Shown here: piece after piece, positions 1-64,000 of the stretch
Layout of the letters: each line of letters opens with the position of its first letter
How positions within the stretch are numbered: position 1 is the stretch's first letter
IMG/VR virus record: IMGVR_UViG_3300001528_000192
Coordinates: 1 to 64,000 of that record
Length of the DNA stretch: 64,000 nucleotides
DNA from: a virus
Lineage: Duplodnaviria > Heunggongvirae > Uroviricota > Caudoviricetes
Reading direction: 5' to 3' (one strand)
Made by a program: the position numbers and the translations under genes
The notes under the pieces: generated by a model
The model's database searches: none
Seen by the model: the letters and a program-made list of their open reading frames with translations, nothing else
Told to the model about the DNA's origin: nothing

Positions 1-750
1 CTCACCTCCTGCACACATGACACTGTGTTCAGTTGCCGGAACTGTAGCTGCTACTAATTCCTTAGTAACATCTGCGTTGTAATAGTGCTCTACTGCCTCA
101 ATAGCTGGAATTGTTTCACTACCACAGAAAGAAGTCATGTGAGCCATACCAGAGATAACTGCTGCATCAAGACCAGCCATACCTCTCATTGAGAAGTCAT
201 GACAAGCGAAACCAAGATTTACGTCCTCTGGGAATCCAGTCTTCTTAGCGTGTTCCATGAGTCTCTTCTTATAAAGACGAGCACTTGTTGCCGAAGTACA
301 AGGTAGCCAAAGGGTGCAACTAATCAGAGTCTCCAAGTAATTAGTTAACCAGAAGAAATCTGGAAGAGTATTCTGGATAGTCATCATAGGAACCCTTATA
401 GGGCAAATAGAACCCTCAGGAAGAGCCTTAATCTCTATAGGGAGATAACCCAAATCATAAAGCTCCTCGATGTGCTTAGTTCCAACTTGGTTGAGGTCCA
501 CGAAGTTACCTACGCGGTAAGCAAACTGTTTGATTGCCTCATCCTTAGGCAATGCAAACCACTTATTAAATTCCTCAATTAGATACTTCTTTACAAAGTA
601 CTGAATACCAAATACTACAGAGCCTTCTGTAGCCTCTGGAAAGTAACGGCAACTTCTTGGAGTCCAGTTACTGTAAACCATTTGTGTACCTTCTGGGTAC
701 ATACGATGATGACCAAGCTTATAGCCATCAGTTGCATTAATAATTTCCAT
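1..750 (-). CDS. nadV: Nicotinamide phosphoribosyltransferase (NAMPT/NadV-like), C-terminus outside the window
   Basis: Minus-strand translation from the ATG at 750 reads MEIINATDGYKLGHHRMYPEG...LPIEIKALPEG...ATEHSVM. This matches conserved NAMPT blocks (ATDSYK, LPIEIKAVPEG, AAEHS). The frame stays open to the window edge. Confidence 0.8.
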   Translation of the reverse strand, partial: MEIINATDGYKLGHHRMYPEGTQMVYSNWTPRSCRYFPEATEGSVVFGIQYFVKKYLIEEFNKWFALPKDEAIKQFAYRVGNFVDLNQVGTKHIEELYDLGYLPIEIKALPEGSICPIRVPMMTIQNTLPDFFWLTNYLETLISCTLWLPCTSATSARLYKKRLMEHAKKTGFPEDVNLGFACHDFSMRGMAGLDAAVISGMAHMTSFCGSETIPAIEAVEHYYNADVTKELVAATVPATEHSVMCAGGE

Positions 751-880
751 TAATCTTCAAATTTATGTTATTACTAAATTTCCTCTCTAGGATCTACTTC
801 TACAGAGGAATACTTTGTCATTAAAACTGAAAATACGGCTAGAGCCACAAATATTCCCAACACAATTAAAAATCCCATAT

Positions 881-1300
881 TTAATCTCCTATTCTTTTAG
901 AAGCTGTAGTTGCGAGTTTGTCACAGTACTCATTCCATTTATCTCCATTATGTCCTTTTACGTGTTGAAACACAATATTCGGACACAACTCAGACACACG
1001 AGTATATTGTTTATCAAACTCTTCCCACAACTTCACGTTTTTACTTCTTTTCCAACCCTTAGTTGCACATCCTATGCAGTACATACTATCAGACACAATG
1101 GTCAAATTATCAATAGGTTTAGTGATACATTTAAGCCCAGTGATAATTGCACCTAATTCCATCTGATTATTAGTAGTATGTTTGTACATCTTTGAGTACC
1201 TAAGGATTAACTTATCATCCTTTAAAAATACTAAACCAAGTCCTCCTTGGTCTAGCTTAGATGAGTATGCGCCATCAGTTATTAATTTATAACTAGACAT
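881..1300 (-). CDS. rnhA: Ribonuclease HI
   Basis: The ORF-track protein carries TDGAYSSK...GGLGLV, ELGAIITGL and VKGHNGDKWNEYCDKLA, the RNase H catalytic signatures. It ends with a TAA stop. Confidence 0.85.
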   Translation of the reverse strand: MSSYKLITDGAYSSKLDQGGLGLVFLKDDKLILRYSKMYKHTTNNQMELGAIITGLKCITKPIDNLTIVSDSMYCIGCATKGWKRSKNVKLWEEFDKQYTRVSELCPNIVFQHVKGHNGDKWNEYCDKLATTASKRIGD

Positions 1301-1751
1301 GTATAAAACGAGCGTTAAGATTATCCTTCTCTATAGGACATTCTCCATATTTTGACTCTATTAGAATTTTTTGTTCATTTAGCATCTCTTCTAAATCTGG
1401 AAGGTCTTCATCCTCATCCTGTACATATAAAGATTGCCAGTTGAAGCCTCCCATATCTTCTAGTATAATTCCTCTGATTTCTTCCCTAATATGGTCTGCA
1501 AAGTCATAATATCCTATCCTTATTTCTCCTGCCTTTCCTTTAACCTTTACATAAATCTCATTAGGATTCACTCTTGTAAAGCAAACTAACTTATCATTGT
1601 AGAGCACTGGTTTTATCTCTGTACTCGGAACAAACAGCTCTGTTAATACAAGGTCATCAAAGGTTGGTTCAATAGATTTAGGAGTTTTGACTATGTATCT
1701 CTCGAAGGGATAATACTCATTAATCACGTTTATAAATTCCTCGTCTGCCAT
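1293..1751 (-). CDS. Hypothetical protein, standard code, terminates with TAG
   Basis: 152-aa ORF in the standard code. Its stop codon is TAG (plus-strand cta at 1293-1295). Its 3' end overlaps the rnhA start by 8 nt. Confidence 0.6.
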   Translation of the reverse strand: MADEEFINVINEYYPFERYIVKTPKSIEPTFDDLVLTELFVPSTEIKPVLYNDKLVCFTRVNPNEIYVKVKGKAGEIRIGYYDFADHIREEIRGIILEDMGGFNWQSLYVQDEDEDLPDLEEMLNEQKILIESKYGECPIEKDNLNARFIHV

Positions 1752-1756
1752 ATTAC

Positions 1757-1796
1757 AAAAAAAAAAGGCTTCTGCAAGAAAATTCTCACAGAAGCC
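1757..1796 (-). terminator. Rho-independent terminator (8-bp GC-containing hairpin followed by a T10 run on the minus strand)
   Basis: On the plus strand, an A10 run at 1757-1766 precedes ggcttctg...cagaagcc. On the minus strand this is a hairpin followed by T10, placed right after the stop of the 1807..2157 gene. Confidence 0.55.
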
Positions 1797-1806
1797 CTAA
1801 ATAACC

Positions 1807-2112
1807 TTAAGACTTGAGAAAATTTACTACCTTCTGTAATTTGTCTGCATCCTGCTTCTTAAAGATAAATTCGTCAAAGTGCCCAAACATGCACCTATAT
1901 CCGAATATATACTTTATAGAGTTCCAAATGCGTTTCCAGAAAGAATCTGGAACCAAATGTACTGACACATAGACATCCTTATCTTCATCGTCTGAAAAAT
2001 ACGAGAAAATAAGTTGATGTTCTACGTTATTACACTGACAAATAAATAACTCATTAGTTGAGTCATTACAAGGTACGATAATCTCTTCGTCTTTTACCTT
2101 TATATTTTCCAT
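1807..2112 (-). CDS. Hypothetical protein (start trimmed to the internal Met so it does not overlap tRNA-Trp)
   Basis: The ORF-track ORF 1807..2157 overlaps the tRNA at 2131-2202. The internal start MENIKVK at 2112 avoids the overlap. Confidence 0.45.
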   Translation of the reverse strand: MENIKVKDEEIIVPCNDSTNELFICQCNNVEHQLIFSYFSDDEDKDVYVSVHLVPDSFWKRIWNSIKYIFGYRCMFGHFDEFIFKKQDADKLQKVVNFLKS

Positions 2113-2130
2113 ATTGCTAAACTTAGTTAG

Positions 2131-2202
2131 CACACCCAGAGAGAATCGAACTCCCATCTGCGATTTTGGAGACCGCTAGTTTGACCATTAACCTATAGGT
2201 GT
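2131..2202 (-). tRNA. tRNA-Trp (anticodon CCA)
   Basis: The minus-strand sense sequence is ACACCTATAGG...GCGGT CTCCAAA ATCGC...GGAGTTCGATTCTCTCTGGGTGT. It has a 7-bp acceptor, a T-loop TTCGATT, and an anticodon loop CU-CCA-AA. Confidence 0.75.
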
Positions 2203-2419
2203 ATAAATCAGACAACAAGGTTCTAACATTCTCTTTAGCCTCCATTGAAGAACCCAAAATAGAGGGGTCTTTATCATTTTTAAGAAGTAAAGTAAATTTT
2301 GCTGTATGTTGTCTTATAAGGATACCTAACAGCACTCCTACCTCATTACAAGGATGGCTGTTCGGCTTAAAGCCTACTCAGGGTTTTTGGTTTGTATCCT
2401 ACTTACTATAAACCCTTTT

Positions 2420-3373
2420 TCAGTTTAATATTTTCTTCATGCGGTTTTTCTTAACCCATTCTTCAACATCCGCAGTAATTCTGTTTATATCCCCCAACGA
2501 GAAAGGAATGCCTGGGTCGGAAATAATGTTGCTAACTATAGAGTTAACTTTCTTCCTAACTAAGGAATCTACAAGCATTTGCTCATGGGTTTCCTCTATT
2601 TCTTTTCTGCGCTCTCTACGGGACTTACGTTCTGCATCTCTATTCTCATAGTAATGCTTAGAATACTCTGGAGATCCCTCATAATAAGTCTTGTTAACAG
2701 AATCATAATAGCACTTTATAAAGTCAGAAACACTAAGTCTATCATATTTAGCATTTCTAATGAAGTCTAGATGCCAGGTATCAGGACAATTTACTCTGTC
2801 TAGACTCAACTTTCCTATGGCTTCTCCTATACATTCCTGTACTTTCTTCCCAAGGGATTCAGTAAGTTTACTGCTAGACAAGACTATATATTCTATACCC
2901 TTGCCTAATTTGGACTTCAAATATAGTATAATTTCAGGATATTCCAAAAGTTTTTCCTTATCAACTATATAGTAATCATCAGATCTATCTAGCTCCATAA
3001 CATACTTTCTACGTTTGTCCTTCTTGATAGGCTTATATCTTCTAATGATATGGTCCGAGTCAAGATAGTAATCGTTTCTACGCCAGTATATATCTGACAT
3101 ATTATGAGGATCAATTCTGGATTTGAACTCTTCTCGGAACTCAAAATCATTTTTCTTCCTAAATTTCTCACAAACTTTAGGATAGATATTATCAAATTTC
3201 TTACCGACAGAATCCTCAAGGAATCTGTTTATCCAGCCATAAGCGTCCTTATTCCAATGGTTATAATATCCATAGGTCCCATCACGACGGGTTCTCTCAC
3301 GCATTGCTTCACGCTTAGGAAGAACAATGTCTTCATAATCACTAGGTAATCCCTGATAAAATTCGTAAACCAT
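2420..3373 (-). CDS. Hypothetical protein (317 aa, rich in basic and acidic residues)
   Basis: Long ORF in the standard code with a TGA stop. No recognisable motif. Confidence 0.6.
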   Translation of the reverse strand: MVYEFYQGLPSDYEDIVLPKREAMRERTRRDGTYGYYNHWNKDAYGWINRFLEDSVGKKFDNIYPKVCEKFRKKNDFEFREEFKSRIDPHNMSDIYWRRNDYYLDSDHIIRRYKPIKKDKRRKYVMELDRSDDYYIVDKEKLLEYPEIILYLKSKLGKGIEYIVLSSSKLTESLGKKVQECIGEAIGKLSLDRVNCPDTWHLDFIRNAKYDRLSVSDFIKCYYDSVNKTYYEGSPEYSKHYYENRDAERKSRRERRKEIEETHEQMLVDSLVRKKVNSIVSNIISDPGIPFSLGDINRITADVEEWVKKNRMKKILN

Positions 3374-3387
3374 ATGTTAAAAATTAA

Positions 3388-3434
3388 AGTTAGTTGTAGC
3401 TCTGGCAGGAATCGAACCTGCCAAAAATACCATA
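3388..3434 (-). other. Truncated tRNA-like minihelix (acceptor stem plus T-arm only)
   Basis: The sense sequence is AAGCTCT-ATATGGTATTTTT-GGCAGG TTCGATT CCTGCC-AGAGCTA CA. The acceptor has 6-7 bp and the T-arm is canonical, but only 13 nt separate them. No D-arm or anticodon arm is present. Confidence 0.3.
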
Positions 3435-3603
3435 TAGAGCTTAATCTTCTAAGCAGCTTAATATTAAATCAAATACTGGATAGAAGAATGATTGAACTAG
3501 GAACCATACTATCGCAATGGCTCCAACACTAGATGATATATTAATTCCAATAATCATCAAAATTATTACTATACAAGGTATACAATATATACCTAGGTAT
3601 AAC

Positions 3604-4197
3604 TTACTCAGTTTCTTTTTCATAATAGCATACTAAAGTATAAGGATGTAATATACCCTCTTTTTCAAGTTCATAGAATAATTGCTCAAATACTATTATT
3701 CTCACAAATCCTAAATTGAACTCTGTTTTTGAGGGCTGCTTCCAAGTATATGGACACTCTGCGACATAGCATAATTTACCATTAATAACTCGCATTTTTA
3801 AGTAACAATAGTTTAGTAGAATAGCTGCATTTTTCTCTTTTGAGTTAATTGCATAATCTTTATTGCCATTCCAAGCCATCCTACCAAGCTCATTGTCCTT
3901 AAATCTTTGTCTTATCTTTGGAGACAACCATTTATTGTTATGTATAAACAGGGTATCCTGTTTGGTTAACATCCTAAAATTAGCATACCCAGCATCAGCA
4001 CAGTATAGACTTCCAACGGTATATAAACCTGCATGTAATGTCAATATGCTAGCTTTTTCATATAAACTGATTGGAATATTTTTATCTATTTTGTTAACAG
4101 TTTTATACTGATAGCTAACTAAATAAAAAATTCCATTTGCGATACTAATTATCACTATGATAACTAATATCTTTAATAATCTCTTTAACTTTTTCAT
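3604..4197 (-). CDS. Hypothetical protein with an N-terminal membrane anchor
   Basis: 197-aa ORF. The N-terminus KRLLKILVIIVIISIANGIFYLV is a transmembrane helix. The start ATG overlaps the stop of the upstream recoded gene (ATGA). Confidence 0.6.
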   Translation of the reverse strand: MKKLKRLLKILVIIVIISIANGIFYLVSYQYKTVNKIDKNIPISLYEKASILTLHAGLYTVGSLYCADAGYANFRMLTKQDTLFIHNNKWLSPKIRQRFKDNELGRMAWNGNKDYAINSKEKNAAILLNYCYLKMRVINGKLCYVAECPYTWKQPSKTEFNLGFVRIIVFEQLFYELEKEGILHPYTLVCYYEKETE

Positions 4198-5456
4198 TTT
4201 TTATCTTTATTGTTTCTTTGTCTATTATATTCTCTTGCCCACTTATTTAGTTGCTCAGTGGGAATATTAGTAACGTCAGAGTGCCTTTTAGTGTCAACAC
4301 CCCTCAAGGCTGCAACAGTTTCCATTATCGGCTAAATACCCTTGACTCCAGCTTTTTTAGCATCAATGCCTGCCTTTACTGAAGAATAAAGACTGCTATT
4401 TCCCTCTCCATCTCCTAACACTTGAACTACACCCACCTTTCCATTTGGTTTTGTTCCCCACACATTGTTGAATGTGTAGTTATCTCCACGAGAGTAAAAT
4501 CCATCTTTATCAAATCCAGTTCCGGCGGACTATCCGTAAATGTTGTGATACGGAAGGTTTATTGCATTTTTAAACTAATCAGAAACCCTCTCCCAGAATC
4601 CTCTATCATCCTTATTCTGCCCATGGAATGATGATCCAGAATCCCCGTGTTCCCCACCTAAAGCACTATGTGCGGAATCGGTTATACTTCCATCTCCACC
4701 ATTTGCTAAATTATACAAAGAAGCTGCAACAGCTTGTCTCTCAGTTCCCTCCCCTAGATCAAATATAGTATGACCATGAGGGTTTAAAAGTCCTGCTACA
4801 TAATTCCCTGCAACATTGTGAAAGTTGTTGATACGACGAACAAGAGGTGCTTTCTCTCCACCTGACTTATAAAGCCAATCAATAAAGTCTTGATTCTACT
4901 TTACATCATCAAACGTTGTCTTATCAGAGTTATTTCTCCAGTTATTAAAGGCATTATAGGCTCCCTCTGTAGTCCCTGTGATAGCAGGCAACCCTACAAC
5001 ACCAGCTGCAATAGTATAGCCTAACCTCTTCTTACGAATTTTACTCGCCCCCTGTGAAATGAAAGGTTTCATAGCCTCTTGCCTAGCCTTTAGAAGAGCT
5101 AACTTATTTGCATCTCCTCCAAATTCCATAGCACCACTCTTGTAAACCTTAGTAGCTTTATCAGAATTATTCTTCATCCACTCAAGCTCTGCTTTAGAGG
5201 CAGCACTTCTCATGGCTTTAGCATCCCTAATAGCCTATTTCTTTCCTTCAAGATTTGCATCTCTCATTTTCTAAGTAGGTCTCCAACTACTCTTCTGTTG
5301 CAATATTCTCTATTTTGCTAGTTTATTTAACTGCTTTTCAGCAGCTGCTTCACCTGTGAATATTCTTCTCAACCCATTAGATGCCAACTTAGCTTTATTT
5401 GCAAGTTTACTAAACTAGAGAATTGCGCCTCTCTATGCTTTATTAATTTGTGCCAT
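4194..5456 (-). CDS. TAG-recoded gene, hypothetical protein (about 420 aa with TAG read as Gln)
   Basis: ATG at 5456 to TGA at 4194-4196 is exactly 421 codons, with 8 in-frame TAG. Translation with TAG=Q gives a continuous protein (…AMRSAASKAELEWMKNN…SAHSALGGEHGDSGSS…) containing ORF-track fragment 4896..5213. Confidence 0.5.
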
Positions 5457-5466
5457 TTTTTTTTTA

Positions 5467-6381
5467 TCAATATCCAAACTACATCTTTCTCTAATAAATA
5501 GAGAACAAACTGTTCGGGTCATACTATGATGCCCATGTCTAGGCTACCTTATCAAAGGCATCTTGGGTTTGTTGTCCCCATTTTCCATCAGCATTTATAC
5601 CTAATTTCTACTGAAGCTCTTTGACTGCTTCGGGACTATTATATCCAGCTTTAGCGGCACGGTAGTCAAATACACTGTCATAACCACTGTTATGAGCTTC
5701 CATAGTATCATCAGCTGTACCTACAATTTGCCCAGTTTGCTTATTATAGATATAACCATTACTACCTTGAAGATATTGGTCTGGGGTTAGCCAGTTAGAA
5801 CCATCGTAATAATTGGTATTTCCAAACCTGTCAACACCAAATCCCTGTTGCTAGTCTTCATATTGTCCAGTTTCCTAGTTGTATTCCTGCCAACCCTTAT
5901 TAGGATCGTACATATATTGCTGAGGAGTTTCTTCAGCTACGTTAGTAGACGCAGGGCTTCCAGAAAAAGCACTGTAAGTTCCAAGCCCAAGAGCTCCGAG
6001 AGTTCCTACTGTAGATAGTCGCTTGATTCCTTTGTTTCTAACTTGACGGAAAGCATCTTGAGTAACCTACTCCTTAGTTCTAGCAAGATTCTCTCTCGCC
6101 CCAGCAGTTATATTGGCAGCATCACTAAGCCTCTTTTGGTTCCTTGCACTGCCTGGATTCTTCCATTTTGCGGATCTACCTACAAGAGCCTTTTCTGACT
6201 GTCTAGCTGCCTCTAGTCCCTATCTAGCCTCTGCCAATTCTGGAGAGGCTTGCCTTAATTCAATAACCTTCTTATTTCCGCCACCTAATCTAACCATTAG
6301 TTGCTTAGTTTTATTTGGCAGTAATCGGAGTCTCTAGGTTGCTTTATCAACTCCTTTTCTTAATCCTTCTCCTTTTCCCAT
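5467..6381 (-). CDS. TAG-recoded gene; the protein has a C-terminal peptidoglycan-binding-like domain
   Basis: ATG at 6381 to TGA at 5467-5469 is exactly 305 codons, with about 11 in-frame TAG. The C-terminus reads ...VKELQ[Q]KLGINADGKWGQQTQDAFDKV, which resembles a PG_binding_1 domain. Confidence 0.5.
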
Positions 6382-6385
6382 AATA

Positions 6386-7423
6386 TTAATTAGTTGCTAA
6401 GTCCCACATTGTTCCAATGTTTCCAGTGAAACTATTATCCCTAGAACTTAATATGTTAAAATCATTATAACTATCTCCTAAGCTATTTTTAATGTCTGCC
6501 TCCGAAGCTCCCTGCTTCCTAGCCTGCTTTACCTAATTGAATAAAGGCTATAGTTGCTGTTTAGTATTCTTAACATCCTAGTAACCAGTATAAAGACTGG
6601 ATCCTATTTGAGGCATATCATACATTAGCTTAGCATTTAAAGCCCAATTAGCCGGTCTTTCTACTTTACTAAGTACCTTTACACCTTTCCCTACTGTATT
6701 AGCAGCTCTTGCTAACTTTGTAGCCTATAGACCTACCTTTAAGCCTCGTCCTATATTTCCTATGAAAGGAATGGCAAAGACAGCATTCATCGCTGCTTCT
6801 CCCCAATCTCCCCTTCGAGCTGCATTATATGCATCTCCTGCTGCCATAGCATTTCCAACTCCAGGAATAAAATATCCAGCAGTTCCTGCTAGGTCTGAGA
6901 CTGTAGAATTGGCATGATACAATCCAGTTTTATCTCCTAGCCACTGAATTGCCTTACCTCCAATTGATTCAGCTTCATCAGTAGGCTAGGCACTTTGAGA
7001 CTTATTTGGTTGCCACCTTTTCTATGGTTGAGACTATCTAGCCCTTTTCTCATCAGATATATTCAAATAAGTATCCCTGTTATCAAAGGGATTTCTCTAT
7101 ATATAGTTTCCGTATTGATCTCTTCTGGCTCCAGCTGCTTTAGCATTTTCATCAAGTCTAGAGTTAGCCTCACTCCAACTGGCAGTTCTTCCCTCTTTAG
7201 AAGACCTAACGTCATTAAGCCTCCAACGACCATTCTAGTATATATTTCCATTCCTAGTGTTCATAGAGGTTCTATTTGCATAATCTCTACCATATTTACT
7301 AGCTAAATATCTCCAAGCAGCTCCAGTTATAGGACGCCCTTTCTAAGCAATTTTATTGCCATTCACGTCTCGGTAATATCCATCCTTACCGAGCCACAAT
7401 TTACTCATATCAAAGTTTGCCAT
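6386..7423 (-). CDS. TAG-recoded gene, hypothetical Gly/Ala-rich protein
   Basis: ATG at 7423 (MANFDMSKLWLGKDG) to TAA at 6386-6388 is in frame over 346 codons, with several TAG. It contains ORF-track fragment 6725..6922. An A/T-rich tract lies just upstream of the start. Confidence 0.5.
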
Positions 7424-7728
7424 TGTCTTTCTTTTTTTTTTAATTAGGAACAGGTAGTACCTCCTGATGGATTCAAACCACCGCCAATCTCACTACTATC
7501 TATGCAATATAGAATTTGCTAAATTTCTTCCACTGATATAAGGAGGTATCCCCAGTTAGTTATACTCCAACTGGAAATGAGTCTAGGCTATTTTCACTGG
7601 TTTTATTATAACATTCCATTGTCCCAGCACCTATCGTGACGTTCTTTCTCTTTCTAACCCAAATGATTAATTTCAAGGTAATTTACGATATTTAAACGAG
7701 TCAGTGGGAGATGTTTGTTACCTAATTT

Positions 7729-8730
7729 TTACTTGATAGTAACTGTTGCTACACGACCACTAGTTATGTCAGTAACACCAGTTCCGATACAGTTCTCTAC
7801 AATTACACCATTTCCAGTTAAGAACTTAGAAACAGCTTCCGCACGCTTCTCAGATAACTTCTGATTATATTTAGAAGAACCCTCTGGAGATGCAGAACCA
7901 ATAATGCTTACTTTAGAACCAGTCGGAATCTTTGATAGTTCTGCCATAGCAGTTCCAGTAAGTTCTGAAGAGTTTTGAGCAAAGAACACTACTGTGTTAC
8001 CAATTGTATTAGTAACAACCTCGGTCTTAACGACTTCCTTTACAATTTCTGTAGGTTTCTTTGCCAAATCCTTCTTGAGAGAATTAATTTCATTGTTCAT
8101 TGCAGCAATATCGTATGCCTTAAAACTTCTAGTACCATTAGAAGTCTTGAAGTGATATACCCATCCAACCAAGACACCAAGCTGAGCATAATTCTTGTTG
8201 AACTCTACATGACCAGTCTTGTTCAGATTCCAATATACCGCAGGATTGATTATAACTGAATGAGCCCTCTCCTTACCAAGATTAAAAGACAATATTGCTC
8301 CAGTCTTAGAGGTGATATAATTAGAATGCCCAGTCCAGCTATGAAGCCAGCCAATACCAGTCTCAGTGCTTACTTCAAATTTGCGAGGAGTTCCGTTGTA
8401 TCCACACAATAGGTTAGAGAGATTAATAACTCCATTTAACCCAGTATTGATAGACTTTACTACAGTAGAAGCGCTACCATAGTGATTATCCCCGAAGGAA
8501 GCAAGTCCTTCAACGTTAAACCCGAACACAGGAGTAAGATCCTTCTGCAACTTAATGCCAGCAACTCCATTTATAGGGAATACTGAATTAAAGTCTAAAG
8601 GAGTAGTTGCTCCACCTACAACACTAATAGAAGTGTTATCAAGGATTTTAGATTTCTCATACGCTGTTTGTGCATAGGTAAAACTACACAGAGTAAACAG
8701 CAAACTCATGATGAAAATAAATTTCTTCAT
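7729..8730 (-). CDS. OmpA-family outer-membrane protein (signal peptide, beta-barrel-like N-domain, OmpA C-domain)
   Basis: The signal peptide is MKKFIFIMSLLFTLCSFTYAQ. The C-terminus reads VVFFAQNSSELT...IIGSASPEGSSKYNQKLSEKRAEAV, the OmpA/MotB peptidoglycan-binding signature. Confidence 0.8.
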   Translation of the reverse strand: MKKFIFIMSLLFTLCSFTYAQTAYEKSKILDNTSISVVGGATTPLDFNSVFPINGVAGIKLQKDLTPVFGFNVEGLASFGDNHYGSASTVVKSINTGLNGVINLSNLLCGYNGTPRKFEVSTETGIGWLHSWTGHSNYITSKTGAILSFNLGKERAHSVIINPAVYWNLNKTGHVEFNKNYAQLGVLVGWVYHFKTSNGTRSFKAYDIAAMNNEINSLKKDLAKKPTEIVKEVVKTEVVTNTIGNTVVFFAQNSSELTGTAMAELSKIPTGSKVSIIGSASPEGSSKYNQKLSEKRAEAVSKFLTGNGVIVENCIGTGVTDITSGRVATVTIK

Positions 8731-8788
8731 AGAATTTTTAATAATTTAATTAATATATAACAGTGAAACCTATATTAGAAGGTTGAGA

Positions 8789-8850
8789 GGATTTGAACCT
8801 CTATAGAGCCTTAACTCCAACCCAAACAGAGCACCTCCACTGTTTCTATT
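8789..8850 (-). other. Degenerate tRNA-like element (T-arm AGAGG TTCAAAT CCTCT plus acceptor, no D-arm)
   Basis: The sense sequence is GGAGGTG...AGAGGTTCAAATCCTCTCAACCTTC. The T-arm and a 6-bp acceptor are present. The body is about 10 nt too short for a canonical tRNA. Confidence 0.2.
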
Positions 8851-9003
8851 TATCTTCTAACAATAGCAAGAGAATATCCTACATTAACCTCAGTAGAAAT
8901 TGGGCTAGACCAGCTAGCTATTAAATTCAAAAGTCATTTTGTGAATATATGCTATTTTGAATTTTGCTGCAAGTGCTCTTATTATAAAATTATGGCAAAA
9001 ACT

Positions 9004-9291
9004 TCATTCTAAAATACCATATCCGAAACCTAGTCTAGTGACTAGATACTTACCTAAATCTTTCATTTTCTTACGCAACCTTGACATAGTAGTGTCTACA
9101 GTTCTCAAAGAAACTCTAGAACTCCATACATTGTTGAGAATTTCCTGTCTGGAATGTATCTTGTTCTTATTCTTTATAAGAAATTCAAGGAGATTGAACT
9201 CATTTTTTGTGAGATTAATTTCTTCTCCACCTATAGTGCATACTTTTATGTCTAAGTTGAGTTTCAGTTCTTTAAACACAAGTTCGTTCAT
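9004..9291 (-). CDS. Winged-helix (OmpR/PhoB-type) DNA-binding transcriptional regulator; no receiver domain
   Basis: The protein contains LTKNEFNLLEFLIKNKNKIHSRQEILNNVWSSRVSLRTVDTTMSRLRKKM...LVTRLGFGY, which matches the trans_reg_C pattern. Confidence 0.7.
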   Translation of the reverse strand: MNELVFKELKLNLDIKVCTIGGEEINLTKNEFNLLEFLIKNKNKIHSRQEILNNVWSSRVSLRTVDTTMSRLRKKMKDLGKYLVTRLGFGYGILE

Positions 9292-9691
9292 TATCTTTTT
9301 GCTTAGTTATATCCTCATATTTATGGTAGCGATAGTAACTCCTTTCTCCGCATTTGTTTTTAGATTTGTAGGTGTCTAACTGAGAATCACAGTTTGGACA
9401 TATACATCTAAGGTTAGTTCTAATATTATTAGATGCGTGACCATCTATATGGTCTAGAATAAACACTAGAGGTTTTCCGTTCCACTCAGGCTTTGAACCA
9501 CATATAGCACATACTCCATTTTGTTCTTGAAGTATGTCTTCCTTGAAAGCATGTGGAGAGTAATTAGCCCTCATTATAGATGGATCTCCATCTAGTATTT
9601 TCTGATACCCAATTTTGTGCTGGTATTCTCTCTGACACTTGTTATCACAAAATTTATGCCTGTAGCTACTGCCATTATCCTGATTTAACAA
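9272..9691 (-). CDS. HNH endonuclease (possible N-terminal extension to 9857 through an in-frame TAG)
   Basis: The protein reads CAICG...LDHIDGHASNN...LRCICPNCDS (HNH). The same frame stays open upstream through the TAG at 9773-9775 to the ATG at 9857. That extension encodes MSYEDIGRHYGCSGSNIKKVAARIGIQLP-, which is HTH-like. Confidence 0.7.
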   Translation of the reverse strand: MLNQDNGSSYRHKFCDNKCQREYQHKIGYQKILDGDPSIMRANYSPHAFKEDILQEQNGVCAICGSKPEWNGKPLVFILDHIDGHASNNIRTNLRCICPNCDSQLDTYKSKNKCGERSYYRYHKYEDITKQKDNERTCV

Positions 9692-19147: not shown

Positions 19148-19384
19148 TTATTCTACCTTTAATATGTCTCGGTTCCACCAGTCAGTTAATTCCTGAAAGG
19201 AGATTCCGAATGTATCTTCAAATTTATCTTCTGGTACGGTCTCTATACCTATCCGTATAGCCCAATGCCAACAAGCCTGAGTTTCTTCTAGTGGAATTGG
19301 TTTTTCACATAACCAAGTATCGTCCATTAAACAGTCTAGAAACTCTCTATGTTCCTCCTTAAATTTATTAATTTTATCATTCAT
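19148..19384 (-). CDS. Hypothetical protein
   Basis: 78-aa ORF between two tRNAs. Confidence 0.4.
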   Translation of the reverse strand: MNDKINKFKEEHREFLDCLMDDTWLCEKPIPLEETQACWHWAIRIGIETVPEDKFEDTFGISFQELTDWWNRDILKVE

Positions 19385-19386
19385 AG

Positions 19387-19473
19387 CGGAGAGTAGAGGA
19401 TTCGAACCTCTGAACCAATTACTCGATCAACGTCTTAGCAGGACGCCGCTTTCGACCACTCAGCCAACTCTCC
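19387..19473 (-). tRNA. tRNA-Ser (anticodon GCT)
   Basis: The acceptor is GGAGAGT/ACTCTCC. The anticodon loop is CTGCTAA. It has a long variable arm. Confidence 0.8.
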
Positions 19474-19480
19474 TAGAGAA

Positions 19481-19711
19481 TTACTTCTCTTCACCATTAA
19501 GCATTGCTGCCACGATAGCTCCTTGGAACAAGCTCTTAAGCTCTGGTTGCTGAATCATCATACTAATGAGTGTATTCTTCAGAACATTCTCTCCCTTAGA
19601 ACCAATGAAAGCAGCACTCTGGTTGCCGTCACTTACAATGCATACAACACTTTTTACTTCGTTAAAGCTATCGAGAACTTCAGTAGCTTTCTTTTTTAAA
19701 TCTTCTTTCAT
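19481..19711 (-). CDS. Hypothetical protein
   Basis: 76-aa ORF. Confidence 0.4.
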   Translation of the reverse strand: MKEDLKKKATEVLDSFNEVKSVVCIVSDGNQSAAFIGSKGENVLKNTLISMMIQQPELKSLFQGAIVAAMLNGEEK

Positions 19712-19740
19712 AATTAAATATTTAATTAGTTAATCTATTG

Positions 19741-19815
19741 GGTCACATCTGGGAGTCGAACCCATTCTTCAATGTTCACAGCATTGCGTGCTAACCGTTA
19801 CACTAAATGGACCAT
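19741..19815 (-). tRNA. tRNA-His-like (anticodon GTG) with an irregular, bulged acceptor stem
   Basis: The D-arm GTGT/ACGC, the anticodon arm CAATG CTGTGAA CATTG and the T-loop TTCGACT are all clean. The acceptor pairs only if one nucleotide is bulged. Confidence 0.4.
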
Positions 19816-19817
19816 TC

Positions 19818-20141
19818 TCATAACACCTTTATATATAGGTCTTTTGGATAGGTAGGAAATACTGCTAATGTCACGGGACATAGCCAAATTTCCCCACTAA
19901 AGTTAGGAGCATTCACCCCATAAGTAGCTCCAAATTCATCCTCAGAAACTCTACTAAGGTGTATGTAATCCTTTATAGGATCTGTAGATACTTCAATAGA
20001 AACTCTTGTATTTCCATTACAGAGGGAATCTAGAAGTAAATCTGCACCTGCTACCATTTGTAAGTCAGATACATCTCCTTCCCAAGGAATATCTACGAAC
20101 CAACGTTCAGATAGTTTGACAAAAGATAATATTTTCTTCAT
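19818..20141 (-). CDS. Hypothetical protein
   Basis: 107-aa ORF. Confidence 0.4.
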   Translation of the reverse strand: MKKILSFVKLSERWFVDIPWEGDVSDLQMVAGADLLLDSLCNGNTRVSIEVSTDPIKDYIHLSRVSEDEFGATYGVNAPNFSGEIWLCPVTLAVFPTYPKDLYIKVL

Positions 20142-20237
20142 TTTATCTAATTTTTCTATTTCTAAATATAGCTGAGACCATTATTACCTGAAAAATAATA
20201 AATGCAATTATTAAAATGGTTAAGAAATAACCCATAG

Positions 20238-20308
20238 AGGGTAGTGAGGGAGTCGAACCCTCTTGCACGGTTTTGCAGACCGTGACCTAGCCGTTCGGAC
20301 AACTACCC
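20238..20308 (-). tRNA. tRNA-Cys (anticodon GCA)
   Basis: The acceptor is GGGTAGT/ACTACCC. The anticodon arm is ACGGT CTGCAAA ACCGT. Confidence 0.8.
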
Positions 20309-20520
20309 TTAAAACAGAATACATTTTAGAAATTAACCACAATAACTCTACGATAAAGTTGCTGATAGTATTCTTATTCAAACAATATATAAAAAATGGA
20401 CTCAAAACAAAGACGGAATGCAACTAGAAATGTTCAAGATTAAAAGTCTTGTATTATAGTCTGGGCTTGCTGTATGCATTCCTATAACAATCTTCTAAAT
20501 ATACAATATTTAATAGTGGA

Positions 20521-20565
20521 GATGGAGGGATTCGAACCCTCGTCTTACATATTTGCATCAAAACG
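20521..20565 (-). other. tRNA 3'-fragment-like element (T-arm GAGGG TTCGAAT CCCTC plus acceptor-like CATCTCC) with no detectable 5' partner
   Basis: A canonical T-arm is present. No complementary 5' acceptor strand was found within 120 nt. Confidence 0.2.
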
Positions 20566-21015
20566 TACTTACAGCTTAGGTTTTAAAGACTATCCTTGTC
20601 TGTTAGGGCTGACAGGATTGATATTCTGTCAACTTCCACCACTCTGTTCCTAAAGTTTACAGAGAACTTACATGAGGGAAACTTTATACTTAGATTAATA
20701 CTCAACCGCGCTGCTAATATTAGCACTAATAGCTTCCTTACGGATATGATGGGCATTTCTTTATGTTGCCTACCCTTCTACCTTGGAGCACGGACTCTCA
20801 GGCAACCCCTCTAAACTCACACCTTTCTGTTCCTAAGCAAGTGCTGCTCGGCTTATTAGGCAGCAGCCTGATAAGCAGGAGTCATATTGATAACTCTAGC
20901 ATTTATTGTTTCGTTGTCTTTCCAACTGTCTTGCTGTGTTTCTTATCGCCTATGCAATCAAAACCAAAACATCCCCATAATAAGCAGTTTCATGTCATGC
21001 TTGGGACTTTCTCTC

Positions 21016-21537
21016 TTATACCATGTCTTTTAATAGTCCAGTATAGTTTGGATGACTAGCATATCCAATTCGATTTAGGAAGACATAATAATTACCTCCA
21101 TCATATCTATCAGATATGCATTTCTTATAATCCTTCACACATTCTGTCCAATGAGAATATCGTCTATACCGATTTCCCTTTTTAAGTCCAAAGATATTCT
21201 GATGGGTACGAACTAAATCGGACTTAAAGTTTCCAGACTCAAGCTTGGCTTGAGCAAGTACAATATTTGCGTGAGGAATATTGTTCTTAGCGAGTTCTTC
21301 CTTTAAGTTAGTTTCGTTAAGAACCTTTGGCTTAGCAATCTGTTTCATCTGTGCAACCTTGACATTCTTGTCCTTAGATGTAACCTTTGCCGAATCCTTT
21401 ACCATTTCAATACGAATAGTATTTTCTGATGGTTTAGGAGTACTTTTAGGCACTGAAATTAGGGTGATTAAAGCGCCAAGGATTAAACCTATCATTAGGT
21501 AAAACCCATTTTGATAAATCTGTTGTTTCATAATCAT
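21016..21537 (-). CDS. Membrane-anchored glucosaminidase-family peptidoglycan hydrolase
   Basis: It has an N-terminal transmembrane helix. AQAKLESGNFKSDLVRTHQNIFGLKKG matches the mannosyl-glycoprotein endo-beta-N-acetylglucosaminidase (FlgJ-like) motif. Confidence 0.65.
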   Translation of the reverse strand: MIMKQQIYQNGFYLMIGLILGALITLISVPKSTPKPSENTIRIEMVKDSAKVTSKDKNVKVAQMKQIAKPKVLNETNLKEELAKNNIPHANIVLAQAKLESGNFKSDLVRTHQNIFGLKKGNRYRRYSHWTECVKDYKKCISDRYDGGNYYVFLNRIGYASHPNYTGLLKDMV

Positions 21538-21569
21538 AGTTATTAATTAATAAAATACTAATCTAAAAC

Positions 21570-21650
21570 AGGAACCTATTCTTTCGTTAACTGCTGCTCT
21601 AAACCAGCTGAGCTACCTCTAAGAGGATTGGATTCGAACCAATGACTTGC
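21570..21650 (-). other. Scrambled tRNA-like region: a canonical D-arm-like and a T-arm-like segment in the wrong order for a single tRNA
   Basis: The minus-strand sense has a canonical D-arm-like segment (GCTC AGCTGGTTTA GAGC) in the wrong position relative to the T-arm-like segment ATTGG TTCGAAT CCAAT. The palindrome CCTCTTAGAGG lies between them. Confidence 0.2.
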
Positions 21651-21704
21651 GGTTTTGTAAAGAAATTAATTGCTGTTAGATTCCTTGTTAAATATGTCAA
21701 AAAC

Positions 21705-21777
21705 GTAAACGGCGTCTAGGTGAAAGGACTCGAACCTTCAACATCTGCATCCCAAATGCAGGAGCCTACCCATTGAC
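21705..21777 (-). tRNA. tRNA-Pro (anticodon TGG)
   Basis: The acceptor is CTAGGTG/CACCTAG. The anticodon arm is CTGCA TTTGGGA TGCAG. The T-loop is TTCGAGT. Confidence 0.7.
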
Positions 21778-21900
21778 CGACACCTAGATAAACAGAAGAC
21801 TTATTTGTACTTACTTGATCCCTAATCGAGTGTATAAAATATTTGCTGTTAGTCTTCTTATCTATTAACAAAACAATAAAAAATGAAAAGTATTCAGTCG

Positions 21901-21945
21901 AGGTGCATGAGGATTTGAACCTCTAATTCCCTTAAAGAATGCACC
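21901..21945 (-). other. Truncated tRNA-like minihelix (perfect 7-bp acceptor GGTGCAT/ATGCACC plus T-arm, 15-nt linker only)
   Basis: The sense sequence is GGTGCAT-TCTTTAAGGGAATTA-GAGG TTCAAAT CCTC-ATGCACC-T. It has no D-arm or anticodon arm. Confidence 0.3.
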
Positions 21946-22012
21946 TAAACAGAGAACTTAAAAGAATCATTAACCGTTAGCAGAATTGCTGAAGTTCCCT
22001 TGTAAGAGTGAA

Positions 22013-23461
22013 TTATTCTACATTGTTATAGTTCTCCAGCGAATCATCGAAATAGTTTTCAGCCATTGCGATGAACTGCTTAGTACGCTTCTTGTCTACA
22101 TCAAGACACTCCTTAAGAGCTTCTACAAGTCTCTTCTCAGGAGTTTGAGACATATCCTTCTTCTGAGAAAGCTTAACCTGATGCAGATAAGACTTAACAG
22201 AGTTAAGAATGTACTCTGCCTTCACAATACACTCATCTGTGAGTACCATCATAGACTTAACCTTCTCAATGATTTCTGCCATGAACGCAGGAGCAATATT
22301 ATTTGCCTCAATGAACTTACAAACCTCTGTAAGATCATCTTCAATCTGGTAGCAGCCAATCTCGAAAGATTTACGGATAAACTCCTCTGCTGTAGCAGCA
22401 TCAAGAGTACCCATAGAAATGATGGTACCAACTCGCTTACCTCTTAAGAAGGTAGGCTCAATGAGTTCGATGTGGTTAGTAGTGAACAACGTAATGACAT
22501 TCATGTCTTTAGTGTCACCACCATCCAATGTGTTGAGAATATCCTGCATAGCAGAATCACGATTACCTCGTGTTACTTGGTCAATATCCTCAACGAAGAT
22601 TACAACGCCATGTCCAGACTGATCAATGATCTTGGACATACGAAGAGATTCTGCTAAGAGCTTTGGATCCTTCAGATATATGAACATCCAATTGTTCTTA
22701 ACGGCTTCACGAGCAAGCTTGAAGGCTAGAAGAGTTTTACCAGTTCCATAACCTCCCTCTAACAATGCTCCAAACTTCAATGGAATACCTTTCTCAAGAC
22801 ACTTTTCAGGATTGAGAATACGAGCATTGATTGGACGAAGAGCATACTCAGTTTCCTTACTAATAACCATTAACTGGTCATCAATGTTGCGTAGATCCAG
22901 AATTTCTGGATTGTTGATGTTGGAAATCTCAAGAGCTTGTCCCTTGTAAATCGAGTTTGTCTTCAAGTTTACCTTAGTCTGCTCGATAATGTCATCCATT
23001 AAAGATGAGAAACGGAACTGAAGTCTACCAGTAATTACCAGTTCATGTGTATCTGAACGATAATTGATGTTGATAGAGGAATCCTCACCAAGACCATCAA
23101 GCTGGATGTCTCCATAAGGAGCCTTTACTCTAGTTCCATCAGCAAGAGTAATGTCTACAGTCTGAACACTCTTCTCACCTGATGGGCTGCCGCTCTCCTT
23201 GGAAACAACAGATCCAAACACCTGTGAGATAGCCTGATTGAGCTGATAGATGCCATCATTACGGAAGCACTGAATACGATAGTTGATTTTTGCCATCTTC
23301 TTAGACTGGGCAATCTCACTCTCGATGTAGTCAAGACAATCAGCGTAAGTTGTATCTGGCAATTGCATTACCTCTATGAACTTACCCTTCATAGCCTCTT
23401 CATAATTGTTCACCTTCTGCTCAAGAACAGAACTCTTGCTTTTTCTTGCAATTTGATTCAT
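22013..23461 (-). CDS. AAA+ family ATPase
   Basis: The Walker A motif is GALLEGGYGTGKTLLA. The Walker B motif is VVIFVEDID. 482 aa. Confidence 0.8.
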   Translation of the reverse strand: MNQIARKSKSSVLEQKVNNYEEAMKGKFIEVMQLPDTTYADCLDYIESEIAQSKKMAKINYRIQCFRNDGIYQLNQAISQVFGSVVSKESGSPSGEKSVQTVDITLADGTRVKAPYGDIQLDGLGEDSSININYRSDTHELVITGRLQFRFSSLMDDIIEQTKVNLKTNSIYKGQALEISNINNPEILDLRNIDDQLMVISKETEYALRPINARILNPEKCLEKGIPLKFGALLEGGYGTGKTLLAFKLAREAVKNNWMFIYLKDPKLLAESLRMSKIIDQSGHGVVIFVEDIDQVTRGNRDSAMQDILNTLDGGDTKDMNVITLFTTNHIELIEPTFLRGKRVGTIISMGTLDAATAEEFIRKSFEIGCYQIEDDLTEVCKFIEANNIAPAFMAEIIEKVKSMMVLTDECIVKAEYILNSVKSYLHQVKLSQKKDMSQTPEKRLVEALKECLDVDKKRTKQFIAMAENYFDDSLENYNNVE

Positions 23462-23476
23462 CTGGTTTTTTTTTTG

Positions 23477-23821
23477 TTAAACTTTTAATTTATTAACTCT
23501 GCGCCTAATGTCTAGGCAGTTTTCCATAGTAGTTGTTAGACATCCGAGATGGACAATTCCATTGTCCTTAGTAATTGTAAGATTCTTTTCTGGAATTTCT
23601 CCTTTGTCTTCCCTATTTCTAATTATACGTTCTATTACAGGGAATTTAACAGCTGTGTTCTTACAAAATATTACATCTTTCTCTGGAATGTAAACAACCT
23701 CATTGCCGTTTATTTCACCTACTTTGTGTTTAGGCATACGATTAAACCAACAATAATTAAGATAACGATTAACAAGATTACTGGTCCATAAAATGGAAGT
23801 GTAACCCACCACCAAGACCAA
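23477..23821 (-). CDS. Hypothetical protein
   Basis: 114-aa ORF. Confidence 0.45.
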   Translation of the reverse strand: MVLVVGYTSILWTSNLVNRYLNYCWFNRMPKHKVGEINGNEVVYIPEKDVIFCKNTAVKFPVIERIIRNREDKGEIPEKNLTITKDNGIVHLGCLTTTMENCLDIRRRVNKLKV

Positions 23822-23919
23822 TTAATCACGCCTACTAGCTTTAATACTACAAAGGCAACACCCAATAGTCCAAGAATGCTTGGACCTTTATAAATTACTT
23901 GTTTCTCCATATGGCACAT
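23719..23919 (-). CDS. Small membrane protein (two transmembrane helices)
   Basis: 66 aa, reading ...ILGLLGVAFVVLKLVGVINWSWWWVTLPFYGPVILLIVILIIVGLIV. Confidence 0.35.
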   Translation of the reverse strand: MCHMEKQVIYKGPSILGLLGVAFVVLKLVGVINWSWWWVTLPFYGPVILLIVILIIVGLIVCLNTK

Positions 23920-23928
23920 TTAGAAAGT

Positions 23929-24001
23929 TAGAGCCCTCTGCCGGATTCGAACCGACAACTTCCTGTTTACAAGACAGGCACTCTACCATTAAAGTTAAGA
24001 G
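23929..24001 (-). tRNA. tRNA-Thr (anticodon TGT)
   Basis: The acceptor is GCCCTCT/AGAGGGC. The anticodon arm is CCTGT CTTGTAA ACAGG. Confidence 0.8.
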
Positions 24002-24068
24002 GGCATTTCGGAGGACTCCCAGTCAGTTGAGTCCTCCTACTATTAGTGAAAAGAGTTAACACCTATTC

Positions 24069-25811
24069 TCACGAACCAGTGTGAACTGTATGCTTTCTAC
24101 GTTTCCGCTTAGCTACACTAAGTTTCACGATTCTTACTCTGTTAAGTAATTCTTGATCCATTGCTGTCAAGAATAACTCTTCTGCATTCTTCGGAGCTTT
24201 GATTTCTGGTTTATTTCCTCCTAAAATGAACGCTACCGCACTTGGGTCATAGCCAGACATATAGAAGAAATTAGGAGCATCAGCAAAGTCCTCAAACTTT
24301 ACTTTATTGTCAACTCCATACCATCCATTAGGAACATCCCAAAGAATGATTTTAAAGGAGTTAACATACTCCTCACTGAATCCAGCTTCACGAAGCCTTC
24401 TGATTGCGAGTTGGAAGTTTGTAGATTTATTAGTACCACAACTATCAAACTCACCATCACTTACACATAAGATTCCGCTTGGGAAATCTTTCTCCTTAAC
24501 TCCTTCTGATTTCAACCTTATAAAGAGGTCTATTACAGATTGGAAATTGGTGCTTGTATAGTCACCACAAGTGTCATTGATATATTTATCAACTGGAGTT
24601 TTACCTTTCCACTTGTGAAGCTTACAACCGTCAGAGAACTCTGCGAATGTGTCTGCAAAATACCCCTCTAAGAACTCAGAGAAATATAATGCCATAGACT
24701 TAGCAATACAGAACGATGAGACATTACAGCCTCTAGCGGTTGAAGTCATTGAACCTGAAGTATCTCGTACTACAAGTAGAGATGACTTAGCATTTACATT
24801 CTCCTTGCCAGTTTTTACAAGTTGTGCGAACTGTGCATTGATTGTCTTCTCCTTGTAATCCTCTATGTGCCTATTGTTGTTATCGAAAGGCGCAAACAAC
24901 TCAAACACATATCCTGTAAATTTAGCTACAGGCTTAGAAGAAATCCAATCAATATATTTCTTAGTAAGATTGTGGTTCTCAAGGAATTTAGAACCTACTA
25001 AGAGTGCAAGTGCACGACCTGCAATGTGGTCAAAGTTAAGAGAAGTATACAGCTGTTGAGAGATAAGTTGCTGCCACTCATGAGCAACACCTTCAGACTT
25101 AATCTTCCGATAAGCCTTATAAGCTGATTCTTTCTCAAGTTTAGGAGAGAATCTCCTAGCCAACCACCTACCTATAAGAGTGTCTGCTTGAGATTCAAGC
25201 GTAGTACAATTCTTATTAGTTCTAATAGTTGGTAAGTACTTACGTACCAAATGAGTTGTTTCTGGATTGTTAAGTCCAGCTGAAAGAGTTAGATACAGGA
25301 AGTTCCAGTCTAACTTTCGTCCTTCCCAACCATGATATTGTAAGTCTAGAGAGAGCATCTGAATGACATCTTTCCATGAACCAGCTGCTATGAAGAGCGG
25401 AAGGTTTACTTTAAATGTTGCAGGTTGGTTGATAGCCAGCCATAGCATTCTCATAATACCCTCGTTCTTCAAGCCTTGCCCACGTTGAACATCAAGCTCT
25501 TCAACTTTGTCTTTAGTGACAATTTTTGACTTACGAGTAACGAGTCTGAAATAGAGTGCAAGTTTTACACAGAGAGTAGGATTTGAATCCCACAGAATTT
25601 GCATATCCTTTGCTACTTCCTCATAAGAACGTGGTTCTTTGAAATATGAAGCAGCAGCAAAATTATCAACAAAGTCATTTCCTGTTGTAGAATACTTCTT
25701 TGCTCCATTGCCTGACTCAGTTTCAGAAGACACTTTCAGTGCTTGCTTTACGAACTGATTCTCGGCAGGTTTAACGTCGAGAAGTGAATTTACCTTCTTT
25801 TGAAATTCCAT
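24069..25811 (-). CDS. vWA-domain-containing protein (MIDAS motif DxSGS)
   Basis: 580 aa. LLVVRDTSGSMTS is a von Willebrand factor A MIDAS motif. The gene sits next to the AAA+ ATPase gene. Confidence 0.65.
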   Translation of the reverse strand: MEFQKKVNSLLDVKPAENQFVKQALKVSSETESGNGAKKYSTTGNDFVDNFAAASYFKEPRSYEEVAKDMQILWDSNPTLCVKLALYFRLVTRKSKIVTKDKVEELDVQRGQGLKNEGIMRMLWLAINQPATFKVNLPLFIAAGSWKDVIQMLSLDLQYHGWEGRKLDWNFLYLTLSAGLNNPETTHLVRKYLPTIRTNKNCTTLESQADTLIGRWLARRFSPKLEKESAYKAYRKIKSEGVAHEWQQLISQQLYTSLNFDHIAGRALALLVGSKFLENHNLTKKYIDWISSKPVAKFTGYVFELFAPFDNNNRHIEDYKEKTINAQFAQLVKTGKENVNAKSSLLVVRDTSGSMTSTARGCNVSSFCIAKSMALYFSEFLEGYFADTFAEFSDGCKLHKWKGKTPVDKYINDTCGDYTSTNFQSVIDLFIRLKSEGVKEKDFPSGILCVSDGEFDSCGTNKSTNFQLAIRRLREAGFSEEYVNSFKIILWDVPNGWYGVDNKVKFEDFADAPNFFYMSGYDPSAVAFILGGNKPEIKAPKNAEELFLTAMDQELLNRVRIVKLSVAKRKRRKHTVHTGS

Positions 25812-25834
25812 GCTTTTTTTTTTTTACATGATTA

Positions 25835-26182
25835 TTAAAATTTTTTATAACTTCCGTCCGAGAATATCACCTTACTAAGGGTTTGCCTCATAGGTCGGAT
25901 ATAATTCTTAGGAGGATAATAAGTAATTATTTTGGATGTGCCTGATTCTATATAGGTTTTCACAATTGCCTCCTTATAACGATTAACATCATATTTAGAG
26001 GTGTATCCATATTCTACTGTAAATACTAGACAAACAATGTCTTTCCATGTGTTATTAAGTATTTCAGTCTTTATATATGGAGTGTTGTTAGAATCATAAC
26101 ATCCTTTTGCTCTCACCACTTTCTGGGAGAATGCACTCACACTTATAAGTGTAAGTAACAAAGCACATAAAATTTTCTTCAT
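25835..26182 (-). CDS. Secreted/lipoprotein-like hypothetical protein (start trimmed to MKKILCALLL)
   Basis: The signal peptide is MKKILCALLLTLISVSAFSQ. The longer ORF-track start would overlap tRNA-Leu. Confidence 0.5.
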   Translation of the reverse strand: MKKILCALLLTLISVSAFSQKVVRAKGCYDSNNTPYIKTEILNNTWKDIVCLVFTVEYGYTSKYDVNRYKEAIVKTYIESGTSKIITYYPPKNYIRPMRQTLSKVIFSDGSYKKF

Positions 26183-26199
26183 ATTAGTTACTTTTAAGG

Positions 26200-26281
26200 T
26201 CGGAGTAGTGGGACTCGAACCCACACGCATTACTGCACATGATCCTAAGTCATGCCTGGCTACCAGTTACAGCATACTCCG
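26200..26281 (-). tRNA. tRNA-Leu (anticodon TAG)
   Basis: The acceptor is CGGAGTA/TACTCCG with A73. The anticodon arm is CATGA CTTAGGA TCATG. It has a long variable arm. Confidence 0.8.
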
Positions 26282-26504
26282 TGGTGCCCGTTCTTTGTAG
26301 ATTATTAGTCCTAACCCTGGTGAACATGAGCTTAAAGATCCAGGTCTCTGCAGATAAAAGTATTACTTGTAAGCTTCTTCTAATTCCTTAGACCAAGCTT
26401 GATAAACACTAACAACTGGTTTGTGCATCATATTATGTCTTCTAGCATAATCGAGCAACCATCTTAATTCTTGTAAATCCATAGTTAATATAATTAATGT
26501 TCGT

Positions 26505-26590
26505 AGCTTCAGCGAGAGTCGAACTCGCACGGTCATTACTGACCAGAGGATTTTCATGCAGTTTTCTCTGCATAGACTATGTTACAACCA
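26505..26590 (-). other. Irregular tRNA-like element (canonical T-arm GCGAG TTCGACT CTCGC and a variable-arm-like hairpin, no clean anticodon arm)
   Basis: The sense sequence is GGTTGTA...ATGCAGAGAAAACTGCAT...GGTCAGTAATGACC...GCGAGTTCGACTCTCGCTGAAGCT. The acceptor has one mismatch and the internal hairpins have non-7-nt loops. Confidence 0.25.
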
Positions 26591-26751
26591 TGCACAATGT
26601 GTTTAGGTTCAGGGTATATAGTCGTTACACATTTATGTACTTATAGTACAATTTAGCTCGGCGTTATTACCATTTAAGGCTGGCACCTTCACCGAATTAG
26701 CCCTGTTCTACATCAGAAGTTTCCCTCTGTGCACTCACTACCTTTCTGTTT

Positions 26752-27288
26752 CTACTTCTGAAGTTCTCTGTTAAAGAGTGACAATTGGGGACAAAGTATC
26801 TGTAAATTCTCTATCCTATTATCAGTTGTATCACCATTTATGTGATGTAACTCACATACAATAGGTTTACCCATCCACTCAGAAATACCACAGCATTCAC
26901 ATTTATTTTCCTTAAGGTTTAACCTGTATACTATCGCTTTTACATTAGCACTACTCAGCGAACTATGTTCGCAAAGGTTAGATATATACTTACCTCTGTA
27001 GACTGGATTATTGGAACTAGTATTCCATCTTTGCCCAGTAAAATGTGAATAATCTACTCCAAACTCGTCCATCTTCTTTCTTAGCGTTTTGGGATTAGAA
27101 CCTTCTGGTTTTAGTCCTAAACGGCGACAAAGCTCTGCAAAAGAATAGCAATCTTTCACATTCTTCTCTAATAATTCTTTTGTATATTTTATTCTTACCA
27201 TAGTAAGGCAAATATACTCAGAGTCATTTAGTCTACCAAAAAGAATAAACTTGTTTAGAATAAGCGATTGAGAATCTTTTATTCTCAA
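26752..27288 (-). CDS. HNH homing-endonuclease-like protein
   Basis: CECCG...LHHINGDTTDNRIENLQILCP forms the HNH core. It has an N-terminal extension. Confidence 0.7.
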   Translation of the reverse strand: MRIKDSQSLILNKFILFGRLNDSEYICLTMVRIKYTKELLEKNVKDCYSFAELCRRLGLKPEGSNPKTLRKKMDEFGVDYSHFTGQRWNTSSNNPVYRGKYISNLCEHSSLSSANVKAIVYRLNLKENKCECCGISEWMGKPIVCELHHINGDTTDNRIENLQILCPQLSLFNRELQK

Positions 27289-27344
27289 GATTTGTTTTGT
27301 CGAAGTCCGCCGGGTCTACCATTCCCCCATGAAGCCATCCACCT

Positions 27345-27548
27345 TTAAAGGAGCTTATAAGCAGTTTCCATAAACTCGTCAATCAAATCATCCCTATAGA
27401 AACAATCTACATGATGCTTAAACTGCACATCTCTAGCCACATGATATTTATAATCAATGTAGTTGAAGACTTTCTGCCCTTTTCTCCACTGAGGAGGCAT
27501 TTTCTTAATCTCCTTAAAAATATCTGCTTTAAATTCTTCGTATGTCAT
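27345..27548 (-). CDS. Hypothetical protein
   Basis: 67-aa ORF. Confidence 0.4.
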   Translation of the reverse strand: MTYEEFKADIFKEIKKMPPQWRKGQKVFNYIDYKYHVARDVQFKHHVDCFYRDDLIDEFMETAYKLL

Positions 27549-27618
27549 AATTTATTAGTTTTCAAAATAGTCCTGTACGATTTGAGCATTGTTAAGAGGC
27601 TTGACAGGAAATTAGTTA

Positions 27619-27665
27619 GTGTATAGAGAATCGAACTCTATTTGTGACCATCACACCACAACATC
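27619..27665 (-). other. Truncated tRNA-like minihelix (T-arm TAGAG TTCGATT CTCTA plus 4-5-bp acceptor)
   Basis: The sense sequence is GTGTGATGGTCACAAA-TAGAG TTCGATT CTCTA-TACAC. It has the same architecture as the elements at 3388-3434 and 21901-21945. Confidence 0.2.
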
Positions 27666-28017
27666 AGGAGTATTCTCCCTTTGAGAATATCCTATAAAAG
27701 TTAATCTTAATTTCTAACTGGAATCATACAACTAGGTGTTAAAAGTGTAGATTCACTGATACGATTAAAGTACCATTTAACAGCTTTCTTAATTACCTTC
27801 ATCATTTTAACTAGTTTTAGTAAATAACCATTTAATCTTACGCATAAGGATTTAAGTATCCTTTCTCATACAACTCTGAGTACTTTCTAAAGTACCAGCT
27901 TACTGCTCTTTTTACAAATTTAAACATACTCATTTAATTTTAAAAGTTAAATAATATCAATTAGTAAGATTAGCATGACCCGATTCACACCACGTGGAGG
28001 TTCTTACTATGTGAATC

Positions 28018-28091
28018 TTACGGGAGGAGGATTCGAACCTCCGACCTTCAGCTTATGAGGCTGACGAGCTACCAACTGCTACCATCCCGCG
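28018..28091 (-). tRNA. tRNA-Met (anticodon CAT), initiator-like (C1-A72 mismatch)
   Basis: The anticodon arm is TCAGC CTCATAA GCTGA. The T-loop is TTCGAAT. The acceptor is CGCGGGA/TCCCGTA with its first pair unpaired. Confidence 0.7.
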
Positions 28092-28214
28092 ATATTAAGG
28101 TATCAGGCGATTAGATAGACTCACGCAACGACTATGTTCCTTACGAACAGTTCGCTATCTTACGATTGGAGGGCATTGTCTAAATTAACCTTGTTTGCGG
28201 TTTCTATACCTTAG

Positions 28215-28288
28215 TAGCGGAAGTAGGGCTTGAACCTACGACCTCAACATTATGAATGTTGCGCTCTAACCAACTGAGCTATTCCGCC
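28215..28288 (-). tRNA. tRNA-Met (anticodon CAT), elongator-like (or tRNA-Ile2 if lysidinylated)
   Basis: The sense sequence is GGCGGAATAGCTCAGTTGGTTAGAGCGCAACATTCATAATGTTG...GTAGGTTCAAGCCCTACTTCCGCT. It has a canonical cloverleaf. Confidence 0.8.
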
Positions 28289-28419
28289 ATTTTGCCTCTT
28301 CTTTATCGTGTAGTAAGGCTTAAGAACACGTATAGCCCGAAGACTATCCACACACGATTCTCACGAACAGTAGTACTGCTATTTGATTCAAACAGCGTCT
28401 ATGATTATTTATCACCTGG

Positions 28420-28505
28420 TGTTCCCTATGGGATTCGAACCCATGACCCTCGGATTAAAAGTCCGATGCTCTCAAGCCTTACGGAACCAGCTGAGCTAAG
28501 GGAAC
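28420..28505 (-). tRNA. tRNA-Lys (anticodon TTT) with an unusually long D-region (about 12 extra nt)
   Basis: The acceptor is GTTCCCT/AGGGAAC. The anticodon arm is TCGGA CTTTTAA TCCGA. The T-arm is ATGGG TTCGAAT CCCAT. The D-region is GCTCAGCTGGTTCCGTAAGGCTTGAGAGC, 30 nt. Confidence 0.55.
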
Positions 28506-28894
28506 ATGAAGTCCAGATAGAACTGGACTATATCCTTTCAAGAAAGAAAGGAGATTTAGATAACGTAGGAGTTTCTAGCTTTATTCTCAAACTACTAGAA
28601 GATCTCCTACGTGTTACTCTTTATGAGAGCCTGCTATCAATTTTGGGAAGATAGTCAATCCTCAGCATTTTCTTGTTGAAAATCAATAAAAGTCACTAGT
28701 TTATGGATAACGTAGAAACCTGAGAATGTGAAGGTACAAAACTCCAAGAGAGGAAACTTCGCTTCAATGTTTTTGAATAGTAATTCTTTCCATTTTGATT
28801 GCGCACAGTTTGTATAGGAAAGACACGGCTCTTCTAACCTAGGACTCATAGAAGGGCGGAGGAGATTATCCAGTACTGACTGGAACTACTCTCA

Positions 28895-29188
28895 TTACTG
28901 ACGTTTATAGAGATTATATACCTCTACGAATGGTTTATCCATTAAATTGTTATCCTTTGCATATTCAAGGATAGCTCTTAAATCATTACCACTATACCTT
29001 ACAGCACGAATGGTTTTTGATTCAAGAAGATCATTGGCTAATGCAGCTGCCCGCATTGCATCACCAATCGTCTCATACTTTGTTGCCTTCTCCTTATCAG
29101 GAGTAATTACGAGTTCATCATTAAATATTCTAATGAATGCTCTAGAAGTTGCTTGAACTATAAACATAAGCCTTATTTTTAAAACCAA
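28895..29188 (-). CDS. Hypothetical protein
   Basis: 97-aa ORF. Confidence 0.45.
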   Translation of the reverse strand: MVLKIRLMFIVQATSRAFIRIFNDELVITPDKEKATKYETIGDAMRAAALANDLLESKTIRAVRYSGNDLRAILEYAKDNNLMDKPFVEVYNLYKRQ

Positions 29189-29451
29189 GTTATATTAATA
29201 TACCAATTCTCTCCAATGTTCTTTTCCTTATTCCACTCTGACCAAGAACATTCGGTTGAGAAGCCTTGATACTTAAAATATTCAGCCATTTTACGAGCTG
29301 CATCTTCATCATGTATAGGATACTTATAAAGGCAAAGATGCCCTGTTTTGGCAGCCTTATACATATCATTATATATCTGTTCAATGAGCTCTTTTTCGTT
29401 ATTTGCTATATATGCAATAACTTCCGATTTTAATTGTTCTTTTGTGTACAT
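29179..29451 (-). CDS. Hypothetical protein
   Basis: 90-aa ORF. Confidence 0.45.
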   Translation of the reverse strand: MYTKEQLKSEVIAYIANNEKELIEQIYNDMYKAAKTGHLCLYKYPIHDEDAARKMAEYFKYQGFSTECSWSEWNKEKNIGENWYINITWF

Positions 29452-29479
29452 ACTTTCCGTTTTTATTGTTTGTAATATT

Positions 29480-29553
29480 GTGGGTAGTGAGGGACTTGAA
29501 CCCCCGACCGCTTGGGTATAAGCCGAGTGCTCTAACCAACTGAGCTAACTACC
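29480..29553 (-). tRNA. tRNA-Ile (anticodon TAT)
   Basis: The acceptor is GGGTAGT/ACTACCC. The D-arm is GCTCAGTTGGTTAGAGC. The anticodon loop is CTTATAC. The anticodon stem has one mismatch. Confidence 0.6.
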
Positions 29554-29859
29554 CTTTAAGCACATCAAAAGATGTGCGTGCCTTAGTATATTCCACCTAA
29601 GGGTTTTAACTCTCTTTAAAGGTGAGAAACCTTGCCAAGTCGGGATTAATCCAAACACACTGTCGTGTCAACTGAAGCACTGTCAAGGGAATCTACCTGC
29701 ACAGTGTCAACACTGTCCTTATCAGTGCTAGCTGAGTTAGTAGAATTTCCGCATGAAGCAAACATTGCTCCAACCATCAGTGCGAATGCAAAAATTAACT
29801 TTTTCATTTTCGTAAAATTTAATTAAACATTTAAGTTATCTGTGCTACATCCAAAATTG

Positions 29860-29930
29860 TTGGGACAGCCGGATTCGAACCAGCAAAAACGGCTCCAAAA
29901 ACCGTTGTGTTACCATTACACCATGCCCCA
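29860..29930 (-). tRNA. tRNA-Gln (anticodon TTG)
   Basis: The sense sequence is TGGGGCA TG GTGTAATGGTAACAC A ACGGT TTTTGGA GCCGT ... GCTGG TTCGAAT CCGGC TGTCCCA A. It has a U1-A72 pair. Confidence 0.65.
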
Positions 29931-30287
29931 ATCTCTTACTTTTTAAGAGTTGCTTTTATCTTATCCATATTGGAATAGATAGTGCCAACCAAGTCATCTA
30001 CTAAAGATGCAAATACATCTTTATCCTCATAAACATCATCATTTCTTAATGCTTGAGGAGTTATGTCTTCTCTTTCTTTCATAATACTTCTTTTCATAGT
30101 AATCAACTATTGGTAAAGATACTATACCAAATGTCATAATTAAAATTATAATCGTTTCAAATATCATACTAAATGTTAAAAAGTAGAACTACCTTCACAG
30201 GCAATTCTACTAAAACAAAAACAAACAATAAAACATTTGTTTGTGTTTTGTTGATCTGCGATTTGAAAATTGTTGATTTGAGTAAGT

Positions 30288-30370
30288 GGGAGAGGAGCGA
30301 CTCGAACGCCCAGTCTCAGTGAGAACGGATTTACAGTCCGTGCGGCTACCAATTACCGGTTACTCTCCCA
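30288..30370 (-). tRNA. tRNA-Tyr (anticodon GTA)
   Basis: The acceptor is GGGAGAG/CTCTCCC. The anticodon arm is ACGGA CTGTAAA TCCGT. It has a long variable arm. Confidence 0.8.
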
Positions 30371-30646
30371 AAACGACTTAGTAAAGAACCCAAGTTTCCT
30401 TCTTTAATCCTGACTAACTTAGTAGGGCAATGGGCTTTGTCTCCTACCTCTAAATTCCAGTCCCTAAGTCTGGATAGCCGCTTCTAGTTAGGCTGACACT
30501 ATCTTTATTAGTGGTGCAACAACTTTTCTATCCACAATTAATTTATCACGTCTGTTGCTAACGTCTATACCTTTTCCTACAGTATTTTAAGTATAGAAAA
30601 TCGCATTACCTATCTTAAGTTGCCACTTCCTTGAGAGGTGTACTGC

Positions 30647-30719
30647 TGCGATGAGTGGGAAGACGTGGAATCGAACCACAATCTCAGGATTTTCAGTCCT
30701 GTGCTTTGACCTTCTAAGC
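30647..30719 (-). tRNA. tRNA-Phe (anticodon GAA)
   Basis: The acceptor is GGGAAGA/TCTTCCC. The anticodon arm is CAGGA CTGAAAA TCCTG. Confidence 0.8.
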
Positions 30720-30793
30720 TATCTTCCCAATTTGCTAGAAAGCCTATTCACATAGACTTCCTAGCTTGCGTATCATGCCTACAAAACAAAGTG

Positions 30794-30868
30794 TCCAAGG
30801 CACAGGACTCGAACCTGTAACCTAGAGTTTAGGAAACTCTTGCTCTGGTCCAATTGAGCTAGCCGTGG
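30794..30868 (-). tRNA. tRNA-Arg (anticodon CCT)
   Basis: The D-arm is GCTCAATTGGACCAGAGC. The anticodon arm is AGAGT TTCCTAA ACTCT. The T-loop is TTCGAGT. The acceptor has one C-T mismatch. Confidence 0.65.
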
Positions 30869-31009
30869 ATGGATTCGAGTATAGTATTGGACGTGCAAAC
30901 TATCATACTCTATACTCTAATAATACATTGAGTTATCAGGCATACCCGTGGATTGCACCGCTACCTCTAACAACTCCCAGATTAAGCGTCTGGTACTCTC
31001 CATTATTTG

Positions 31010-31081
31010 CGGTCTATAAGAGAGTCGAACTCTTATCCCTGCATAGACAGTGCAGTATCCTAGCCGTTGAACCAATAGACC
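31010..31081 (-). tRNA. tRNA-Asp (anticodon GTC)
   Basis: The acceptor is GGTCTAT/ATAGACC. The anticodon arm is CTGCA CTGTCTA TGCAG. The T-loop is TTCGACT. Confidence 0.65.
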
Positions 31082-31664
31082 AAAATAGACTCTACACTCA
31101 CGTGCCGAGTCTACTAACTTGATTTTTAATGAAACAAGTGATGTCCCTGTTTCAATGTAAACTATTTGACGTGGAGCCGATGGGGAACGATCCCATAACC
31201 CCCTGCTATGACACAGAAGGCAAACCAATTTGAAGCTCCTAATCTCTATGAAATTATTCTTTTTGTTTTCTATATACTCTACTACTTTCTTTATTAAGTC
31301 TTCCATAAGTCTCCGTGAGAGAATGACAGTTAGGGCATAACAACTAAAGGTTCTCTTCAGAGTTATTCACACAGTTCCCATCAATATGGTGAATCTATAG
31401 TGGAACTAGTCCCGACGTTGGATTAACTTCATGCCATCCGCACATCTAACAGGATGAATTATACTTATCAAATAAGTATCTTCTGATATGATTGCTTACA
31501 TCATATTTGCCTTTCCTTCCATCCTCTTGACCATTTTTCCATCTCTCTATATACTACTTGTGCTGATATTCTATCTAACAAGACTAACTACAATATTTGT
31601 TCTTAGACTTGCCACCTGTTAGTTCTCTTCCACAGTTTATACAAGTTCTCATAGTGGAGCCTGA

Positions 31665-31738
31665 GGGATTCGAACCCTAAATTTCACTTTGCAAAAGTGA
31701 TATGTTAGCCAATTACATCACAGGCCCCAAAGTTGTTA
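31665..31738 (-). tRNA. tRNA-Ala (anticodon TGC)
   Basis: The acceptor is GGGGCCT/AGGCTCC and includes a G3-U70 wobble pair. The anticodon arm is TCACT TTTGCAA AGTGA. Confidence 0.8.
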
Positions 31739-31969
31739 CTGCAAAACCCCATACGGAAAACAATCAGTAACAGTCCTTGTACTTCGGAATTGTTTCGAGA
31801 GACGCTTTCAGCGGACGGTCTCATATCCAGACACCTCGTAACGTGCAGGTGCAAACGCTAGATCATAATATTCTCAATAGTTCTAAAACTCTTACACATA
31901 ACTTATAAATAAGAGGTAAGAATATTAGAAACAATAAGAAAATGTCACTGTATTCTTTATAAGTATATT

Positions 31970-32233
31970 TCATTCTAGTGGGTCTAATCCTCCAACACAC
32001 GATTCATAACTCTCTTTGCCATCAGAATCTCTTGTAATAAAGTAATAATCCTCATTTGTTTCGGACATTCCAATTAGAGTGATTTCCTTTCCTCTGCAAT
32101 CCTTATATTTGTCACCAATATGTGCTGCAAATTCTTTATACCAATCAGGTAAATCCTCTCTATCTTTTACTTCATTATAAGAGGAATAAATCTTTTCCCA
32201 CTTTATATACCCGTCATACCTTTTGAACTCCAT
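31970..32233 (-). CDS. Hypothetical protein
   Basis: 87-aa ORF. Confidence 0.45.
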   Translation of the reverse strand: MEFKRYDGYIKWEKIYSSYNEVKDREDLPDWYKEFAAHIGDKYKDCRGKEITLIGMSETNEDYYFITRDSDGKESYESCVGGLDPLE

Positions 32234-32392
32234 ACTTTCTTACTTTTAATTGTAACTCTCTAAATTCATCTTTAGAAAGAACTTCTTTAAGTACTTCTAA
32301 AGAGACATAAGTGTGAGAAGTCTCTGGAAAGTTCATCATAGGATGTTCTGTCCAAATATTTCTCGTAATGTCATTAGTGTAAATGTACTTTT

Positions 32393-32821
32393 TCATCTCT
32401 CTATAATTATATTCTCAAATTCAAAATCTCTCCAATTTAGAGCTTTGAACTGATTTCTAGATTCCTTATATTCAAGGTTGAAAGTTACTATTGTTCTTCC
32501 TAGTACAAGTTCAATCGGAACTAATAGCAATGTATCCGACTCTATATTGTATAGAGCAAAGTAATCAACTTCTTCTTTAGTGTATTTATGCTTAACTCCA
32601 TTCTTTCTATGCATAGTTGAACTTACTAAACTAAAAGTCATTTTGCCATCTTCACATTTTTCAGAAGTTTTCACTTGTATTCTTTGTAACTTTCCATTAA
32701 AATCTGCAATTAAGTCGGATCTTTCGTTGTCTCCAAATGCCTGATACACAGGCACGTGTAAGCTTACAAACTTACATAAGGCTTTTGCCTCACCGATGTT
32801 TCCTAATTGCTTTGTATTCAT
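32393..32821 (-). CDS. PD-(D/E)XK-type nuclease-like protein
   Basis: GNIGEAKA...ERSDLIADFNGKLQRIQVKT fits a D...(E/Q)VK restriction-endonuclease-fold motif. Confidence 0.45.
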   Translation of the reverse strand: MNTKQLGNIGEAKALCKFVSLHVPVYQAFGDNERSDLIADFNGKLQRIQVKTSEKCEDGKMTFSLVSSTMHRKNGVKHKYTKEEVDYFALYNIESDTLLLVPIELVLGRTIVTFNLEYKESRNQFKALNWRDFEFENIIIER

Positions 32822-32823
32822 TG

Positions 32824-32894
32824 CGCCCTGTGATGGAGTCGAACCACCCTAGCGAAATTAACAGTTTCGAGTTCTACCGATGAACTAACAAGGC
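32824..32894 (-). tRNA. tRNA-Asn (anticodon GTT)
   Basis: The acceptor is GCCTTGT/ACAGGGC. The anticodon arm is CGAAA CTGTTAA TTTCG. The T-arm is GGTGG TTCGACT CCATC. Confidence 0.8.
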
Positions 32895-33476
32895 AAGTAC
32901 CACTATCGAGCTTCCTCAAACTCTTGTAATTAAATACAGATAGTGGATGGAAGTTTCTAGCTTACTTCCAACTGACTCTCTTTTGGCGTAGTCATATCCT
33001 TCTGTCATTATAGTGTACAGATAGCACTGAGGAACGCAAGACCTGTATGCGTAACAAGTCTCGAAACTAACTTCTAATAAGAAGCAGCGTACCGCTAACC
33101 AGACACGATCTGGTATTGCAACATTGAAAATGTTGAGTCCTGACCAATTAGACGATGGCGGCAAAGAAACAGAGTACAATGAAAGGTATTTCCAAAAATA
33201 TATGGGTCAGAAATTCGTATCAAAATTTGCTGTAAGTACTCTTGTTATAATAACTCAATTACAAGAAATGTCAAAAATCAGAACACCGTTTGTTTTCAAA
33301 AATCCCTGAACGAAGAATTGCTGTAAGTGTTCTTGTGTCGAATAATATAAAAAATTATCAGATAGCGTGTTGATTGTTTATTTACTTCGGACAATCACCG
33401 AAAACTCAATTACCATTAAAAATTGTGTTTAGAATAGATAATTTTTGCTGTACGCTATCTTGTTGGTGAAAAGAAG

Positions 33477-33549
33477 AGCGGGAAATGGGATTCAAACCCA
33501 CGACCCTCTGCTTGGAAGGCAGATGCTCTAATCCCTGAGCTACTCCCGC
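33477..33549 (-). tRNA. tRNA-Gly (anticodon TCC)
   Basis: The sense sequence is GCGGGAGTAGCTCAGGGATTAGAGCATCTGCCTTCCAAGCAGAGGGTCGTGGGTTTGAATCCCATTTCCCGC. Confidence 0.8.
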
Positions 33550-33698
33550 ATAAAAATTGAACTTCTTGTTCTCTTTTGTAAAATTGTATAGCAAAGATAG
33601 TATATACAAGGAAAATTGCCAAATCAAATACTGTTAAAATTTGTAAATTGATTTAGGTCAAATTTTCCTCATAAATACTATCTCAACCCAATAACAGA

Positions 33699-34109
33699 TT
33701 ATATGTCAAGACATATCTTTTGGACACTAAGTACAACATCCATACCATTCTCTCTTAAGAGTTTGATTGCTGCTTGTATATCAGGTCTTTTAAGTACGTC
33801 TTTACGTCTCTTCTTATCATACCATTTATTGTGGTACGCATTCACTTTCTTCTGGTATTCCTTATAAATCTCACCAAGCTTATGAAAATGAATTGGCTTG
33901 TTGGGATTATTAAAGCAATACAAGTCTTCTCCAATTAGCTTTACAAGTCCAGAATTGCAGAATGCTGTCCAAAATACTGGATTGGACGGTATTCCACAAC
34001 TCTTAAATCCTTCTCGGATTGTATCACTTGTAAAAGGAGTTTTAGCTAGCTGATGACGCAATGTATTTAATCCTACAATGTGCGCTTCAGCATCAAACTT
34101 CTTAGCCAT
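33699..34109 (-). CDS. Hypothetical protein
   Basis: 136-aa ORF. Confidence 0.5.
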   Translation of the reverse strand: MAKKFDAEAHIVGLNTLRHQLAKTPFTSDTIREGFKSCGIPSNPVFWTAFCNSGLVKLIGEDLYCFNNPNKPIHFHKLGEIYKEYQKKVNAYHNKWYDKKRRKDVLKRPDIQAAIKLLRENGMDVVLSVQKICLDI

Positions 34110-34353
34110 TGTTCTGCTCGTTGTAAAGATCTCGCATCTCCTGTACCAAGTCAGAGCACCAGTTCATAGTGCGACCATGGTACTTAGAGAAGAGATCCAC
34201 ACCAGCAAACTCACGAGGCTGAATGTCATGGATCTGGTTGTTCTTGTCAATCTCCACCTCTAACTCGAAGGGAAGATTGACAACCAACTTCTGCTGATTC
34301 TGTCCAACCTTTGTTTCTTTGTTTGTAGTGATAATTGCTTTAAAATTCTTCAT
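34102..34353 (-). CDS. Hypothetical protein
   Basis: 83-aa ORF. Confidence 0.4.
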   Translation of the reverse strand: MKNFKAIITTNKETKVGQNQQKLVVNLPFELEVEIDKNNQIHDIQPREFAGVDLFSKYHGRTMNWCSDLVQEMRDLYNEQNNG

Positions 34354-34647
34354 AGAATCTTACCTTCCTAGCAAGGATTTATTAATGTCTAGGTAAAATT
34401 ACAGTCTTTGACTGCCAGTCAGAATACTTTTCAGGAGAGCTACTATTATTCACTCTATAAGTATACGAAACCATAAACACTTGTGGGAGTAATACGAATT
34501 GAACGTATTTTGGTCCTATTCGATAACACACTAGTTGTTTCTTTCTTTACCTTATCACCTGTCCTACACATTCGCGACTGTATAGGTAACTCCCAAGTTC
34601 ACCTTTTTATTTAATTGAGAGGTGTAACTCAACTCTTTTAGGAATGC

Positions 34648-34950
34648 CTACTTCTTAGCCATCTTTTCAAAAGCCTCTTTGAAAAGTCTATCAACATCTT
34701 CCTTGGTAGGATTCTTCATCTCTTTCACTTTCTTCTCGATTTCTGGAAGTTTAGAGACCATTTTCTTCATTTGCATGTGGATTGTAACATGCCCTGCCAA
34801 TACTGATGCGATAACTGCAGCTTTGATCTCATCAGGAAGTTCCTTAACGTTCTTCTCAAAGCTATCATGATCACAGCTAAATCCCATTGCCACAGTTGAG
34901 ATTGCCTTATCTACAATCTCGAAACTGTACATTTTGTTTCCTTTTTCCAT
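34648..34950 (-). CDS. Hypothetical protein
   Basis: 100-aa ORF with a T-run immediately upstream of the start on the plus strand. Confidence 0.5.
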   Translation of the reverse strand: MEKGNKMYSFEIVDKAISTVAMGFSCDHDSFEKNVKELPDEIKAAVIASVLAGHVTIHMQMKKMVSKLPEIEKKVKEMKNPTKEDVDRLFKEAFEKMAKK

Positions 34951-35024
34951 TGTTTTTTTTTTTAGTTAACTAACCTAGGTAAAGCTTACTATTCTTTAGC
35001 TATACCAAATTTCTGGAATGTTTG

Positions 35025-35333
35025 TCATTTCTTCTTTTTATTTTGACTTTTATACAAGTTTATAGCCTTAATTATTGCAGAATATTGCTTAGGATTTAAT
35101 CCATCCAAATCAACTGGAACTTCTAAGTGTTCTTTCTTTACTTTCTTAATAGTTTCAATAGGATTACAACAAGTCGTTGTAAGAACATAATTTCTTATGT
35201 ATTCCTTAAACTTATCGTAAGAAGGTAAAGTCATAACTCGTCCATTCATTATAAGAATTGGACTAGAAGAGTTAGTCGGACATATTATTTGTAATCTATC
35301 TGGTTGAGATAGAAAGTTTATATGATCTGACAC
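35025..35333 (-). CDS. Hypothetical protein
   Basis: 102-aa ORF. Confidence 0.45.
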   Translation of the reverse strand: MSDHINFLSQPDRLQIICPTNSSSPILIMNGRVMTLPSYDKFKEYIRNYVLTTTCCNPIETIKKVKKEHLEVPVDLDGLNPKQYSAIIKAINLYKSQNKKKK

Positions 35334-35452
35334 TCTAATTTTAGAAGGTCCGAATCTGAAATAACTAGATCCAGACTCATTCTCTTTAATGAATGAATCT
35401 TTGTCTAGTCTTAAGAGATATTTCTCTATTTTTTTTTTAGCTCCATAACCTT

Positions 35453-35692
35453 CTAAATTACGATAACTACTATCTCAATCTCTAGAACTTTAGGAAGTTG
35501 AACGTAGGATTGATCGATTGCTTTCAAGAGCATTGATGCAGCTTTAGCTGCCATCTTCTCTCCAGACTCTATAGCATCTATTGCCACATTACTTACAAAC
35601 TCTTTAGCCTCTTCTTTAGAAAGAGTGCCGAGTACTGATTCTCCGTCTGTGAAGAACTCAACTCCGTTTGAACATGCAAAAATCTTTTTCAT
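35453..35692 (-). CDS. Hypothetical protein
   Basis: 79-aa ORF. Confidence 0.45.
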   Translation of the reverse strand: MKKIFACSNGVEFFTDGESVLGTLSKEEAKEFVSNVAIDAIESGEKMAAKAASMLLKAIDQSYVQLPKVLEIEIVVIVI

Positions 35693-35724
35693 TTTCTTAT
35701 TGTTTTATTGTTAATAACTGGAGA

Positions 35725-35798
35725 CTATCTGGGAGTCGAACCCAGGTGACTTAGCCATAGGCACAGTATCCTAACCGTTAGATGAATAGTCTCAAAGG
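35725..35798 (-). other. tRNA-like element with good acceptor and T-arm but no canonical anticodon arm
   Basis: The sense sequence is AGACTAT...GATACTGTGCCTATGGCTAAGTCACC-TGGG TTCGACT CCCA-ATAGTCT. No 5-bp stem with a 7-nt loop could be found in the anticodon region. Confidence 0.25.
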
Positions 35799-35809
35799 GA
35801 CACAAGAAA

Positions 35810-36421
35810 TCAGTAGCCTAAACTTCTATAATAAGGATAATTACTTCTTGCTTTGTTGAACATAGCACGAATGTTAGAGCTTAAAAGTCTCTTGTATTGG
35901 TCGAGAATCATCTCATAAAGACTACGATTCTCATCAACTCCAAAGCCATTGCATCCGTACTTGTCCTCCTTACACTTCTCCCAGAAAGGAATCGGCTTGG
36001 TTACAAGTCCCCATATTCCTCCTAAATATACTTGATCAGGAGTCATACTTGGAATATCTAGTGTTCTAAATACTCCATAAGGACAAGGTCCAATATTCTC
36101 ATTCTGGAATCCAGTCCCCCACGCATCCTTATGTATATTTATAAGGTTGAGAAGTGATGTACAGCTCTCTATTGCATCAAGGAATCTCTGTCCTTCTAAA
36201 CACTGCTTAGTGTAGATGGACATTTGCTTCATGTTCTCTTGAACTTCAGCCTTGTGGAACAGTCTGTTCCATGCATTATTCTTTCTCATAGTCATAATTC
36301 TTAGTTGTTTTGTTCTGCTTCTAAAGCCCACAACCAGACAAATATTCCAGCTGTAAACAATACTGATGTAAACATGTTGTGCCAAATAAAGACACTTGCC
36401 CATGCTAAAGCACATAAGCAA
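35810..36421 (-). CDS. Hypothetical protein (the true start is probably an internal Met)
   Basis: 203-aa ORF. Confidence 0.45.
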   Translation of the reverse strand: MLMCFSMGKCLYLAQHVYISIVYSWNICLVVGFRSRTKQLRIMTMRKNNAWNRLFHKAEVQENMKQMSIYTKQCLEGQRFLDAIESCTSLLNLINIHKDAWGTGFQNENIGPCPYGVFRTLDIPSMTPDQVYLGGIWGLVTKPIPFWEKCKEDKYGCNGFGVDENRSLYEMILDQYKRLLSSNIRAMFNKARSNYPYYRSLGY

Positions 36422-37832
36422 ATAAGAATGATCACCATGAGGACTGACTCTGTTCTTTTCATATTCTTTTCACCTTTTATAAGTGAGAATGCTTAGTGCA
36501 CTCTCACTTTGATTATTTTCTTTACTATTCCGTTACTGTTCATTGACTCAAGGATTTGTCTTTCCATTTCCTCTTTGAACATTCCTCTCTTCGCAGTTCT
36601 GAATTGAACAGAAACTGTGACCTTCTCGCCTGCTACATTTGTAAGAGTAGCGAGAACTTTAATGTCTGATGTGATAAATAACATAATTTTACTTTGTTTT
36701 ATTAAGTTGATTTTGAAAATATTCGTTTACAAATTGTAAATAGAACTCTTTAACACTATTGTAATCTTCCTCAGTCATTTCATTAACTGTAGACCAATAG
36801 TTATTTGCTCTTGATGCAGTTATAATGTTGTTTGTTTCATCATAAATGATTTCGAGCATTTTTAACATATTATTCTTTTTCATATTACTTTGTTTTATAG
36901 TTCACAGACACAGAGCCATTATTAATTAATAGTCCTTATTATTAAACTAATCGTCGCTAATTATATTAATAGTTTCTCTCTGTGTTTCGTCCAGTCTCAT
37001 CAGTGTGAATTTTAAAGTCTCCTGGCTGACTCATGAGGAAGCGACCTCAAGTAATATTCCTCACTATAGGTTTCTACTATGCCTTTAGTCCATCTATAGT
37101 AAGTTGTTCTTTACCCTGCTACAAGGGTGATATACCTGTCGTGATCCCTCCGTACAAGTATATCTTTGGATAATATCTCTTACTCCTTATCCAAGGGAAG
37201 CCTCTCTTTTAGCACTGAGGTTATCGCTTTCAAATATGTAGAGTCCTTTATCACTTACTATCTCCTCTACTAATTTTCATTCAGTATTTGTGAATAACCT
37301 CTAGAATATATCCTGTTAAGAACTCTTCTTTATGAAGAGAGAAAAAATCATCTATTCTAGTGATGTTTTTTACTTTTTTGTCTTAGGTTTAAATTGTCAT
37401 AAATTTTTTAGTTTAACCTATACTACTAAAAAGGTTTAATTACTAAATTTTTGTTGACTTGTATATAATCCCAATAATGGGAAAATTTTTAAACTTTAAT
37501 TTTTTGAGGATTTAGTGGCGTGTTTATGTGTGCTCTCGTTTACATCACCCTCTTCCTCTCTCAAAACATTACCAATCAAAGCAAACATAACACCAGCATA
37601 AGAATATGAACAATCAAGAGCAATAGAATAAGAAAGAGAATTTTACTTCTCTTTCTCTTCCATTACTCTTAAAAGGTCATACTTGAATCCGAGCCACTTC
37701 ACTAAGAAGTAACCATTACACTTACGTTTAGAATCCTTAGTCAACCATAAAGTCTTATTATCTAAGACAATATGGTCATTGACTAAGTATCCTTTTACAG
37801 TTTCATAGCGCATACTCTTACACTAAAACAAA

Positions 37833-37847
37833 GGGGCATAAAGCCCC
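37833..37847 (-). terminator. Rho-independent terminator (GGGGC-ataaa-GCCCC followed by a T-rich run on the minus strand)
   Basis: The hairpin lies 6 nt downstream of the stop of gene 37854..38249. The minus-strand sense reads GGGGCTTTATGCCCC TTTGTTTTAG. Confidence 0.5.
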
Positions 37848-37853
37848 AATGTT

Positions 37854-38249
37854 TTAAGCTACCTCAAATTTGAGATAGCGAGATGTAGACTTAGAGCCGT
37901 CAGGTTGGTCGAAAGCTCTTTCAACTACCTTTGTGACTTTAAGTTTGAGTGTGCCTTCCTCGCTGAATAACTCAACGAAAGAGGCAAGACGCTCCTTAAT
38001 GGTCTTACCATTTAAGGTAAGTCCATTGTTACGACGAGTGAGCTGAGATGCTGACACAGCAACATCACCATCGGACTGAATGTCAGTCCACTCCTGCTGA
38101 GTACCATTGATGGTCTCCTTGCGAGGAACGAACATCTCCTTAGAGAGAGTGAAGTTGAGTTCATCACCAACGGCGAGAGGAACCATACGAGCTTCCTTTT
38201 CACCACCGTTCACGTTAATCTCATCGAACTTGAAATCTGCTTTTTTCAT
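37854..38249 (-). CDS. Hypothetical protein (locally GC-rich)
   Basis: 131-aa ORF. Its GC content is higher than the surrounding sequence. Confidence 0.55.
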   Translation of the reverse strand: MKKADFKFDEINVNGGEKEARMVPLAVGDELNFTLSKEMFVPRKETINGTQQEWTDIQSDGDVAVSASQLTRRNNGLTLNGKTIKERLASFVELFSEEGTLKLKVTKVVERAFDQPDGSKSTSRYLKFEVA

Positions 38250-38473
38250 AATGCTAAAATTTTTAATGTTAGTAATGTTTATTTTTTGTTTTTGTTCAAG
38301 ACTGTAGGGGGGACTGAAAGATGTTGTGGAAATTCGTCTGTATGACTCTCTTAGGTTTAAAACTTAACCCCTTCCAATGGTGAACCAATAAAATAATTAG
38401 TACAATTGCTTATAAATATAAATATTATAAATACCCCTACAAAATTTCAATAAGTCAGAAAACTATAATATAT

Positions 38474-39415
38474 TTGTATATGTTAAAATTTAAAACTACG
38501 GATAAAAAATTAGAATTATTGTTGCGGGCAATTTGTGCTTATGAAGTAAATGGAGAAGCTAATTTCTCTATGAAATGTTTAGATTTTTTCGGTAGTGAAA
38601 ATACCATAAGAAGAAATATAGAAAAATTAGAGAATTTATTAACTGAAGACGGAAAACCTATACTAATTAAAACGAATATGAACGGAATGTATTCAAGATA
38701 TAAATTAAATAAAATTTTAATTTGCCCAGAATTTGTGTATAAAGATTTTCCAGTTCAATACAAAATAATTTTACTGTCCTTATATGATAAGGAACTACCA
38801 GAAATACTTACAGTTAGTAATGTAAGTAAATTAACAGGACTTAATTATAACACAGTGAAAAAATATTTTAAAGATTCTCTAAAAGATGATTTATTAAACA
38901 ATTCTTCGGAAATAAAGAAAAGTTTGGATGGAGCTTTAGAAAATACATCATTTGGATTAATGTATGTAGGGGCAAGAAAAGAAATTTTCAAATGTAAATG
39001 TTGTGGCACTACAGATATACATAGATTTTATGCTTATAATCATAGTACATGCATTAAATGCCTAAATGCCAAAAGAGCTGAGAATTTAAAAACAGATATT
39101 GCTAGAAAATTATATAATAATTCTCAGCACTCTTATAATGCTAGAAAAAACATTGCAGGTTATAATTTAACTGTAGAATACATTCAAGAATTACTAGATA
39201 ACCAAAATTATAAATGCTATTATACAAATGTAGGCTTAAAAATTGGGTCAAAATTAACGAATCCTACATTAGATAGAATAGATTCAAATAAAGGGTATAT
39301 TAAAGGTAATGTTGTTATTTGTACAGAAATAGCAAATATTATGAAAAACGATTTAACTATAGATGAGTTTAAAGAACAAATAAAACTATTATGCACTAAC
39401 ATGAACAATTTCTAA
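38474..39415 (+). CDS. Very AT-rich gene on the opposite strand: zinc-ribbon plus HNH-like C-terminal domain protein (possible homing endonuclease)
   Basis: The protein contains CKCCGTTDIHRFYAYNHSTCIKCLN and LDRIDSNKGYIKGNVVICTEIANIMKN. It uses the standard code. It is the only plus-strand gene within the first 43 kb. Confidence 0.55.
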   Translation: MYMLKFKTTDKKLELLLRAICAYEVNGEANFSMKCLDFFGSENTIRRNIEKLENLLTEDGKPILIKTNMNGMYSRYKLNKILICPEFVYKDFPVQYKIILLSLYDKELPEILTVSNVSKLTGLNYNTVKKYFKDSLKDDLLNNSSEIKKSLDGALENTSFGLMYVGARKEIFKCKCCGTTDIHRFYAYNHSTCIKCLNAKRAENLKTDIARKLYNNSQHSYNARKNIAGYNLTVEYIQELLDNQNYKCYYTNVGLKIGSKLTNPTLDRIDSNKGYIKGNVVICTEIANIMKNDLTIDEFKEQIKLLCTNMNNF

Positions 39416-39449
39416 AGGAGTCTAATTTTTAGACTCCTTTTCCTATTGA

Positions 39450-39471
39450 GGGGGGGGGGATAAAAAAAAAA
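39450..39471. repeat. Homopolymer pair G10 then A10
   Basis: The sequence gag gggggggggg a t aaaaaaaaaa lies between the AT-rich plus-strand gene and the following minus-strand gene. Confidence 0.7.
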
Positions 39472-39482
39472 GCTAACCCAGA

Positions 39483-39746
39483 TTACTCTGGATCAGCTTC
39501 AAATGATTCAATTGTTTCCTTAAAGTCTTTAGTTTGTTCTGGATTGCCAGAATGATCTCTAACAGATAAGATATTAAGTGCATCTTCAAAATTAATATAG
39601 AATTGTTCATCTGTTAGCTTTAGTCTCTCTGCCTCATCAGCAGCTAAGGTAGCCATGTGTAATGCAGCTTGACACATAGTCCAAACTCGATTCTTTTCAT
39701 TTGGAAATCTACCTGATTTAATCAATTTCATTAGTTCACTTCTCAT
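39483..39746 (-). CDS. Hypothetical protein
   Basis: 87-aa ORF. Confidence 0.45.
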   Translation of the reverse strand: MRSELMKLIKSGRFPNEKNRVWTMCQAALHMATLAADEAERLKLTDEQFYINFEDALNILSVRDHSGNPEQTKDFKETIESFEADPE

Positions 39747-39763
39747 AGTACATATTTAATTAG

Positions 39764-39835
39764 TCGCCCCACTCAGACTCGAACTGAGACGTGCGGTTTT
39801 AGAGACCGCTGTGCTAACCATTACACCATAGAGCA
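39764..39835 (-). tRNA. Amber suppressor tRNA, anticodon CTA (reads UAG); tRNA-Gln-like body
   Basis: The sense sequence is TGCTCTA TG GTGT AATGGTTA GCAC A GCGGT CTCTAAA ACCGC ACGT CTCAG TTCGAGT CTGAG TGGGGCG A. The 5-bp anticodon stem pairs perfectly and the 7-nt loop CU-CUA-AA puts CUA at positions 34-36. The D-arm TGGTGTAATGGT is almost identical to that of tRNA-Gln(TTG) at 29860-29930. Confidence 0.8.
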
Positions 39836-39875
39836 ATAAGAGCTACTTTTTAAAAGGAGTAGCTAACCTTAAAAA

Positions 39876-40316
39876 TTAAAACTTTTCATAAAGTTCAACC
39901 ATATCTTGAATTTTATGTTGTAGATGCAAACAAATAACATCAGTAGAAATGTCAATCATTTCTTCTACTTCCTGTGCTTGGTCTGCATCAAACTTCTCCA
40001 AATCAAGAAGCTTATTAAACTTATTTAGATCAAGTTTAGATTTGAGTTCTTCTACTACTTCTACAAAGGTAGTATCATCAAGTGCTTTAATATTGTCTTT
40101 GTAGTCTTTAACAATTTCTTTGGTATCAGAATCATCAAATTCTCCATTACATTCAGGAACGTTTGCTTCTATCTCTATTTTAAGATGTCCATTATCTTTT
40201 TCTAAACGACATTTTAAATCATCACTTTCAAATGTCTCTACAGTTCCGTCTGGAATACATAAACCTAATATATTCGTGAGGTCTGGAAGTTCATTAAAAT
40301 TAATAGTTTTATCCAT
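39876..40316 (-). CDS. Acidic hypothetical protein
   Basis: 146 aa, rich in Asp and Glu. Confidence 0.5.
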   Translation of the reverse strand: MDKTINFNELPDLTNILGLCIPDGTVETFESDDLKCRLEKDNGHLKIEIEANVPECNGEFDDSDTKEIVKDYKDNIKALDDTTFVEVVEELKSKLDLNKFNKLLDLEKFDADQAQEVEEMIDISTDVICLHLQHKIQDMVELYEKF

Positions 40317-40394
40317 GATTTTTATTCCTTTTGATTACATAGCAAATATATATTCTCCTTCTAAAAATCAAAAATGGAATATTGTTAAAAACTA

Positions 40395-41275
40395 TTAAGA
40401 TTTAAACTTACCTCCATTTTTAAGAGTAAATCCCTAACTAGTCCAACTTGGGACAGTCTAAAGGTTGAAATCTAATAGTTTGGGTTTCCTAAAGAAAGTT
40501 AATCCAACGTTACCAGGAGATACATCATCAACTACTATACTTCCATTGGTATATGCTCTATATTGTACGTTAGGATCGTTAACTTTTCTAAAGCCACTCT
40601 TCTACATAGCCTTATCTAACTTATCTACATATTTTGGAAAAGTTTTCTCACTGAGAACTTTCACCTTTTTCTAAATGAAAGTTGGAAATCTTCTAGTCCC
40701 ATCCTTCACATAGCCTACAAACTTTAGAGGGAGAGAGTTTGGAACTGCATTTCTCTTTAACATTTCACCGCTGCCAACCTAAGTTATTTTTCCCACAGTA
40801 GTAGGAGAGTTTCTTATTACAAGGGCTTCAGAACCCTATCCTATTTTATAAGGGGTTAAAGTAGATAACTTACCAACTGTAGCCCGCCTAGTAACAGCCG
40901 GAAGAACACCTTTAAAGGAACTTACAGGTCCTGCAGTTATAAGAGAAGTTCCTATGTTCTTTACATTATCTTTAGCATAATTAAAATTGGACTATATCTT
41001 CTACTAGTCTTCTTCCTTAGAAGGGTCATAATGAGTTTGGCGTCCAAATATTCCATATCCAAAGAAATTGTTATTGTAGAAGTTCTACATATTCTAGTAA
41101 TACTTAGCTTTATCTGCATCATAGATTACTGCTTGATTCTTTCTAGCAGCCTCCTACAATTTTCTCTATTTAATTCTATCTTGCTATTCTTTAGTAAGTT
41201 GGAATGCCATTGGTTGACCTCTAACAACTCTTGTATTATCCTATACTGCAATCCCACCTCTCTAAAACTTAATCA
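40395..41275 (-). CDS. TAG-recoded gene, hypothetical protein (about 293 aa, about 17 in-frame TAG)
   Basis: ATG at 41275 (MIKF[Q]RGGIAV[Q]DNTRVV...) runs to TAA at 40395-40397. The translation is coherent only when TAG is read through. Its start overlaps the stop of the upstream small membrane protein gene. Confidence 0.5.
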
Positions 41276-41490
41276 TGCATTTTACCTTTCCAAATTCCAG
41301 TTACTGAATCTATACCTAATAATAAGCATACTGCATATATAAAAGGTTCTATCATTAGAGGGGCCTGAATAGAAGATATAGTACAATAGACTAATACAAA
41401 GATGATAATAAGGAATCCGATTACCCCACAAACTCTCTTACTACTAATACCAGAGTGTGAGGTAATCATCAGTCTAAGAAAATCCTTCAT
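41269..41490 (-). CDS. Small membrane protein (holin-like, 2-3 transmembrane helices), no TAG
   Basis: 73 aa, reading ...VCGVIGFLIIIFVLVYCTISSIQAPLMIEPFIYAVCLLLGIDSV. Confidence 0.45.
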   Translation of the reverse strand: MKDFLRLMITSHSGISSKRVCGVIGFLIIIFVLVYCTISSIQAPLMIEPFIYAVCLLLGIDSVTGIWKGKMHD

Positions 41491-41522
41491 AAAATTAAAA
41501 GTATAATTATTACCTAGAGTAG

Positions 41523-41714
41523 CTATCCTATAGCTCCACCTATCATAGTAGCTGCTATGTCTAGCCAGTCAAACTTACCTCCATACTGTTTATCTTTAAA
41601 TTCCATTCCAAATGCACATCCTAATACAGCTAGTATAGTAAATACTAACCCAATAGGAATTGCATATAAAAGATGTTTCGGACGATTACTTTCTTTCAAC
41701 CACATATTATGCAA
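41523..41714 (-). CDS. Small membrane protein (holin-like), no TAG
   Basis: The protein reads ...LLYAIPIGLVFTILAVLGCAFGMEF...WLDIAATMIGGAIG, which gives two transmembrane helices. Confidence 0.45.
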   Translation of the reverse strand: MHNMWLKESNRPKHLLYAIPIGLVFTILAVLGCAFGMEFKDKQYGGKFDWLDIAATMIGGAIG

Positions 41715-42819
41715 AATTTAATTTATTTCCGAAGAACCAATTAGCCTCCAATTGTCTTCTCTTTATAAGTCCTTTCTATATCTTACCATTACCTCTTGCT
41801 GTAATACCTGCCCTAATCCACTTATTATAAATAGCTTGAGGATTATTCCAGTTCTGAACAATAAATCTTCCAAACTCTCCATTTGGGCTAGCCCAATTAC
41901 CAGAGGCTGATATAGAAGATAATGCATCTATTTTATCCTAAGTTACATTAGGTAATCCTGCTAGCACCTGTTTCCATTCTTCAGCCTTCTTATTATAGAA
42001 GGCATTAAAGATGTTGTCCCATCTTTCTTTAGAAAACCTAGTACCTGCCTTTATAGGTGGAGCCCCCGGTTTATCAAATTCTCTAGTCATGCCATATGCA
42101 CCAGTAGCAAAAGATTCTCCAAACTATGTATTCACTTTAGCAGTTTGGGATCCCCCTTCCATCCTTTTAATTTGGGAAGCCATCTGCTAAGATATACCAT
42201 TAGCGAATGTACTAATGCCGTTGGTAACCCCTCCCAAGATTCGTCTAATACTTTTGATTTCTAAGTTAGGAAGGGGTCTTTCTACTATTCCTAACTTCTT
42301 TCCAGCAGCATCTATAATATATATCTATCCGCTCTCTATTCTACTTATAAGTCCTATGTGCTATCCACTAGGACTATTCTTACTTCCAAACCAGATTACA
42401 TCTCCAGGCTTAGCCTATTGAAGACTAATTTCCTAACCTATCTTACCCTACTGAGCAGCAGTCCTAGGTAGATTAATTCCTACACTATTAAAGACATACT
42501 TTATAAGACCACTACAATCAAACCCAGAACTTGGACTAGAACCTCCCCAACTATATTTACCTCCTAAGAATTGTCTCGCTTGGTTAATTACCTACTAAGC
42601 CATAGAAGAGCTATTCTCAGATTTAGAAGGAGAATAACTGAAGGTAGGTTCTTGTATATCCTACTAAGGAGTATCTAGGAAACTCCAATCTATGCCGGAA
42701 TCTTCTACGTCCTAAGTAGGCTATTGCATTAATTGTATTTCCTGATAATTCTACTATACATCAGGGGTAATTATGTCTGGAGGAGATACAGATTCAAATG
42801 TTGTAAATAATTCAGCCAT
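41706..42819 (-). CDS. TAG-recoded NlpC/P60-family cell-wall peptidase (endolysin-like)
   Basis: With TAG=Q the protein reads ...QFLGGKYSWGGSSPSSGFDCSGLIKYVFNSVGINLPRTAA[Q][Q]GKIG...PGDVIWFG...[Q]HIGLI, the NlpC/P60 Cys/His core. The two consecutive TAG codons sit where the family has Gln-Gln. The end coordinate is approximate because my manual frame count is off by one somewhere. Confidence 0.55.
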
Positions 42820-42821
42820 TA

Positions 42822-43646
42822 TTAAAATTTATATAATCCATTTATAATATCACTAAATAATATATGAGGAATTTCGGGATTTTCCTAATCAAGAATAGAT
42901 TTATAGGAAGTCGCTAATTTCTTTCCATACGGATTCTCATATGAATCATTTATTAAGATGTGACTAATATTTCCTTCTGGCTATCTCATGTCCCTAACAA
43001 TAATAAATGGTCCATCAGAATAAAAACCACCAGGTGCAGCAGTACTAGTTTTATCCCCGATTAAACTGCTAGAGTAAAAAGGTCTGGTAGTATCGTATCC
43101 ATGCTTATTCATCATCCTAGCAACAGCTAAGGCTTCTGAATCTCCCTATTTAGACATGCCGTGTCCTACATAGTGTAATGGAACTCTCTACCTTTCAAGA
43201 GCCTGCTTCAGAAATTCTCCCTGCATAAACCTATCATCTTTATTTATACCTCTTCTAAAATCTAGCATATTTTTAGGAGATATTTTAGTTCGGTCAATAA
43301 ATCCCTATAATACTTTCAAATACTCCCCCTTTGGCACTAATTTAATTGCTTTTATAACTCCTCCTAGCTGGTGTTTCCAAGTTCTGGCATTAGCAGCAAA
43401 TGTAGCTCTTTTCCTAATCTTAGGATCAGAACTATTTTTTCCCCTCTAAATGCAGACATCAGTTACATTTCCCCCACAGTACTCTGTAAATTTACCTCTA
43501 TTCTATTTTTTAATATGTATCTTATGTCCTTTCTTGTAAAGCTCAATTGGATCTGAATAATTCTCTAACTTTAAAGGGAGATTAAGCTAAGAAGTATCCT
43601 TGAAAAACTAAGAAAACTCTGTTAATTGATTCTAGGTATATTTCAT
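42822..43646 (-). CDS. TAG-recoded gene, alpha/beta-hydrolase-like protein
   Basis: ATG at 43646 (MKYT[Q]NQLTEFS...) to TAA at 42822-42824 is exactly 275 codons. It contains HYVGHGMSK[Q]GDSEALAVA, a G-H-x-x-S nucleophile-elbow-like motif, and about 14 TAG. Confidence 0.45.
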
Positions 43647-43814
43647 ATTAGATTTTGTTAAAAGTAACACATACTTTATTTGAGTATTCAAATTTAATAT
43701 TTATATTTGTATAATTGAAATGAATATAACTCATAAGTTAAATAGAAAATTCCACGTATAAATATATTTGTACAAACTCAAGGACTAACAGATTAACTAT
43801 ATAATATCTAACAA
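43647..43814. promoter_or_regulatory. AT-rich divergent intergenic region (probable divergent promoters for the minus-strand lysis cassette and the plus-strand late module)
   Basis: A 168-bp gap of roughly 80% A+T lies between the divergently oriented genes starting at 43646 (minus) and 43815 (plus). Confidence 0.3.
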
Positions 43815-44057
43815 ATGAGTTACAAAACAAACTTAAATTCTAGACTACTTGTTGCTCTTACTTTAACAATAGTAGGAAGTGGTCTGTTAATTGCTGGATT
43901 CATGGTTCCTCCTTTGGGAATAATCGATGGTTCAGTTTTAGTAGCATTCGGAGAGACTAGTACATTTGTCGCTGCGTTGCTTGGAATAGATTACAATTAC
44001 AAATACCAGATGTACAAAAACAAAGTCCTTTCAGGATTCAGTGGAAATGGGAAATGA
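43815..44057 (+). CDS. Small membrane protein
   Basis: 80 aa, reading LLVALTLTIVGSGLLIAGFMVPPLGIIDGSVLVAFG. Confidence 0.45.
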   Translation: MSYKTNLNSRLLVALTLTIVGSGLLIAGFMVPPLGIIDGSVLVAFGETSTFVAALLGIDYNYKYQMYKNKVLSGFSGNGK

Positions 44058-44087
44058 AATAATGAAATAAACTAAATAAAGTGTAAT

Positions 44088-44957
44088 ATGAAAATTGATA
44101 AGCAGAATGGAACAGTTGCGTTCAATGACCAAGAGCATATCTATTGGAATGTAAATGATAATAAAAGATATGTCTCAGTTACTACTCTAATTCACAGATA
44201 TACTCAAGAATTTGATAAGGAATTTTGGTCTTCTTATAAGGCTTTGGAAAAATTACTTCCAAAGAAGTCGTGGGAAATAGAAAAGAAGTCTCTATTAAAT
44301 ACTAAGAAGTTCAATAAGGAATTGTTAAGTTTATATGATATAGACGAGAATGATTTCAATGCAGTTCAGCAAGGCATCTTAGATGCTTGGGATGAGGAGA
44401 ACAGGAAATCATGTGAAAGAGGAACTAAGATACACTCAGAGATAGAAAACTCCTTTTACGACCACCCAACAGATATTTCTTTAAAGAAGTTTGGTTTGGG
44501 AGGAAAATTTGAGTGTAAGAAAGACTACTCGGAATTAGATTTAGAGCATGGAGTGTATCCAGAGTATTTGATATATAGGGAGTCAGACGATGGGATCTTA
44601 CGAATAGCAGGACAGGTGGATCTTATAATTAAGTCAGGAAATGAAATAACAATTGTAGACCACAAGACGAATAAGAAAATTGATCAAAAGTCTGGATTCA
44701 ATACAATTACTAAATCAAATGCTAAGATGAAGTATCCATTGAATAATCTAATGGATTGTAATTTTTATCATTACACTTTACAACTCTCCACTTATGCTTG
44801 GATGCTTCAAAAGATAAATCCAAACTTTATAATTAAAGATTTGATTTTAAATCACTATGACCATAATGGAAATAATACCTTATATCATTGTGAATATCTA
44901 AAGCATGATGTAGAGAAAATGTTATATCATTATAAGAAGAGTCTCATTTTGGAATAG
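44088..44957 (+). CDS. PD-(D/E)XK exonuclease-like protein (YqaJ/Cas4-like fold), standard code
   Basis: 289 aa. GQVDLIIKSGNEITIVDHKT supplies a D...D-x-K motif. It has no in-frame TAG. Confidence 0.55.
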   Translation: MKIDKQNGTVAFNDQEHIYWNVNDNKRYVSVTTLIHRYTQEFDKEFWSSYKALEKLLPKKSWEIEKKSLLNTKKFNKELLSLYDIDENDFNAVQQGILDAWDEENRKSCERGTKIHSEIENSFYDHPTDISLKKFGLGGKFECKKDYSELDLEHGVYPEYLIYRESDDGILRIAGQVDLIIKSGNEITIVDHKTNKKIDQKSGFNTITKSNAKMKYPLNNLMDCNFYHYTLQLSTYAWMLQKINPNFIIKDLILNHYDHNGNNTLYHCEYLKHDVEKMLYHYKKSLILE

Positions 44958-45158
44958 AAAAGAAATGCAAGAAAAAGAATAGAATATTAATCATTGTTAA
45001 GGGCATATTGAATCCCAATCTTGGATTAAATGTCAACACTATATACTAAAACAGTCTATTCTTTTTCTTTTTATTTTTAGATTATGAATGTATTTGATAT
45101 TATCAATGGTCATGCAAAAGAAGTCCTTAACCTTAACTAGGACTTAAGTAGTAATAGA

Positions 45159-45350
45159 TTGAAAATCTGCTATAGTTGCCCTCTTTACTCTAGTAAGTTT
45201 GGAGGGATGTGTAATAACAAATTATGGCTGAATGTTAATACAGGAGATGTAAGTAGTATCCAGAAACCTGGGTACAAACGTGGGTGTGGATGTAGATTGC
45301 AAGCCAAGACTAGGCTTCCGAATGCAGTATGCCCGCTGAATAAATGGTAA
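45159..45350 (+). CDS. Small Cys-rich (zinc-ribbon-like) protein
   Basis: The protein reads CYSCPLYSSKFGGMC...CGCRLQAKTRLPNAVCP. Confidence 0.35.
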   Translation: MKICYSCPLYSSKFGGMCNNKLWLNVNTGDVSSIQKPGYKRGCGCRLQAKTRLPNAVCPLNKW

Positions 45351-45370
45351 TAATTAAATGTTAATGATTT

Positions 45371-45961
45371 ATGAAAGACGTAAGACTTTACTCAACAGAG
45401 AATGAAAAAATTGCTAGAGAATTACTTGGAACTGATAGTAATTTCACATCGGTAAATATGAGTGAGAACTCAATTGACTCTTTAGTCAAAAAAGAAAAGG
45501 CTCGTAAGTTCAATTCCGAAGTAGAATAGTATAACGAGAAACTAGAACAAAATCATAAAGACTTTAAGGAAAGTCAAGATAAAATAGAATATGACATCAA
45601 TAAGGCAGAAATAAAGCCAATGTTTGCAAGAGTTCTAGTTCAGCCTTTTAAGGTTAATCCTTTCCAGAAAATGAAAGTAGAAAATGGCTTGATAGTTGAT
45701 ACTGGAGGATATACGCCTCATACTCAACTTAATGAACAAACTGGTAGGTATGAAGAGCAAAAGCAATTTATAGTTACTGGATGTGTAATTGAAGTAGGAC
45801 CTGAGGTTAAGTATTTAAAAGAAGGAGATGTTATTTTCTATAGGGTTGACACTGCAGTTCCAGTTCCATTTTTCAAGCAGGGATTCGTAAGTTTAGCAGA
45901 AAGTCAAATTATAGCAGTTGTTAATGAAGGTTTACAAGACCGTTTTGATAATGTTAAGTAA
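45371..45961 (+). CDS. GroES/gp31-like co-chaperonin with an N-terminal extension joined through one in-frame TAG
   Basis: The ATG at 45371 (MKDVRLYSTENEKIAREL...) runs in frame through the TAG at 45527-45529 into the GroES-like segment (VLVQPF...ENGLIVDTGG...GCVIEVGPE...LKEGDVIFYRV...IIAVVNE). Confidence 0.5.
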
Positions 45962-46198
45962 TATGGAAGAAAGTAATATATATTTTAATCCTGGTTAGGT
46001 TGTTCAGTTAAAATAGAATATACCTAATAAGCCAAGGATGATCGTCGTGAAAAAGGAAACATCTTTATTCAAGCATGACTCTAGGAGAGAAGACAAACGT
46101 CCTATCCTTATAGGGATTAGGTGTCGTTGGTTTACTACTACTGGAGCTATGCAAGAAGCAGTGTTTAACACTAAAGACATTGAACTAATTAAAGAATA

Positions 46199-47572
46199 AT
46201 GGCTAATAATTGGAAGTATGGGGATTCCTACTTTGATGGGAACTCTTATAAAACAAGAGCATAGGCGTTTGCTGCTGCTAGGAAAAGTGGTAGAGGAGTA
46301 TTTACTTATAAGGGAAAGCAATATAATACAATGTAGAAAGGGGAAAATGCTGATGACTTTAGAAGGAATCATGCAGACTACGACTATTTCCTTGGAAATG
46401 TTGCTAGTGACTAGGGAGGATGGAAACCTTCTGATCCAGTTCAAACTTCTTATAAAGTAAATAATGTTCCAGAACCTATGAATCCAGACGCCTCACCAAA
46501 ATCTGGACAGTTAGGAGAGGCTGTAGTTACAGCTCAGAAGCAGCCACTACAAATGTTTACAAAAGATGATATTAGATCTCTAGGATTTAATAATTACTAG
46601 GGATTACTTAATGCAGTAAGCAATAGAAATAATTGGAACAATAATTTCGTAAAGGCTCTAAATAATAGATTTGGAACTGATTATGCTAACTGGAAGCAGG
46701 AAGACATAGAAAATGCATTAGGAGTGAAGGGAAAGTATAGATCATTTGGGGGAGGAGACTTTGGAGATATGTCTCGCAGTATGGCAAGCTGGATGGGAAC
46801 ATACAATGGAAATCTCGAAAGGAAAAATCTGCAAGATAGAACTGGATCAGACGGGATAGTCTATTCCAATAAACAAGTAAGAGATCTATTTGAAGCACAT
46901 CCTGTAAAGCCTAAAACATTTACTTTTGACACTAATTCCTTTGGAACTAATCTATTTGGAACGCCAAAGAAATAGTAGGGAGGACAAATTAATATGAATG
47001 AACAACAATTACAATAGGCATTTCTATAGTATCTGATGTAGAAGACTGGAGCTCAAAATGAGCAGCAACTAGAACAAGTTGTTTAGCAGTTGGGTGAAGA
47101 TGGATTGAAACAAGCATACGCTCAATTCATGCAAGAAATGCAGCAATAGCAAGTTCAAGCTGCCAAGTTTGGAGCTAAACTAAATTACATTAAGAAACTT
47201 AATGGACAATGCCCTGAAGGAATGGAAATGCACTATTATAAGCAGGGAGGTAGGCTTTGCAGGAAATGTATGCAGGCTAAACAAAATGGAGGAGAACTAG
47301 AAACACCTTCTAATCCTATTGATGCCTTTAAATGTGGAAGAAAAATTAAAAAGAATCAACAGGGAAGAAAATTTCCTTTGATTGAAACTGACAAGAATGG
47401 AAAGAATAAGAAGGTCTATTATAAGGATGAGGCAACTAGAGATTCTATTGCAGCAAATCGTTACAATGATCAGGAAGTGCAAGTAAATAGACCTGGCTCT
47501 TACAAGAAGAATGCAAAGGGCAAGGTTCAATGGACTCCTGATAGAACCAAGGCACCTTATAAGAGAGACTAA
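46199..47572 (+). CDS. TAG-recoded Gln-rich protein with a C-terminal zinc ribbon
   Basis: ORF-track fragments 46724..46975 and 47222..47572 share the frame of the ATG at 46199. Reading TAG=Q gives ...NEQQLQQAFLQYLMQ...QFMQEMQQQQVQAAKF...CPEGMEMHYYKQGGRLCRKC. Many Gln residues are TAG-encoded, interleaved with CAA/CAG. Confidence 0.5.
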
Positions 47573-47698
47573 TCTTACATAGGAATGAATATGAATTAAT
47601 GAATTATGGTTTAGGATATATTTGTTTACAACAATCAACTCAATAGAGTTGATCTAAATACACATGAAATACTTCTGGTCAAAGAGTTTAAAGCTCTT

Positions 47699-48193
47699 TT
47701 GGAACCAAATAGAAATAAATGCAAAGAAGACCCAAGTGGATTAATGGGTCTTCGTGCATTTAGAGAGTTCACTTATATATGGCTTGCCATATGTTGGAAG
47801 TCTGTGTATAGTGAATATGATGAACAGGTTAGGCACCAAGAGTCCCTAAAGGATGCAAACTTAACAGAAGAGGAATTTAATAATCCAGAATTTAGAGCAG
47901 CATGTAGGAAGTTTAGGCAGATATAGGAGTCTAATCTTTCCATTAAAATGCTACATGCTGCACAGGAAACTGTTAACAAGTTTATAGAATACTTTAATTC
48001 AGTAGATCCTTTAGAGAGAGATGAGTAGACTGGAAAACCAGTATATAAAGTTAAAGATATTATGGCTGAACTAAGTTCTTTAGGAAAGGTTCATGACGAA
48101 CTTGTTGACTTGGAGAGTAGAGTTAAGAAGGAGTTAACTGAACAATCTTCCGTTCGAGGAGGGGCTATAGATGGATATCAACCTAACTTTTAA
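47699..48193 (+). CDS. TAG-recoded hypothetical protein (possible small terminase position)
   Basis: MEPNRNKCKEDPSG... continues through two TAG to TAA at 48191-48193. It lies immediately upstream of the large terminase gene. Confidence 0.4.
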
Positions 48194-50463
48194 TGGTTAT
48201 GGAAGAAGTTAAAAGGAAAAGAGGACGACCTAAAAAGGTTAAACTCCCAGAGGAAATAAAGACTTTGGTACAAGAAGTTAAGCAAGAATAGAAACCAGAC
48301 TTAATTAAAGTAGAGGAATCTGTTCCAGAACCAGAAAAATCTTCAGAGTGGGACGTTCCAAAGGGGGAATATATAAAATTCTTCGATAAAAGGCTTTCTT
48401 ATGAGCTAACAGGCTATAAACCAATTACTGAAACTTAGGGGTTGGATTTTGATCCAAGTTGGTTCACCGTTGCAAGGGATACCTACATAAGAACTGGAAA
48501 GTATTGTAGCTATAGAATATACAGTAAACCTTATAATGATTTCTGGCATGAAGAATACCGTAGATGTCGAGAAGGGTATACTGTAAATGGATATACTTTA
48601 ACTGGTCCAAACTATTATTACCTCAACTACTATCAACTTCCTAATATTGATGTTGAAATAGCAGGTAGTGGACGTAGTTAGATATTTCCTAAGTTCTTGG
48701 TATTTCAGTATGAGTTCTTTCACTACTTTGAGATATGTAGAAGGGAGAAAAAGGATGTATGTTTAATGAAGTCCCGTGGTATTGGATTTAGTGAAATAAA
48801 TGCTGCCATTTGTGCATGCATTTACAATTGCTTCAGAAATAGTAAGTGTATGATTACCACGAGTTTATCTAACTATTTGGAGAAATCTCTTGATAAGGTA
48901 TGGAATGCACTTAGTTTCGCAAATGAACATACTTAGGGAGGACTTGCTAAACTTCGCCAGGCTAAGGACACATAGTTCTTAAAAAGAGCATCTACTTTAG
49001 TAAAGGATTCAAATGGTATAACATCTGAAACTGGATGGATGTCTTAGATTGAAGGAGTAGTAGCTGAGACTGATGCTAAGATAAGAGGCGACCGTATTGA
49101 TTTACTAGTATATGAAGAGGCTGGTTCTAATTCAGTCTTAAGAAAATCATACATTAAGGGAAAAGCCCTTATATATATTGGAGGTACTAAGTTTGGAATT
49201 AGACTTGCGGGAGGTACTGGTGGAGATAAAGGTGCAGCTTTATAGGGACTTAGAGATATATACTATGACCCAAATGGATTTGACGTCCTTCCGTTTTATC
49301 ATAATTATACAGAGGGTGGAGAATGGGTTTATACTGGATACTTTATTCCATCATACATAGGTGCTATTACAGAGTACGGTACTGATATTAACGGAGTAAG
49401 ACGACAATTACTCGATAAAAGAGGCTATTGCTTATGGAAGAATTATAAGGAGTAGCTAGATTTGGATAGGGCTAACCTTTCCTCTAATCCTAGAGCATTA
49501 ATTGATCACTCTGCTGAGTATTGTTACACAGCAGAAGAAGCGTTTGCTTTGGAAGGTGATAACAAATTCAATAAAGTAAATATTGCTGAATAGCTTACAA
49601 ATATACGTGCATTGAAGAAATGTCCCCCTATAGAAAGAGGTTATATTGAATATAAATTCAAGGATGGAGCCCATGTTTAGTAGAATATAGATGGCTTCAA
49701 GTGGATTCCTAATTAGAGTAGTAAACTCTAGATATTAGAACACCCAATATGGACTTTGCCCCCAGTTGAGGACGAGAACGGAAAAGTAACTTGGAGACCT
49801 CCTACTGAAAAAGTTAGAAATTTATATGTAATAGGAATAGATGGTATTGATATAGGCGCAGCCCAAACTTCTGAAGCTACAAAGGATCCATCAGACTTTT
49901 GCCTTGTTGTTTACAAGAGAGCATATGGAATGGAGGAACCAAAATTTGTAGCACTTTATAAGGATAGACCTAATGATGTTAGGGAATGCTATAAGATAGC
50001 TATTAAACTAGCATAGTATTATAATGCTGTTATAAATATAGAGGCAACCAGATAGAGTATAATCCCATATGCGAGAGAGAGAAAGCTTCTTAATCTCTTT
50101 ATGAAGAGACCTAGGGCTACTCTTGCAGACTCTGCTAGGAATACTAATAAACAGTATGGAACTCCAGCAACTCCAGCAATTATAGATCATCAAACAGATT
50201 TAATAGCTGATTATATAAATGACTATTGTCACCTTATATGGTTTGATGAAATGCTTGATGAGTTCAATAGGTATACTGATGAGAATAAGAAGAAATTTGA
50301 TATTGTTGCAGCAACAGCAATGGCTTTGTTAGCAGATGAGGAATTGCAAGGAACAGTACCTAAAGTTGTAGAGGAAGTCAAGGATACCTGGCAAGATATA
50401 GGATTTTACACAGATGAATATGGAAGAAGGCGCTATGGAACACTCCCAAAACACGCTTCTTAG
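48193..50463 (+). CDS. terL: TAG-recoded terminase large subunit
   Basis: Five ORF-track fragments (48442.., 48697.., 49756.., 50101.., all with start%3==1) fuse with the ATG at 48193 when TAG is read through, about 13 TAG in total. Motifs are KSRGIGFSE (a deviant Walker A typical of terminases), DLLVYEEAG (Walker B) and VIGIDGIDIGA...DPSDFCLVVY (the RNase-H-like nuclease domain). Confidence 0.7.
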
Positions 50464-50494
50464 ATACGATTTAATAATAATTTTGGATAGTTAT

Positions 50495-50803
50495 ATGACG
50501 ACTTAGGACCTAGAACAAGTAATACAAGACTATATTCTGGATATTTATCATAAGAAATATATAGGTAGAATGGTCATAGAGAAACTAAATCCAGTAGGAT
50601 ACTGCATTAAGCTAGGGATGGATCATGATCACTAGCCAATAGTTATTTACGCAGAACTAGAGGATGATAAGTTTCTTAAATTCCTCAGGCAAGAACTTAA
50701 GGATAGGCGTTTCAACCTAGTATACTATGGTAAACTATAGTTAACTTACCCATATGATTGTAATCCAATAAATACAGCATGTAGTTGTCATGACAAAGGA
50801 TGA
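50495..50803 (+). CDS. Small TAG-recoded hypothetical protein
   Basis: MTT[Q]DLEQVIQDYILDIYHKKYIGRMVIEKLNPVGYCIKLGMDHDH[Q]PIVIY...CSCHDKG ends with TGA at 50801. Confidence 0.3.
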
Positions 50804-52970
50804 ATTAATAGAGAAAACGGACAAGGCAATATCTGAACTAGTCTACCCTAAATATGATTTATAGAAAGCATATAACTACTATAATGGTGTAAGAGATTCA
50901 GACTAGTTCAGATACCTAGAGGAAGTGTATGGAGCAAATGCTCCAACTACATTACATTTCACCCCTTTAATAAAGAAACATATTGATGCCCTTATAGGAG
51001 AGTACTTAGGAACTCCTATAATTCCAAAAATATTTTGTAAGGACAGTGAAACAATAACCAATATAGATAGAGAGAAGCAATTAAAGATCGCTTCTGAACT
51101 CCATGAGTATTTGAAGAATCATCTTAGAAATTCTGTTCTCAACTTTATAGATGGAAAGAATATCAATGATGGTCTTATTGAGTAGCAACTGAAGAGAATA
51201 GTGGAAGATATAAATAATACATTTGTATCAGAATATGAGATTGCTGCATAGAACGTAATAGAATATATTATGCAATCTAGAGATACTGATATCATTACAG
51301 TATTAAGAGATCTTCTTCTAGATCTTTTAATTACTGGATATGCCTTTTATAGAGTTCTACCTACAGTAGAAAATAATAGCATTAGAATCTAGGCTCTAAG
51401 CCCATTAAATACTTTCATTGATAGAAACTTTGAATCTCCATATATTAAAAACTCTTATAGAGTTGTTGTAAGAAGCTGGATGACTAAAAACCAAATCCTA
51501 AATGAATATGGTAAAGAAATGAAAGCATCTGATAGAAAACTTTTAGATGAAAAGTGGGATTCTGTTTACGAAAATGCTATGTACTACGTCAGAATGGGGG
51601 AAACCAATGGTATTCCAAATACAGACGGTGTTCAAGCTGGAGTAGAAGTTACTCCTGGCTATCCTGATAGTAAGTCCGGACTAACTCATGAACTTATCCC
51701 CGTTTACGAAGTAGAATGGTTAGAAACTGACAAAGATTTCATAATGCAGAGATATAGAACAGTTAGAATTGGAGAACAAATCTATATACTTAGGGGGAAG
51801 GATGAAAAAGTTATGAGAACTAAATCTAATCCTTCTTACTGCAGTCTCTCTGTTAATGGTATATATTTTTTGAATAGAGGAACGAAACCTTATTCAATGG
51901 TTCTAGCCTGTGCTCACCTCCAAGATTAGTATGATCTTCTGAACTTTTATAGAGACAACCTTATTGCTAATAGTGGTACAGTAGGGGACTGGATTGATTT
52001 AACATTAATTCCTGCTGAGCTAGGTGTAAATCTTCCAGAACGACTTATAAAGTGGTAGGCTCTGAAGAAACAAGGGCTAGGAGTTCTTGATTCCTCTTAG
52101 GAGGGACGATTGGCTTCTGGGCAAGCTCCATTAAATACTATTTTTAATGGTTTTGATAATACTGTTAAAATGTAGGCTGTTCAAGCTATATAGGTAGCAA
52201 TAGATGCTATAGAGCAAACTACCTCCTCTATTACTGGAGTCTTTAGAGAAAGGCTTAATGGTATTGAGTAGAGAGATGCTGTGACTAATGTTAAAATTGG
52301 ATAGAACAACTCATTTATTATAACTAAATAGTATTATCACTAGATGGACTTAATAGTAAATGAGATGCTATTAGACTGTTTAAATCTTGCCAAAGTTGTA
52401 TTCAAGAATGGATTAACTGGAACTATTATACTAGGAGATAAGTATCAAAGAGTATTTACTGCTCTTCCTGAATATTTTACAATAACTGATCATGATATTA
52501 GGATTGTTACTAGTACTGATATTGTGAAGGATTTGGAACAAATAAAGAATATTATTCCTGAATTTGTTAAATCTGGCGGTCTCCCTCCCGACATTATTAT
52601 TGAAGCCATAACTAGCAAGAGCTTACCAGATCTTAAGTACAAGGTAAGAAAAGCTATGCAAATCTAGAAGGATGAAAATAATTAGATGTAGCAACTAAAT
52701 TAGCAAAATTAGTAGCTCTAGTAGTAGCTCTAGGAAATGTAGAAACAGTTACAGGAGGCTCAGAAGAAAGTAGAATCTCTTAATCAAACTAAACTACAGC
52801 TTGAACAAAAGCAGCTTGAATAGAATTATAAGATTGAAATGTATAAGGCTAATACAGATAGGTCTTATAAGGAGGCTACTGTTGAGGAGTAGAAAAGAAG
52901 AACTTAGGTTGAAATAGCGCAGTTAACAGATGGGAATCCTTACAATGATAAAATTAGACAAATTGATTAA
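50790..52970 (+). CDS. TAG-recoded large virion protein, portal-like by position, with a TAG-dense Gln-rich C-terminal tail
   Basis: Fragments 50925.., 51480.. and 52344.. (all %3==0) join from the ATG at 50790 to TAA at 52968-52970, about 726 aa. The assignment as portal rests only on its position after terL and its size. Confidence 0.4.
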
Positions 52971-53686
52971 TGGAACTGAAAATTAAAATAATTACTTGTA
53001 ACGCCTGTGATAATTGTAAGGTTACTGTGCAAGACAATAGCACTTATTTATCAGAGGATAACATAGGAACTGTTAAGGGAAAATTTAAATTCTCCGATAC
53101 AGTGTCTATAGATATACTTTAGCTAAACAAGTCTTAGGAATCTGTATACTTGAACCCTACATTTACTGATCATTCTTCGTTGAATAATTCTACCTTATAG
53201 GTATCTTCTGATGGATGGTATAGTCTAGTTCATATTGTACTTCCCTCTAAGGAATGGTTTAATAGAGAATTAGAAAAACAAGACGGTTCTGCTCTAGGAT
53301 TGTATAATATAGTATACTTTGCAAGCGATAATAAAGTATATAAATATATAAATGGCAGTACATCAGAAGTTGATTTATCTGAAGTACTAGAAGTAAATCC
53401 TGTAAATACAACAATTTCGAAAACATCAGAAGACTTTGTATCTATTTGTTTTTTACGAAAATGTTATATAAATTTGTGCAAGCAAATTCTAAACGATAGA
53501 GGATTCTCCTCTTGTTGGAATAAAAATAAGATAGATAGTGAATTAATATATAAAAGAGATCTAGTCTGGATGGCAATTAATGTCATAAAATATCTCACAG
53601 AGTGTGAACAGCTTGCGGAAGTTGAGAGACTAGTTGAGATAATTAATGGATGTAATGGCTTATGCTCTTCGTCTAGCTCTTCTTAG
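52970..53686 (+). CDS. TAG-recoded hypothetical protein
   Basis: MELKIKIITCNACDNCKV... runs through three TAG into ORF-track 53300..53686. Confidence 0.4.
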
Positions 53687-53890
53687 AATAGTAGTGGATG
53701 TGGATGCTCTAAATAATTTAAAGAAAAAGGTATCTGAGGAATTTTTCTAGCTCATGTGTAAAGTTAGAAAAGGATACAAACCAGACTATGAATTTATATT
53801 AGAAGAGATTTCTTTTATAGACCTAATAAAGAATAGGGAAATAGATGATAAATTATCTTTAACTGCATTATAGTACTATTTAAATAACAA

Positions 53891-55690
53891 ATGGCAGATA
53901 ATTCAATCTTAACTCCAGGATGCTAGGATACCATAGACACTCCTACAACTGTTGATGAATCTGTTCAATATTTAGAGAAGGATAACTTCCTATCTGAGTA
54001 TGAAAATGAATCAGAGAAATCAGTAGTAAGGGAAAATCTAAATGTGTATCCAAAGAATGCAGTATATACCAAGGATGAAACTGATGCCAACATTGCTACA
54101 ACAGTAACAACTGCTGTCAATAAGCATCTTAGTGTTGAGGATCCTCATGGAACCTTGGATACTGTAAGAGAGATGATTGCAGACATGGCTAAAACAGATG
54201 GAAGTACTCCATTTACATCTCCTCAAGTTGGAGTTGAGCCTGTTTCTGATAGTCATCTAACAACAAAGAAATTTGTAACTAGATTATTAAATGAGCATAC
54301 TAGATTAGTTGGGTCTGATGATCCACATAAAATATTGCCAGAGGTAGAAACTATTTTAGAAAAATATGTTAAGTCCTCTGATGTGTTTACTAAGTCCTAG
54401 CTTTATACAAAGCAAGACGTAGATAATTTGTTAAAAGCTTTCTTAAAGAAAGACGGAAGTACTCCATTTACTATCGCTCAGATAGGAGTTGACCCAACTA
54501 TAGATAGTCATCTAGCCACCAAGCGGTATGTAGACAAGACTCTCTACGCCCACTTGGTAGATGTTGACCCTCATGGTTTCTTAACTATATTAAATCAAAG
54601 ATTAGCTTCTTATGCCAAGATAGCTAATGTATATGATAAGACTCAAACATATTCTAGAAGTCAAATTGACGCATTTATCAACAAATGGGTTCAAGAAGCC
54701 GTAGCAGAAGCTATTGCAGAATATATGGAGACAGTTGATGATAGATTTGAGTCTATACGTCAAGACAGATATGTTAAGCAAGATGGATCAGTTCCATTTA
54801 GAAACCCTCAAGCGGGTGTTGATGCTATTGAGCCAGAACATCTAGTAACTTTAAAGTAGGTGGAAGATAGGACTTCTGAAATAAAGGAGGACTTAGAATC
54901 TAAAATATAGGACAAGGAATGTTTATGGATTACATCTGGTCCAGTAGAATCCACAGTCGGGCATGTTGAAGATAATACTCCTATGCCTGCTACTATGACA
55001 TTACAGGAAGTATGTGATGCTATATTCTATGGCAAAGGTATTTGCATGGAGGTACCAGACTATGTAGTTATAACTAAGAAATGTCCTGTTACTCTATGTA
55101 TTCATGGATCAACTGGTTTGGTATAGGTTGCTCAACTCTTCCAAAATGGAAAGTTAATTTATACCTTTACTGGTGATGATTTCAAGGATGGATGTATAAC
55201 TGTAGACAGCGAACCTCTTCTAGAGGATGCCGAATTTGTATTCAGAGTAACTTATACAAATGGTTCTGTCCACGAGGAAACTGCTACAGTAAAGTGCTAT
55301 ATGCCTGTATTTGTTGGATTACTCCCTAAGTGGAAAACAGGAAGTACAATTACTATGGATTATTTAATCCAGTTATGTGAGGAGGATACAGAAGGAACAT
55401 AGAATCGATTCATAAACTATGGAGGAGACTTGAAATCCTTTACATTTAAGTATGTATTCTCAGATGCTTCCCTTCGTCATCCATTCATTGTACTCCCAGA
55501 GGCATATCCAAATCTAGACACCATGGTAACTAAGTCATAGAGTTTTGGAATTGATGCTTTCGATGTAATTAACAATATTCCTCTATCCGTACCAGGAGTG
55601 GAAAAAGATATTATATTTAAAGTATATATTTATAGGTAGGCTTTAGCTACCCTTAACTAGGAAGTAACATTTAATTTTGAAAGTAAATGA
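53891..55690 (+). CDS. TAG-recoded structural protein with three tandem ~45-aa repeats
   Basis: The ATG at 53891 joins fragments 54044..54400 and 54428..54859 (%3==2) and ends with TGA at 55688-55690. The repeats read DGSTPFTSPQVGVEPVSDSHLTTKKFV, then DGSTPFTIAQIGVDPTIDSHLATKRYV, then DGSVPFRNPQAGVDAIEPEHLVT. Confidence 0.45.
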
Positions 55691-58600
55691 GCCAGTTTAG
55701 TGAAATGATGGGTAGCTTTATAAGGACTGGTAATTATCCTATGGAGGCTAATTACATATTCCCTACAGAAGCTGCTCTAAAAGAATTTTACAATGATCCT
55801 ATTAATGCTACAACTCTTCATAAAGGTCTGCTAAAAGTAGTGGAAAATGGTGGAGATGGAAAGCAAGCATTATATTGGGTTGTTAAAAAGCAGACAAATG
55901 ATGACTTAGAGTTTGTCAAGCTTATAGAAAATATAGATATAGATACTATTGATGGACAATTAGAAAGCCTTTAGAAGGAACTTGAGGAAGAAATCAAGAA
56001 TAGAAAAGATGGAGAAACTGCCATCTGGGGAACCAATGATCCTACTAATGTACCTGAGGAACTGAACAGTTTATTGGACTTAGCTACCGCTGTAACTAAT
56101 CTTATAAAGGAAGTTCAAGATATTCATAAAGAATTGATTGACTCAGATGAATCAATTCATAAATCTCTAAAGACAGAAATAAAGGCAACTGTTGGAACAC
56201 AGGAGGATGACATTGTTTCTTACCTAAAGACTCTTCCTTATAAATCTCTTACTGAAGCGGCTAATGCTCTCAACAAGTTCCTTAATACCACTGATGCTGA
56301 CTCTAATTAGATAAATACTCTTCCAGAACTTTAGTTCTTCTTAGAAGGGTATACTGATACTCAGAAGCTGCGTCATGTGCTATTGGACTTACAGGCAGAG
56401 ATACTGGGAAATCCTCTTCCTACATAGGAATTTAGAACTCTTCGTGCTATAGAAGACTTTGTAAGAATCTTAAAGGCTGATTCTGAAACATCTGACAAGA
56501 ACATACAATCTGAATTAGACAACACTCAAATTGGTGTTGGACTTAGTGGAGATGGCTCCTATAATGCTGACAAGGAGACTTACTACCTAAAAGATGCAAC
56601 ATCCATAATGAATGCCCTTAAGGTGTTAGATTCCTTGATGTATGAAGCTCTTAAAGGTATTACTATAAAGGCTAGTAATGAGGATGTAGTTGACTTAAAT
56701 GTTAGGAAGGAATTAGAGGGATATGTGATAGGTGCTAAATTGAACCTGTCTAATGTACTTGGAAATGACCTTATAAAGAAGGAAGATGGACTTTACTTCA
56801 ATGTAAAATCTACATATAATAATGGAACTCTTTCTTTATATGTAAACGATAAGTTAGTAGCTCAGCATATTCTTGGATTCTCATCTATTGTTGAGTCTGC
56901 TTTCTACGATTCGTCTAATGAATCAATTGTTATAGTCTTTAAGCTACTTAGTGGAGAAAAACAAACTATTACAATTCCAGTTGGTACTCTTATAAGAGAG
57001 TTGGAAGTGGATAATTCTCAACCTGATAAAGTTGTTGAGCTAGTTAGAGAAACAGTAATTGATGGAGCTGATAAGTTATCTGCTGACGTTCGCATACATT
57101 CTGATAAGCATAATATTCTTAAAAAGGTTGGAAATACTTTATCAGTAGATGGAACTACTGATAGTATTACTCATAATGATAAGACTTTAAGTTCTGTTAT
57201 TGAAGAGATAAAGACTACAGAATCAGAATCTACTTCAACTCTTACTCAGAAAATTAACTCAGAAGTAGATAGGGCTAAGGCAGAAGAAGAGTCTATAAAA
57301 GCCTCTTTAGAAGAAGTAAAGGATAATACAGACAAAGCAATTTCAGATCTAAAATTAAAAGATTCTGAAATGCAAGCGGCAGTATTAGCTGAGACTAATA
57401 GGGCTACAGAGGCAGAGAATAATTTAAAGACTTCAGTTCAAGATCTAAAGGACTCTGATTCAGCTATTAAAGAATCAATTGAAGAAATCAAGATCTCTGT
57501 TTAGAACAATGCTAGGGAGATTACTTCTACTAAGAATCTAATAGGACTTGAGGCAGAAAGAGCTCAAAGTGCAGAGGAAACTCTAACTCAAAGAGCTAGC
57601 GCTATAGAAGCTGAGTTAAGTAATATTAGTAAACAGTAGGTAGATACTGGTAAGGAAGTTGTTTCCCTAACTAATAAGTTGGATGCTGAAATTACTAGAT
57701 CTACTAATAAAGACTCTGAACTCTCTGATGCAATATCTAAAGAAACTGCTAGAGCAACTGAGCAAGAGAAAATATTATCCACGGCTTTAGATACAAAAGT
57801 TGGAGCTGTAACTATAAAGAAAAGTGAAGTAAGCGACCTTTAGTATGTTCTTTACGTTGACGGGAAGGCAGCTGGGGAGATAAATATTCCTGACGATCAA
57901 TTCCTGCAGGATGTAAAATATGACACTACAAGCAAGAGCTTAGTGTTCACCTTTATAACCAAAGAAGGCACTAAGGTGGTATCCGTTAGTCTTTCTGACT
58001 TAATTGATACATATACTGCTGGAGATGGTTTACAACTAGAAGATAACAAGTTCTCTGTAAGGAAATGCCTAGGAAGTCAGAAATATCTTGAGATTTCTGC
58101 TGACGGACTTAGCATCGTTGGAATTGACGAGGCATTAGCATTAAAATCAAACGTCGGAGATTCTTATACAAAGTCAGAAAGTGATGCAAAGTATTTAACT
58201 GAACACTAGGATATTAGTTCTCTTGCAACCAAGGACGAAGTAAAGGTAGTTTCTGATGAAATAATGAAAGTCAATTCTAACCTTTAGAAGGAGATAGAGA
58301 GAGCTACAACTGCAGAAACTGATTTACTTCAGAAAATTGGAACTAAAGTTGAATCGGTAGTTCTTACTAAAGTTACTGACCTTAAGTATGACATAACCGT
58401 AAACGGAGTTAGCATAGGTCAGATTGACATTCCTAAGGACTAGTTCTTGAAATCAGTTACATTAGAGGGGAAATCTACTTTAAGGTTTGTTTTCGAAACA
58501 ACTACTGGTACTGTTGCCACAGATATAAATCTAGAAGATGTGGTAGCCGATGCTTTAGCAGAATTAGAGGCTAAGGTCAACAAGAAAGCAGATATTGATT

Positions 58601-58842
58601 CTCCGGTATTCACTGGAGTTCCTCAAGTAGCTGTATCTCCAGATGCTTCTGACTCCTCTCAAAGGATTCCATCTACTAATTGGGTTAGAGATAGGATTCA
58701 AGAGGAAGTTTCTAAGATAGATGTAACAGCATATATTACTAGAGCAGATGTGGAGAAAATGGTGGCAAAGAAAGCAGATTTAGTAGACGGCAAGGTTCCT
58801 TTGTCCCAACTCCCAGTAAATAATTGGATAGACGTAGAATGA
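55687..58842 (+). CDS. TAG-recoded large tail-fiber-like protein (about 1050 aa, coiled-coil rich)
   Basis: Fragments 55687.., 56074.., 56608.., 57943.. and 58447.. all lie in frame 1 and fuse via TAG. It has long heptad-like acidic coiled-coil stretches and a VSLSDLIDTYTAGDGLQLEDNKFSV module. Confidence 0.5.
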
Positions 58843-60632
58843 ACAACGATATTAAAAGACCTCAAGGAATGAGCCAGTTGGATTACCTCTGGCTCAACTT
58901 TGGAGGTAGGCGTATAGAGAATGAAGCGTCTACAACTCCACAAGAAGACGTATTACTTACAGAAAAGGCTCTAACTGAGCTAATATAGAAATCAACTAAG
59001 GGAGGCATAACTAGCCTACTGTTTGATGATGATCCACTAGATAGTACTATGACTCGTTTGGCTGGTCAGACTTTAGATGGCTCAATCATTACAGTAGTTA
59101 AGATGCCTAAAGAAGTACATGTGGTATCATTTGTTGGAAGAAAGGCTACCCAGGTTGATGTAGATAATGGATTTAAATTCCCAGTAGGTTCTAAGGTACT
59201 AGCAATTACTTTAAGTAATGGAGAAGAATTATTAGTTAGCTTAGATGAATTAAATCTAGTAATATCTGGAGGAGAAACTGATACTATTATCAATGAAGTT
59301 GGAGCAACCGGAGTTGTAAGTTCCAACCTTAAATTGGATAAAGGAAATAATACACTATCCGTAGTTAAGCTTAAAACGTCTAATACTGGATTATATGCGA
59401 CCTTGGATCTTTCTTAGAAAGAATCTGGAGTAGTACTCTCTAAAGAATCAGACGGTTTGCTAGCACAAATCCCTCTTGGAACCACAGGATACAATATTAA
59501 GTTTCAGAACCTGACTTTATCAGAATATTTAAATATTCCTATTAAGGACTCTGGAACACTCTACTTCATTTCTGATGTGCCTTACATATTCTTAGGGTCT
59601 AGAAGGTATGGAGTAAATATGGAACCAGGAGAGGCTCCTATAGTATCTCTAGTTTATGATCCAGATACGATGACTCTCGCATATAAGAGATCTGATGAGA
59701 GTGACATAAGACTCATAAGTCTTGGTCCTGCAAGTGATATTGCAAATGGAATGATGTCTAAAGAGTAGTACATCGAATTAAGGACTCTTAAGACTGCATT
59801 AGACGGAATAGTAAATGTGAAGGACTATGTAGGGTCTCAGGTTAGTAAAGCTGCCATTAAGCTAGAATGGGGAGAGACAGTAGGAACCACTAGGAAACTC
59901 CTTTTAAAGAATGCACTAAATGACATTCTATCAACAGTTGATGTTGATACAGAAAATTATTTAAGCTTTGCTATCAGTAAGGTTGCTGAGGCTGATGATG
60001 TATAGGCTGCTGCTGCACAGGGAGTTGTTATAACAGAAGGGCAACAAATATTAATACTTACTCTAACTTCAGGAGATAAAGTCTATGTAAGTCTTTAGGA
60101 CTTAGTAGATGTTTACACTGGAAAGAACACTAAGTCAATTAATGTATCCATTTCTAAGTCCAATGAAATTAGTGCAGACCTGAACCTTAGTTCTGAGGAC
60201 AAGATGCTCTATGTTTACAAAGATGGGCTCGGATCTAATCTCCAAGTAGTAAGAAAGCCTGGAAAAGTAATAATCTATGGTAAGACATAGACTGAGGAAG
60301 ACAAACTTGGAGAATTTATAGTTGGAGATCCTCTAACACAAAGCATTTTTGTTAAGAGCTTTACAGCTGATACTTATAAGAGTTACCCTCCTAGGAGAGT
60401 TGATGGAAAGGAATATGATCAGTTAACTAATCCTCTAGTTGTTGGAGAACCTTATTTGATTATGAGCTTCAGTCTGGACACTGGAGATCCTTCTACTAGT
60501 TTTGTATATAATGACTATCTGTCATTGCAACCAATGATTAATAGCTTTACATTATCCCCAGAGAAGGGAAATATGTTAGAGAGAGATGAAAACGGATATT
60601 TATATTGTTCACTAAAATGGATTGACGTATAA
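58839..60632 (+). CDS. TAG-recoded tail fiber/spike-associated protein
   Basis: Fragments 59049.., 59457.. and 59817.. (frame 0) fuse from the ATG at 58839 to TAA at 60630-60632. It contains an ...[Q]DLVDVYTGKNTKSI module related to the SDLIDTY repeats. Confidence 0.45.
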
Positions 60633-61906
60633 TGGAATACCTATCTATACCTCATTATAGAGGTCTTAAAGAAAAATATGATGAGCAGAAGCACAGTGAT
60701 GGAATATTCTTCACCACTGATACTCATGAAATTATAGCTAATAAAGCTACCTACGGTGAAACTATTGACACCTGGAACATAGCTGACGGAGTATTGACTC
60801 TTACAATGACCTCTGGTACAACCTTGGAAATTACTTTTGACGAGGCAACAGAGGATGCAAAGGGATTTCTGTCAGCAGAGGATAAAAAGAAGATTAATGC
60901 TTTAGAGGAGAGCTTTGATAAAAAAGTAGATAAAGTTACTGGAAAATCTCTAGTTGATGATACAGAAATTGATAAGTTATCTAAACTTCCAAGTAAGACT
61001 GATTTAGACTCTTCTATAGCTGATGCGAAGAAGGCTGGAACAGATGCTCAAACTAATCTAACTACTCACATTGATGACAAAGATAACCCTCACAAAGTAA
61101 CTAAGACTCAAATAGGATTAGGAAATGTAACGGATGATGCTTAGGTTAAGAGATCTGAAATGGGAGTTGCAGAAGGAGTTGCAACACTAGACGAAAATGG
61201 ATTAGTTCCTTCTAGTCAACTTCCTTCTTTCGTAGATGATGTACTTGAATTTGATTCAAAGGACAACTTCCCTGTTGCTGGAGAAACCGGAAAAATCTAT
61301 GTATCAACTGATACTAATCTTACATATAGGTGGTCAGGAACCCAGTACGTAGAAATAAGTGCGTCCTTAGCCTTAGGAGAGACATCTTCTACTGCTTACG
61401 CAGGTGACAAAGGAAAAGATGTAGCTGATAAGTTAGCTAAGGTTAGAAACACTCAACTATCCCACATCAAGGATACTGATACATTCTCTACTACTGCTGA
61501 AAAGGTTAGTCTCAACTACGATTGCTATGTAGGTGATCAGTACGGTGTAGAGGCTACATCCCACTCTGTGGATATTCCTGTTGCAAGCAAAACTCAGGCA
61601 GGTATTATTACTGCTGAGGATAAGAAGACTATTGATAACCTCGATGACACCTATATCAGTAAAACTAAAGATAGTACTGATGTGCAAATAGCTGATGGTT
61701 CTACTCTTCCTATAGATAAGTTTGTAGGAGATCTCACTTATGATTCAACAACTGGAGAATTATTTGTAGGCTATCCAACTACTAAAGGAGAAACAATCAA
61801 AACTCAAGTAATAGCTTTACCAGAAGCTACAGAAGATACCGCAGGACTCTTATCTGCTGATGACAAGAGTAAGCTTAATACATTAAATTGGGAAACTATA
61901 GATTGA
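60632..61906 (+). CDS. TAG-recoded tail fiber protein
   Basis: Fragments 60632..61144 and 61160..61906 are joined by one TAG. It carries the repeated motif EATEDAKGFLSAEDKKKINAL / EATEDTAGLLSADDKSKLNTL. Confidence 0.5.
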
Positions 61907-61907
61907 T

Positions 61908-62630
61908 ATGGAATTTATAAAGAGTATTAATTATCAGGGAACAGGGCGTCCTATAGCTGCTGATTATGATGGAGCAGGTAATTTGATTAAGGATACTTAC
62001 GCTAAGCAGAAGGATGTAGATAAGTCAGTAGAAGATTTATCCAATGCCATAACTGCTGGAGGTGCTAATGCTGCTATAAGTCTTACTGAGACTTCATCTG
62101 CAACTTATGCTAAAGCTTATGTTATAAAATAGGGAAATAAAGAGGTTGGAACTATCAACATTCCAAAGGATATGGTCGTTAGTTCAGGTTCTCTTAAAAC
62201 TGTTACATCGGCAGATAATCCTTACACTGGAGCCAAGGTAGGAGATAAATACATTGACTTAGTTATCGCTAATGCTACTAGTGAGCACATTTACATTCCT
62301 GTATCGGATCTCATTGATACTTACTTAGCAGGGAACGGACTAACTCTAGAAGGTTCTACCTTCTCTATTAAGAAAGACACAACTAGTGAAAGTTATTTGA
62401 CTGTTGGCGCTGATGGAGTAAAGGTATCTGGAGTAGATAAGGCTTTAGAAGGTAAGGTTGACAAAGAGGATGGTAAGTCCTTGGTACTTACAACAGAAAT
62501 TACTAAATTAGCACAGCTAAATCTGCCAGACACAGAATTAAAAGAAAGTGAAAATACAGTTCAAAATAAGGCTGTTAAAGCAGCAATTGACGAGATAAAT
62601 ACTAAACTCACATGGACAATATTGGATTAA
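61908..62630 (+). CDS. TAG-recoded tail fiber protein
   Basis: Fragments 61908..62132 and 62172..62630 are joined by one TAG. It contains VSDLIDTYLAGNGLTLEGSTFSIKKD, the same module as in 57943... Confidence 0.5.
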
Positions 62631-64000
62631 TGAGTGAAACAGTAAATTTTATACAAGGCTCAAAGAAGAATTATGACTCCTCCACAATGCAAGGAGGAGT
62701 CTATTTCTCCAAAGACAGCAAGGAGATTCTTCTAAATGGAGAAAGTTATGGTAATGCAGTTCCTGCCGATGAGGAGGACTTAACTTCGGTTAATGGAGCA
62801 TTACAATTGAGAGATAGAGAAGTTAATGCTGACAACTTCTAGTCTAAAGGTTATGTAATTTTGAGGAAGAATATAGTAGATGGTAAAAATGTCCTTACTC
62901 AGGATATGATTAACCAGCCTAATACTATCTATGAGATTAGATATGATTTTGATTTGAACGGCGAAGAGATTACTATTCCAGAAGGATGTACACTAAAATT
63001 TGAGGGAGGTAAGATAAGAGATGGAGGGGTTACCTTTAACAAAACCTCTATATAGTCTTAGCCACTGTATATATTTGAAAACATAGAATGTAGCGGACAA
63101 ATATTAAATTTTATTCCAGTAGAGTTTTTCGGGACATTTCCAAATGATGCTACTAGTGTGGATTTAGCAACTTCGCTAACAAAAATCTATGGTGTAAGCA
63201 GTACTGCAAAATTAGGAATGGGTAGATATTATGCTAAAGAATGTTCCATTGAAATCAAAAATCTAATTGGTGCTGGTAAAAGTGCTACTATCGTGGAGTT
63301 TTCAAATATAAAAAATGATAGCACTGGATTTAGATTCGGAAAAACTACTGGAGGTTCTGGAAACAGAACTTGGAATAACTATATAGCTGACCTTCAAATA
63401 GAGATTACCAATAATGGGGCGCTTCAATCCTCTGCAATGGAGATTAATAACGTCACTAGAGCTACTATAGAAAGGGTGACATTAATTAACTACAATTATA
63501 GAAACAAAGAATATAGTGAGGAAGAATTAAAATCTCCAGAGTTATACAGCAACTATGCTTTAGTAATGAATGGTTCTTCCGAGCTTGTAGACATTTCTAA
63601 TTACACCTTTATAGCTGACATACCATTATTTACGAAGAAAAGTTGTGATCTTCTTTCATTTAGGAAGGGTTATATGGAATGCTCCTCTTATGGTTTTTCT
63701 GGCATATATGGAGTTCCATTAGGAACAAACTCAGAGATAAGTGGGGGTCTCGATATCTCTTAGGGGTTGCATGGGATGCATTTTACTCCTATTTCTCCAG
63801 ACTCTTTTAGAACAAAGTATTCTAATATCAGAATAGAGCAGTTGAGAAAAGGAGGTGCAAATATCTATGTAAATGCAGAAAACTCTGTGTTAAGTTTTAG
63901 CATGAAAGAGTTATCGTTAAGTGATAATACAAAAGGGTTCAAAATTGATGGAAACAGTTCCTGCAAGATATATCTAAGCAACATTATTTGCTTTAACAGT
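62612..64000 (+). CDS. TAG-recoded tailspike-like protein with beta-helix-type repeats, 3' end outside the window
   Basis: Fragments 62612.., 62861.. and 63158.. (frame 2) fuse via TAG. It has repetitive N-x-T/V-x-V-type beta-helix-like segments (ITNNGALQSSAMEINNVTRATIERVTLINYN). Confidence 0.45.

Follow-up and report, generated by a model that had tools for sequence, protein, structure and literature searches.

We found that the gene cut by the left edge of the window, by which we mean the whole 64,000-nt stretch of phage DNA analysed here, very probably encodes Namat, the second enzyme of NARP1, and that its operon would comprise Namat, a small phosphatase and Adps. As such it would most likely represent an established type of counter-defence gene and not a common NAMPT salvage enzyme. 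NARP1 (NAD+ reconstitution pathway 1) was published in 2024. In the pathway we propose, an NADase defence of the host (SIR2, TIR or SEFIR-type) would split NAD+ into ADP-ribose and nicotinamide; Adps, a diverged relative of PRPP synthetase, would use ATP to pyrophosphorylate ADP-ribose to ADPR-PP, and Namat would then combine ADPR-PP with nicotinamide to give NAD+ directly, enabling phage replication. We favour this assignment because the gene resembles Namat more than NAMPT, retains both the catalytic residues and the clamp arginine, and in its relatives is adjoined by Adps, and because no NMNAT/Nudix gene was found in the DNA searched. A sequence-only reading had proposed an NAD+-based counter-defence through NAMPT; the NAMPT fold and the theme of rebuilding NAD+ against NAD+-depleting defences stand, but the NARP2-type route gives way to NARP1.

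The features of the gene fragment, all on the minus strand, are as follows.
1–750, minus strand: Namat-type (NAMPT-family) nicotinamide ADP-ribose transferase gene, N-terminal 250 codons, ATG at 750–748
727–729, minus strand: D8, nicotinamide/ribose-phosphate contact
721–723, minus strand: Y10, nicotinamide/ribose-phosphate contact
622–663, minus strand: beta1-beta2 loop, the 'selectivity clamp loop', residues 30–43, TPRSCRYFPEATEG (alignment numbered on SPbetaL1)
184–195, minus strand: F186, S187 and R189, nicotinamide/ribose-phosphate contacts
34–36, minus strand: A239, nicotinamide/ribose-phosphate contact
25–27, minus strand: codon of the catalytic histidine, H242 in ...VPATEHSVMCAGGE, eight codons short of the window edge

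Translation of positions 1–750 on the minus strand gives 250 residues without a stop and without an in-frame TAG; it is the window edge alone that truncates the gene, at codon 250. Membership in the NAMPT family is far above chance level, and the partial gene that had been read at the left edge is real: the fragment matches PHROG 448 'nicotinamide phosphoribosyl transferase' (E 4.4e-94), positions 6–237 of the 465 of NCBIfam PRK09198 (E 4.7e-76), and Pfam NAMPT_N and NAPRTase. Its identity is 52% with FADO Namat and 49% with SPbetaL1 Namat, and for a full-length relative that is 98% identical the score is 483 bits with the SPbetaL1 Namat structure 9w5x versus ~210 bits with human/rodent NAMPT. 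The second-best structure match (PDB 9ke8) has no counterpart among the phage proteins of our collection and was left unused. In the alignment, D8, Y10, R35, F186, S187 and R189 of the fragment correspond to D13, Y15, R40, F189, S190 and R192 of SPbetaL1 Namat, A239 to A242 and H242 to the catalytic histidine. Loss of catalytic residues, which the sequence-only reading had named as the result that would count against it, is not seen: D8, Y10, F186, S187, R189, A239 and H242 are all kept, and the one substitution is E212 (115–117), which stands where SPbetaL1 has the nicotinamide-contacting D215 and is Glu throughout the gut-phage clade. R35 (646–648, in PRSCRY) is the counterpart of the R40 that stacks on adenine in SPbetaL1 Namat, and a Namat is recognized by a selectivity-clamp loop that supplies Arg, Lys or Tyr for this stacking (PMC12774641). 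By alignment, the residues inside the window provide both the Namat catalytic core and the clamp-loop Arg; the equivalents of R306, D308 and GD(A/S) lie beyond the window edge and were seen only in the same-allele contig L206 and other relatives.

The complete gene is known from contigs carrying the same allele (L206–L210), which were retrieved by look-up of a 116-aa protein. Window positions 1–750 share 99.1% nucleotide identity with three of them (L206–L208), with 1 amino acid difference, and in these three independent contigs the gene is intact and encodes 516 aa. In L206 and L207 the adenine-clamp signature reads GSFTYQFKSRD, with aromatic residues at positions 3, 5 and 7 and S for T, versus GGALLQKVDRD at the same position of the true NAMPT of Xanthomonas; aromatic residues occupy signature positions 3 and 7 in 153 of 156 related genes. 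In L206 and L207, Namat is followed first by a HAD-type gene of 142 aa and then by a Prs-like Adps gene of 269 aa. An Adps gene was located no more than 6 kb from the homologue in 76/80 and 79/80 related loci and is present in all 17 close IMG/VR relatives. The signature and the partner genes belong to the same-allele contigs, not to the window, and the surrounding region is clearly mosaic; from the shared allele we infer that the genome of the window would continue as in L206. Searches for a leftward extension gave no match, neither with an exact 45-mer against metagenome contigs nor in look-ups of the 152-aa and 317-aa proteins, and a large-scale protein search that used the fragment as query yielded nothing but fragments and more remote clusters, none of them identical. 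One candidate continuation was found on IMG/VR contig 3300001528_000174, whose first 51 bases equal window positions 1–51 in an exact 51-mer match and whose opposite end (L198) carries the Namat C-terminus, a macro domain and Adps. We rejected it, as identity over 1–754 is 94% with no similarity further on; L198 is a relative.

The Adps homologue keeps a lysine corresponding to the catalytic K162 of SPbetaL1 Adps (in L206, L198 and phage DAC15). Against the best curated Prs model it scores 62.7 bits, where the cut-off is 113, and it stays below every Prs threshold. The Adps proteins of this clade reach 61–72 bits (phmmer) with the Adps of SPbetaL1, FADO and Achelous and 47 bits with the best solved Prs, so that their separation from canonical Prs appears modest at the sequence level. 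This bears on the alternative that survives best, namely that the Prs-like protein makes PRPP and the NAMPT-like protein NMN, the host completing NAD+, and that the phage thereby gains more NAD+ for replication independently of any defence. Before 2024 this was the textbook interpretation of such annotations, and the database names 'ribose-phosphate pyrophosphokinase' and 'nicotinamide phosphoribosyl transferase' still suggest it; moreover, the clade's Adps shares only 25–29% identity with Adps from phages whose operons were tested, and Namat forms NMN from PRPP too in vitro, so that some NAMPT activity is possible. We nevertheless regard it as unlikely. For the assayed homologues it has been rejected, as no PRPP was formed and counter-defence persisted without host NMN salvage; by analogy, the substrate preference measured in the Bacillus phage enzymes would hold for those of these Bacteroidota phages as well. 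In addition to the sub-threshold Prs scores, the adenine-clamp residues are conserved, which is sensible only for ADPR-PP, and sister operons carry genes for a macro-domain ADPR-1''-phosphate phosphatase in the middle slot, which indicates ADP-ribose chemistry.

Less probable still, and in our view very unlikely, is a true NAMPT that would make NMN from PRPP and nicotinamide, followed by a phage NMN adenylyltransferase/Nudix enzyme encoded elsewhere (NARP2, cf. Vibrio phage KVP40). The Pfam and NCBIfam names do read NAMPT/NAPRTase, the catalytic core is common to NAMPT and Namat, and the 64 kb that are visible are only part of a genome of roughly 180 kb. Against this stand the higher similarity to Namat, the clamp Arg in the window together with the aromatic clamp signature of the same-allele contigs, and the Adps gene that adjoins in nearly all relatives. 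An NMN adenylyltransferase or Nudix partner had been suggested as possible just upstream of the window. Because the gene is on the minus strand, however, what lies beyond the left edge is its 3' half and the genes that follow, not upstream genes, and in L206 and L207 these are the HAD-type and Adps genes. NUDIX and cytidylyltransferase-type Pfam families are absent from the 43 standard-code ORFs of the window and from 12 ORFs of a relative, and no NMNAT/Nudix gene occurs in the 20 kb around the Namat gene of L206; for the genome of the window itself, the search covers 64 of roughly 180 kb. Finally, NARP1 and NARP2 never co-occur in about 20,000 phage genomes (Osterman et al.).

Related Namat genes are frequently interrupted by a group I intron, by homing-endonuclease insertions or by splits. 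The intron was found in relatives by a region-restricted Rfam search (Rfam at the gathering threshold on three whole loci missed it), and no RNA family was found at a second insertion site. These interruptions, the many short homologues in databases and the fact that only half of the gene is visible might suggest a truncated, functionless remnant, but this is highly improbable given 250 codons without stop or frameshift and with every catalytic residue kept, the 99.1%-identical allele that is intact in three independent contigs, and an intron whose splicing in the relatives would restore the reading frame exactly.

The one point that may possibly be new concerns the gene between Namat and Adps, where in this lineage a HAD-type phosphatase sits in precisely the position of the published macro-domain phosphatase Adpp. 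In L206 and L207 this middle gene encodes a 142-aa capless HAD-fold protein without sequence relation to Adpp, and the slot holds no macro-domain gene in these two contigs. Across 36 diverse members, the HAD motifs (DxDxT, Ser/Thr, Lys, DD) are represented by the invariant D29, D31, T33, K106, D114 and D115 and by a nearly invariant T65. The profile of the family matches BT0820 (2OBB; E 4.6e-5), and the AF2 model (pLDDT 88) has 2OBB as its best match, followed by HAD nucleotidases and the phosphatase of T4 Pnk. With all four motifs and a modelled Rossmann-like HAD fold, the relatives' middle gene is predicted to be a member of the HAD superfamily. The family comprises about 2,400 sequence clusters and has no Pfam assignment in precomputed domain annotations. 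In the loci surveyed, the HAD gene was always located between Namat and Adps and never alongside the macro gene, and the two alternate between phages whose Namat is 94–98% identical: the HAD gene holds the slot in the lineage of the window, in DAC15/DAC17, which are cultured Bacteroides phages, and in numerous further gut phages, and a macro-domain gene resembling Poa1p (6lfq, E 2e-6; Pfam Macro, E 1e-6) holds it in sister contigs such as L012 and L198. We tentatively propose, as a serious possibility, that the HAD protein would act as another, unrelated 'feeder' phosphatase, supplying NARP1 with ADP-ribose made from a phosphorylated form, either ADPR-1''-phosphate or some other product of a non-canonical NADase. 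Macro-domain Adpp and RyR-domain glycosidases are NARP1-operon enzymes already described. If the proposal is true, it would broaden the view that NARP1 operons gather enzymes which turn unusual NAD+ breakdown products or immune signals back into ADP-ribose, and would imply a matching, as yet undescribed non-canonical NAD+-cleaving defence in gut Bacteroidota. It is testable, since DAC15, which is cultured on Bacteroides thetaiotaomicron, has the same three genes.

On the other side of the gene, the following features were found.
751–773, minus strand: short spacer ahead of the Namat start; similarity to cassette-lacking relatives stops at ~770
774–878, minus strand: hydrophobic small ORF of 34 codons, MGFLIVLGIFVALAVFSVLMTKYSSVEVDPREEI, between RNase H and Namat (read from the sequence)
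881–1300, minus strand: RNase HI gene, 139 aa, the upstream neighbour (Pfam RNase_H, E 8e-24)
1293–1751, minus strand: 152-aa ORF with an 8-nt overlap with the RNase H start
1765–1798, minus strand: terminator-like hairpin, 15-bp stem and T run, just upstream of the 152-aa ORF (consensus scan only)

The presence of RNase H beside the NAMPT-like gene, as described in the sequence-only reading, was confirmed, and with both on the minus strand the NAMPT-like gene comes after RNase H in the direction of transcription. RNase HI has its full set of four catalytic acidic residues (D9, E48, D71, D127); the enzyme belongs to the replication-type gene set of the lineage, not to the NAD+ pathway. Its adjacency to Namat is incidental: in other close relatives the upstream gene is of the DUF5662 family, and we rejected a functional tie between RNase H and the NAD+ genes, as the adjacency is not conserved. 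Nor do the two genes mark the start of an early block, since the same-strand gene run continues in relatives through the helicase and DnaB genes. The 34-aa gene is also called in L206–L208 and is context only, with no known pathway membership. The 152-aa ORF, which has no Pfam, NCBIfam or PHROG match, is absent from L001–L006 and L011 and present in L206–L210; it is probably the first gene of the RNase H transcription unit, and the hairpin is a likely boundary of the unit that holds RNase H and Namat. Fewer sigma-70 promoter sites were predicted in the sequence than in shuffled controls, and such a scan is uninformative for a Bacteroidota-type phage. The stop of similarity at ~770 marks the upstream edge of an accessory cassette. 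By blastn, the match between the window and L001–L006 spans 770–1308 only; a 3-kb cassette in L011 takes the place of ~460 nt in L001, and a look-up with RNase H retrieved only contigs without the cassette. The three genes are present in some close relatives and absent from others, which fits an accessory set kept under the pressure of NAD+-depleting host defences.

The core result is modest and amounts to a correction of annotation, to Namat from NAMPT and to Adps from Prs. It places NARP1 counter-defence in a large lineage of crAss-related gut phages, roughly 180 kb in size and recoding TAG, the host of which is probably a gut Bacteroidota species.

Comparing the locus with known systems, we first consider NARP2 of Vibrio phage KVP40, which consists of the Nampt NadV and the bifunctional Nmnat/Nudix protein NatV. 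The fold of the first enzyme is shared, and so, by analogy, would be the outcome proposed here, the restoration of NAD+ during infection; the features that set NARP2 apart (PRPP and NMN as intermediates, an Nmnat partner, no Adps) were not found here. NARP1 (Adps and Namat) is described from the Bacillus phages SPbetaL1 and FADO and from coliphage Bas63 (Osterman et al., bioRxiv 10.1101/2024.02.11.579819); the operons of SPbetaL1 and FADO were tested experimentally, and Namat structures are available (9w5w/9w5x; PMC12774641). As in these phages, a NAMPT-like and a short Prs-like gene share one operon, here judged from relatives, and the fragment, 49–52% identical to the SPbetaL1 and FADO enzymes, has the catalytic core and clamp-loop Arg in common with them. 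The aromatic GS-X-phi-X-phi-X-phi-(T/S)RD signature is likewise shared by the same-allele contigs and the Adps catalytic lysine by the relatives. In contrast to SPbetaL1, FADO and Bas63, the order is reversed, with Namat first, Adps last and an extra gene between; unlike SPbetaL1 Namat, the gene has Glu for Asp215 and a signature that ends in SRD instead of TRD, and it differs from the SPbetaL1 and FADO systems in its distant Adps and probable gut Bacteroidota host. In NARP1-AP of Vibrio phage Gary (Osterman et al., bioRxiv 10.64898/2026.01.28.702374), Adps comes first, macro-domain Adpp second and Namat last. Both loci have three genes with a small phosphatase-type gene exactly between the core genes, and sister contigs of the L012 type even carry a macro-domain gene there, whereas in the same-allele contigs the HAD-fold protein, devoid of a macro domain, takes this place. 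The same arrangement of three genes as in the same-allele contigs is found in DAC15/DAC17 and the uncultured crAss-like phages cr111_1, cr126_1 and cr85_1 (Crassvirales, Steigviridae), which have a NAMPT-like, a ~143-aa HAD-type and a Prs-like gene, annotated in their records as hypothetical, 'phosphoheptose isomerase' and 'ribose-phosphate pyrophosphokinase'. These are roughly 100-kb phages, whereas the larger, TAG-recoding lineage studied here has a terminase only 26–29% identical to theirs; the identities of the three genes are 70–74% for the first, 44–48% for the middle and 43–46% for the last.

Reading the minus strand of the window from position 750 to position 1, we found an open frame of 250 residues without a stop (translated N-terminus MEIINATDGYKLGHH). 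Because this fragment matches PHROG 448 'nicotinamide phosphoribosyl transferase' (E 4.4e-94), positions 6-237 of the 465 of NCBIfam PRK09198 (E 4.7e-76) and, in Pfam, NAMPT_N and the beginning of NAPRTase, it reads as the N-terminal half of a NAMPT-family protein, truncated by the window edge. The partial gene near RNase H announced by the sequence-only reading is thus real. On the minus strand it lies downstream of RNase H; what the left edge cuts off is the rest of its coding sequence (the 3' half) with the genes that follow, rather than upstream partner genes. Going upstream from the fragment on the same strand, the order is:

878-774, minus strand: hydrophobic ORF of 34 codons between RNase H and the NAMPT-like gene, also called as a gene in three relatives
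1300-881, minus strand: RNase HI gene (Pfam E 8e-24), catalytic D9, E48, D71 and D127 present
1751-1293, minus strand: acidic ORF of 152 aa without family match
1798-1765, minus strand: strong terminator-like hairpin, upstream of the 152-aa ORF

The 34-codon ORF (774-878) stops at TAG, with TAA directly after. The 152-aa ORF (1293-1751) is present in the window and in related contigs L206-L210, and missing from L001-L006 and L011. For the adjacent 116-aa ORF (1807-2157, minus strand), the start as annotated runs 28 nt into tRNA-Trp (2130-2202, minus strand), and translation more likely begins at an internal Met (MENIKV, around 2112).

Phage operons of the 'Prs + NAMPT' type do not make PRPP and NMN: Adps, which is Prs-like, pyrophosphorylates ADP-ribose, and the NAMPT-like Namat converts ADPR-PP and nicotinamide directly to NAD+ (Osterman et al., bioRxiv 10.1101/2024.02.11.579819). 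This pathway, NARP1, is reported in 4.3% of sequenced phages and overcomes Thoeris I, DSR1/2, SIR2-HerA and SEFIR (same reference). True phage Nampt forms a separate clade paired with Nmnat (NARP2), and no phage with both pathways was found (Osterman et al.). A hallmark of Namat is a clamp loop supplying an Arg, Lys or Tyr that stacks on the adenine (structural study, PMC12774641). When we compared the window gene with both enzyme types, a full-length relative, 98% identical, scored 483 bits to the Namat structure of Bacillus phage SPbetaL1 versus about 210 bits to human/rodent NAMPT, and the fragment itself is 52% identical to the Namat of phage FADO and 49% to that of SPbetaL1. Its R35 aligns with clamp-loop R40 of SPbetaL1 Namat. 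Loss of catalytic residues in a full-length alignment had been named as the finding that would refute the sequence-only reading; in the alignment to SPbetaL1 those inside the window are retained, with D8, Y10, F186, S187, R189, A239 and H242 falling on nicotinamide/ribose-phosphate contacts and the catalytic histidine. The sole change among contact residues is Glu212 (115-117, minus strand) for the nicotinamide-contacting Asp215 (Asp219 of human NAMPT). Since Glu is found here in 42 of 66 and in 74 of 74 related genes where the position is readable, the change is a trait of the whole gut-phage clade and not a defect. The clamp helix falls outside the window; the related contig L206 reads GSFTYQFKSRD there, and Xanthomonas NAMPT reads GGALLQKVDRD.

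To look past the edge we used related contigs. IMG/VR contig 3300001528_000174 (L009/L010/L198) begins with the same 51 bases as the window (an exact 51-mer), and its other end resumes in the same gene at about codon 366; it was rejected as the contig that the window comes from, being 94% identical over 1-754 and divergent beyond. A search with the 116-aa protein (coding region 1810-2157) led to contigs carrying the same allele. In three of them, L206, L207 and L208, the gene order matches that of the window (317 aa, 116 aa, 152 aa, RNase H, 34 aa, NAMPT-like). Across its 750 nt the NAMPT-like gene is 99.1% identical to that of the window, rising to 99.6% in the 250 nt that adjoin the edge, and the protein differs at a single residue. 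An HNH/NUMOD4 endonuclease gene follows the 152-aa gene in L206-L209, standing before RNase H in L206, L207 and L208; the window has none. In L206 and L207, the two that reach far enough, the NAMPT-like gene is intact (516 aa) and is followed by a 142-aa and then a 269-aa gene, with overlapping starts and stops. This arrangement, in a region that is mosaic, is the best available picture of what probably lies past the window edge. In L206, the closest relative, the operon is directly followed by genes for a ketoacyl synthase and an acyl carrier protein (14861-16278).

The product of the 269-aa gene is Prs-like (the copy in L011 matches PHROG 619 at E 1e-53), retains the lysine equivalent to catalytic K162 of SPbetaL1 Adps, and shares 25-29% identity with the Adps of FADO and Achelous. 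Its homologue in L198, a macro-type sister, scores far below every curated Prs threshold (best model 62.7 bits, cut-off 113). Sequence alone parts Adps from Prs weakly, because phmmer gives 61-72 bits to the Adps of SPbetaL1, FADO and Achelous versus 47 bits to the best solved Prs; context is the stronger argument. In 76 of 80 loci located by the N-terminal half, and in 79 of 80 located by the C-terminal half, the NAMPT-like gene has a Prs-like gene no more than 6 kb away. The NMNAT or Nudix partner suggested by the sequence-only reading is unsupported: neither a NUDIX nor a cytidylyltransferase-type family turned up in the window's standard-code ORFs (43 searched), in 12 ORFs from a relative, or in the 20 kb around the gene in L206. 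Taken together, the Namat features, the nearby Prs-like gene and the lack of these families in the ORFs searched point to NARP1 rather than to the NARP2-like route proposed earlier, the assignment to the NAMPT family being right. The window gene is best read as Namat, belonging to an operon for NARP1. That pathway is already known as a counter-defence; the member is new, and comes from a gut phage lineage that has been little studied.

Among the 22 tRNA genes of the window is one for a suppressor tRNA whose anticodon is CTA (39763-39835). Genes at 46199-62630 (plus strand), 4194-7423 and 40395-43691 (both minus strand) form long ORFs only with TAG readthrough, each with 6-28 in-frame TAG codons, and TAG appears to be recoded in this phage. 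In-frame TAG is absent from the NAMPT-like fragment and from RNase H, which are therefore members of the standard-code gene set. Further genes of the window are:

48193-50553, plus strand: large terminase, read with TAG readthrough, in the 46-62 kb gene block
50790-52970, plus strand: portal protein, read with TAG readthrough, in the same block
about 13180-18960, minus strand: cluster of amidoligase, glutamine amidotransferase / peptidase C26 and phiEco32-like COOH-NH2 ligase domain
10170-11975: SPFH/Band 7 protein, 602 aa, near the amidoligase cluster
7732-8730: OmpA-like protein, near the amidoligase cluster

A Trans_reg_C protein is also found near the amidoligase cluster. The terminase shares 44-47% identity with records of uncultured phages from the human gut and just 26-29% with Crassvirales terminases; relatives of the window are contigs of 170-190 kb.

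The NARP1 cassette is strain-variable, present in some relatives and absent in others. Six contigs (L001-L006) with an identical RNase H protein lack it and carry genes of 104 and 42 aa instead; their similarity to the window breaks off near position 770, a little upstream of where Namat begins. L011 has a 3-kb cassette where L001 has about 460 nt. In other relatives Namat is preceded by a DUF5662 gene, and a few genes downstream lies another RNase H that shares 48% identity with the first. Adjacency to RNase H, which the sequence-only reading had noted, is therefore a feature of some strains and carries no functional implication.

In relatives the Namat gene is also found interrupted. Immediately after the clamp-signature codons, a group I intron breaks it in two loci: in L016 (11293-11515) as a 222-nt insert without ORF, and in L022 (11490-11706; 12148-12729) as a 1.2-kb insert that encodes a LAGLIDADG endonuclease. 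The L022 insert matches the group I intron model (Rfam RF00028, 59 bits, E 5e-14); if splicing takes place behind a U and behind the final G, as predicted, the transcript returns exactly to its reading frame. In L022-L026 (around 10730-11520) two ORFs of 280 codons, each with its own start, stand in place of the single gene, the division falling directly behind the catalytic histidine, with an HNH-like ORF between the halves in L023, and L215-L217 show a different split (151 + 379 aa). Many database homologues have 280 or 397 residues. The window edge and the start of contig 3300001528_000174 are exactly the same base; as it falls within a 50-nt stretch replaced in the split variants, a recurrent assembly break where strains with different gene versions coexist is plausible.

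Between Namat and Adps, the same-allele contigs, DAC15, cr111_1 and many others encode a protein of about 142 aa, in a slot that would lie past the window's left edge:

L206 13522-13950; L011 11548-11979; L007 7484-7912: HAD-type middle gene

Labelled 'phosphoheptose isomerase' in PHROGs, it has the four HAD motifs (D29, D31, T33, T65, K106, D114 and D115), which are invariant or nearly so among 36 diverse members. The family profile matches only BT0820 (2OBB, E 4.6e-5) in the PDB, and a confident model (pLDDT 88) best matches 2OBB, then HAD nucleotidases and the phosphatase domain of T4 polynucleotide kinase. We regard it as a putative family of small capless HAD-fold phosphatases, with 2,407 sequence clusters and no precomputed Pfam assignment; three of three randomly sampled distant members lie between a NAPRTase-family and a Prs-like gene. 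L012-type sister contigs, including 3300001528_000174, instead encode a 164-aa macro-domain protein (Pfam Macro E 1e-6; yeast Poa1p ADP-ribose-1''-phosphate phosphatase E 2e-6). Two locus sets, which overlap in contigs, contain the HAD gene in 14 and 56 loci and the macro gene in 18 and 16; each of these genes always stands between the core genes, and no locus has both. The literature searched, in which journal coverage was incomplete, held no mention of a HAD-type protein in NARP1 operons. From its position, mutual exclusivity and fold, we hypothesize that it feeds NARP1 by dephosphorylating some ADP-ribose derivative; this replacement of the macro-domain phosphatase, just outside the window, is the one lead worth pursuing. 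The macro-domain protein itself shares 36% identity with its counterpart phosphatase in Vibrio phage Achelous (order there: Adps, macro, Namat), and the L012-type operon corresponds to the published NARP1-AP, in which Adpp turns the aRES product ADPR-1''-phosphate into ADP-ribose for NARP1 (bioRxiv 10.64898/2026.01.28.702374).

Follow-up and report, generated by a model that had tools for sequence, protein, structure and literature searches.

The TAG codon at positions 1293..1295 of the window is most probably the true stop of a real gene, placed in a doubly stopped junction that overlaps the next gene, rnhA. It would reflect a TAA-to-TAG change that is neutral with respect to the genetic code in use, and it is silent on when TAG changes its meaning. 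The window is the whole stretch of DNA that was analyzed, 64 kb in length. Minus-strand genes occupy ~1 to 43,700 and plus-strand genes ~43,800 to 64,000; the left end of the window is a phage NAMPT gene.

The window is a portion of a large crAss-like phage genome from the gut. Both its terminase and its portal match crAss-type PHROGs, and the terminase shares 28% identity with those of Crassvirales and 44–47% with those of unclassified gut phage contigs. Contigs related to the window are 157–228 kb long, and one contig of 174 kb carries a 100% identical match to a 193-aa protein of the window that is described below. Like the large (Zeta-type) crAss-like phages, this phage has a genome of ~165–175 kb and many tRNAs; the window contains 23 tRNA genes, one of them with the anticodon CUA. 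It fits the large-genome, tRNA-rich and often recoded crAss-like lineages (Yutin 2021, PMC7886860; Zeta crAss paper, PMC12386605).

Recoding of TAG to glutamine (code 15) is known from crAss-like and Lak phages, in which early genes are compatible with the standard code, while late and lysis genes are recoded (Ivanova 2014; Yutin 2021, PMC7886860; Borges 2021/22, 10.1101/2021.08.26.457843; Peters 2022, PMC9523058). In the temporal model, translation begins with the standard-code genes, and the structural and lysis genes that are recoded follow only once the suppressor machinery appears (Borges 2021/22, 10.1101/2021.08.26.457843; Yutin 2021, PMC7886860; Peters 2022, PMC9523058). The window shares with code-15 phages a tRNA(CUA), a large group of genes that lack in-frame TAG, many in-frame TAG codons in others (terminase, portal, tail and cell-wall-hydrolase genes), and the pairing of TAG with CAG or CAA in relatives. 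Nothing essential differs from these phages; in the window, recoded genes are interspersed among the standard-code genes of one strand, and three recoded genes are situated directly upstream of the suppressor tRNA.

The junction between the 152-aa gene and rnhA

The junction is composed of the following features.

1293..1751, minus strand: conserved 152-aa gene with an ATG start, ending in ...His-Val-TAG
1293..1295 (plus-strand cta), minus strand: TAG at a conserved stop position, with TAA at the exact codon in orthologues
1287..1289, minus strand: in-frame backup TAA, two codons past the TAG; read in the frame of rnhA, it falls within Tyr4-Lys5 (TAT AAA)
881..1300, minus strand: rnhA, an RNase H of 139 aa (PHROG 531, E=2.8e-38; PF00075 in relatives)

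The ORF at 1293..1751 is a real conserved gene, since it has homologues, a conserved place upstream of rnhA and a confident structural model. For the 152-aa protein, 407 homologues were found at E<=1e-3, nearly all of them 135–175 aa long, and in related contigs these homologues likewise lie upstream of rnhA. The AlphaFold2 model, which used a 68-sequence alignment, has a mean pLDDT of 91.5. Pfam, PHROG and fold searches with the protein returned no family and no structural neighbor, and no exact match to the window's own 152-aa protein is on record.

On the minus strand, the junction reads CAT GTC TAG TTA TAA. The ATG of rnhA (1300..1298) is embedded in the His-Val codons (CAT GTC) of the upstream gene, and the two genes overlap by 8 nt. 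The initial annotation had placed the end of the upstream gene at a TAG 8 nt inside rnhA, which the ORF and the sequence bear out. It had also proposed that decoding TAG as glutamine would extend the protein into rnhA. This is formally true, but the extension consists of two residues only: read-through at 1293 adds Gln-Leu and then meets the TAA at 1289..1287, giving 154 instead of 152 aa. Because the TAA two codons past the TAG is conserved, the product is nearly identical under both codes. The C-terminus ...HV is present in ~70 of the 120 homologues listed for this protein, and four database homologues are annotated with an HVQL end.

The layout resembles known overlapping stop/start junctions (ATGA, TAATG), in that the AUG of rnhA precedes the upstream gene's stop by 2 nt (TAG) or 8 nt (TAA), and it is conserved across the subfamily along with the ...HV protein ends. 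Such junctions couple the translation of adjacent genes; in the window, the layout is known from sequence and the coupling is putative. Translation initiation of the Bacteroidota type is poorly captured by Shine-Dalgarno rules.

The same junction was compared in relatives, given here with their protein identity to the window.

Window: CATGTC TAG TTA TAA
L003–L012 clade, ~70%: CATGTC TAG TTA TAA
L013, 89%: CATGTC TAA (C/T)TA TAA
L014, 82%: CATGTC TAA (C/T)TA TAA
L015–L017, 65%: CATGTC TAA (C/T)TA TAA
L001 / L084, ~60%: CATGTC TAA (C/T)TA TAA
L085: CATGTC TAA (C/T)TA TAA

None of the orthologous junctions compared has CAG or CAA at the flagged codon, and four independent lineages carry TAA there; the ratio of TAG to TAA at this position rests on ~6 lineages. 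Three of the genomes with TAA at the flagged codon (L001, L013 and L015) are themselves TAG-recoded, with genes that hold 10–15 in-frame TAG codons. The second TAA, after TTA or CTA, is kept in every orthologous junction examined. Further copies of the junction were sought by a single-protein search of IMG/VR, which yielded nothing, and by an alignment search, which yielded two loci. The DNA pattern of the junction had one match in IMG/VR and one in the JGI metagenomes, both of them with TAA. By these comparisons, the flagged codon is a conserved stop position and not a glutamine position, and its TAG is one transition away from the common TAA form.

An ancestral TAA may thus have become TAG by a single transition. 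Judging from protein identity, the TAG form would have arisen at least twice, in the lineage of the window and in the L003 clade. The change would be tolerated, as its outcome barely depends on the code. When little suppressor is present, the host RF1 would end the protein at ...His-Val; when suppressor is abundant, the ribosome would add Gln-Leu and then terminate on the TAA. In both cases termination would take place 2–8 nt past the rnhA AUG, and any termination-reinitiation coupling to rnhA would be preserved.

TAG as terminator and as sense codon

The use of stop codons was surveyed in ~46 full-length genes without in-frame TAG, which cover most of 881–41490. The terminators of the 46 standard-code minus-strand genes in the window are 29 TAA, 11 TGA and 6 TAG. 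The statement that the other early genes checked use TAA or TGA is therefore incomplete. TAG ends ~13% of the standard-code genes, and early genes do not systematically avoid it: among the terminators, TAG (6) is not significantly less frequent than TGA (11). Off-frame TAG, at 2.0% in standard-code genes vs 3.1% in recoded genes, is not depleted. At least five TAG terminators are located at stop positions validated by orthologues.

1293..1751, minus strand: 152-aa gene, TAG TTA TAA, 1 codon to the next TAA or TGA; TAA at the same codon in orthologues
12585..13172, minus strand: 193-aa gene (TAG at 12591), GCA TAG CTA TAA, 1 codon to the next stop; fixed C-terminal position, 995 homologues
23710..23919, minus strand: 66-aa gene (TAG at 23719), TAG GTG AAA TAA, 2 codons to the next stop; orthologues end in TAA
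34648..34950, minus strand: 100-aa gene, TAG ... TGA, 30 codons to the next stop; a TAG two codons earlier is the stop in L086 and L087
35453..35692, minus strand: 79-aa gene, TAG, next TAA 13 codons on; L086 has TGA TAA at the same codon

The stops at 34648 and 35453 are, on these alignments, true stops. Downstream of the 34648 stop, a 2-nt indel shifts the frame relative to relatives, while the nucleotides are ~90% conserved; because the frame is shifted despite this conservation, the region past the TAG is noncoding in the frame of the gene. Read-through would add ~31 aa to the 34648 protein and ~14 aa to the 35453 protein. These two genes are better evidence for TAG as a stop, and better test cases, than the flagged gene. 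They also rule out the proposition that every TAG stop has an immediate backup.

The ~100 nt past the 34648 gene (34540–34647, minus strand), ~90% conserved with L086 despite the frame-shifting indel, suggest a conserved non-coding element, e.g., a promoter or an RNA.

The rare TAG stops of Zeta crAss-like phages have been described as lying "in all cases" shortly before another stop (PMC12386605, 2025). The window is similar in that three of its TAG stops are backed by TAA, with TAG NNN TAA at 1293 and 12591 and TAG NNN NNN TAA at 23719; it is dissimilar in that two others (34648 and 35453) have no close backup. Among TAA- and TGA-terminated controls from orthologue-validated families, ~16% have another stop within 1 codon and 26–32% have one within 3 codons. 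For three of the five validated TAG stops, the next stop comes within 2 codons (p ~0.06 under an assumed background of 20% within 2 codons). Close backup stops may therefore be enriched after TAG, a suggestive but marginal result.

The 193-aa gene has its TAG at 12593..12591 and its TAA at 12587..12585, and no downstream gene overlaps it. Its family shows the following forms.

Window, L088 and L089: TAG CTA TAA
L003, L004, L006 and L025: TAG TCA TAA
L090: TAG TTA TAG ... TGA six codons past the first stop
L024: TAA CTA TTC, next stop 45 codons on
L023: TAA TTT AAA, next stop 26 codons on
L022: TAA TGA

A TAA at the second codon past the stop is found only where the first stop is TAG, and the middle codon is CTA or TCA. 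Because the TAA accompanies the TAG and no gene overlaps, these sequences suggest that the backup TAA of this family is under selection. The flagged junction differs: TAG and backup do not co-vary there, and relatives with TAA as their first stop carry the second TAA as well. Unlike a tandem stop of the Zeta type, this second TAA is fixed by the overlapping codons of rnhA. The backup TAA of the flagged gene predates the TAG and is constrained by rnhA coding, and it is best described as a permissive background, not a demonstrated adaptation.

As a possible general account, which we put forward tentatively, standard-code genes would be exposed to suppression by a leaky or gradual switch, and a TAG terminator would persist mainly where a TAA or TGA follows a few codons on. 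The 193-aa family would then represent a co-evolving backup, and 34648 and 35453 would be genes translated only before the suppressor appears, or genes for proteins that tolerate a tail.

In the same genome, TAG is also read as a sense codon in the genes listed here.

48193–50553, plus strand: terminase large subunit, 17 in-frame TAG; full-length PHROG match only with read-through
50790–52970, plus strand: portal, 28 in-frame TAG; full-length PHROG match only with read-through
40395..43691, minus strand: three TAG-recoded genes with 10–17 TAG each; NlpC/P60 cell-wall hydrolase domain in the middle gene
4194..7423, minus strand: three TAG-recoded genes with 10–11 TAG each, inside the standard-code block; one with a weak peptidoglycan-binding motif
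9272–9916, minus strand: HNH endonuclease, 3 in-frame TAG
44088..44990, plus strand: PD-(D/E)XK exonuclease, 300 aa (PHROG 298), sense TAG at 44955–44957

The claim that late genes read TAG through is thus upheld by the terminase and the portal. Tail-fiber-like genes, when ORFs are read with TAA and TGA as the only stops, likewise contain many in-frame TAG codons. In the genes at 4194–7423, the codons opposite TAG in relatives are CAG in 21 and CAA in 8 cases, which together make up 29 of the 66 non-TAG, non-gap codons, far above any other. An alignment with distant Crassvirales terminases (28–44% identity) was rejected as a test of TAG as glutamine: it was too divergent, with Gln in 2–3 of the 17 columns, and closer relatives were used.

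The standard-code ORF of the exonuclease stops at the TAG at 44955–44957. The KRxxRKRIEY tail beyond it is conserved in 18 IMG/VR relatives (65–99% identity), and the 13 of them without TAG encode E, Q, K, A, G or M at this codon. Because the tail past the TAG is conserved, this TAG is, by comparison with the relatives, a sense codon, and the true gene spans 44088–44990. The conserved tail rules out the proposition that every C-terminal TAG is a stop.

Two side observations concern the same gene. IMG/VR relatives of the exonuclease (L044–L058) have TGA at a position where the exonuclease of the window has Trp (EFDSAF* vs EFDKEFW); they look like members of the same broad lineage with TGA recoded to Trp. 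In L001 / L029 (IMGVR_UViG_3300045988_073177), the exonuclease is 98% identical to that of the window, whereas the homologue of the 152-aa protein is only ~60% identical; this mosaicism implies different histories for the late and the replication-side regions.

The early block named in the initial annotation is not in the standard code throughout: the heavily recoded genes at 4194–7423 and 40395–43691 and the HNH gene at 9272–9916 are all on the same strand. Recoding tracks gene type (virion, cell-wall and homing-endonuclease genes), and not a simple early/late block.

Both HNH homing-endonuclease genes (9272–9916 and 26713–27342, minus strand) sit within the standard-code block. The N-terminal region of the first is included only if its three in-frame TAG codons are read through. 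The second (26752..27288 within 26713–27342) ends at a TAG with a TGA 12 codons on and is outside the orthologue-validated set; with its TAG inside the CPxCH motif, after CP, it looks degraded. Also in the standard-code part, a conserved cassette at 13179–17146 (minus strand) encodes an amidoligase, a GATase, a phiEco32-like COOH-NH2 ligase and a C26 peptidase, and adjoins a Band_7/SPFH gene.

The suppressor tRNA and other RNA elements

The suppressor tRNA and the hairpin that follows it are located as follows.

39763..39835, minus strand: suppressor tRNA with anticodon CUA (ARAGORN; Rfam 55 bits)
39469..39500, minus strand: strong intrinsic-terminator-like hairpin with a 14-bp stem and a T run, which follows the suppressor tRNA and an 87-aa ORF

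The suppressor tRNA is Gln-like in alignment, with U1, A73 and a D-arm as in the phage tRNA-Gln(UUG). It lies apart from the main tRNA array and directly downstream, on the same strand, of the three heavily recoded genes at 40395..43691. With these genes directly upstream and the terminator-like hairpin downstream, the suppressor tRNA may be co-transcribed with them. A sigma-70 promoter scan around it gave hits at the level of shuffled sequence, with a model that is unsuited to Bacteroidota and phage RNA polymerases. No release-factor gene was found within the window.

Regarding the origin of the tRNA, its anticodon arm (AGCGGTCTCTAAAACCGCA) nearly matches the one in the phage tRNA-Trp(CCA) at 2130–2202 on the minus strand (AGCGGTCTCCAAAATCGCA); its acceptor and D-arm look Gln-like. 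In L014, positions 13517–14638 encode a 373-aa release-factor-like protein with PCRF and RF-1 domains, near NAMPT and Macro-domain genes.

Several other RNA elements were observed alongside. At 20514–20976 on the minus strand, Rfam gives a full-length match to tmRNA (65 bits, gathering score 47, E=4e-25), left uncalled by ARAGORN, with well-conserved acceptor and T arms. Its tag frame, as read, runs GCU AGA ... GCU GCU GCC UAA UAA (ARVINMTPAYQAAA) and closes with a pair of ochre codons. In a cell in which read-through of stops makes non-stop complexes, a phage tmRNA could be of consequence. At 27571–27608 (minus strand), a match to the Rfam abiF RNA (50 bits, gathering score 37) adjoins an HNH endonuclease gene. 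A tRNA at 23932–24004 (minus strand), found by Rfam (63 bits) and missed by ARAGORN, looks like a tRNA-Thr(UGU), judging from its anticodon loop CTTGTAA. There are tRNA-like fragments at 21627–21655 and 35727–35744, the latter identical to the 3′ part of tRNA-His.

The motif TTTGCTGTAAGTnnTCTT has 8 copies in the window against 1.7 expected, at 2298, 8963, 20358, 21842, 33226, 33317, 33444 and 36223 (plus-strand coordinates). The copies are intergenic and, in minus-strand orientation, precede tRNA genes and some protein genes, and the motif may be a promoter or a processing signal. None of the 8 copies is upstream of the suppressor tRNA.

Readings of the flagged TAG and their bearing on the code

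The initial annotation took the flagged TAG as evidence of a temporal code switch, in which TAG is a stop early and glutamine late, and the flagged gene needs TAG as its stop. Such a switch is the current published hypothesis, and part of the proposal stands: TAG occupies validated stops in at least five standard-code genes, two of which (34648 and 35453) have no nearby TAA or TGA, and it is validated as a sense codon in other genes. The position of the suppressor tRNA, off the main array and between three recoded genes and a strong terminator, would fit delayed co-expression with recoded genes. The flagged gene, however, contributes nothing to this case: read-through costs it two residues, so it does not need TAG as a stop. 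Moreover, timing is not readable from sequence, genes of both codes are intermingled on a single strand without an early/late split, and the promoter scans remained at noise level. As an account of the flagged TAG, the temporal switch is therefore unlikely. Constant partial suppression with tolerated short extensions explains the flagged site equally well, and sequence alone cannot separate it from a temporal switch.

We consider it less likely still that the flagged TAG is a sense codon and that the gene functions through a 154-aa protein ending in ...HVQL, which is how gene callers set to code 15 annotate it. The four homologues annotated with HVQL agree with this, the genome has an active-looking suppressor, and, as the exonuclease demonstrates, a lone TAG close to the C-terminus can be sense; yet four independent lineages have TAA, and not CAA or CAG, at the flagged codon, and the Leu codon and the TAA that follow the TAG are accounted for by rnhA coding in the other frame. 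That the ORF is an annotation artefact, either no gene at all or a gene with a miscalled end, has nothing in its favor beyond the missing Pfam and PHROG matches; it is already refuted by the 407 homologues, their conserved length and synteny upstream of rnhA, and the confident structure prediction, and its probability is negligible.

A true stop in a doubly stopped junction accordingly remains the best account of the flagged TAG. As the comparisons between relatives indicate, one genome uses TAG both ways, and a uniform glutamine meaning does not describe all of its genes. Both the temporal switch and backed-up TAG stops are already published, and the novelty of these observations is low.

Proof at the sequence level that two codes operate at different times in one genome would matter. 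The flagged site gives no such proof because it is code-neutral; it therefore holds no information on when TAG changes meaning, and among the TAG-terminated genes the flagged one tells the least. In this lineage, 34648, 35453 and the exonuclease at 44088–44990 are better genes for a proteomics test. A stop TAG can be told from a sense TAG by whether orthologues have TAA or TGA at the same codon or a conserved tail downstream of it. For annotators, the lesson is one of caution, as neither code 11 nor code 15 gives the right ends for all genes in such genomes.

Follow-up and report, generated by a model that had tools for sequence, protein, structure and literature searches.

A TAG-recoded island of three genes with a putative cell-wall role in a TAG-poor block of a gut phage genome

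The window, a 64,000-nucleotide stretch of viral DNA (IMGVR_UViG_3300001528_000192:1-64000), carries on its minus strand a recoded island of three abutting genes, gA, gB, and gC, in which the only in-frame interruptions are TAG codons (Table 1). The three genes had been proposed by an earlier sequence-only reading, and their coordinates proved exact to the base. Reading through TAG does close all three, as had been claimed; translation with table 11 leaves only fragments of at most 105 aa across the island region. The genes together hold 29 TAG and neither TAA nor TGA in 1069 codons. Read-through of TGA or TAA was rejected as an alternative recoding, since every internal stop is a TAG. Same-strand genes free of TAG lie on both sides, again as described, but the surrounding block is standard-code only in the sense of being TAG-poor and not strictly TAG-free: the 39 other minus-strand genes from position 1 to 40.3 kb contain nine TAG in 7534 codons (1.2 per 1000), and a few further genes in the block may hold one to three TAG each.

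Table 1. Features of the recoded island, its surroundings, and its decoder tRNA in the window
Feature	Position	Strand	Description
197-aa membrane-protein gene	3604..4197	-	Downstream flank; 0 TAG; start overlaps gC stop codon
gC	4194..5456	-	ATG at 5456, TGA at 4196-4194; 420 aa; 9 in-frame TAG
gB	5467..6381	-	ATG at 6381, TGA at 5469-5467; 304 aa; 10 in-frame TAG
gA	6386..7423	-	ATG at 7423, TAA at 6388-6386; 345 aa; 10 in-frame TAG
tRNA-like gene	7457..7547	-	34 nt upstream of gA start; called by ARAGORN at relaxed threshold only
Short hairpin CCAGTT...AACTGG	7552..7574	-	Between 145-nt RNA and tRNA-like gene
145-nt structured RNA (module 1)	7584..7725	-	Begins 4 nt past the OmpA-like gene stop codon
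OmpA-like outer-membrane protein gene	7729..8730	-	Upstream flank; signal peptide; 333 codons, 0 TAG; Pfam OmpA E = 1e-9
Amber-suppressor tRNA, anticodon CTA, Gln type	39763..39835	-	Called by ARAGORN; Rfam tRNA 55 bits; canonical

The neighbourhood of the island includes envelope-type accessory genes, namely the OmpA-like gene, which is syntenic in the related phages L002, L010, and L011, and a Band_7 gene. The 197-aa flank protein has a strongly hydrophobic N-terminal membrane anchor (Kyte-Doolittle 2.6) and is 96% identical in L002. In L010, a recoded 207-aa gene and a standard-code GH25 lipoprotein gene take the place of its gene, and a GH25 muramidase gene comes after the island in both L010 and L011. 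The structural block lies about 36 kb away from the island, on the opposite strand.

With 27.1 TAG per 1000 codons, the island departs from the other minus-strand genes (Fisher p = 2e-19) and matches the terminase and portal genes; the structural block as a whole (40.4-62.6 kb) holds 137 TAG in 6759 codons (20 per 1000). TAG accounts for 41% of the TAG, CAA, and CAG codons of the island. About 40% of the Gln positions of the trio are written as TAG, like those of the structural genes, while same-strand neighbours avoid it. None of the 59 genes in the window terminates in TAG. From the base composition of 36% GC DNA, we estimated the chance of a single 345-codon ORF without TAA or TGA at about 1e-8, and three abutting ORFs of 304-420 codons without these stops cannot have arisen by chance.

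Full-length copies of the trio, TAGs included, are conserved in a set of gut phage contigs of 113-180 kb, and the synteny of related phages raised by the earlier reading was found, the island order being unchanged in contigs of 113-166 kb. A distant relative of 148 kb likewise has a recoded three-gene island flanked by TAG-free genes, in which the first island start codon overlaps the stop of the upstream standard-code gene. In-frame TAGs occur in every homologous locus whose DNA was inspected, and the homologues at every locus looked up are untranslatable under table 11. Between gC and its counterpart in L002, dN/dS is 0.125, and CAA or CAG stands at four of the five changed TAG sites. If the three genes were decaying or non-functional, the TAGs would be real stops and only short TAG-free ORFs, or nothing, would be expressed, which agrees with the short fragments obtained under table 11. 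This explanation is scarcely credible in view of full-length homologues in dozens of metagenomes, dN/dS values of 0.125-0.55 across the TAG sites, which indicate purifying selection, exchanges between TAG and CAA or CAG, as high a TAG density as in the terminase and portal genes, and the absence of TAA and TGA. The same conservation refutes a pseudogene origin, and the notion that shorter, TAG-independent ORFs are the conserved units fails as well, the homologues being full length across the TAGs. The proposal that neither strand nor position strictly defines the recoded gene set is borne out by the conservation of the trio with its TAGs under purifying selection.

The amber-suppressor tRNA, whose D-arm nearly matches the one in the phage tRNA-Gln(TTG) at 29859..29930, is the decoder on which the island depends. 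Four features of code 15 were found for the trio: interruption by TAG only, alignment of TAG with Gln, a suppressor tRNA, and no TAG terminators. gA, gB, and gC are genuine conserved coding genes of a gut phage that reads TAG as Gln (code 15), and this phage is a large, distant relation of the crAss-like phages. GenBank phages gave no match to gC (tblastn) or to the structural block (megablast), and a scan of IMG/VR with gC peptide patterns gave none either, in part because TAG-encoded Q was included in the patterns. The phAss-1 group was considered as relatives and rejected, being a different, siphovirus lineage.

The three proteins share a common plan, in which an N-terminal helical module is followed by a weakly hydrophobic Gly/Ala-rich segment and an exchangeable C-terminal module. 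In gA, residues 1 to ~140 form a conserved N-terminal module and residues ~171-228 contain two weakly hydrophobic Gly/Ala-rich segments with the motif AIPFIGN, while the C-terminal part differs from phage to phage. This N-terminal module carries another C-terminal part in 29 of 68 homologues, none of which belongs to a Pfam family, and the gA allele of L002 is only 23% identical while the flanks are 86-96% identical. Searches of Pfam, PHROGs, and NCBIfam with gA gave no match.

gB, with 94 homologues, has a helical N-terminal part, a Gly-rich segment at ~121-140, and a conserved C-terminal domain (135-304) that contains beta-hairpin repeats together with a partial PG_binding_1-like motif. The peptidoglycan-binding-like motif noted earlier is thus present but lies at 251-277 of 304 residues and not at the very end. 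Its match to PG_binding_1 (PF01471, Pfam) reaches 22.9 bits against a gathering threshold of 23.0 and is of half length, covering only positions 32-56 of the 57 of the profile, so that gB has half a repeat and not a complete three-helix domain of ~57 residues. A protein 93% identical to gB (P0098) scores 23.4, and 24 of 34 gB family members match PG_binding_1 (E < 0.01). Beyond this borderline match, nothing was found with gB in Pfam, PHROGs, or NCBIfam. For a proxy 93% identical to gB, AlphaFold gave a model (pLDDT 56) too poor for a fold search, and the PG-binding region was among its poor parts.

gC, with 97 homologues, consists of an N-terminal helical module and Gly/Ala-rich segment (1 to ~175) and an unclassified cell-wall-associated domain, here called domain X (~178-417). 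In other proteins, domain X has LysM, PG_binding_1, SLT, or YkuD as its fusion partner, the SLT fusion being present in another phage, and in L041 it occurs as a free protein of 269 aa, the size of an endolysin. In L044, a domain-X gene has as neighbours a tail-lysozyme-like gene and genes for proteins 928-1056 aa long. PHROG matches were absent among the neighbours of other domain-X proteins, and apart from domain X and the PG-binding motif these neighbours did not resemble gA or gB. The N-terminal module of gC bears at least three other C-terminal domains (73 proteins); one of them looks CHAP-like by motif reading by eye, and a Pfam search with this domain (P0070) did not confirm CHAP and returned only a spurious CbiD match. 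Domain X is confidently modelled (pLDDT 85-94) and has no fold match in PDB or BFVD; a sequence search of PDB for solved structures gave only noise, gC matched nothing in Pfam, PHROGs, or NCBIfam, and no known catalytic family fits the domain. Domain X is probably a new peptidoglycan-acting domain.

Shuffling of N- and C-terminal modules is extensive in all three families, and the gA and gB alleles are sharply divergent between close relatives. Such cassette-like divergence and shuffling, together with the OmpA-like and Band_7 envelope-type neighbours, would suit polymorphic effectors with a constant N-terminal delivery module and swappable toxic C-termini, acting as toxins in competition between phages or bacteria or in superinfection exclusion. 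The pattern of immunity genes was not seen, however, the identifiable partner domains are all of the cell-wall type typical of phage lysins, and TAG usage resembles that of virion and lysis genes and not that of the adjacent accessory genes, which makes effectors very unlikely. A putative cell-wall role of the trio is instead supported by its domains, namely the PG_binding_1 motif of gB and its relatives and the fusions of domain X, and the cell-wall connection of the earlier reading is upheld to that extent. The three proteins would act on the host envelope, with the exchangeable C-terminal part serving as the cell-wall module.

How the proteins would reach the envelope is less certain. They may be packaged into virions and, on ejection, cross the peptidoglycan layer and the membranes. 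This reading, which we hold tentatively, is slightly favoured over lysis because the hydrophobic segments of the trio (maximum Kyte-Doolittle over 19 residues ≤1.2) are too weak for Sec-inserted anchors, because a cassette of a lysin and a holin-like protein exists elsewhere in the window, because the domain-X protein of L044 sits beside a tail-lysozyme-like gene, and because the gA and gB alleles differ so sharply between close relatives. The trio could otherwise form a second lysis module of peptidoglycan-binding or -degrading proteins, which would reach the wall via holin lesions or weak SAR-like anchoring and would be kept from premature lysis by TAG gating. Recoded lysis genes, and code-change genes upstream of lysis cassettes, have been described (Borges et al., bioRxiv 10.1101/2021.08.26.457843). 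As many as four lysin genes, most of them recoded, occur in zeta crAss-like phages, two relatives have a GH25 muramidase gene beside the island, and domain X, whether free or behind PG_binding_1 or LysM, is endolysin-like. The window, however, already encodes an NlpC/P60 plus lysozyme-like lysin beside a holin-like protein of 72 aa with two transmembrane segments (41.5-42.8 kb), the GH25 gene of L010 is standard-code with a lipoprotein signal and so falls outside the gated set, and helical N-terminal modules of 120-150 aa with central Gly-rich segments are unlike known endolysins. The proteins do not fit SAR endolysins, since their weakly hydrophobic segments lie at residues 120-230 behind long helical modules and not at the extreme N-terminus, and no known muralytic family is represented; at 304-420 aa, with weak hydrophobicity and neither signal peptide nor lipobox, they do not resemble holins or spanins. 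The trio showed no homology in sequence or fold to known holins, spanins, or endolysins, nor to known ejection proteins. A lysis role is regarded as somewhat less likely than ejection.

Three putative RNA elements lie between the OmpA-like gene and gA. The tRNA-like gene combines an acceptor stem of 7 bp with a T-arm and carries CUA in an anticodon-like loop; the copy in the window has a non-canonical loop of 6 or 8 nt and a long variable region. At default settings, ARAGORN reports tRNA(cta) solely in L012 and L013, whose form is 11 nt shorter. The Rfam tRNA model (RF00005) gave no match at E ≤ 5 in the window and scored below the gathering score in relatives. Across eight variants, 99.5% of the cells of its structure are paired, with four compensatory pairs. 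The short hairpin also shows compensatory changes in relatives (CTAGTT...AACTAG). Module 1 folds into a four-helix structure (98.3% of cells paired, five compensatory pairs), shares ~80% identity with copies in Lak megaphages, crAss-like phages, and others, and invariably adjoins phage tRNA genes; its core had no exact match in 185,579 prokaryote species genomes. A tmRNA spanning the intergenic region, called by ARAGORN at the relaxed threshold only, was rejected because in other phages the two RNA modules are found independently of each other, and a small ORF within module 1 was rejected because an indel shifts its frame between phage groups. The tRNA-like gene and module 1, two elements conserved over unrelated gut phages, may form part of the recoding machinery.

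Judged from their codon usage, the three genes are probably expressed late, and we consider it likely that they form a TAG-gated, late, cell-envelope module. The late-promoter-like motif suspected to be shared with the 43647-43814 region was not found, as no sequence of 10 nt or longer is common to the island upstream region and 43.6-44.1 kb. Upstream of gA, no Bacteroidetes-type -7 box (TAnnTTTG) is present, no terminator-like site occurs between the OmpA-like gene and gA, and sigma-70-like and terminator scans stayed at background level. The island may thus lack a promoter of its own and be co-transcribed with its standard-code neighbours. Early in infection, release factor 1 of the host would truncate the island proteins, and full-length products would appear as the Gln-type phage tRNA(CUA) builds up, so the timing would be set at translation; the local tRNA-like CUA gene may add to read-through. 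The start/stop overlap of a recoded and a standard-code gene in the distant relative argues for translational control and against a separate promoter, that is, for timing at the ribosome. Co-transcription of the island with the tRNA-like gene upstream would make this timing scheme less simple. Within a same-strand run of standard-code genes, recoding would here single out individual genes to be translated late, and so illustrate translational timing clearly. The three cell-wall-linked families are easily missed because standard gene callers break them up; one contains a well-modelled domain without a known fold relative.

A more ambitious reading, which appears unlikely, combines these elements into a self-contained recoding cassette, in which module 1 and a CUA tRNA mimic resembling the tRNA-like domain of tmRNA are co-transcribed with the trio and domain X is a new hydrolase fold. 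The RNAs would then supply or regulate UAG read-through locally, or act as RNase P/Z signals that release the late mRNA. If so, module 1 would represent a new class of tRNA-gene-linked RNA in unrelated Bacteroidota gut phages, several of them TAG-recoded, and domain X of gC a new fold of peptidoglycan hydrolases.

The ejection (internal core) proteins of podoviruses, gp14/gp15/gp16 of T7 and gp7/gp20/gp16 of P22, offer one comparison, T7 gp16 having an SLT domain. Like them, the trio is encoded by three consecutive genes, is largely helical with weakly hydrophobic segments, and includes a protein with a peptidoglycan-acting module, domain X being fused to SLT in another phage. Unlike them, its proteins are much smaller, its genes lie outside the structural block, and no sequence or fold similarity was detected. 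With modular endolysins and virion-associated peptidoglycan hydrolases, the trio shares domain shuffling, PG_binding_1-like and LysM partners, and SLT, YkuD, and the CHAP-like domain read by eye as alternative or partner modules. It differs from modular endolysins in the lack of a known catalytic family in domain X, in the half PG_binding_1 repeat of gB, and in the long helical N-terminal modules.

For the RNA elements, the closest parallels are the Jade phages, in which code-change genes adjoin recoded lysis genes (Borges et al. Fig. S6, bioRxiv 10.1101/2021.08.26.457843), and the tRNA-associated theta ribozymes of recoded gut phages (Kienbeck et al. 2024, PMC10879173). The island resembles both in having a suppressor-type tRNA or tRNA-like gene and a structured RNA just upstream of recoded genes. 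It differs in that its tRNA-like gene fails the Rfam tRNA model, that no aminoacyl-tRNA synthetase or release-factor gene is found here, and that module 1 matches no Rfam family, HDV-like ribozyme families included. Theta ribozymes are also about half the size of the 145-nt module 1.

Recoded modules for structure and lysis have been described in the Lak, crAss-like, Jade, Sapphire, and Agate clades, and in the large-genome clades they are scattered over the genome (Borges et al., bioRxiv 10.1101/2021.08.26.457843). Unlike those modules, the present island belongs to a phage group absent from GenBank phage records, comprises three protein families that lack annotation, has a structured RNA and a non-canonical tRNA-like gene with CUA immediately before it, and in a relative is translationally coupled to a standard-code gene. 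As in those code-15 phages, in-frame TAGs cluster in genes for structure, lysis, and the envelope, the standard code still suffices for early and replication genes, and a suppressor tRNA(CUA) is supplied by the phage itself. Late recoded modules in dispersed positions are already known from the work of Borges et al., and the trio adds one more case.

The three minus-strand genes gA, gB and gC abut one another, and nothing longer than 105-aa fragments can be read across them under the standard bacterial code. The sequence-only reading had proposed a three-gene TAG-recoded island here, and its coordinates hold, with TAG as the sole type of internal stop in all three genes. TAG occurs in the island at 27.1 per 1000 codons and makes up 41% of TAG, CAA and CAG combined, against 1.2 TAG per 1000 codons in the remaining 39 genes on that strand at 1..40.3 kb (Fisher p = 2e-19), while the genes at 40.4-62.6 kb, terminase and portal among them, have 20.3. 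The codon usage of the island matches that of the structural genes and differs from that of its neighbours, and TAG terminates none of the 59 genes. The flanks had also been described as standard-code, which is true of both immediate neighbours, but the surrounding block is TAG-poor rather than TAG-free, as a few genes there may hold 1-3 TAGs. One to two in-frame TAGs each are apparently present at 1287..1751, 12585..13172, 34555..34950 and 35411..35692 on the minus strand.

Features of the recoded island, its upstream RNAs and the probable lysis region in the window
Feature	Position	Strand	Description
gA	6386..7423	-	ATG at 7423, TAA at 6388-6386; 345 aa; 10 in-frame TAG
gB	5467..6381	-	ATG at 6381, TGA at 5469-5467; 304 aa; 10 in-frame TAG
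gC	4194..5456	-	ATG at 5456, TGA at 4196-4194; 420 aa; 9 in-frame TAG
OmpA-like gene	7729..8730	-	upstream flank; 0 TAG
Membrane-protein gene	3604..4197	-	downstream flank; 0 TAG
145-nt element	7584..7725	-	structured RNA
Hairpin	7552..7574	-	near the tRNA-like gene
tRNA-like gene	7457..7547	-	34 nt before the gA start codon; 7-bp acceptor stem, T-arm, CUA in anticodon-like loop
tRNA, anticodon CTA	39763..39835		D-arm nearly identical to that of phage tRNA-Gln(TTG)
72-aa two-TM protein	41487..41705	-	2 TAG; adjoins the lysin
Lysin	41707..42819	-	17 TAG; PHROG tail-lysin and endolysin families; read as NlpC/P60 plus lysozyme-like domain
80-aa two-TM ORF	43815..44057	+	0 TAG; across the divergent Bacteroidetes-type promoter at 43679..43709

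The gA, gB and gC genes are real and are read through. Homologues were found for gC (97), gB (94) and gA (68), many of them full length; translation of the homologue with table 11 failed at every locus looked up, and in-frame TAGs were present at every locus with inspected DNA. Between the gC genes of the window and the related phage locus L002 (86% identity), dN/dS is 0.125, and four of the five differing TAG sites are CAA or CAG in the partner. Decay into pseudogenes, which would have undone the island, is contradicted by this conservation, and the conserved units span the TAGs rather than being shorter TAG-free ORFs. The comparison with related phages also revealed a conserved order around the island, running from an amidoligase/GATase cluster through Band_7, OmpA-like, gA, gB and gC and, at some distance, to RNase H and helicase. 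L041, a more distant relative of 148 kb, carries a three-gene recoded island with 18, 4 and 1 TAG between TAG-free genes, directly 3' of an amidoligase-type cluster; the first of the three has a start codon that overlaps the stop codon of the standard-code amidoligase gene before it. In the window, the standard-code cluster upstream of the island (10167..17146, minus strand) includes Band_7 (602 aa), Amidoligase_2, GATase_6/7, COOH-NH2 ligase and Peptidase_C26, as assigned by size and synteny with L002. In a 166-kb relative (L010, 12154..13403), two genes take the place of the membrane-protein gene after gC: a fourth recoded one (207 aa, 5 TAG), and one in the standard code for a GH25 muramidase that has a lipoprotein-type signal. 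The amidoligase region of L010 holds a group I intron at 2800..3249 (Rfam, 50.8 bits).

The window phage is a large gut phage with TAG recoded to Gln and a distant kin of crAss-like phages. This assignment rests on the tRNA(CTA) with its Gln-type D-arm, on the terminase, which shares 44-47% identity with those of two unclassified gut phage MAGs and 26-29% with Crassvirales terminases, and on its relatives, human gut metagenome contigs 113-180 kb long. Neither the structural block nor gC had a match among GenBank phage records. The window has a GC content of 36% and 22 tRNA genes, every one on the minus strand, and its OmpA-like gene indicates a Gram-negative host. A full-length phage-encoded tmRNA (20514..20976, minus strand; Rfam RF00023, 65 bits) and an abiF RNA motif match in the tRNA-rich region (27571..27608, minus strand; RF03085, 50 bits, gathering score 37) were also detected.

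The three proteins share a common plan, in which a helical N-terminal module of 120-170 residues is followed by a Gly/Ala-rich, weakly hydrophobic segment (Kyte-Doolittle 1.2 or less over 19 residues) and a C-terminal module. Searches against Pfam, PHROG, NCBIfam and PDB sequences returned no match except a borderline, half-length PG_binding_1 match in gB (22.9 bits, cut-off 23; positions 32-56 of the 57 in the profile), a domain matched by 24 of 34 gB relatives. The PG-binding-like stretch previously read at the end of gB is thus present as a borderline match, but falls short of the very end. Modules are recombined: in 73 proteins, at least three other C-terminal domains follow the gC N-terminal module, the gB C-terminal domain follows a different N-terminal part in 45, and the gA N-terminal module precedes a different C-terminal part in 29. 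One partner domain of the gC N-terminal module appears CHAP-like by eye (motifs ECATYV and THVGY), and Pfam gave no papain-like match to it. In L002 (8263..9991), the counterparts of gA and gB differ in length and share only 23% and 34% amino acid identity with those of the window (5467..7423), while the flanking genes share 86-96%, which looks like a cassette-type exchange. A short motif ending Q-[RKT]-G-[GA], seen by eye at the start of or within several TAG-rich proteins (MIKFQRGG, MINKYQKGG, ..KLQTGG and, in gC, ..KAQRGA), might be a processing or targeting signal; it occurs at 41276 (N-terminus of the gene 40395..41276), at the gC N-terminus (5456), at 9001 and 11234 of L041, and in the phage L044.

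The C-terminal module of gC, domain X, is a candidate peptidoglycan-acting or -binding domain of an as yet undescribed family, judging from its partners. When 1.84 billion representative proteins were searched with a profile, E was below 1e-10 for only a few dozen clusters, and domain X is covered in about two dozen of them; elsewhere it sits behind LysM, PG_binding_1, SLT plus PG_binding_1, or YkuD, all of them cell-wall modules. L041 also encodes it as a stand-alone 269-aa protein. The AlphaFold model of a 95%-identical proxy gave a pLDDT of 85-94 over domain X.

The gA-gC proteins fell outside the known holin, spanin, SAR-endolysin and ejection-protein families, lacking the defining features tested. 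Tentatively, we favour virion-borne ejection proteins for envelope penetration, because the hydrophobic segments seem ill-suited to insertion by Sec, because L044 encodes a domain-X protein in a neighbourhood of very large TAG-rich proteins and a tail-lysozyme-like gene, and because allelic replacement is typical of host-contact proteins. The main rival, a role in lysis, seems only slightly less likely; the GH25 gene adjoining the island in L010 and the free domain-X protein of L041, which is of endolysin size, speak for it, but a lysin-plus-holin-like cassette already lies at 41.5-42.8 kb, with a further two-TM ORF beyond it, which again favours ejection. This region (40395..43646 on the minus strand and the plus-strand ORF) is probably a canonical lysis cassette, and it holds two more recoded genes alongside the lysin and the 72-aa protein.

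The OmpA-like gene and gA are separated by 305 nt that hold RNA elements. In a blastn search of the upstream region against known phages, the 145-nt element was the sole match; copies in Lak megaphages, in crAss-like phages and in further gut phages show about 80% identity. Twenty-four IMG/VR contigs, 52-554 kb long, contain its 24-nt core, and a search of 185,579 prokaryote species genomes gave no hits. A tRNA gene adjoins the element in every case (Gln-TTG upstream, Met-CAT downstream, or the CUA tRNA-like gene). In the crAss-like phage cr124_1, a tmRNA is annotated close to its copy. In a four-helix structure of the element, 98.3% of cells are paired, against 22-55% for slid-partner controls, with five pairs changed on both sides, and no Rfam family matched the element. 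The conserved tRNA-like gene is non-canonical in the window, where ARAGORN reported it at a relaxed threshold only, while an 11-nt-shorter form in two relatives (L012 and L013) was called tRNA(cta) by default; neither form reaches the threshold of the Rfam tRNA model. Eight variants fit its drawn structure with 99.5% of cells paired and four compensatory pairs, one of them in a helix that joins the D-loop side to the stretch preceding the T-arm, like that in the tRNA-like domain of tmRNA. The two RNAs are separable, since L002 carries the tRNA-like gene without the 145-nt element. The tRNA-like RNA may decode UAG or may instead serve as a processing signal.

The interval from the OmpA-like gene to gA showed no terminator-like site, no Bacteroidetes-type -7 box was found upstream of gA, and the late-promoter motif proposed earlier did not emerge, as the gA upstream region and 43.6-44.1 kb share none. 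Together with the start/stop overlap in L041, this suggests that the island genes would be transcribed together with their neighbours. Following the model of Borges et al. (bioRxiv 10.1101/2021.08.26.457843), full-length gA-gC would be made only after suppressor tRNA has gained the upper hand over release factor 1, so that the island probably behaves as a late module gated at translation.

Recoded late modules that lie apart from the main structural block are already known in code-15 phages (Borges et al., bioRxiv 10.1101/2021.08.26.457843). The island, which comprises three unannotated modular protein families, is an instance of this known phenomenon in a lineage absent from GenBank phage records, and what may prove new in it are domain X and the upstream RNAs.

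Follow-up and report, generated by a model that had tools for sequence, protein, structure and literature searches.

Late genes of crAss-like phages are recoded in blocks to genetic code 15 (TAG=Gln) and are accompanied by suppressor tRNAs (Yutin et al. 2021, PMC7886860), and proteomics has provided proof of the assignment TAG=Q in crAss-like phages (PMC9523058). A regulatory model has been put forward together with a 'code change module' placed upstream of the cassette for lysis, where a suppressor tRNA is joined by an aminoacyl-tRNA synthetase and/or a release factor (Borges et al. 2021, 10.1101/2021.08.26.457843). Of 303 dual-code genomes, 225 have their Sup-CTA tRNA where the code switches (Mgcod preprint, 10.1101/2022.06.29.495998), and in the picture drawn there the recoded strand has this tRNA at its 5′ end. 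Zeta crAss-like phages are further known to carry a backup TAA after TAG stops (2025 Zeta paper, PMC12386605).

Here we analyse a window of 64,000 nt (the whole stretch of DNA under study, positions 1 to 64,000 of IMG/VR virus record IMGVR_UViG_3300001528_000192) that very probably derives from a dual-code phage, in which TAG would specify glutamine in the virion, packaging and lysis genes and would be decoded by the phage's own CUA tRNA, itself derived from a tRNA-Gln. As in the systems of Borges and Mgcod, the suppressor lies near a border between TAG-free and TAG-rich genes, beside an NlpC/P60 and holin-like pair, and its position is conserved in relatives. Unlike in the Mgcod picture, here the minus strand carries it, and its place is the 3′ (distal) end of a recoded block. 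The features of the locus are collected in Table 1.

Table 1. Features of the recoded regions, the suppressor tRNA and its surroundings (coordinates are those of the window).
Feature	Position	Strand	Size	In-frame TAG	Basis or remark
Phage tRNA-Trp(CCA)	2130..2202	-			Anticodon arm differs from that of the suppressor at 2/17 positions
Recoded island, three ORFs	4194..7423	-		10 each	ORF list
Ordinary phage tRNA-Gln(UUG)	29859..29930	-			ARAGORN; U1, A73 and D-arm common to the suppressor
Terminator-like hairpin	39469..39500	-			14-bp stem and T-run; closes the unit with the recoded lysis genes and tRNA
TAG-free ORF	39483..39746	-	88 aa	0	Begins 17 nt past the tRNA 3′ end
Amber suppressor tRNA, anticodon CUA, probable tRNA-Gln ancestry	39764..39835 (about)	-			ARAGORN, Rfam, covariation
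TAG-free acidic ORF	39876..40316	-	146 aa	0	Directly 5′ of the tRNA
Recoded ORF	40395..41276	-	293 aa	16	TAG is 73% of Gln-type codons
Holin candidate	41487..41705	-	72 aa	2	Two hydrophobic segments; adjoins NlpC/P60
NlpC/P60 cell-wall hydrolase or tail-lysin	41707..42819	-	370 aa	17	phrog_329; PF00877, 5.9e-20
Recoded ORF	42822..43646	-	274 aa	10	
Divergent intergenic spacer	43647..43814	.	168 nt		Coding-strand switch between minus- and plus-strand recoded blocks
PD-(D/E)XK exonuclease	44088..44990	+	300 codons	1	TAG at codon 290
Recoded ORF	46199..47572	+	457 aa	11	
TerL (large terminase)	48193..50553	+	786 aa	17	phrog_6681, 6e-70; no in-frame TAA/TGA
Portal protein	50790..52970	+	726 aa	28	phrog_6547
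More recoded virion genes, fibre-like	52970..64000	+		1-10 each	Block continues past the window end

The phage is a large, crAss-related, gut-type virus that may belong to the Zeta crAss-like group, which its features fit. Zeta crAss-like phages have genomes of 145–192 kb, many tRNAs, homing elements and amber or opal recoding (PMC7886860, PMC12386605). IMG/VR relatives of the present phage measure 145–197 kb, and the window, with a GC content of about 36%, carries HNH endonucleases as homing elements and about 23 tRNA genes (ARAGORN and Rfam taken together), Sup-CTA included. ARAGORN called 22 of these tRNA genes, every one on the minus strand. The window also contains an Rfam match to tmRNA, which ARAGORN in its tmRNA mode did not reproduce. 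Further likenesses to the Zeta group are inserts in TerL, seen in four related loci (L015, L027, L030 and L040), the apparent use of TAG as Gln in the structural/late part only, and TAG stops with a backup TAA in the standard part (PMC12386605), where two early ORFs end in TAG-TTA-TAA, the TAG stop being backed up two codons later. Its TerL is, besides, distantly related to annotated Crassvirales terminases (~28% identity, E about 1e-38). The phage differs from the Zeta references in that megablast of the 38–50 kb region returned no nucleotide match among INPHARED phages and in that the best INPHARED protein matches of TerL come from two unannotated human-faecal contigs (44–47% identity). More than 2600 homologues of TerL were found among metagenome proteins, on contigs of up to 182 kb.

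Recoding is confined to two parts of the window. Stop-to-stop ORFs 100 aa or longer cover 0.61 of the window under table 11 and 0.86 with TAG as sense, and almost all of the gain falls at 4–8 kb and 40–64 kb; reading TGA as sense produced no comparable rise in ORF coverage of the window. Long single frames are thereby restored, as the initial annotation had proposed, and TerL, the portal protein and NlpC/P60 each become recognisable in one frame. In the curated ORF list, the region 40395–64000 holds 145 in-frame TAG in 20 ORFs (7603 codons; 19.1 per 1000 codons) and the island at 4194–7423 holds 30 in 3 ORFs (1118 codons; 26.8 per 1000), versus 11 in the 37 ORFs of the standard part (8134 codons; 1.35 per 1000), an enrichment with a Fisher p of 3e-37. 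The codon occurs in 19/20 and 3/3 ORFs of these two regions and in 6/37 elsewhere, which bears out the earlier claim that the island is recoded too. Within recoded genes, TAG accounts for 25–73% of the Gln-type codons, and TAA and TGA still act as stops. The proposal that all genes downstream of the tRNA are dense in TAG stands for most of the block, but the ORF at 43815–44057 has none and four others have one each (44088–44990, 45371–45961, 60632–61906 and 61908–62630). The first of these four, the exonuclease, keeps its 300-aa length in relatives without a TAG at codon 290. The middle ORF of the island shows a weak peptidoglycan-binding motif (PF01471, 22.9 bits), just below the cut-off.

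Recoding is restricted to virion, packaging and lysis genes, in keeping with the initial proposal that code 15 is used selectively for late genes, 'late' being taken here from gene function. TAG is absent from genes for a NAMPT-like enzyme, an RNase H, an OmpA-domain protein, a flotillin-like protein, amidoligase and GATase proteins, an AAA ATPase and a glucosaminidase. The last of these, a glucosaminidase-type lysin at 21016–21537, demonstrates that not all lysis-type genes are recoded.

To which amino acid TAG corresponds was assessed at the level of codons. A tabulation of residues in 120 database TerL homologues, which gave 50% Q, was rejected as circular, because table 11 does not yield these proteins from their contigs; the gene caller had already treated TAG as readable. 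Instead, TAG was masked in 84 related loci, the late proteins of the window were aligned to them, and the actual codons opposite TAG were counted. The resulting 6618 TAG-versus-sense pairs comprise 31.7% Gln, 17% Glu and 10% Lys, and W, Y and L are almost never found opposite TAG. In the band of at least 85% identity, the Gln share is 77% (CAA 173, CAG 150, AAG 35, GAA 22). CAA is two changes away from TAG and yet at least as frequent as CAG, and the pattern is therefore not just one of mutational neighbourhood. Substitution profiles from the same alignments, whose counts are phylogenetically redundant, give Q the best log-likelihood, ahead of E by about 4000 units and of K by about 5100, a very large margin all the same. 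Taken site by site, 45 of the 112 testable TAG positions of the window have Gln as their plurality residue (E at 16, K at 9), and at 90 positions a true Gln codon is aligned at least once. Among control sites, Gln holds the plurality in 59.5% of those with CAA/CAG and in only 2–3% of those with E or K. TAG thus behaves like a somewhat less conserved Gln codon. The codon-level replacements show that it is evolutionarily equivalent to Gln, which is by far its best-fitting meaning, and the expectation that TAG positions align mainly with Gln in homologues is borne out at CAA and CAG codons.

The checks proposed in the initial annotation all turned out in favour of it. The CUA tRNA was called by two independent programs. 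ARAGORN places it at 39763–39835, and Rfam RF00005 matches 39764–39835, a length of 72 nt, with 55 bits (gathering score 29, E 4e-9). The acceptor stem is formed by U1·G72, G2-C71, C3-G70, U4·G69, C5-G68, U6·G67 and A7-U66, followed by discriminator A73; three of these pairs are G·U, and the first is U1·G72 rather than U1-A72. The D-arm (GUGU/AAUGGUUA/GCAC; sequence GGUGUAAUGGUUAGCAC) has an 8-nt loop containing GG, and G10 is present. The anticodon arm, GCGGU-CUCUAAA-ACCGC, combines a 5-bp stem with a 7-nt loop, C-U-CUA-A-A, that has U33 and a purine at 37. A variable region of 4 nt leads to the T-arm, CUCAG-UUCGAGU-CUGAG, with its TΨC-type loop (TTCGAGT). The clean cloverleaf and the loop CU-CUA-AA described from the sequence at the outset are thus both present.

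Single-sequence RNA folding was uninformative (z = -0.9), as is usual for tRNAs, and we therefore turned to covariation to assess the cloverleaf. Fifteen sequences were aligned, 11 suppressor homologues from related phages and 4 tRNA-Gln. Cloverleaf pairing is present in 99.4% of cells, with compensatory changes on both sides at 13 of 21 pairs. None of 500 shuffles matched the observed cloverleaf, and no slid register came close. The suppressor is therefore a real gene under structural selection and not a pseudogene. An identical copy occurs in a related locus (L004), in which a 72-aa gene is also called at the place of the holin candidate.

The body of the suppressor points to a tRNA-Gln. Comparison with the phage's own tRNA-Gln(UUG) confirmed that U1 and the D-arm (ATGGTGTAATGG) are the same in both, the common stretch being AUGGUGUAAUGG together with U1. 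Overall, tRNA-Trp(CCA) comes closest to the suppressor among the tRNAs of the window, with 71% identity versus 64% for tRNA-Gln(UUG), because the anticodon arms of the suppressor and tRNA-Trp are nearly identical: 15 of 17 positions match, and the differences are C35-to-U35 and one stem base. To trace the ancestry, we looked for the D-arm motif TGGTGTAATGG(N1-2)AGCACA in bacterial genomes, with each species represented once. Among the 120 stretches listed, the motif lies within tRNA-Gln in 107 of 117 tRNA calls (77 UUG, 30 CUG); many of these tRNA-Gln come from Bacteroidota (Prevotella, Bacteroides, Porphyromonas, Tannerella) and also have U1 and A73. Among the aligned sequences the D-arm, U1 (15/15) and A73 are invariant, whereas the anticodon stem varies freely among suppressor homologues. 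The body is therefore best assigned to the tRNA-Gln type, with a likeness to tRNA-Trp that is local, and the suppressor appears to descend from a bacterial-type tRNA-Gln.

Classical amber suppressors charged with Gln are E. coli supE, a tRNA-Gln with a CUA anticodon, and su+7, a tRNA-Trp with a CUA anticodon that is mischarged largely with Gln. Given su+7, the Gln- and Trp-ancestry readings point to the same amino acid. The phage suppressor resembles supE and su+7 in its CUA anticodon with U35, its tRNA-Gln-type body and U at position 1, and like them it would compete with RF1. It differs in that supE and su+7 are laboratory point mutants with partial suppression, whereas the tRNA described here is phage-encoded, maintained and apparently the only tRNA that decodes a codon in heavy use. 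E. coli GlnRS uses G36, and the suppressor has A36 instead, which, like the U1·G72 start and the three G·U pairs of the acceptor stem and the Trp-like anticodon arm, counts against the reading put forward here. Among the scanned ORFs of the 64-kb window, which belongs to a genome of roughly 170 kb, we found no synthetase, release factor, GlnRS or amidotransferase for charging of the tRNA. The GATase-domain proteins at 14390–17146 were considered as charging enzymes and rejected; they sit with amidoligase-type genes and show no link to tRNA.

Several other explanations of these genes and their tRNA can be weighed against this evidence. The fragmented look of the region under table 11 is all that would be accounted for if the TAG-interrupted genes were pseudogenes, assembly artefacts or frames rescued by frameshifting or introns with no change of code. 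The TAG-rich TerL frame is free of TAA and TGA over its full length, as are those of relatives at 47–97% identity in which TAG stands elsewhere, the frames are conserved and functionally recognisable, and the same pattern recurs in independent assemblies; these observations effectively refute such an explanation, to which we attach next to no probability. The same negligible weight falls to a pyrrolysine tRNA, a reading that comes from the ARAGORN name 'tRNA-Pyl (cta)', a label given by convention to any CUA anticodon. tRNA-Pyl has an unusual compact shape, whereas the loops and stems of the phage tRNA are those of an ordinary, canonical cloverleaf; moreover, no pyl genes are present among the scanned ORFs of the window, and TAG aligns with Gln and not with Lys. 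That the suppressor inserts some other residue, such as Trp, or Lys, Glu or Tyr as one-step neighbours of TAG, is very unlikely. The closer overall identity to tRNA-Trp would favour this, as would E and K being second and third commonest opposite TAG. E and K, however, are the usual substitutes of true Gln codons too and fall far behind Q in log-likelihood, Trp, Tyr and Leu are nearly missing opposite TAG, the tRNA-Gln signatures reside in the invariant D-arm and U1 while the Trp-like anticodon stem is not conserved among homologues, and su+7 itself provides a precedent for Gln.

A further explanation concerns the purpose of the suppressor rather than its identity. Its role could be mainly offensive, in that read-through of host UAG stops would damage host proteins, those of defence included, while the in-frame TAGs of the phage would be secondary and tolerated. 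Such a role has been proposed for crAss-like phages (PMC7886860) and also for Zeta phages in which a CTA suppressor is retained although nothing is recoded (PMC12386605). The two early ORFs with backed-up TAG stops look as if read-through were anticipated, and a phage tmRNA, if we speculate, could rescue ribosomes that run off mRNAs. We nevertheless regard a mainly offensive role as unlikely, given that TAG reaches up to 73% of the Gln-type codons in essential virion genes. TerL and the portal protein could not be made without the suppressor, which makes the decoding of phage genes indispensable, whatever else the tRNA may do; with essential genes dependent on the tRNA, anti-host read-through cannot be its sole role. 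The two roles are not mutually exclusive, and an anti-host effect may apply in addition to the decoding of phage genes, which is the reading that we carry forward.

The arrangement around the tRNA bears on how decoding might be timed. On the minus strand, the order is 43646–42822, 42819–41707, 41705–41487, 41276–40395, the 146-aa ORF, the tRNA, the 88-aa ORF and the terminator, and the plus-strand recoded block begins at 43815. The minus-strand recoded genes thus lie 5′ of the tRNA, which is downstream of them and not ahead of them, and the holin-like ORF and NlpC/P60 are 1.6–3 kb away on the same strand. According to the initial annotation, the tRNA sits exactly at the boundary between the two codes. 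It does mark the edge of the recoded block, but the TAG-free 146-aa ORF intervenes, leaving the tRNA one gene from the border, within ~560 nt. The terminator-like hairpin (39500–39469) is the only strong site of its kind in 39.3–44.2 kb. A scan for sigma-70 promoters around the tRNA gave 27 hits versus 20.8 ± 3.8 expected from shuffles, which is not above expectation, and we therefore claim no promoter.

The neighbourhood of the tRNA is shared with relatives. A 40-nt spacer with a hairpin separates the tRNA from the 146-aa ORF. From the window sequence alone, this hairpin is no better than shuffles, and a hairpin occurs at the same place in three lineages. The 146-aa protein has no Pfam or PHROG match, and its AF2 model (pLDDT 79, pTM 0.51) has no PDB match with E < 0.1; its 182 homologues all fall within this phage clade, and the ORF accompanies the tRNA in the closer clade of relatives. 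An upstream flank of 9 kb or more was available in 53 related loci, and 34 of these have a CUA tRNA 5.4–9.8 kb upstream of TerL. The flanks of 84 loci yielded 56 tRNA calls, 48 with the anticodon CUA, 5 with UUA, 2 with an ill-defined anticodon loop and 1 with ACU, and hence at most one ordinary elongator tRNA. In representatives at 47–94% TerL identity, the tRNA is located at the transition from TAG-free to TAG-rich ORFs. Many relatives thus carry the tRNA at the edge of the recoded block. As in the module of Borges et al., the suppressor is found by lysis genes; the synthetase and release factor of that module are absent from the scanned ORFs of the window, and the conserved neighbour here is the 146-aa acidic protein.

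Under the dual-code reading, two codes would operate side by side. Standard-compatible genes, comprising auxiliary metabolism, the tRNA array and others, would make hardly any use of TAG, and virion, packaging and lysis genes would use it as a frequent glutamine codon with TAA and TGA as stops. The phage would supply the decoder, a tRNA(CUA) derived from a bacterial-type tRNA-Gln. Host glutaminyl-tRNA machinery would charge it with Gln, tolerating or preferring U35, and the charged suppressor would outcompete RF1 at UAG. Full-length late proteins would then depend on accumulation of the suppressor, and this dependence may delay or gate the production of virion and lysis proteins, which would give recoding a timing role. 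The tRNA would be transcribed on the minus strand in the distal part of a recoded lysis unit that extends from 43646 to 39469 and has a strong terminator at its end. Its shared orientation with the lysis genes and its distal place before the terminator suggest that it is co-transcribed with them. If the tRNA is distal in the lysis unit, any timing effect would act through tRNA accumulation and not through a separate early transcript. A location downstream of the minus-strand recoded genes fits poorly with a scheme of 'tRNA first, late genes later'.

A more elaborate regulatory arrangement can be imagined, although we think it improbable. The TAG-free 146-aa acidic protein, the hairpin (kept in structure and not in sequence), the tRNA, the 88-aa protein and the strong terminator would form a small conserved cassette, with which the recoded lysis operon ends, in place of a lone tRNA gene set ahead of the late genes, and this cassette would act as a self-reinforcing late-transcription circuit and not as an early-to-late relay. 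Read-through of the hairpin, as an attenuator or a processing site, would set the supply of tRNA, and the acidic protein might target the machinery of termination, for instance by opposing RF1, or that of charging.

For crAss-like and other gut phages, work published since 2014–2022 describes late genes with TAG recoded to Gln, a suppressor at the switch point and a proposed role in timing, with confirmation by proteomics, and the main elements of the system described here are already in the literature (Yutin 2021, Borges 2021, the Mgcod preprint, Peters 2022 and the 2025 Zeta paper). Conceptually, the locus adds little to that work; it provides a clean, internally consistent case of what appear to be two genetic codes in one genome with a decoder of its own. 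In practical terms, gene callers that use the standard code shatter the virion genes of such phages. Its additions are modest: codon-level and tRNA-ancestry evidence for this lineage, and the finding that some of the recoded genes lie upstream of the tRNA, an order that the simplest 'tRNA first' model does not fit.

Suppressor tRNAs take several forms among the loci fetched from related phages. A second suppressor family, with an acceptor arm beginning TCCC, carries the anticodon CUA in some relatives (for example L047, L051 and L074), whereas its counterparts in L052, L075, L076, L078 and L080 bear UUA and differ from the CUA members in the D-arm and in other places. These UUA tRNAs lie on the minus strand, 8-10 kb upstream of the gene for the large terminase (TerL). 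With this anticodon, which is of the ochre type, they could decode UAA as well as UAG; no in-frame TAA was found in TerL of these five loci. A further variant, found in L011, L023, L050, L063 and L071, is a Gln-like CUA tRNA of 89-90 nt, in which a 17-nt insertion (AGCCCTCTGAAGGCGTAAG) occupies the variable-arm position of an otherwise normal Gln-type body.

In the window, a hairpin ends approximately 5 nt ahead of the suppressor tRNA, and hairpins occur at the equivalent site in L005, L010, L016, L040 and L011. Three lineages are represented, with stems unrelated in sequence (AGCTACT/AGTAGCT, TTGCAGG/CCTGCAA and GGCAGCT/AGCTGCC). Judged from the window sequence alone, the hairpin is no better than shuffles. 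This pre-tRNA hairpin may serve in processing or in attenuation. The terminator hairpin is immediately followed by 10 consecutive T and these by 11 consecutive C (39450-39480, minus strand).

Two standard-code ORFs, 1293-1751 and 12591-13172 (both minus strand), end in TAG-TTA-TAA, placing a TAA two codons past the TAG stop. Such an arrangement would keep the damage caused by suppressor read-through small.

Homing-endonuclease-like, RNA and tRNA features of the window
Feature	Position	Strand	Remarks
Homing-endonuclease-like ORF, HNH or endonuclease-VII-type	9272-9916	-	In-frame TAGs
Homing-endonuclease-like ORF, HNH or endonuclease-VII-type	26713-27330	-	In-frame TAGs
Homing-endonuclease-like ORF, HNH or endonuclease-VII-type	38480-39415	+	Adjoins suppressor cassette
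Match to abiF RNA motif RF03085	27571-27608	-	Rfam, 50 bits vs 37-bit cut-off
Hairpin 5′ of suppressor tRNA	within 39836-39875	-	
Type-II-shaped tRNA, 85 nt, long variable arm	9982-10066	-	ARAGORN: Arg, anticodon UCU
tRNA, putative Thr	23932-24004	-	Rfam, 63 bits; anticodon UGU read by eye
tmRNA match, RF00023	20514-20976	-	Rfam, full model, 65 bits vs 47-bit cut-off, E 4e-23

Both minus-strand homing-endonuclease-like ORFs carry their TAGs despite standard-code surroundings, and the second, which is HNH-endonuclease-like, is adjoined by the abiF motif. The third is the sole plus-strand gene of the first 40 kb. In L015, L027, L030 and L040, the TerL match is 3.3-3.45 kb long rather than the usual ~2.35 kb, the extra length being an insertion of intein or intron size. 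This agrees with the TerL insertions reported in Zeta crAss-like phages (PMC7886860).

Type-II tRNAs of bacteria are normally Leu, Ser or Tyr, which makes the identity of the type-II-shaped tRNA, labelled Arg by ARAGORN, doubtful; this tRNA is absent from the Rfam matches at gathering score, and comparison with the phage's own tRNAs gave no clear nearest isotype. The putative tRNA-Thr was detected by Rfam only and was not called by ARAGORN.

The tmRNA match is located within the tRNA array; ARAGORN in tmRNA mode found no tmRNA and did not reproduce it. In a phage that recodes a stop codon, a phage tmRNA could be relevant to the rescue of ribosomes after read-through.

Follow-up and report, generated by a model that had tools for sequence, protein, structure and literature searches.

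Does the uneven distribution of in-frame TAG codons at this phage locus control lysis? We analysed a window of 64,000 nucleotides (positions 1 to 64,000 of the IMG/VR record IMGVR_UViG_3300001528_000192), in which two enzyme-like genes full of TAG are followed by two genes for small membrane proteins. The initial annotation read the locus as a lysis cassette: the holin-like genes, being TAG-free, could be expressed whichever code was in use, but the murein hydrolases would need suppression, which might guard against premature lysis. We found instead that the recoded cluster is one more case of an already known stop-codon recoding, in what is probably an ordinary late operon. All cluster genes lie on the minus strand, in the order hyd, pep, s1, s2, down, a TAG-free gene and the suppressor tRNA(CTA):

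42822..43646, minus strand: hyd, 274 aa with 10 in-frame TAG, a conserved N-terminal module and a lineage-variable C-terminal domain
43359..43547, minus strand: basic module at the N-terminus of hyd (aa 34-96); its two Cys are invariant, and crAss001 gp45 has the homologous stretch at residues 369-430
41707..42819, minus strand: pep, two-domain wall-degrading enzyme of 370 aa with 17 in-frame TAG
42235..42612, minus strand: cysteine peptidase domain of NlpC/P60 type in pep (aa 70-195), with Cys102 and His154 invariant
41710..42201, minus strand: probable lysozyme-fold domain at the C-terminus of pep (aa 207-370)
41487..41705, minus strand: s1, two-helix membrane protein of 72 aa, phrog_38535
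41269..41490, minus strand: s2, two-helix membrane protein of 73 aa with a short charged C-terminus
40395..41276, minus strand: down, 293 aa with 16 TAG, its start overlapping the end of s2 by 8 nt
40343..40372, minus strand: promoter-like motif of Bacteroides type (TTTG..TAnnTTTG), preceding both the TAG-free gene for 146 aa and the suppressor tRNA, whose expression it may drive
39876..40316, minus strand: TAG-free gene for an acidic protein of 146 aa, syntenic in relatives
39763-39835, minus strand: suppressor tRNA with anticodon CTA, at the same position in L005, L007 and L009
39469..39500, minus strand: terminator-like hairpin, the only one in 39400-44200

The gene positions first proposed agree with this list, except for the end of s1 and its probable start, and the description of pep and hyd as TAG-rich is borne out by their 17 and 10 in-frame TAG.

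The window derives from a crAss-like (Crassvirales) gut phage of roughly 140-178 kb that reads TAG as Gln. Code 15 was supported by the coding density and the TAG map of the window, by the phage-encoded tRNA(CTA), syntenic in three relatives, and by in-frame TAG that align with Gln codons of relatives in pep and s1. In the cluster, 45 of the 72 Gln codons were TAG, whereas the structural block had 94 TAG among its 259 (Fisher p = 8e-5). When 24 kb were searched by megablast against an annotated phage collection, no close relative was retrieved, and the matches were short, gene-level ones to crAss-like phages. The genome L016 is 85.6% identical across positions 51649-61645 of the window, and it encodes an Amidase_3 endolysin (phrog_435, E = 3.5e-47) with 6 TAG about 8 kb past the homologue of the window end, as part of a spanin-like cassette. 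Neither Amidase_3 nor gp30-like genes were found in the window itself.

The product of pep is a real wall-degrading enzyme that combines an NlpC/P60 peptidase and a probable lysozyme fold. Translated under code 15, it matched the Pfam NLPC_P60 profile (PF00877) over aa 86-159 with a score of 71.6 bits (E = 5.9e-20), above the cut-off of 23, as the initial annotation had anticipated, and PDB profile matches of this domain reached 4e-21. Cys102, within a DCSG motif, and His154 were invariant among 18 homologues. Structure work was done on the database homologues P0121 and P0001, where the NlpC/P60 domain was modelled with a pLDDT of 80-89. For the C-terminal domain, the match to Pfam Phage_lysozyme (GH24, PF00959) stayed under the cut-off (14.8 bits vs. 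22.3, E = 0.038), and PHROG_7 'endolysin' was matched at 1.8e-6. Its fold resembled the phage FAHEc1 endolysin 7m5i (Foldseek E = 2.5e-5, TM 0.66; model pLDDT only 60-84), and Glu221 was invariant in homologues. Many relatives carry Phage_lysozyme2 (PF18013) in place of this domain, which represents a domain swap.

At the codon level, the 17 TAG sites of pep corresponded in four relatives to TAG 20 times, to CAA or CAG 18 times and to another codon 28 times. A consecutive TAG pair had been placed where the peptidase family has Gln-Gln; this holds for the doublet at aa 22-23 only, and pep has three such doublets (aa 22-23, 52-53 and 75-76), all outside the Pfam NlpC/P60 match.

The reading of s1 changes with the code. 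Under the standard code it stops at a TAG; under code 15 it passes the TAG codons at 41523-41525 and 41514-41516 and ends at the TGA at 41487-41489, which overlaps the ATG of s2 in an ATGA arrangement kept in all four genomes. The true start of s1 is probably the ATG at 41705. Both TAG codons lie inside helix 2, and the second hydrophobic segment is present only with read-through. Before the code switch, these codons could truncate the protein to one helix, and the two-helix form would follow once the code had changed. The protein matches phrog_38535 as far as residue 69, and its family is annotated in crAss002 as 'VanZ-like lipoprotein'. Homologues of s1 showed no recurrent adjacency to lysis genes: crAss002 gp9 lies between the large terminase and portal genes, the cr116_1 homologue lies among tRNA genes, and in the early regions of 37-kb Bacteroides phages the homologue is the C-terminus of a 148-aa protein. 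The holin-like character that had been assigned to both small proteins is retained as probable for s2, from its gene context, but not for s1.

We suggest that s2 is probably a holin, judging from its gene context in other phages. Its hydrophobic segments (residues 20-38 and about 45-63) and its C-terminus KGKMHD give it the architecture of small holins. The family has 112 representatives and recurrently adjoins endolysin or spanin genes (L027, L029/L030, L031, L032 and L015). The s2 gene follows a Glucosaminidase gene in L027, and SLT and Phage_lysozyme2 genes in L029 and L030; it stands between a crAss001-gp30-like enzyme and a u-spanin-like gene in L031, and in L032 a u-spanin-like gene lies two genes downstream. 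Its neighbours in L008 and L027 are PG-binding proteins and glycine-rich membrane proteins resembling ejection proteins. None of 97 family members matched a curated holin family in Pfam, PHROGs or NCBIfam, and 12 of the 97 matched phrog_1322 'membrane protein'. The s2 profile showed no similarity to crAss001 gp28 and gp29. Class II holins such as S21 are two-helix proteins, and s2 resembles them in its length of about 70 aa, its two hydrophobic helices, its short charged C-terminus and its position near wall-degrading genes, but differs in lying outside every curated holin family searched. No paralogues of s1, s2 or the hyd module were found elsewhere in the window.

Could s1 be a standard-code gene that ends at its TAG, the next 12 codons being a spacer with a backup stop? 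Several early genes of the window do have such an ending: in the TAG-free block, about nine genes terminate at a TAG that is followed, 1-12 codons further on, by TAA or TGA. For s1, we consider this very unlikely: the amino acids of the extension are conserved in four genomes, with L005, L007 and L009 as the relatives, and the first TAG is replaced by CAA or CAG in these three. Moreover, standard-code homologues run through the same positions, so that the extension aligns to their helix 2 (cr116_1 has Gln at both sites), and helix 2 would be cut to about 10 residues without it. The two TAG within helix 2 of s1 in turn weigh against the proposed guard against early lysis, since the claim that both small genes are TAG-free stands for s2, with zero TAG, but fails for s1. 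In its favour, s2 lacks TAG both in the window and in L007, and the per-codon chance of finding zero TAG in 133 codons is 0.002. Against this, the absence of TAG is not beyond chance, because each small gene has only one Gln codon of the CAA/CAG type, a CAG in s2. TAG represents 63% of the Gln codons of hyd, pep and down together, and, given the Gln content, the probability of no TAG is 0.37 for s2 alone and 0.14 for both small genes. Homologues of s2 usually carry in-frame recoded stops (seven of nine recoded lineages), with 1-2 TAG in L005, L008, L009, L015 and L026; in L029/L030 and L035/L036, which recode TGA, they have 2-4 TGA. Besides, the holin sets the timing of lysis and is lethal alone, whereas the endolysin accumulates harmlessly (work of the Young lab); therefore, an ungated, TAG-free holin would offer no protection against early lysis. 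Altogether, we find the opposition of TAG-free holins and TAG-rich hydrolases, and the guard built on it, barely credible.

For hyd, sequence comparison indicates a polymorphic family in which a gp45-type module is joined to interchangeable C-terminal domains. The module is 49% identical to residues 369-430 of gp45 (E = 4e-23, tblastn and BLASTP), and both Cys are common to the two proteins. Across 26 family members with differing C-termini, 36 module columns are invariant, and this stretch of about 60 residues occurs with no fewer than six C-termini that are unrelated to one another, ART-PolyVal being one. The two halves of hyd are encoded as separate genes in L008, the C-terminal domain is missing in L007, and one member has an extra inserted segment. 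The AlphaFold model of hyd had a mean pLDDT of 52, too low for a fold search. The former label of alpha/beta-hydrolase finds no support, as hyd had no profile match in Pfam or PHROG and no GxSxG motif.

Iyer and colleagues reportedly described, in 2017, phage proteins of polyvalent or polymorphic type, in which effector domains can be exchanged. The hyd family resembles these in having one conserved module with many unrelated C-termini, including the ART-PolyVal one, but its members are short (100-410 aa) and mostly have one variable domain, and are not giant multi-domain proteins. The other likeness, through the module and its two Cys, is to the crAss001 cargo protein C1, gp45 (PMC10172136; crAss_CARG1, PF25725). 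In contrast to gp45, hyd has neither the N-terminal transmembrane region nor the barrel-bound helix, and it carries an unrelated C-terminal domain of 170 aa. The CARG1 portal-binding domain is matched by gp45 at 2.3e-66, whereas hyd has no match to it in Pfam.

For the whole locus we favour, at somewhat better than even odds, the explanation of an ordinary late operon in a crAss-like phage with TAG as a Gln codon, whose products are gated by suppression. It builds on TAG positions, TAG/Gln interchange in relatives, the s1 extension, domain identities and synteny, all of them observed directly. The products of hyd, pep, s1 and down would depend directly on suppression. As 27 TAG precede s1 and s2 in this densely packed operon, nonsense polarity and the ATGA overlap would tie their expression to suppression; s2 would probably be coupled to s1 read-through via the overlap and to upstream translation via polarity. 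All cluster proteins depend on suppression, or are indistinguishable from genes that do. Given this dependence, full-length products would appear only once the suppressor had accumulated.

Within this late operon, the most likely role of pep and s2 would be that of a second or accessory lysis pair, with pep in a lytic role and s2 as its presumed holin. The structural module, just beyond the end of the window, probably encodes the amidase-type endolysin of the phage, as the comparison with L016 suggests. Several observations count against a lysis pair: s2 belongs to no curated holin family and takes its role from context, and it stands beside ejection-like proteins in L008 and L027; the hyd module is common to a virion cargo protein; and the lysis genes of crAss001 sit inside the structural module, not at this position. 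In addition, pep is atypical as an endolysin for a Gram-negative host, with 370 aa, two catalytic domains and a disordered but conserved N-terminus of 69 residues, and its NlpC/P60 domain scored best with tail-protein PHROGs and the diffocin hub hydrolase.

A rival reading is that the cluster encodes virion-packaged proteins ejected at entry and no lysis cassette: pep would open the wall from outside, and the gp45-like module would carry the members of the hyd family as injected effectors that can replace one another. As for s1 and s2, they would either be partners in the membrane or have no part in the process. We regard this as possible, although rather unlikely. It agrees with gp45 being a virion cargo protein (PMC10172136) in which the segment shared with hyd lies directly before the portal-bound CARG1 domain, and with the many C-termini of the module, among them ART-PolyVal, which is characteristic of injected polyvalent proteins. 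It agrees too with the tail-like affinities of pep, whose relatives carry the 'phage tail lysozyme' domain PF18013, with its conserved disordered N-terminus, and with the separate Amidase_3 endolysin of the close relative. However, s2 occurs in endolysin and u-spanin contexts elsewhere, and hyd lacks the CARG1 portal-binding domain. The fold neighbours of pep in BFVD include endolysins as well as tail lysins and so favour neither role. Two further readings, of s1 as a dual-product gene and of the two-Cys module of hyd as a virion-loading or ejection tag that packages interchangeable enzymes or effectors in large crassviruses, seem doubtful to us. If the tag were real, effectors would be injected together with the DNA, including an ADP-ribosyltransferase in one relative, and pep could be the wall opener.

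The late operon that we favour has close precedents. For recoded crAss-like phages, the gating of late and lysis genes by stop codons was already proposed (Borges et al., 10.1101/2021.08.26.457843), and TAG-recoded crAss-like phages were also treated in Yutin et al. 2021 (PMC7886860). The cluster resembles these phages in the use of TAG as Gln in late genes, the phage suppressor tRNA and the standard-code early genes, and in having wall-degrading or lysis genes among the most TAG-biased. It differs from the phages of about 105 kb in Borges et al. (10.1101/2021.08.26.457843), where the bias falls on an amidase and a spanin beside the tail tube gene. In our window, the genes rich in TAG form an operon of their own on the minus strand, which lies upstream of the structural module and diverges from it; the lineage is of roughly 140-178 kb, and the enzyme is an NlpC/P60 peptidase with a lysozyme-like domain. 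The lysis cassette gp27-gp30 of crAss001 (MH675552) likewise has small membrane proteins beside a peptidoglycan peptidase, and a gp30 homologue lies immediately upstream of the s2-family gene in L031. However, the crAss001 cassette is flanked by the tail fibre genes on one side and the major capsid gene on the other, and no homologues of gp27, gp28, gp29 or gp30 were found in the window.

Little is therefore added on recoding itself: earlier publications cover the recoding of late and lysis genes together with a phage suppressor tRNA in crAss-like phages, and what seemed new here, holins free of TAG, does not hold up. The locus carries a caution for anyone scanning recoded phages: a lack of TAG is uninformative in small hydrophobic genes, because these are nearly without Gln codons. 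Moreover, code-11 ORF calls can mask C-terminal read-through, which here completes a membrane helix. Two by-products are the s2 family, whose gene context in many gut phages marks it as probable holins, and the polymorphic family with the gp45-like module, which could help to explain cargo loading in crassviruses.

Finally, down had no Pfam, PHROG or PDB match, and, of its more than 500 homologues, the 120 listed were all at least 89% identical, which gave no useful alignment. A sigma-70 promoter scan was uninformative for this Bacteroidales phage. The Bacteroides-type promoter motif matched 8 times in the window against 3.2 expected, an excess that is only suggestive.

The initial annotation proposed a safeguard against premature lysis: two TAG-free holin-like genes, readable under either code, beside TAG-rich murein hydrolases that need suppression. 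The observation held in part. There is partial support for its general reading, a recoded cluster that contains a wall-degrading enzyme and is probably lysis-related, but the specific claim of TAG-free holins was refuted. The five successive genes of the cluster (hyd, pep, s1, s2, and down) and the features around them are:

5467-6381, minus strand: PG_binding_1 domain protein of a second TAG-rich block
39763-39835, minus strand: suppressor tRNA, anticodon CTA
40343-40372: Bacteroides-type promoter-like motif (suggestive), ahead of a TAG-free 146-aa gene and the tRNA
40395-41276, minus strand: down, 16 TAG
41269-41490, minus strand: s2, small membrane protein, no recoded stop
41487-41705, minus strand: s1, small membrane protein, with read-through
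41707-42819, minus strand: pep, annotated as NlpC/P60 peptidase, 370 aa, 17 TAG
42822-43646, minus strand: hyd, annotated as alpha/beta-hydrolase, 274 aa, 10 TAG
43679-43709: Bacteroides-type promoter-like motif, ahead of an 80-aa membrane protein gene
from 44088, plus strand: block of PD-(D/E)XK exonuclease, large terminase, portal, and tail-fibre-like genes
48193-50553, plus strand: large terminase
50790-52970, plus strand: portal

The TAG richness of pep and hyd stood as annotated, positions included. Across the 64-kb window (G+C 36%), many long ORFs are seen only if TAG is a sense codon, and one of the 22 tRNA genes has the anticodon CTA. Gene-level DNA and protein matches were to Crassvirales phages of Bacteroides in every case, and the metagenomic contigs carrying relatives are 137-178 kb. 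The TAG-containing genes are grouped at 4194-7423 (minus), 40395-43646 (minus), and 46199-64000 (plus), with a long minus-strand block essentially without TAG between the TAG-rich groups. This is in line with crAss-like phages, which have late genes in an alternative code and the rest in the standard one (Yutin 2021, PMC7886860; Borges preprint, 10.1101/2021.08.26.457843). Nowhere in the window is the TAG bias stronger than in the cluster, where 45/72 Gln codons are TAG vs. 94/259 in the structural block (p = 8e-5).

As annotated (41523..41714), s1 terminates at TAG; under code 15 (TAG read as Gln), it passes two TAG and extends by QLLQVIIILLIL to a TGA overlapping the s2 ATG (ATGA). Three relatives with ~70-88% identity to the window in aligned stretches (L005, L007, and L009) keep both the extension and the overlap, and all three have CAA/CAG at the first TAG site and TAG at the second. 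Standard-code homologues (crAss002 gp9, cr116_1, and siphophage 'ORF136a-like' proteins) extend across both positions, with Gln at both in cr116_1, and the phrog_38535 match reaches residue 69. The second hydrophobic segment (54-72) exists in the read-through product only, the standard-code product having one. Since the extension is conserved, present in standard-code homologues, and completes this segment, s1 needs suppression to be complete.

Of the two small genes, s2 alone is TAG-free. With a single Gln codon in s2, and with TAG at 63% of Gln positions across hyd, pep, and down, its lack of TAG has P = 0.37. For both small genes together P is 0.14, the s1 extension ignored; the naive per-codon value of 0.002 merely reflects their hydrophobic composition. 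Moreover, s2 homologues contain in-frame recoded stops in 7/9 recoded lineages examined: two TAG in L005, L008, and L015, one in L009 and L026, and four and two TGA in the TGA-recoded phages L029/L030 and L035/L036; the window and L007 are the two without. Together with the suppression needed by s1, these results dismiss the TAG asymmetry between the holin-like genes and the hydrolases.

The whole cluster would yield full-length products only once the suppressor has built up. Earlier, stops at the 27 upstream TAG would also reduce s1 and s2 expression via polarity, and the ATGA overlap may couple s2 translation to s1 read-through. This gating of the whole cluster is the reverse of the arrangement first proposed, and the mechanism is the published late-gene gating model rather than a new safeguard. 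Novelty is low, late-gene gating being known already; the gp45-like polymorphic module family (on hyd) and the s2 family are the sole items that might merit follow-up.

Spacing is tight, with 2 nt from hyd stop to pep start, 1 nt from pep stop to the s1 ATG (41705), and an 8-nt overlap of s2 and down. Also suggestive, the minus-strand scan for Bacteroides-type promoter-like motifs found none ahead of hyd, and the sole terminator-like hairpin in 39400-44200 follows the tRNA region. The suppressor tRNA lies just downstream of the cluster in four genomes. Despite its greater overall likeness to phage tRNA-Trp (71%) than to phage tRNA-Gln (64%), codon substitutions in orthologues point to Gln.

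Aligned to the 17 pep TAG sites, the codons of four relatives are TAG in 20 cases, CAA/CAG in 18, and others in 28, these last mostly in the variable N-terminus or a non-homologous C-terminal domain; judging from these alignments, TAG is Gln in this phage. Consecutive TAG had been placed at a family Gln-Gln. Three doublets exist, all outside the Pfam NlpC/P60 match (aa 86-159), and only that at aa 22-23 falls on a conserved Gln-Gln. The peptidase assignment held (Pfam 5.9e-20; PDB profile matches down to 4e-21), with Cys102 and His154 invariant among homologues. Residues 1-69 are predicted to be disordered (pLDDT ~33). For the C-terminal domain, Pfam Phage_lysozyme scored under the cut-off, PHROG_7 'endolysin' matched at 1.8e-6, and Foldseek retrieved the phage FAHEc1 endolysin (7m5i, E = 2.5e-5). 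Pep is a predicted disordered N-terminus followed by NlpC/P60 and a C-terminal domain of probable lysozyme fold.

In many relatives (hundreds; P0010-P0120), Phage_lysozyme2 (PF18013) replaces the 41710-42201 (minus) domain, with the same N-terminus and NlpC/P60; the swap is clean, at an RRILGG junction. A small HExxH protein gene (phrog_15610 'protease', E = 1e-41), absent from the window, lies between pep and s1 in L007 (8984-9301), directly upstream of s2 in L015 (4677-4997), and ~2 kb upstream in L014 (2555-2935).

The alpha/beta-hydrolase identity of hyd found no support: the protein has no family match, lacks a GxSxG motif, and gave an unusable structure model. Residues 34-96 form a highly conserved basic module (36 invariant columns, two invariant Cys), which in relatives either stands alone or is followed by C-terminal domains of at least six unrelated kinds, ART-PolyVal among them. 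It shares 49% identity with residues 369-430 of gp45, a cargo protein of the crAss001 virion (PMC10172136); in gp45, these residues immediately precede the portal-bound CARG1 domain. A K-H-Q-L-G-G type motif recurs at the module end (window 43359-43547, minus; L005, L007, L008, L014, L015), borders an inserted domain in the homologue P0126, and occurs at N-termini of neighbouring proteins, e.g. NAAKWKHANGG (L015). Pep has a similar R-R-I-L-G-G at its domain junction. A role as linker or processing site is possible.

We lean towards a lysis-related cluster, whereas a virion/entry or cargo module appears less likely. The latter is favoured by the gp45 module on hyd, the bias of pep NlpC/P60 matches to tail proteins, the disordered, conserved N-terminus of pep, and the presence around s2 in L008 and L027 of PG-binding proteins and glycine-rich membrane proteins; fold neighbours of pep among viral proteins are mixed in this respect. 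However, the s2 contexts in L027 and L029-L032 favour lysis. The order is glucosaminidase with N-terminal membrane anchor, s2, PG_binding_1 protein in L027; SLT, Phage_lysozyme2, s2 in L029 and L030; and crAss001 endolysin gp30 homologue, s2, lipobox protein in L031. The latter's lipobox and C-terminal membrane helix make it a putative u-spanin by architecture, and in L032 another u-spanin-like gene lies downstream of s2, at a distance of two genes. Because of these wall-degrading enzymes and u-spanin-like genes, s2 is a probable holin, although curated holin models did not match its family (112 representatives, conserved SSKR..G motif). The s1 family comprises membrane proteins widespread in Bacteroides phages, in varied gene contexts that are not lysis-like.

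For a lysis-related cluster, its location differs from crAss001, where lysis genes gp27-gp30 have the tail fibre genes on one side and the major capsid gene on the other. In L016, 85.6% identical to window 51649-61645, an Amidase_3 endolysin gene (phrog_435, E = 3.5e-47; 6 TAG) lies ~8 kb past the counterpart of the window's last complete gene, and none was found within the 64-kb window. Thus, this lineage very probably has its amidase endolysin elsewhere in the genome, with pep as a second wall-degrading enzyme.

The second TAG-rich block (4194-7423, minus) codes for three proteins of low complexity, whose hydrophobic segments are rich in glycine, and adjoins a TAG-free OmpA-like protein (7729-8730, minus). 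Its counterparts directly flank s2 in L027 and L008, and the two TAG-rich blocks may be functionally linked. In down, the motifs IGQGSEALVI, DDVSPGNVG, and LLDFN loosely recall a small protein-kinase-like fold, for which Pfam, PHROG, and PDB gave no support; its N-terminus (MIKFQRGG..DNTRVVR) is similar to those of proteins after s2 in L014 and L030.

In the TAG-free block, about nine otherwise TAG-free genes stop at TAG, with TAA or TGA 1-12 codons on (examples of TAG-ended genes: 12585-13172, 23710-23919, 26713-27330, 30773-31306, 34555-34950, 35411-35692, and 44088-44990); the second stops look like a backup for genes needing termination before and after the code switch. ARAGORN called a tRNA with anticodon TTA (ochre-suppressor-like) at 16238-16309 of L007; its window homologue (35720-35793, minus), which gave no tRNA call, retains the acceptor arm and the D and T arms, but its anticodon arm differs. 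Finally, the 80-aa membrane protein gene (43815-44057, plus) is TAG-free, divergent from the cluster, and kept in L005, L007, and L008.

Follow-up and report, generated by a model that had tools for sequence, protein, structure and literature searches.

The 64,000-nucleotide stretch of viral DNA analysed here (the window) is written in a mixed genetic code. In its packaging and structural genes TAG is a sense codon, while TAA and TGA still act as terminators, and comparison with homologues indicates that TAG stands for glutamine. Very probably, the genome is partly in code 15 (TAG = Gln; only TAA and TGA stop), supplies its own tRNA(CUA) and would thereby delay its late genes. Judging from similarity and size, its source is most likely a large crAss-like gut phage of the Zeta group. 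TAG-to-glutamine recoding of late genes is already well documented in crAss-like phages, and the same arrangement has been described (Yutin 2021, PMC7886860; Borges 2021/2022, 10.1101/2021.08.26.457843; Mgcod, 10.1101/2022.06.29.495998; 2025 Zeta-group paper, PMC12386605).

In-frame TAG codons in the packaging and structural module

Between positions 45371 and 64000 we counted 100 in-frame TAG codons across 14 plus-strand genes, without any in-frame TAA or TGA. When TAG is read as sense, an unbroken plus-strand gene array runs from 45030 to the window end. The genes of this strand are as follows.

44088..44990, plus strand: PD-(D/E)XK-type exonuclease (phrog_298, E 9e-25)
45030..45350, plus strand: small gene, 106 aa, 2 TAG; clear recoding on the plus strand starts here
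45371..45961, plus strand: GroES-like protein, 196 aa, 1 TAG (phrog_3188, E 3.8e-5)
45924..46199, plus strand: small gene, 91 aa, 2 TAG; homologous gene called in the relatives L001-L003
46199..47572, plus strand: 457-aa protein, 11 TAG; family and PDB searches gave no match
47606..48193, plus strand: 195-aa protein, 3 TAG, directly 5′ of TerL (phrog_16390, E 1.9e-9)
48193..50553, plus strand: large terminase subunit TerL, 786 aa, 17 TAG, stop TAA (phrog_6681, E 4e-72)
50495..50803, plus strand: small gene, 102 aa, 3 TAG, overlapping the TerL 3′ end and reaching the portal start; counterparts of 88-105 aa called in L001-L003
50790..52970, plus strand: portal protein, 726 aa, 28 TAG (phrog_6547, E 1e-45)
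52970..53716, plus strand: Cys-rich protein, 248 aa, 4 TAG
53891..55690, plus strand: structural-module protein, 599 aa, 9 TAG; family and PDB searches gave no match
55687..58842, plus strand: coiled-coil, fibre-like protein, 1051 aa, 10 TAG, stop TGA
58839..60632, plus strand: fibre-module protein, 597 aa, 6 TAG
60632..61906, plus strand: tail-fibre-like protein, 424 aa, 1 TAG; many tail and tail-fibre PHROG matches
61908..62630, plus strand: fibre-module protein, 240 aa, 1 TAG
62612..64000, plus strand: protein cut by the window end, more than 461 aa, 4 TAG

The sole TAG of the exonuclease lies 11 codons ahead of its TAA, so that the protein ends at 44957 when unsuppressed and at 44990 when suppressed. 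From its position, the product of 47606..48193 would fit a small terminase subunit. Many of the portal TAGs fall in a Gln-rich C-terminal coiled region.

The initial annotation had described in-frame TAG throughout this module, and the counts agree with it. Its figure of tens per gene, however, applies only to the four of the 14 genes that have at least 10, the range being 1 to 28. For TerL, the proposed end at 50463 falls on an in-frame TAG (50461-50463); the gene continues to the TAA at 50553 and holds 17 TAG instead of about 13. The portal-like gene, thought to have at least 20, has 28, and the fibre-like gene does read as one 1052-codon frame (1051 codons plus stop). Every fragment can be joined to the next without leaving the frame, and frameshifts need not be invoked. 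The TerL profile match runs in one frame through the TAGs over residues 59-722. In the portal, likewise in a single frame, the profile spans residues 25-319 and the solved portal gp20 of crAss001 (PDB 7qog, E 1.6e-12) residues 317-677. The same-frame fragments thus chain into full genes that match known families. TAA and TGA are the only terminators in every complete gene. None of the outcomes that would have spoken against recoding (TAA/TGA read-through, unjoinable fragments or frameshifts) was observed.

The coding density of the module, computed from ORFs of at least 100 aa, was 0.56 in the standard code; taking TAG as sense brought it to 0.97, compared to 0.61 for TGA and 0.64 for TAA. This gain was specific to TAG in all three recoded regions of the window. 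Off-frame, TAA and TGA together occur about 7.7 times per 100 codon positions, so that a 786-codon frame lacking both does not arise by chance. Window-wide, the 21 recoded genes comprise 8301 codons with 174 in-frame TAG; in-frame TAA and TGA are absent, and of the stops 14 are TAA and 6 are TGA.

The same pattern was found in relatives. We surveyed TerL in 14 relatives from viral collections with at least 54% amino acid identity (L047-L059 and L063). Eleven of these genes are uninterrupted and hold 9-21 in-frame TAG but neither TAA nor TGA. The other three carry an insertion of about 1.1 kb and also have TAGs, their TAA/TGA tallies including the insert. TerL relatives at about 40% identity have 7-8 in-frame TGA instead. 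At the window's TAG positions, relatives with 84-89% nucleotide identity carry TAG 108 times, CAG 15 times, CAA 13 times, another sense codon 17 times and TAA or TGA never. A decayed module, in which the interrupted frames are pseudogenes, frameshift genes or the result of sequencing or assembly errors, would agree with the fragmented code 11 reading and its low coding density. It is already contradicted by the data, since TAG is the sole interrupter, homology is full-length and in a single frame, TAG positions are kept in relatives and change to sense codons only, and all uninterrupted TerL genes repeat the TAG-only pattern. We therefore consider decay virtually impossible. Gene counts, single-frame homology and codon exchanges with relatives all support the recoding of TAG that had been proposed.

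Glutamine at TAG positions and the suppressor tRNA

Pooled over the approximately 22 recoded genes, TAG makes up about 41% of glutamine positions. Of 2667 TerL homologues, 120 were used to determine the residues at TAG columns. The 17 TAG columns of TerL contain 50% Gln, compared to a background of 4.3%, and one of them is an invariant Gln column in these 120 homologues. In TerL columns with TAG in the window, L001, L002 or L003, CAA or CAG accounts for 30 of the 88 codons other than TAG. In close relatives, 62-73% of the changed codons facing TAG are CAA or CAG, and none is TGG. These exchanges indicate that TAG is glutamine, which has been proven for code 15 in crAss-like phages by proteomics (Peters 2022, PMC9523058).

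A tRNA able to read this codon is present in the window.

39763..39835, minus strand: suppressor tRNA, anticodon CUA, reading UAG (ARAGORN; Rfam tRNA, 55 bits)

ARAGORN labels a CUA tRNA 'Pyl' by default. In L004, L005 and L002 the gene is conserved, and its acceptor and T stems show compensatory and wobble-to-Watson-Crick changes. Its D arm is nearly identical to that of the phage tRNA-Gln(UUG), and both tRNAs have U1 and A73. The anticodon arm, on the other hand, is closer to that of the phage tRNA-Trp, so that the tRNA body alone is no proof of glutamine identity. In E. coli, tRNA-Trp derivatives that act as amber suppressors are charged with glutamine, U35 being a major determinant for GlnRS.

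It is very improbable that TAG encodes another amino acid, such as Trp, Glu or Lys. The suppressor shares 71% identity with tRNA-Trp(CCA) and 64% with tRNA-Gln(UUG), which would favour Trp, and after CAA and CAG, TAG is most often exchanged with Glu and Lys codons. However, the absence of TGG among the exchanged codons, the invariant Gln column and the charging of the E. coli derivatives all argue for glutamine, as do the proteomic data from other crAss-like phages, and Glu and Lys are residues that commonly substitute for Gln.

Recoded and standard-code genes on the minus strand

Recoding extends beyond the module to two clusters on the minus strand.

40395..43646, minus strand: recoded lysis cassette, outside the range initially flagged
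42822..43646, minus strand: 274-aa protein, 10 TAG, first gene of the cluster
41707..42819, minus strand: cell-wall hydrolase with NlpC/P60 domain and lysozyme-like C-terminal part, 370 aa, 17 TAG (PF00877, E 6e-20)
41487..41705, minus strand: small holin-like protein, 72 aa, two hydrophobic segments; 2 TAG, both within segment 2
41269..41490, minus strand: second small membrane protein of the cassette, 73 aa, 0 TAG, one Gln codon only
40395..41276, minus strand: 293-aa protein, 16 TAG
6386..7423, 5467..6381 and 4194..5594, minus strand: recoded three-gene island, 10 TAG each

The PHROG matches of the hydrolase are tail-lysin and endolysin families, and its orthologues in L002 and L003 bear NLPC_P60 and Phage_lysozyme2. 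TAG makes up 71% of the Gln-type codons in the first gene of the cassette and 73% in 40395..41276, the strongest preference in the window (p = 0.004 compared to the pooled 41%). The island belongs to a family found in this lineage only; its middle gene has a weak peptidoglycan-binding match. It is flanked by same-strand standard-code genes, and reading TAG as sense takes its coding density from 0.40 to 0.94. In the relative L064 the same island is recoded (5-17 TAG per gene), and neighbouring genes have 0 or 1 TAG.

Between the two clusters lies a block of a different kind.

7729..40334, minus strand: standard-code block; confident genes without internal TAG

It encodes an SPFH/Band 7 protein, a cluster of amidoligase, GATase and COOH-NH2 ligase genes, an AAA ATPase, a TROVE-like RNA-binding protein, a glucosaminidase, nucleases and a tmRNA, and holds 21 of the 23 tRNA genes of the window, including the suppressor. 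The conserved phage tmRNA lies at 20514..20976. The glucosaminidase-type cell-wall hydrolase (21016..21537) is in standard code without TAG, so not all lysis-type enzymes are recoded.

In-frame TAG had been reported as absent from the standard-code genes between 7.7 and 40 kb. Counted per gene, the 39 standard-code genes indeed have no internal TAG, compared to 174 in the recoded genes, but the HNH-like ORF 9272..9916 within the block probably has at least one. The counts support the view that the 7.7-40 kb genes can be read with the standard code, and the genes of the window are thus partitioned by code.

Could code 15 instead apply uniformly, the lack of TAG in these genes being due to chance or compositional bias? 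Standard-code genes translate identically under either code, and Mgcod terms such blocks 'dual-coded' (10.1101/2022.06.29.495998). However, the 39 genes (8052 codons) contain 243 CAA/CAG codons; at the 41% share of the late genes, the chance of finding no TAG is about 0.59^243, roughly 1e-56. Composition does not bar TAG either, since off-frame it is common in these genes (2.05 per 100 codon positions). In addition, several of them end naturally at a TAG with TAA or TGA only 1-12 codons further on, and the sharp, conserved island boundaries in L064 argue for selection. A uniform code is thus extremely improbable.

Proposed mechanism and related systems

In the mechanism that we propose, the approximately 22 recoded genes (the plus-strand packaging and virion module, the lysis cassette and the island 4194..7423) would be decoded by the phage tRNA(CUA), presumably charged by the host glutaminyl-tRNA synthetase. 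The auxiliary, tRNA-rich block avoids internal TAG and is thereby readable by the unmodified translation system of the host. As proposed in the literature, the standard-code genes and the suppressor would be expressed first. Only once the suppressor outcompetes release factor 1 at UAG would full-length terminase, portal, virion and lysis proteins be made, which would delay and coordinate late functions and block premature lysis.

The term late is assigned here from gene function. Recoding had been thought to be confined to genes with late functions; the packaging and structural genes agree with this and the lysis cassette fits, but the recoded set is wider than the module and includes the island. 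Counting against the late label, the three island genes and several other recoded genes have no assignable function, and the tail-fibre genes (60632..62630) carry only one TAG each.

Recoding might also serve mainly to guard against expression in the wrong context, which we consider possible but rather unlikely. It could shield toxic lysis and virion genes from early expression forced by the host, bar gene exchange with or exploitation by co-infecting standard-code phages, or be a by-product of a suppressor tRNA retained to derange host translation. Consistent with such roles, recoded islands are embedded in same-strand standard-code arrays, the most exchange-prone fibre genes are the poorest in TAG, synteny with the close relative L003 stops near 55.8 kb, and a CUA suppressor is retained by some Zeta-group phages that are not recoded (PMC12386605). 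On the other hand, packaging, virion and lysis functions dominate the recoded set, and the lysis cluster holds both genes with a significantly raised TAG share, as in other crAss-like phages (10.1101/2021.08.26.457843). These purposes are moreover compatible with timing and not mutually exclusive, and delayed late expression is the reading that we prefer.

In previously described TAG-recoded crAss-like phages (PMC7886860, 10.1101/2021.08.26.457843, PMC9523058), as here, TAG is Gln in TerL, portal, structural and lysis genes, TAA and TGA are kept as stops, other genes use the standard code, the phage carries a tRNA-Sup(CUA), and lysis-cluster genes show the strongest TAG preference. The genomes of Borges et al. 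are about 105 kb with a single contiguous recoded unit, whereas here the contigs of relatives are 162-182 kb and recoding is spread over at least three separate blocks that involve both strands.

The Zeta group ('Echekviridae' proposal, PMC12386605; PMC7886860) is similar in the size class of the relatives (155-189 kb), GC content (about 35-37%), 17-34 tRNA genes with a CUA suppressor among them, and mobile endonucleases and introns. Its amber, opal and unrecoded lineages are phylogenetically close, and we likewise found both TAG-type and TGA-type TerL relatives. This comparison covers genes other than the signature genes (MCP, IHF, RNAP), which lie outside the window.

The Mgcod genomes similarly have one unambiguous code 15 block and another that reads the same under both codes, and most have a Sup-CTA tRNA, usually at the 5′ end of the recoded-gene strand. 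Here, in contrast, the minus strand carries the suppressor, which closely follows the recoded lysis cassette and heads the standard-code block, and the main recoded module occupies the other strand.

Lak megaphages and Jade and Agate phages (10.1101/2021.08.26.457843), which are unrelated lineages, also centre recoding on structural and lysis genes in several modules. Some of them have, in addition, release factor 2 or 1 and a tRNA synthetase, but a search for release factor and aminoacyl-tRNA synthetase genes in this window yielded none. In Jade and Agate phages TGA is recoded to Trp, unlike the TAG-to-Gln recoding here.

In-frame TAG codons in the packaging and structural module

Under the standard code (code 11), the plus strand of the window (36% G+C) beyond ~45 kb breaks up into short ORFs, most of which end at TAG. 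When only TAA and TGA were allowed as stops, these fragments joined into a compact gene array. A per-gene count in 45371..64000 gave 14 genes that together contain 100 TAG codons in frame. TAA and TGA do not occur in frame in any of them, and all complete genes in this range end with one of these two codons. The coding density of the range, computed from ORFs of at least 100 aa, was 0.97 with TAG as a sense codon and 0.56 with the standard code; with TGA or TAA as the sense codon instead, it reached 0.61 and 0.64, respectively. Since the gain was large with TAG and small with TGA or TAA, the effect is specific to TAG. Among all 21 recoded genes of the window (8301 codons) we found no in-frame TAA or TGA, and their stops were 14 TAA and 6 TGA, in agreement with these two codons being the sole terminators of the recoded genes. 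In the off frames of the module genes TAA and TGA together occur ~7.7 times per 100 codon positions, so that frames of 600–1050 codons free of both are not due to chance. Three genes illustrate the effect of the recoding:

48193..50553, plus strand: TerL, 17 in-frame TAG codons, full-length only with TAG as sense
50790..52970, plus strand: portal, 28 in-frame TAG codons, full-length only with TAG as sense
55687..58842, plus strand: gene of 1051 codons with 10 TAG

Homology runs across the TAG codons of both TerL and the portal. The TerL profile phrog_6681 aligned to residues 59–722 in a single frame (E = 4e-72) and the portal profile phrog_6547 to residues 25–319, while the portal gp20 of crAss001 (7qog, a solved structure) aligned to residues 317–677 of the window portal (E = 1.6e-12), again in a single frame. 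The initial annotation had proposed that the module is written with in-frame TAG and that same-frame fragments split by TAG chain into full genes; both proposals hold, and no frameshift is needed. The base following an in-frame TAG did not differ noticeably from that following CAA or CAG.

Several details had to be adjusted. TerL had been placed at 48193..50463 with about 13 TAG codons; the frame is indeed rich in TAG, but 50463 is itself an in-frame TAG, the gene extends to 50553 and the count is 17. The 28 TAG codons of the portal agree with the earlier figure of at least 20, and 55687..58842 reads as one frame as described, with 1051 codons plus the stop where 1052 codons had been given. 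The description of tens of TAG codons per gene fits only part of the module: numbers range from 1 to 28, and just 4 of the 14 genes reach 10 or more, so that it was overstated for the rest. The recoding of TAG is real and had been correctly interpreted, but it is already known.

Glutamine as the meaning of TAG and the suppressor tRNA

In an alignment of TerL with 120 homologs, the 17 TAG columns contain 50% Gln, compared to a background of 4.3%, and one of these columns is an invariant Gln. Because database translations might already assume Gln at TAG, we also compared the DNA of relatives, which are related contigs or loci of the viral collection designated by L-numbers. In the TerL columns with TAG in the window or in L001, L002 or L003, CAA or CAG accounts for 30 of the 88 non-TAG codons. 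When the TAG codons of the window were compared with L003–L005 (84–89% nucleotide identity), they were matched by TAG (108), CAG (15), CAA (13) or another sense codon (17), and never by TAA or TGA. In the reverse comparison, TAG codons of the relatives stand opposite CAA (27), CAG (9) or other codons (13) in the window. A reading of TAG as a stop, or of the module as a set of decaying genes, is contradicted by these exchanges, which involve sense codons only. Judged by the exchange pattern, TAG behaves as a glutamine codon under purifying selection. In other crAss-like phages, Gln at TAG has been confirmed by metaproteomics (Peters et al. 2022, PMC9523058).

The phage carries a cognate tRNA, which was found by both ARAGORN and Rfam:

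39763..39835, minus strand: suppressor tRNA with anticodon CUA

The suppressor is conserved in L004 and L005 and, more distantly, in L002. Across the relatives an acceptor-stem U·G is replaced by C-G, and a T-stem C-G by U-A in a compensatory change. In the D arm, U1 and A73 it agrees with the phage tRNA-Gln(UUG), and its anticodon arm resembles the phage tRNA-Trp. CUA-anticodon derivatives of both tRNA-Gln and tRNA-Trp types are glutaminylated in E. coli. For the proposed Gln identity of TAG, we regard the evolutionary evidence (homolog columns and codon exchange) as a stronger argument than the tRNA body. Among the window proteins scanned, no release factor or aminoacyl-tRNA synthetase genes were found. 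In phages with code 15 (TAG read as Gln) a CUA suppressor is common but not universal; the window phage has one, which differs from those described in lying on the strand opposite to the main recoded module.

Recoded blocks and TAG-free genes

The initial annotation had described the recoding for 45371..64000, as confined to genes that by function should be late. This module is indeed recoded, but two further blocks outside it are recoded as well:

40395..43646, minus strand: lysis cassette
4194..7423, minus strand: island of three genes with 10 TAG each

With TAG as sense, the coding density of the lysis cassette rises from 0.14 to 0.88. Reading TAA as sense also gives 0.71 in 40395..43700, but by merging short ORFs (longest 215 aa versus 374). 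The cassette encodes an NlpC/P60 and lysozyme-like hydrolase of 370 aa with 17 TAG codons, whose domains are also present in orthologs, two small proteins that each have two hydrophobic segments, and two further unannotated proteins. Only two genes have a significantly raised TAG share, both in the lysis-cassette cluster: the Gln-type codons are 71% TAG in 42822..43646 and 73% TAG in 40395..41276 (p = 0.004 versus the pooled share for the latter gene). A preferential recoding of lysis cassettes was reported by Borges et al. (10.1101/2021.08.26.457843), and the same is seen in the window.

The island has standard-code neighbours on the same strand. Its coding density increases from 0.40 to 0.94 with TAG as sense, and TGA or TAA as sense brings no comparable gain (4194..7489). 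In a large protein database all homologs of the island family are unnamed and restricted to this phage lineage. For the proteins of the island and other unannotated late proteins, Pfam and PHROGs returned only a weak peptidoglycan-binding match, tblastn against phage records gave no match, and there was no sequence match in the PDB. Searches of the viral collection with back-translated peptide patterns or a degenerate DNA motif detected no island relatives. The same island is present in L064 (~70% identity) with 5–17 TAG per gene, and of its neighbours there 15 of 16 have no TAG and one has a single TAG. Both the island and its sharply drawn limits are therefore conserved. At the other end of the window, each of the distal fibre genes (60632..62630) has a single TAG; these genes lie beyond ~55.8 kb, the point at which synteny with the closest relative is lost.

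The standard-code genes, mostly on the minus strand, occupy 7.7–40.3 kb and 1–4.2 kb. These 39 genes (8052 codons) have 243 CAA or CAG codons and no internal TAG. In the 21 recoded genes, TAG accounts for 174 of the 422 Gln-type codons (41%), and at this share the probability of finding no TAG among 243 Gln-type codons is ~1e-56. Off-frame TAG is common in the standard-code genes, so that composition is not the reason for its absence in frame. Several of these genes have a TAG at or near the natural end, followed by TAA or TGA 1–12 codons further on, and would therefore gain only a short tail under suppression; the PD-(D/E)XK nuclease at 44088..44990 shows this most clearly. Within a delimited set of genes, TAG thus serves as a codon for Gln; all others avoid it, and a conserved cognate tRNA is carried.

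The proteins of the standard-code block include SPFH/Band 7, an AAA ATPase, nucleases, RNase H, NAMPT and a response-regulator-type DNA-binding protein, together with the following:

9272-9916, minus strand: HNH-like ORF with an N-terminal helix-turn-helix
13179-17146, minus strand: amidoligase (PF12224), class-II glutamine amidotransferase, phiEco32-like COOH-NH2 ligase (PF14395, phrog_3815, E = 1e-67) and peptidase C26/GATase
21016-21537, minus strand: glucosaminidase-domain cell-wall hydrolase (PF01832, E = 5e-16), standard code, no TAG
24069-25811, minus strand: TROVE/DUF2828 and vWA-like protein (phrog_850 'RNA-binding protein', E = 5e-33), adjoining tRNA genes
38480-39415, plus strand: HNH/endonuclease VII-type gene, oriented against the surrounding minus-strand block

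The absence of in-frame TAG at 7.7–40 kb had been claimed without exception. This stands for the standard-code genes, but the HNH-like ORF apparently needs at least one TAG to be read through (...IGIQLP-TAG-RRKP...) and is the sole likely exception to the TAG-free rule in this range. A recoded intron endonuclease in Borges et al. (10.1101/2021.08.26.457843) offers a parallel. The locus of the second HNH gene measures ~1.1 kb in the window versus ~87 bp in L004 and L005, so that this gene is an inserted, free-standing homing endonuclease.

The amidoligase/ligase cluster, which is a known phage peptide- or metabolite-modification cassette, is entirely in standard code and has no evident link to the recoding. 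The TROVE protein resembles Ro60-type RNA-binding proteins, and no Y RNA partner for it was detected by Rfam. The two cell-wall hydrolases differ in code: the glucosaminidase has no TAG, and the NlpC/P60 protein of the lysis cassette has 17.

Lineage, probable late expression and the phage tmRNA

Of the phage records that have an annotation or a name, Crassvirales gave the best matches to TerL (24–29% identity over 68–87% of the protein), and two unannotated human-gut 'Bacteriophage sp.' records reached 44–47%. TerL, through these matches, and the portal, through crAss001 gp20, are thus related to those of crAss-like phages. In the viral collection, 14 relatives have at least 54% TerL identity. 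Eleven uninterrupted copies contain 9–21 in-frame TAG and no TAA or TGA, and in L055, L057 and L059 the TAG-containing gene carries an insertion of ~1.1 kb with TAA and TGA stops, in which Rfam detected no intron family. At ~40% TerL identity, L060–L062 have 7–8 in-frame TGA and no TAG: within the wider lineage, recoding has switched from amber to opal.

Several features would fit the Zeta group (PMC7886860, PMC12386605): the size class, large tRNA arrays, a suppressor tRNA with anticodon CUA, the presence of introns and of homing endonucleases, a structural block that encodes a PD-(D/E)XK nuclease, and both amber and opal types among neighbouring lineages. Zeta genomes of ~145–192 kb compare with contigs of 162–182 kb in the relatives, the window covering 64 kb. 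Of the many tRNAs, introns and homing endonucleases of the group, the window has 23 tRNAs, a tmRNA and HNH genes, one of them an insertion, and a relative has a tmRNA with a group I intron. The nuclease at 44088..44990 matches phrog_298 (E = 9e-25), and its orthologs contain PDDEXK_1. The crAss-type MCP, IHF and giant RNAP block were not found in the 64-kb window and are presumably located elsewhere in the genome. The phage is crAss-like and likely belongs to the Zeta group.

Their functions (packaging, virion, lysis) suggest that the recoded genes are late genes, with expression following that of the suppressor. Following the published model for this class, the standard-code genes would be translated first by the host machinery. 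The suppressor tRNA would be transcribed and charged by host GlnRS, and full-length terminase, portal, virion and lysis proteins would appear only once it competes effectively with RF1. This would delay and coordinate late functions and protect against premature lysis. As rival purposes, recoding might contain toxic genes, hinder standard-code phages from exchanging genes with the phage or exploiting it, or be a by-effect of a suppressor kept to disturb translation in the host. A promoter and terminator scan at the strand-divergence point and the suppressor gave about as many matches as shuffled sequence and yielded no operon structure, the sigma-70 consensus being unsuited to transcription in Bacteroidota or crAss-like phages.

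The early/late logic of delayed late functions, with a bias to lysis genes, was described by Borges et al. (10.1101/2021.08.26.457843). Zeta branches alternate between TAG, TGA and standard code (Yutin et al., PMC7886860), Mgcod found a Sup-CTA tRNA in 225 of 303 phage genomes of the mixed-block type (10.1101/2022.06.29.495998), and amber-suppressing Zeta members have 155–189 kb and 17–27 tRNAs (2025, PMC12386605). The window phage differs from published code-15 phages only in details, including at least three recoded blocks on both strands. The pattern has already been published repeatedly for crAss-like phages between 2014 and 2022 and does not change current understanding. The phenomenon as such shows that the genetic code can serve as a regulatory layer, since the virus gives a stop codon a new meaning in the course of infection. 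Recoding also defeats standard gene callers and leads to faulty virome annotation; code 11 would annotate the module as dozens of fragments. For the window, the practical value lies in translating with code 15, correcting gene ends (TerL at 50553) and including the lysis cassette and the island.

The standard-code block also contains a tmRNA that was missed by ARAGORN:

20514..20976, minus strand: tmRNA (Rfam RF00023, 65 bits, E = 4e-23)

Its acceptor stem has the G3·U70 alanine determinant, and the tag frame GCU...GCC encodes ARVINMTPAYQAAA, followed by TAA TAA. Compared to 331-nt copies in relatives, it has an insertion of ~130 nt in the pseudoknot region. Its position downstream of the glucosaminidase gene is kept in L038, L039, L040, L045 and L046. 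In L042 (3369-3620 of the locus; IMGVR_UViG_3300045988_110911), the T arm is interrupted by a group I intron (RF00028, 87 bits), and the tag differs C-terminally (ARVINMTPATAVAIAA). A scan with the tmRNA 3′ end hit 32 unrelated contigs because this segment is widely shared, and was of no help in following the tmRNA of the phage.

Huge phages are known to encode tmRNAs (PMC7162821), and in recoded E. coli ribosomes at unassigned UAG are rescued by tmRNA (PMC6207430); no paper was found that connects tmRNAs with recoded phages of the crAss-like type. A link between tmRNA and amber suppression, e.g. through ribosome rescue on read-through messages, is speculative. We consider it rather unlikely that translation alone gates late expression, whatever the transcription units, with the tmRNA as one of the tools that, once suppression sets in, cope with ribosomes running through UAG or stalling there in host and early messages. 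That reading draws on the conserved tmRNA and on islands inside same-strand standard-code arrays, a layout kept at ~70% identity in L064. If it were true, the code switch would involve more than the suppressor tRNA.

Of the 23 tRNA genes in the window, 21 lie in the standard-code block, including the suppressor. Two of the tRNAs deserve a comment:

23932-24004, minus strand: tRNA-Thr(UGU)
28420-28505, minus strand: tRNA-Lys(UUU)

The tRNA-Thr is an additional copy absent from the first ARAGORN pass, for which Rfam (63 bits) and a relaxed ARAGORN run agree. For the tRNA-Lys, the version aligned by Rfam is 86 nt long, and its 5′ part resembles a partially duplicated acceptor/D region. The intergenic DNA of the tRNA region also holds one further RNA match:

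27571-27608, minus strand: abiF RNA motif (RF03085, 50 bits versus a gathering score of 37)

In bacteria this motif accompanies abortive-infection abiF genes, and one possibility is that in the phage it acts as an anti-defence decoy.
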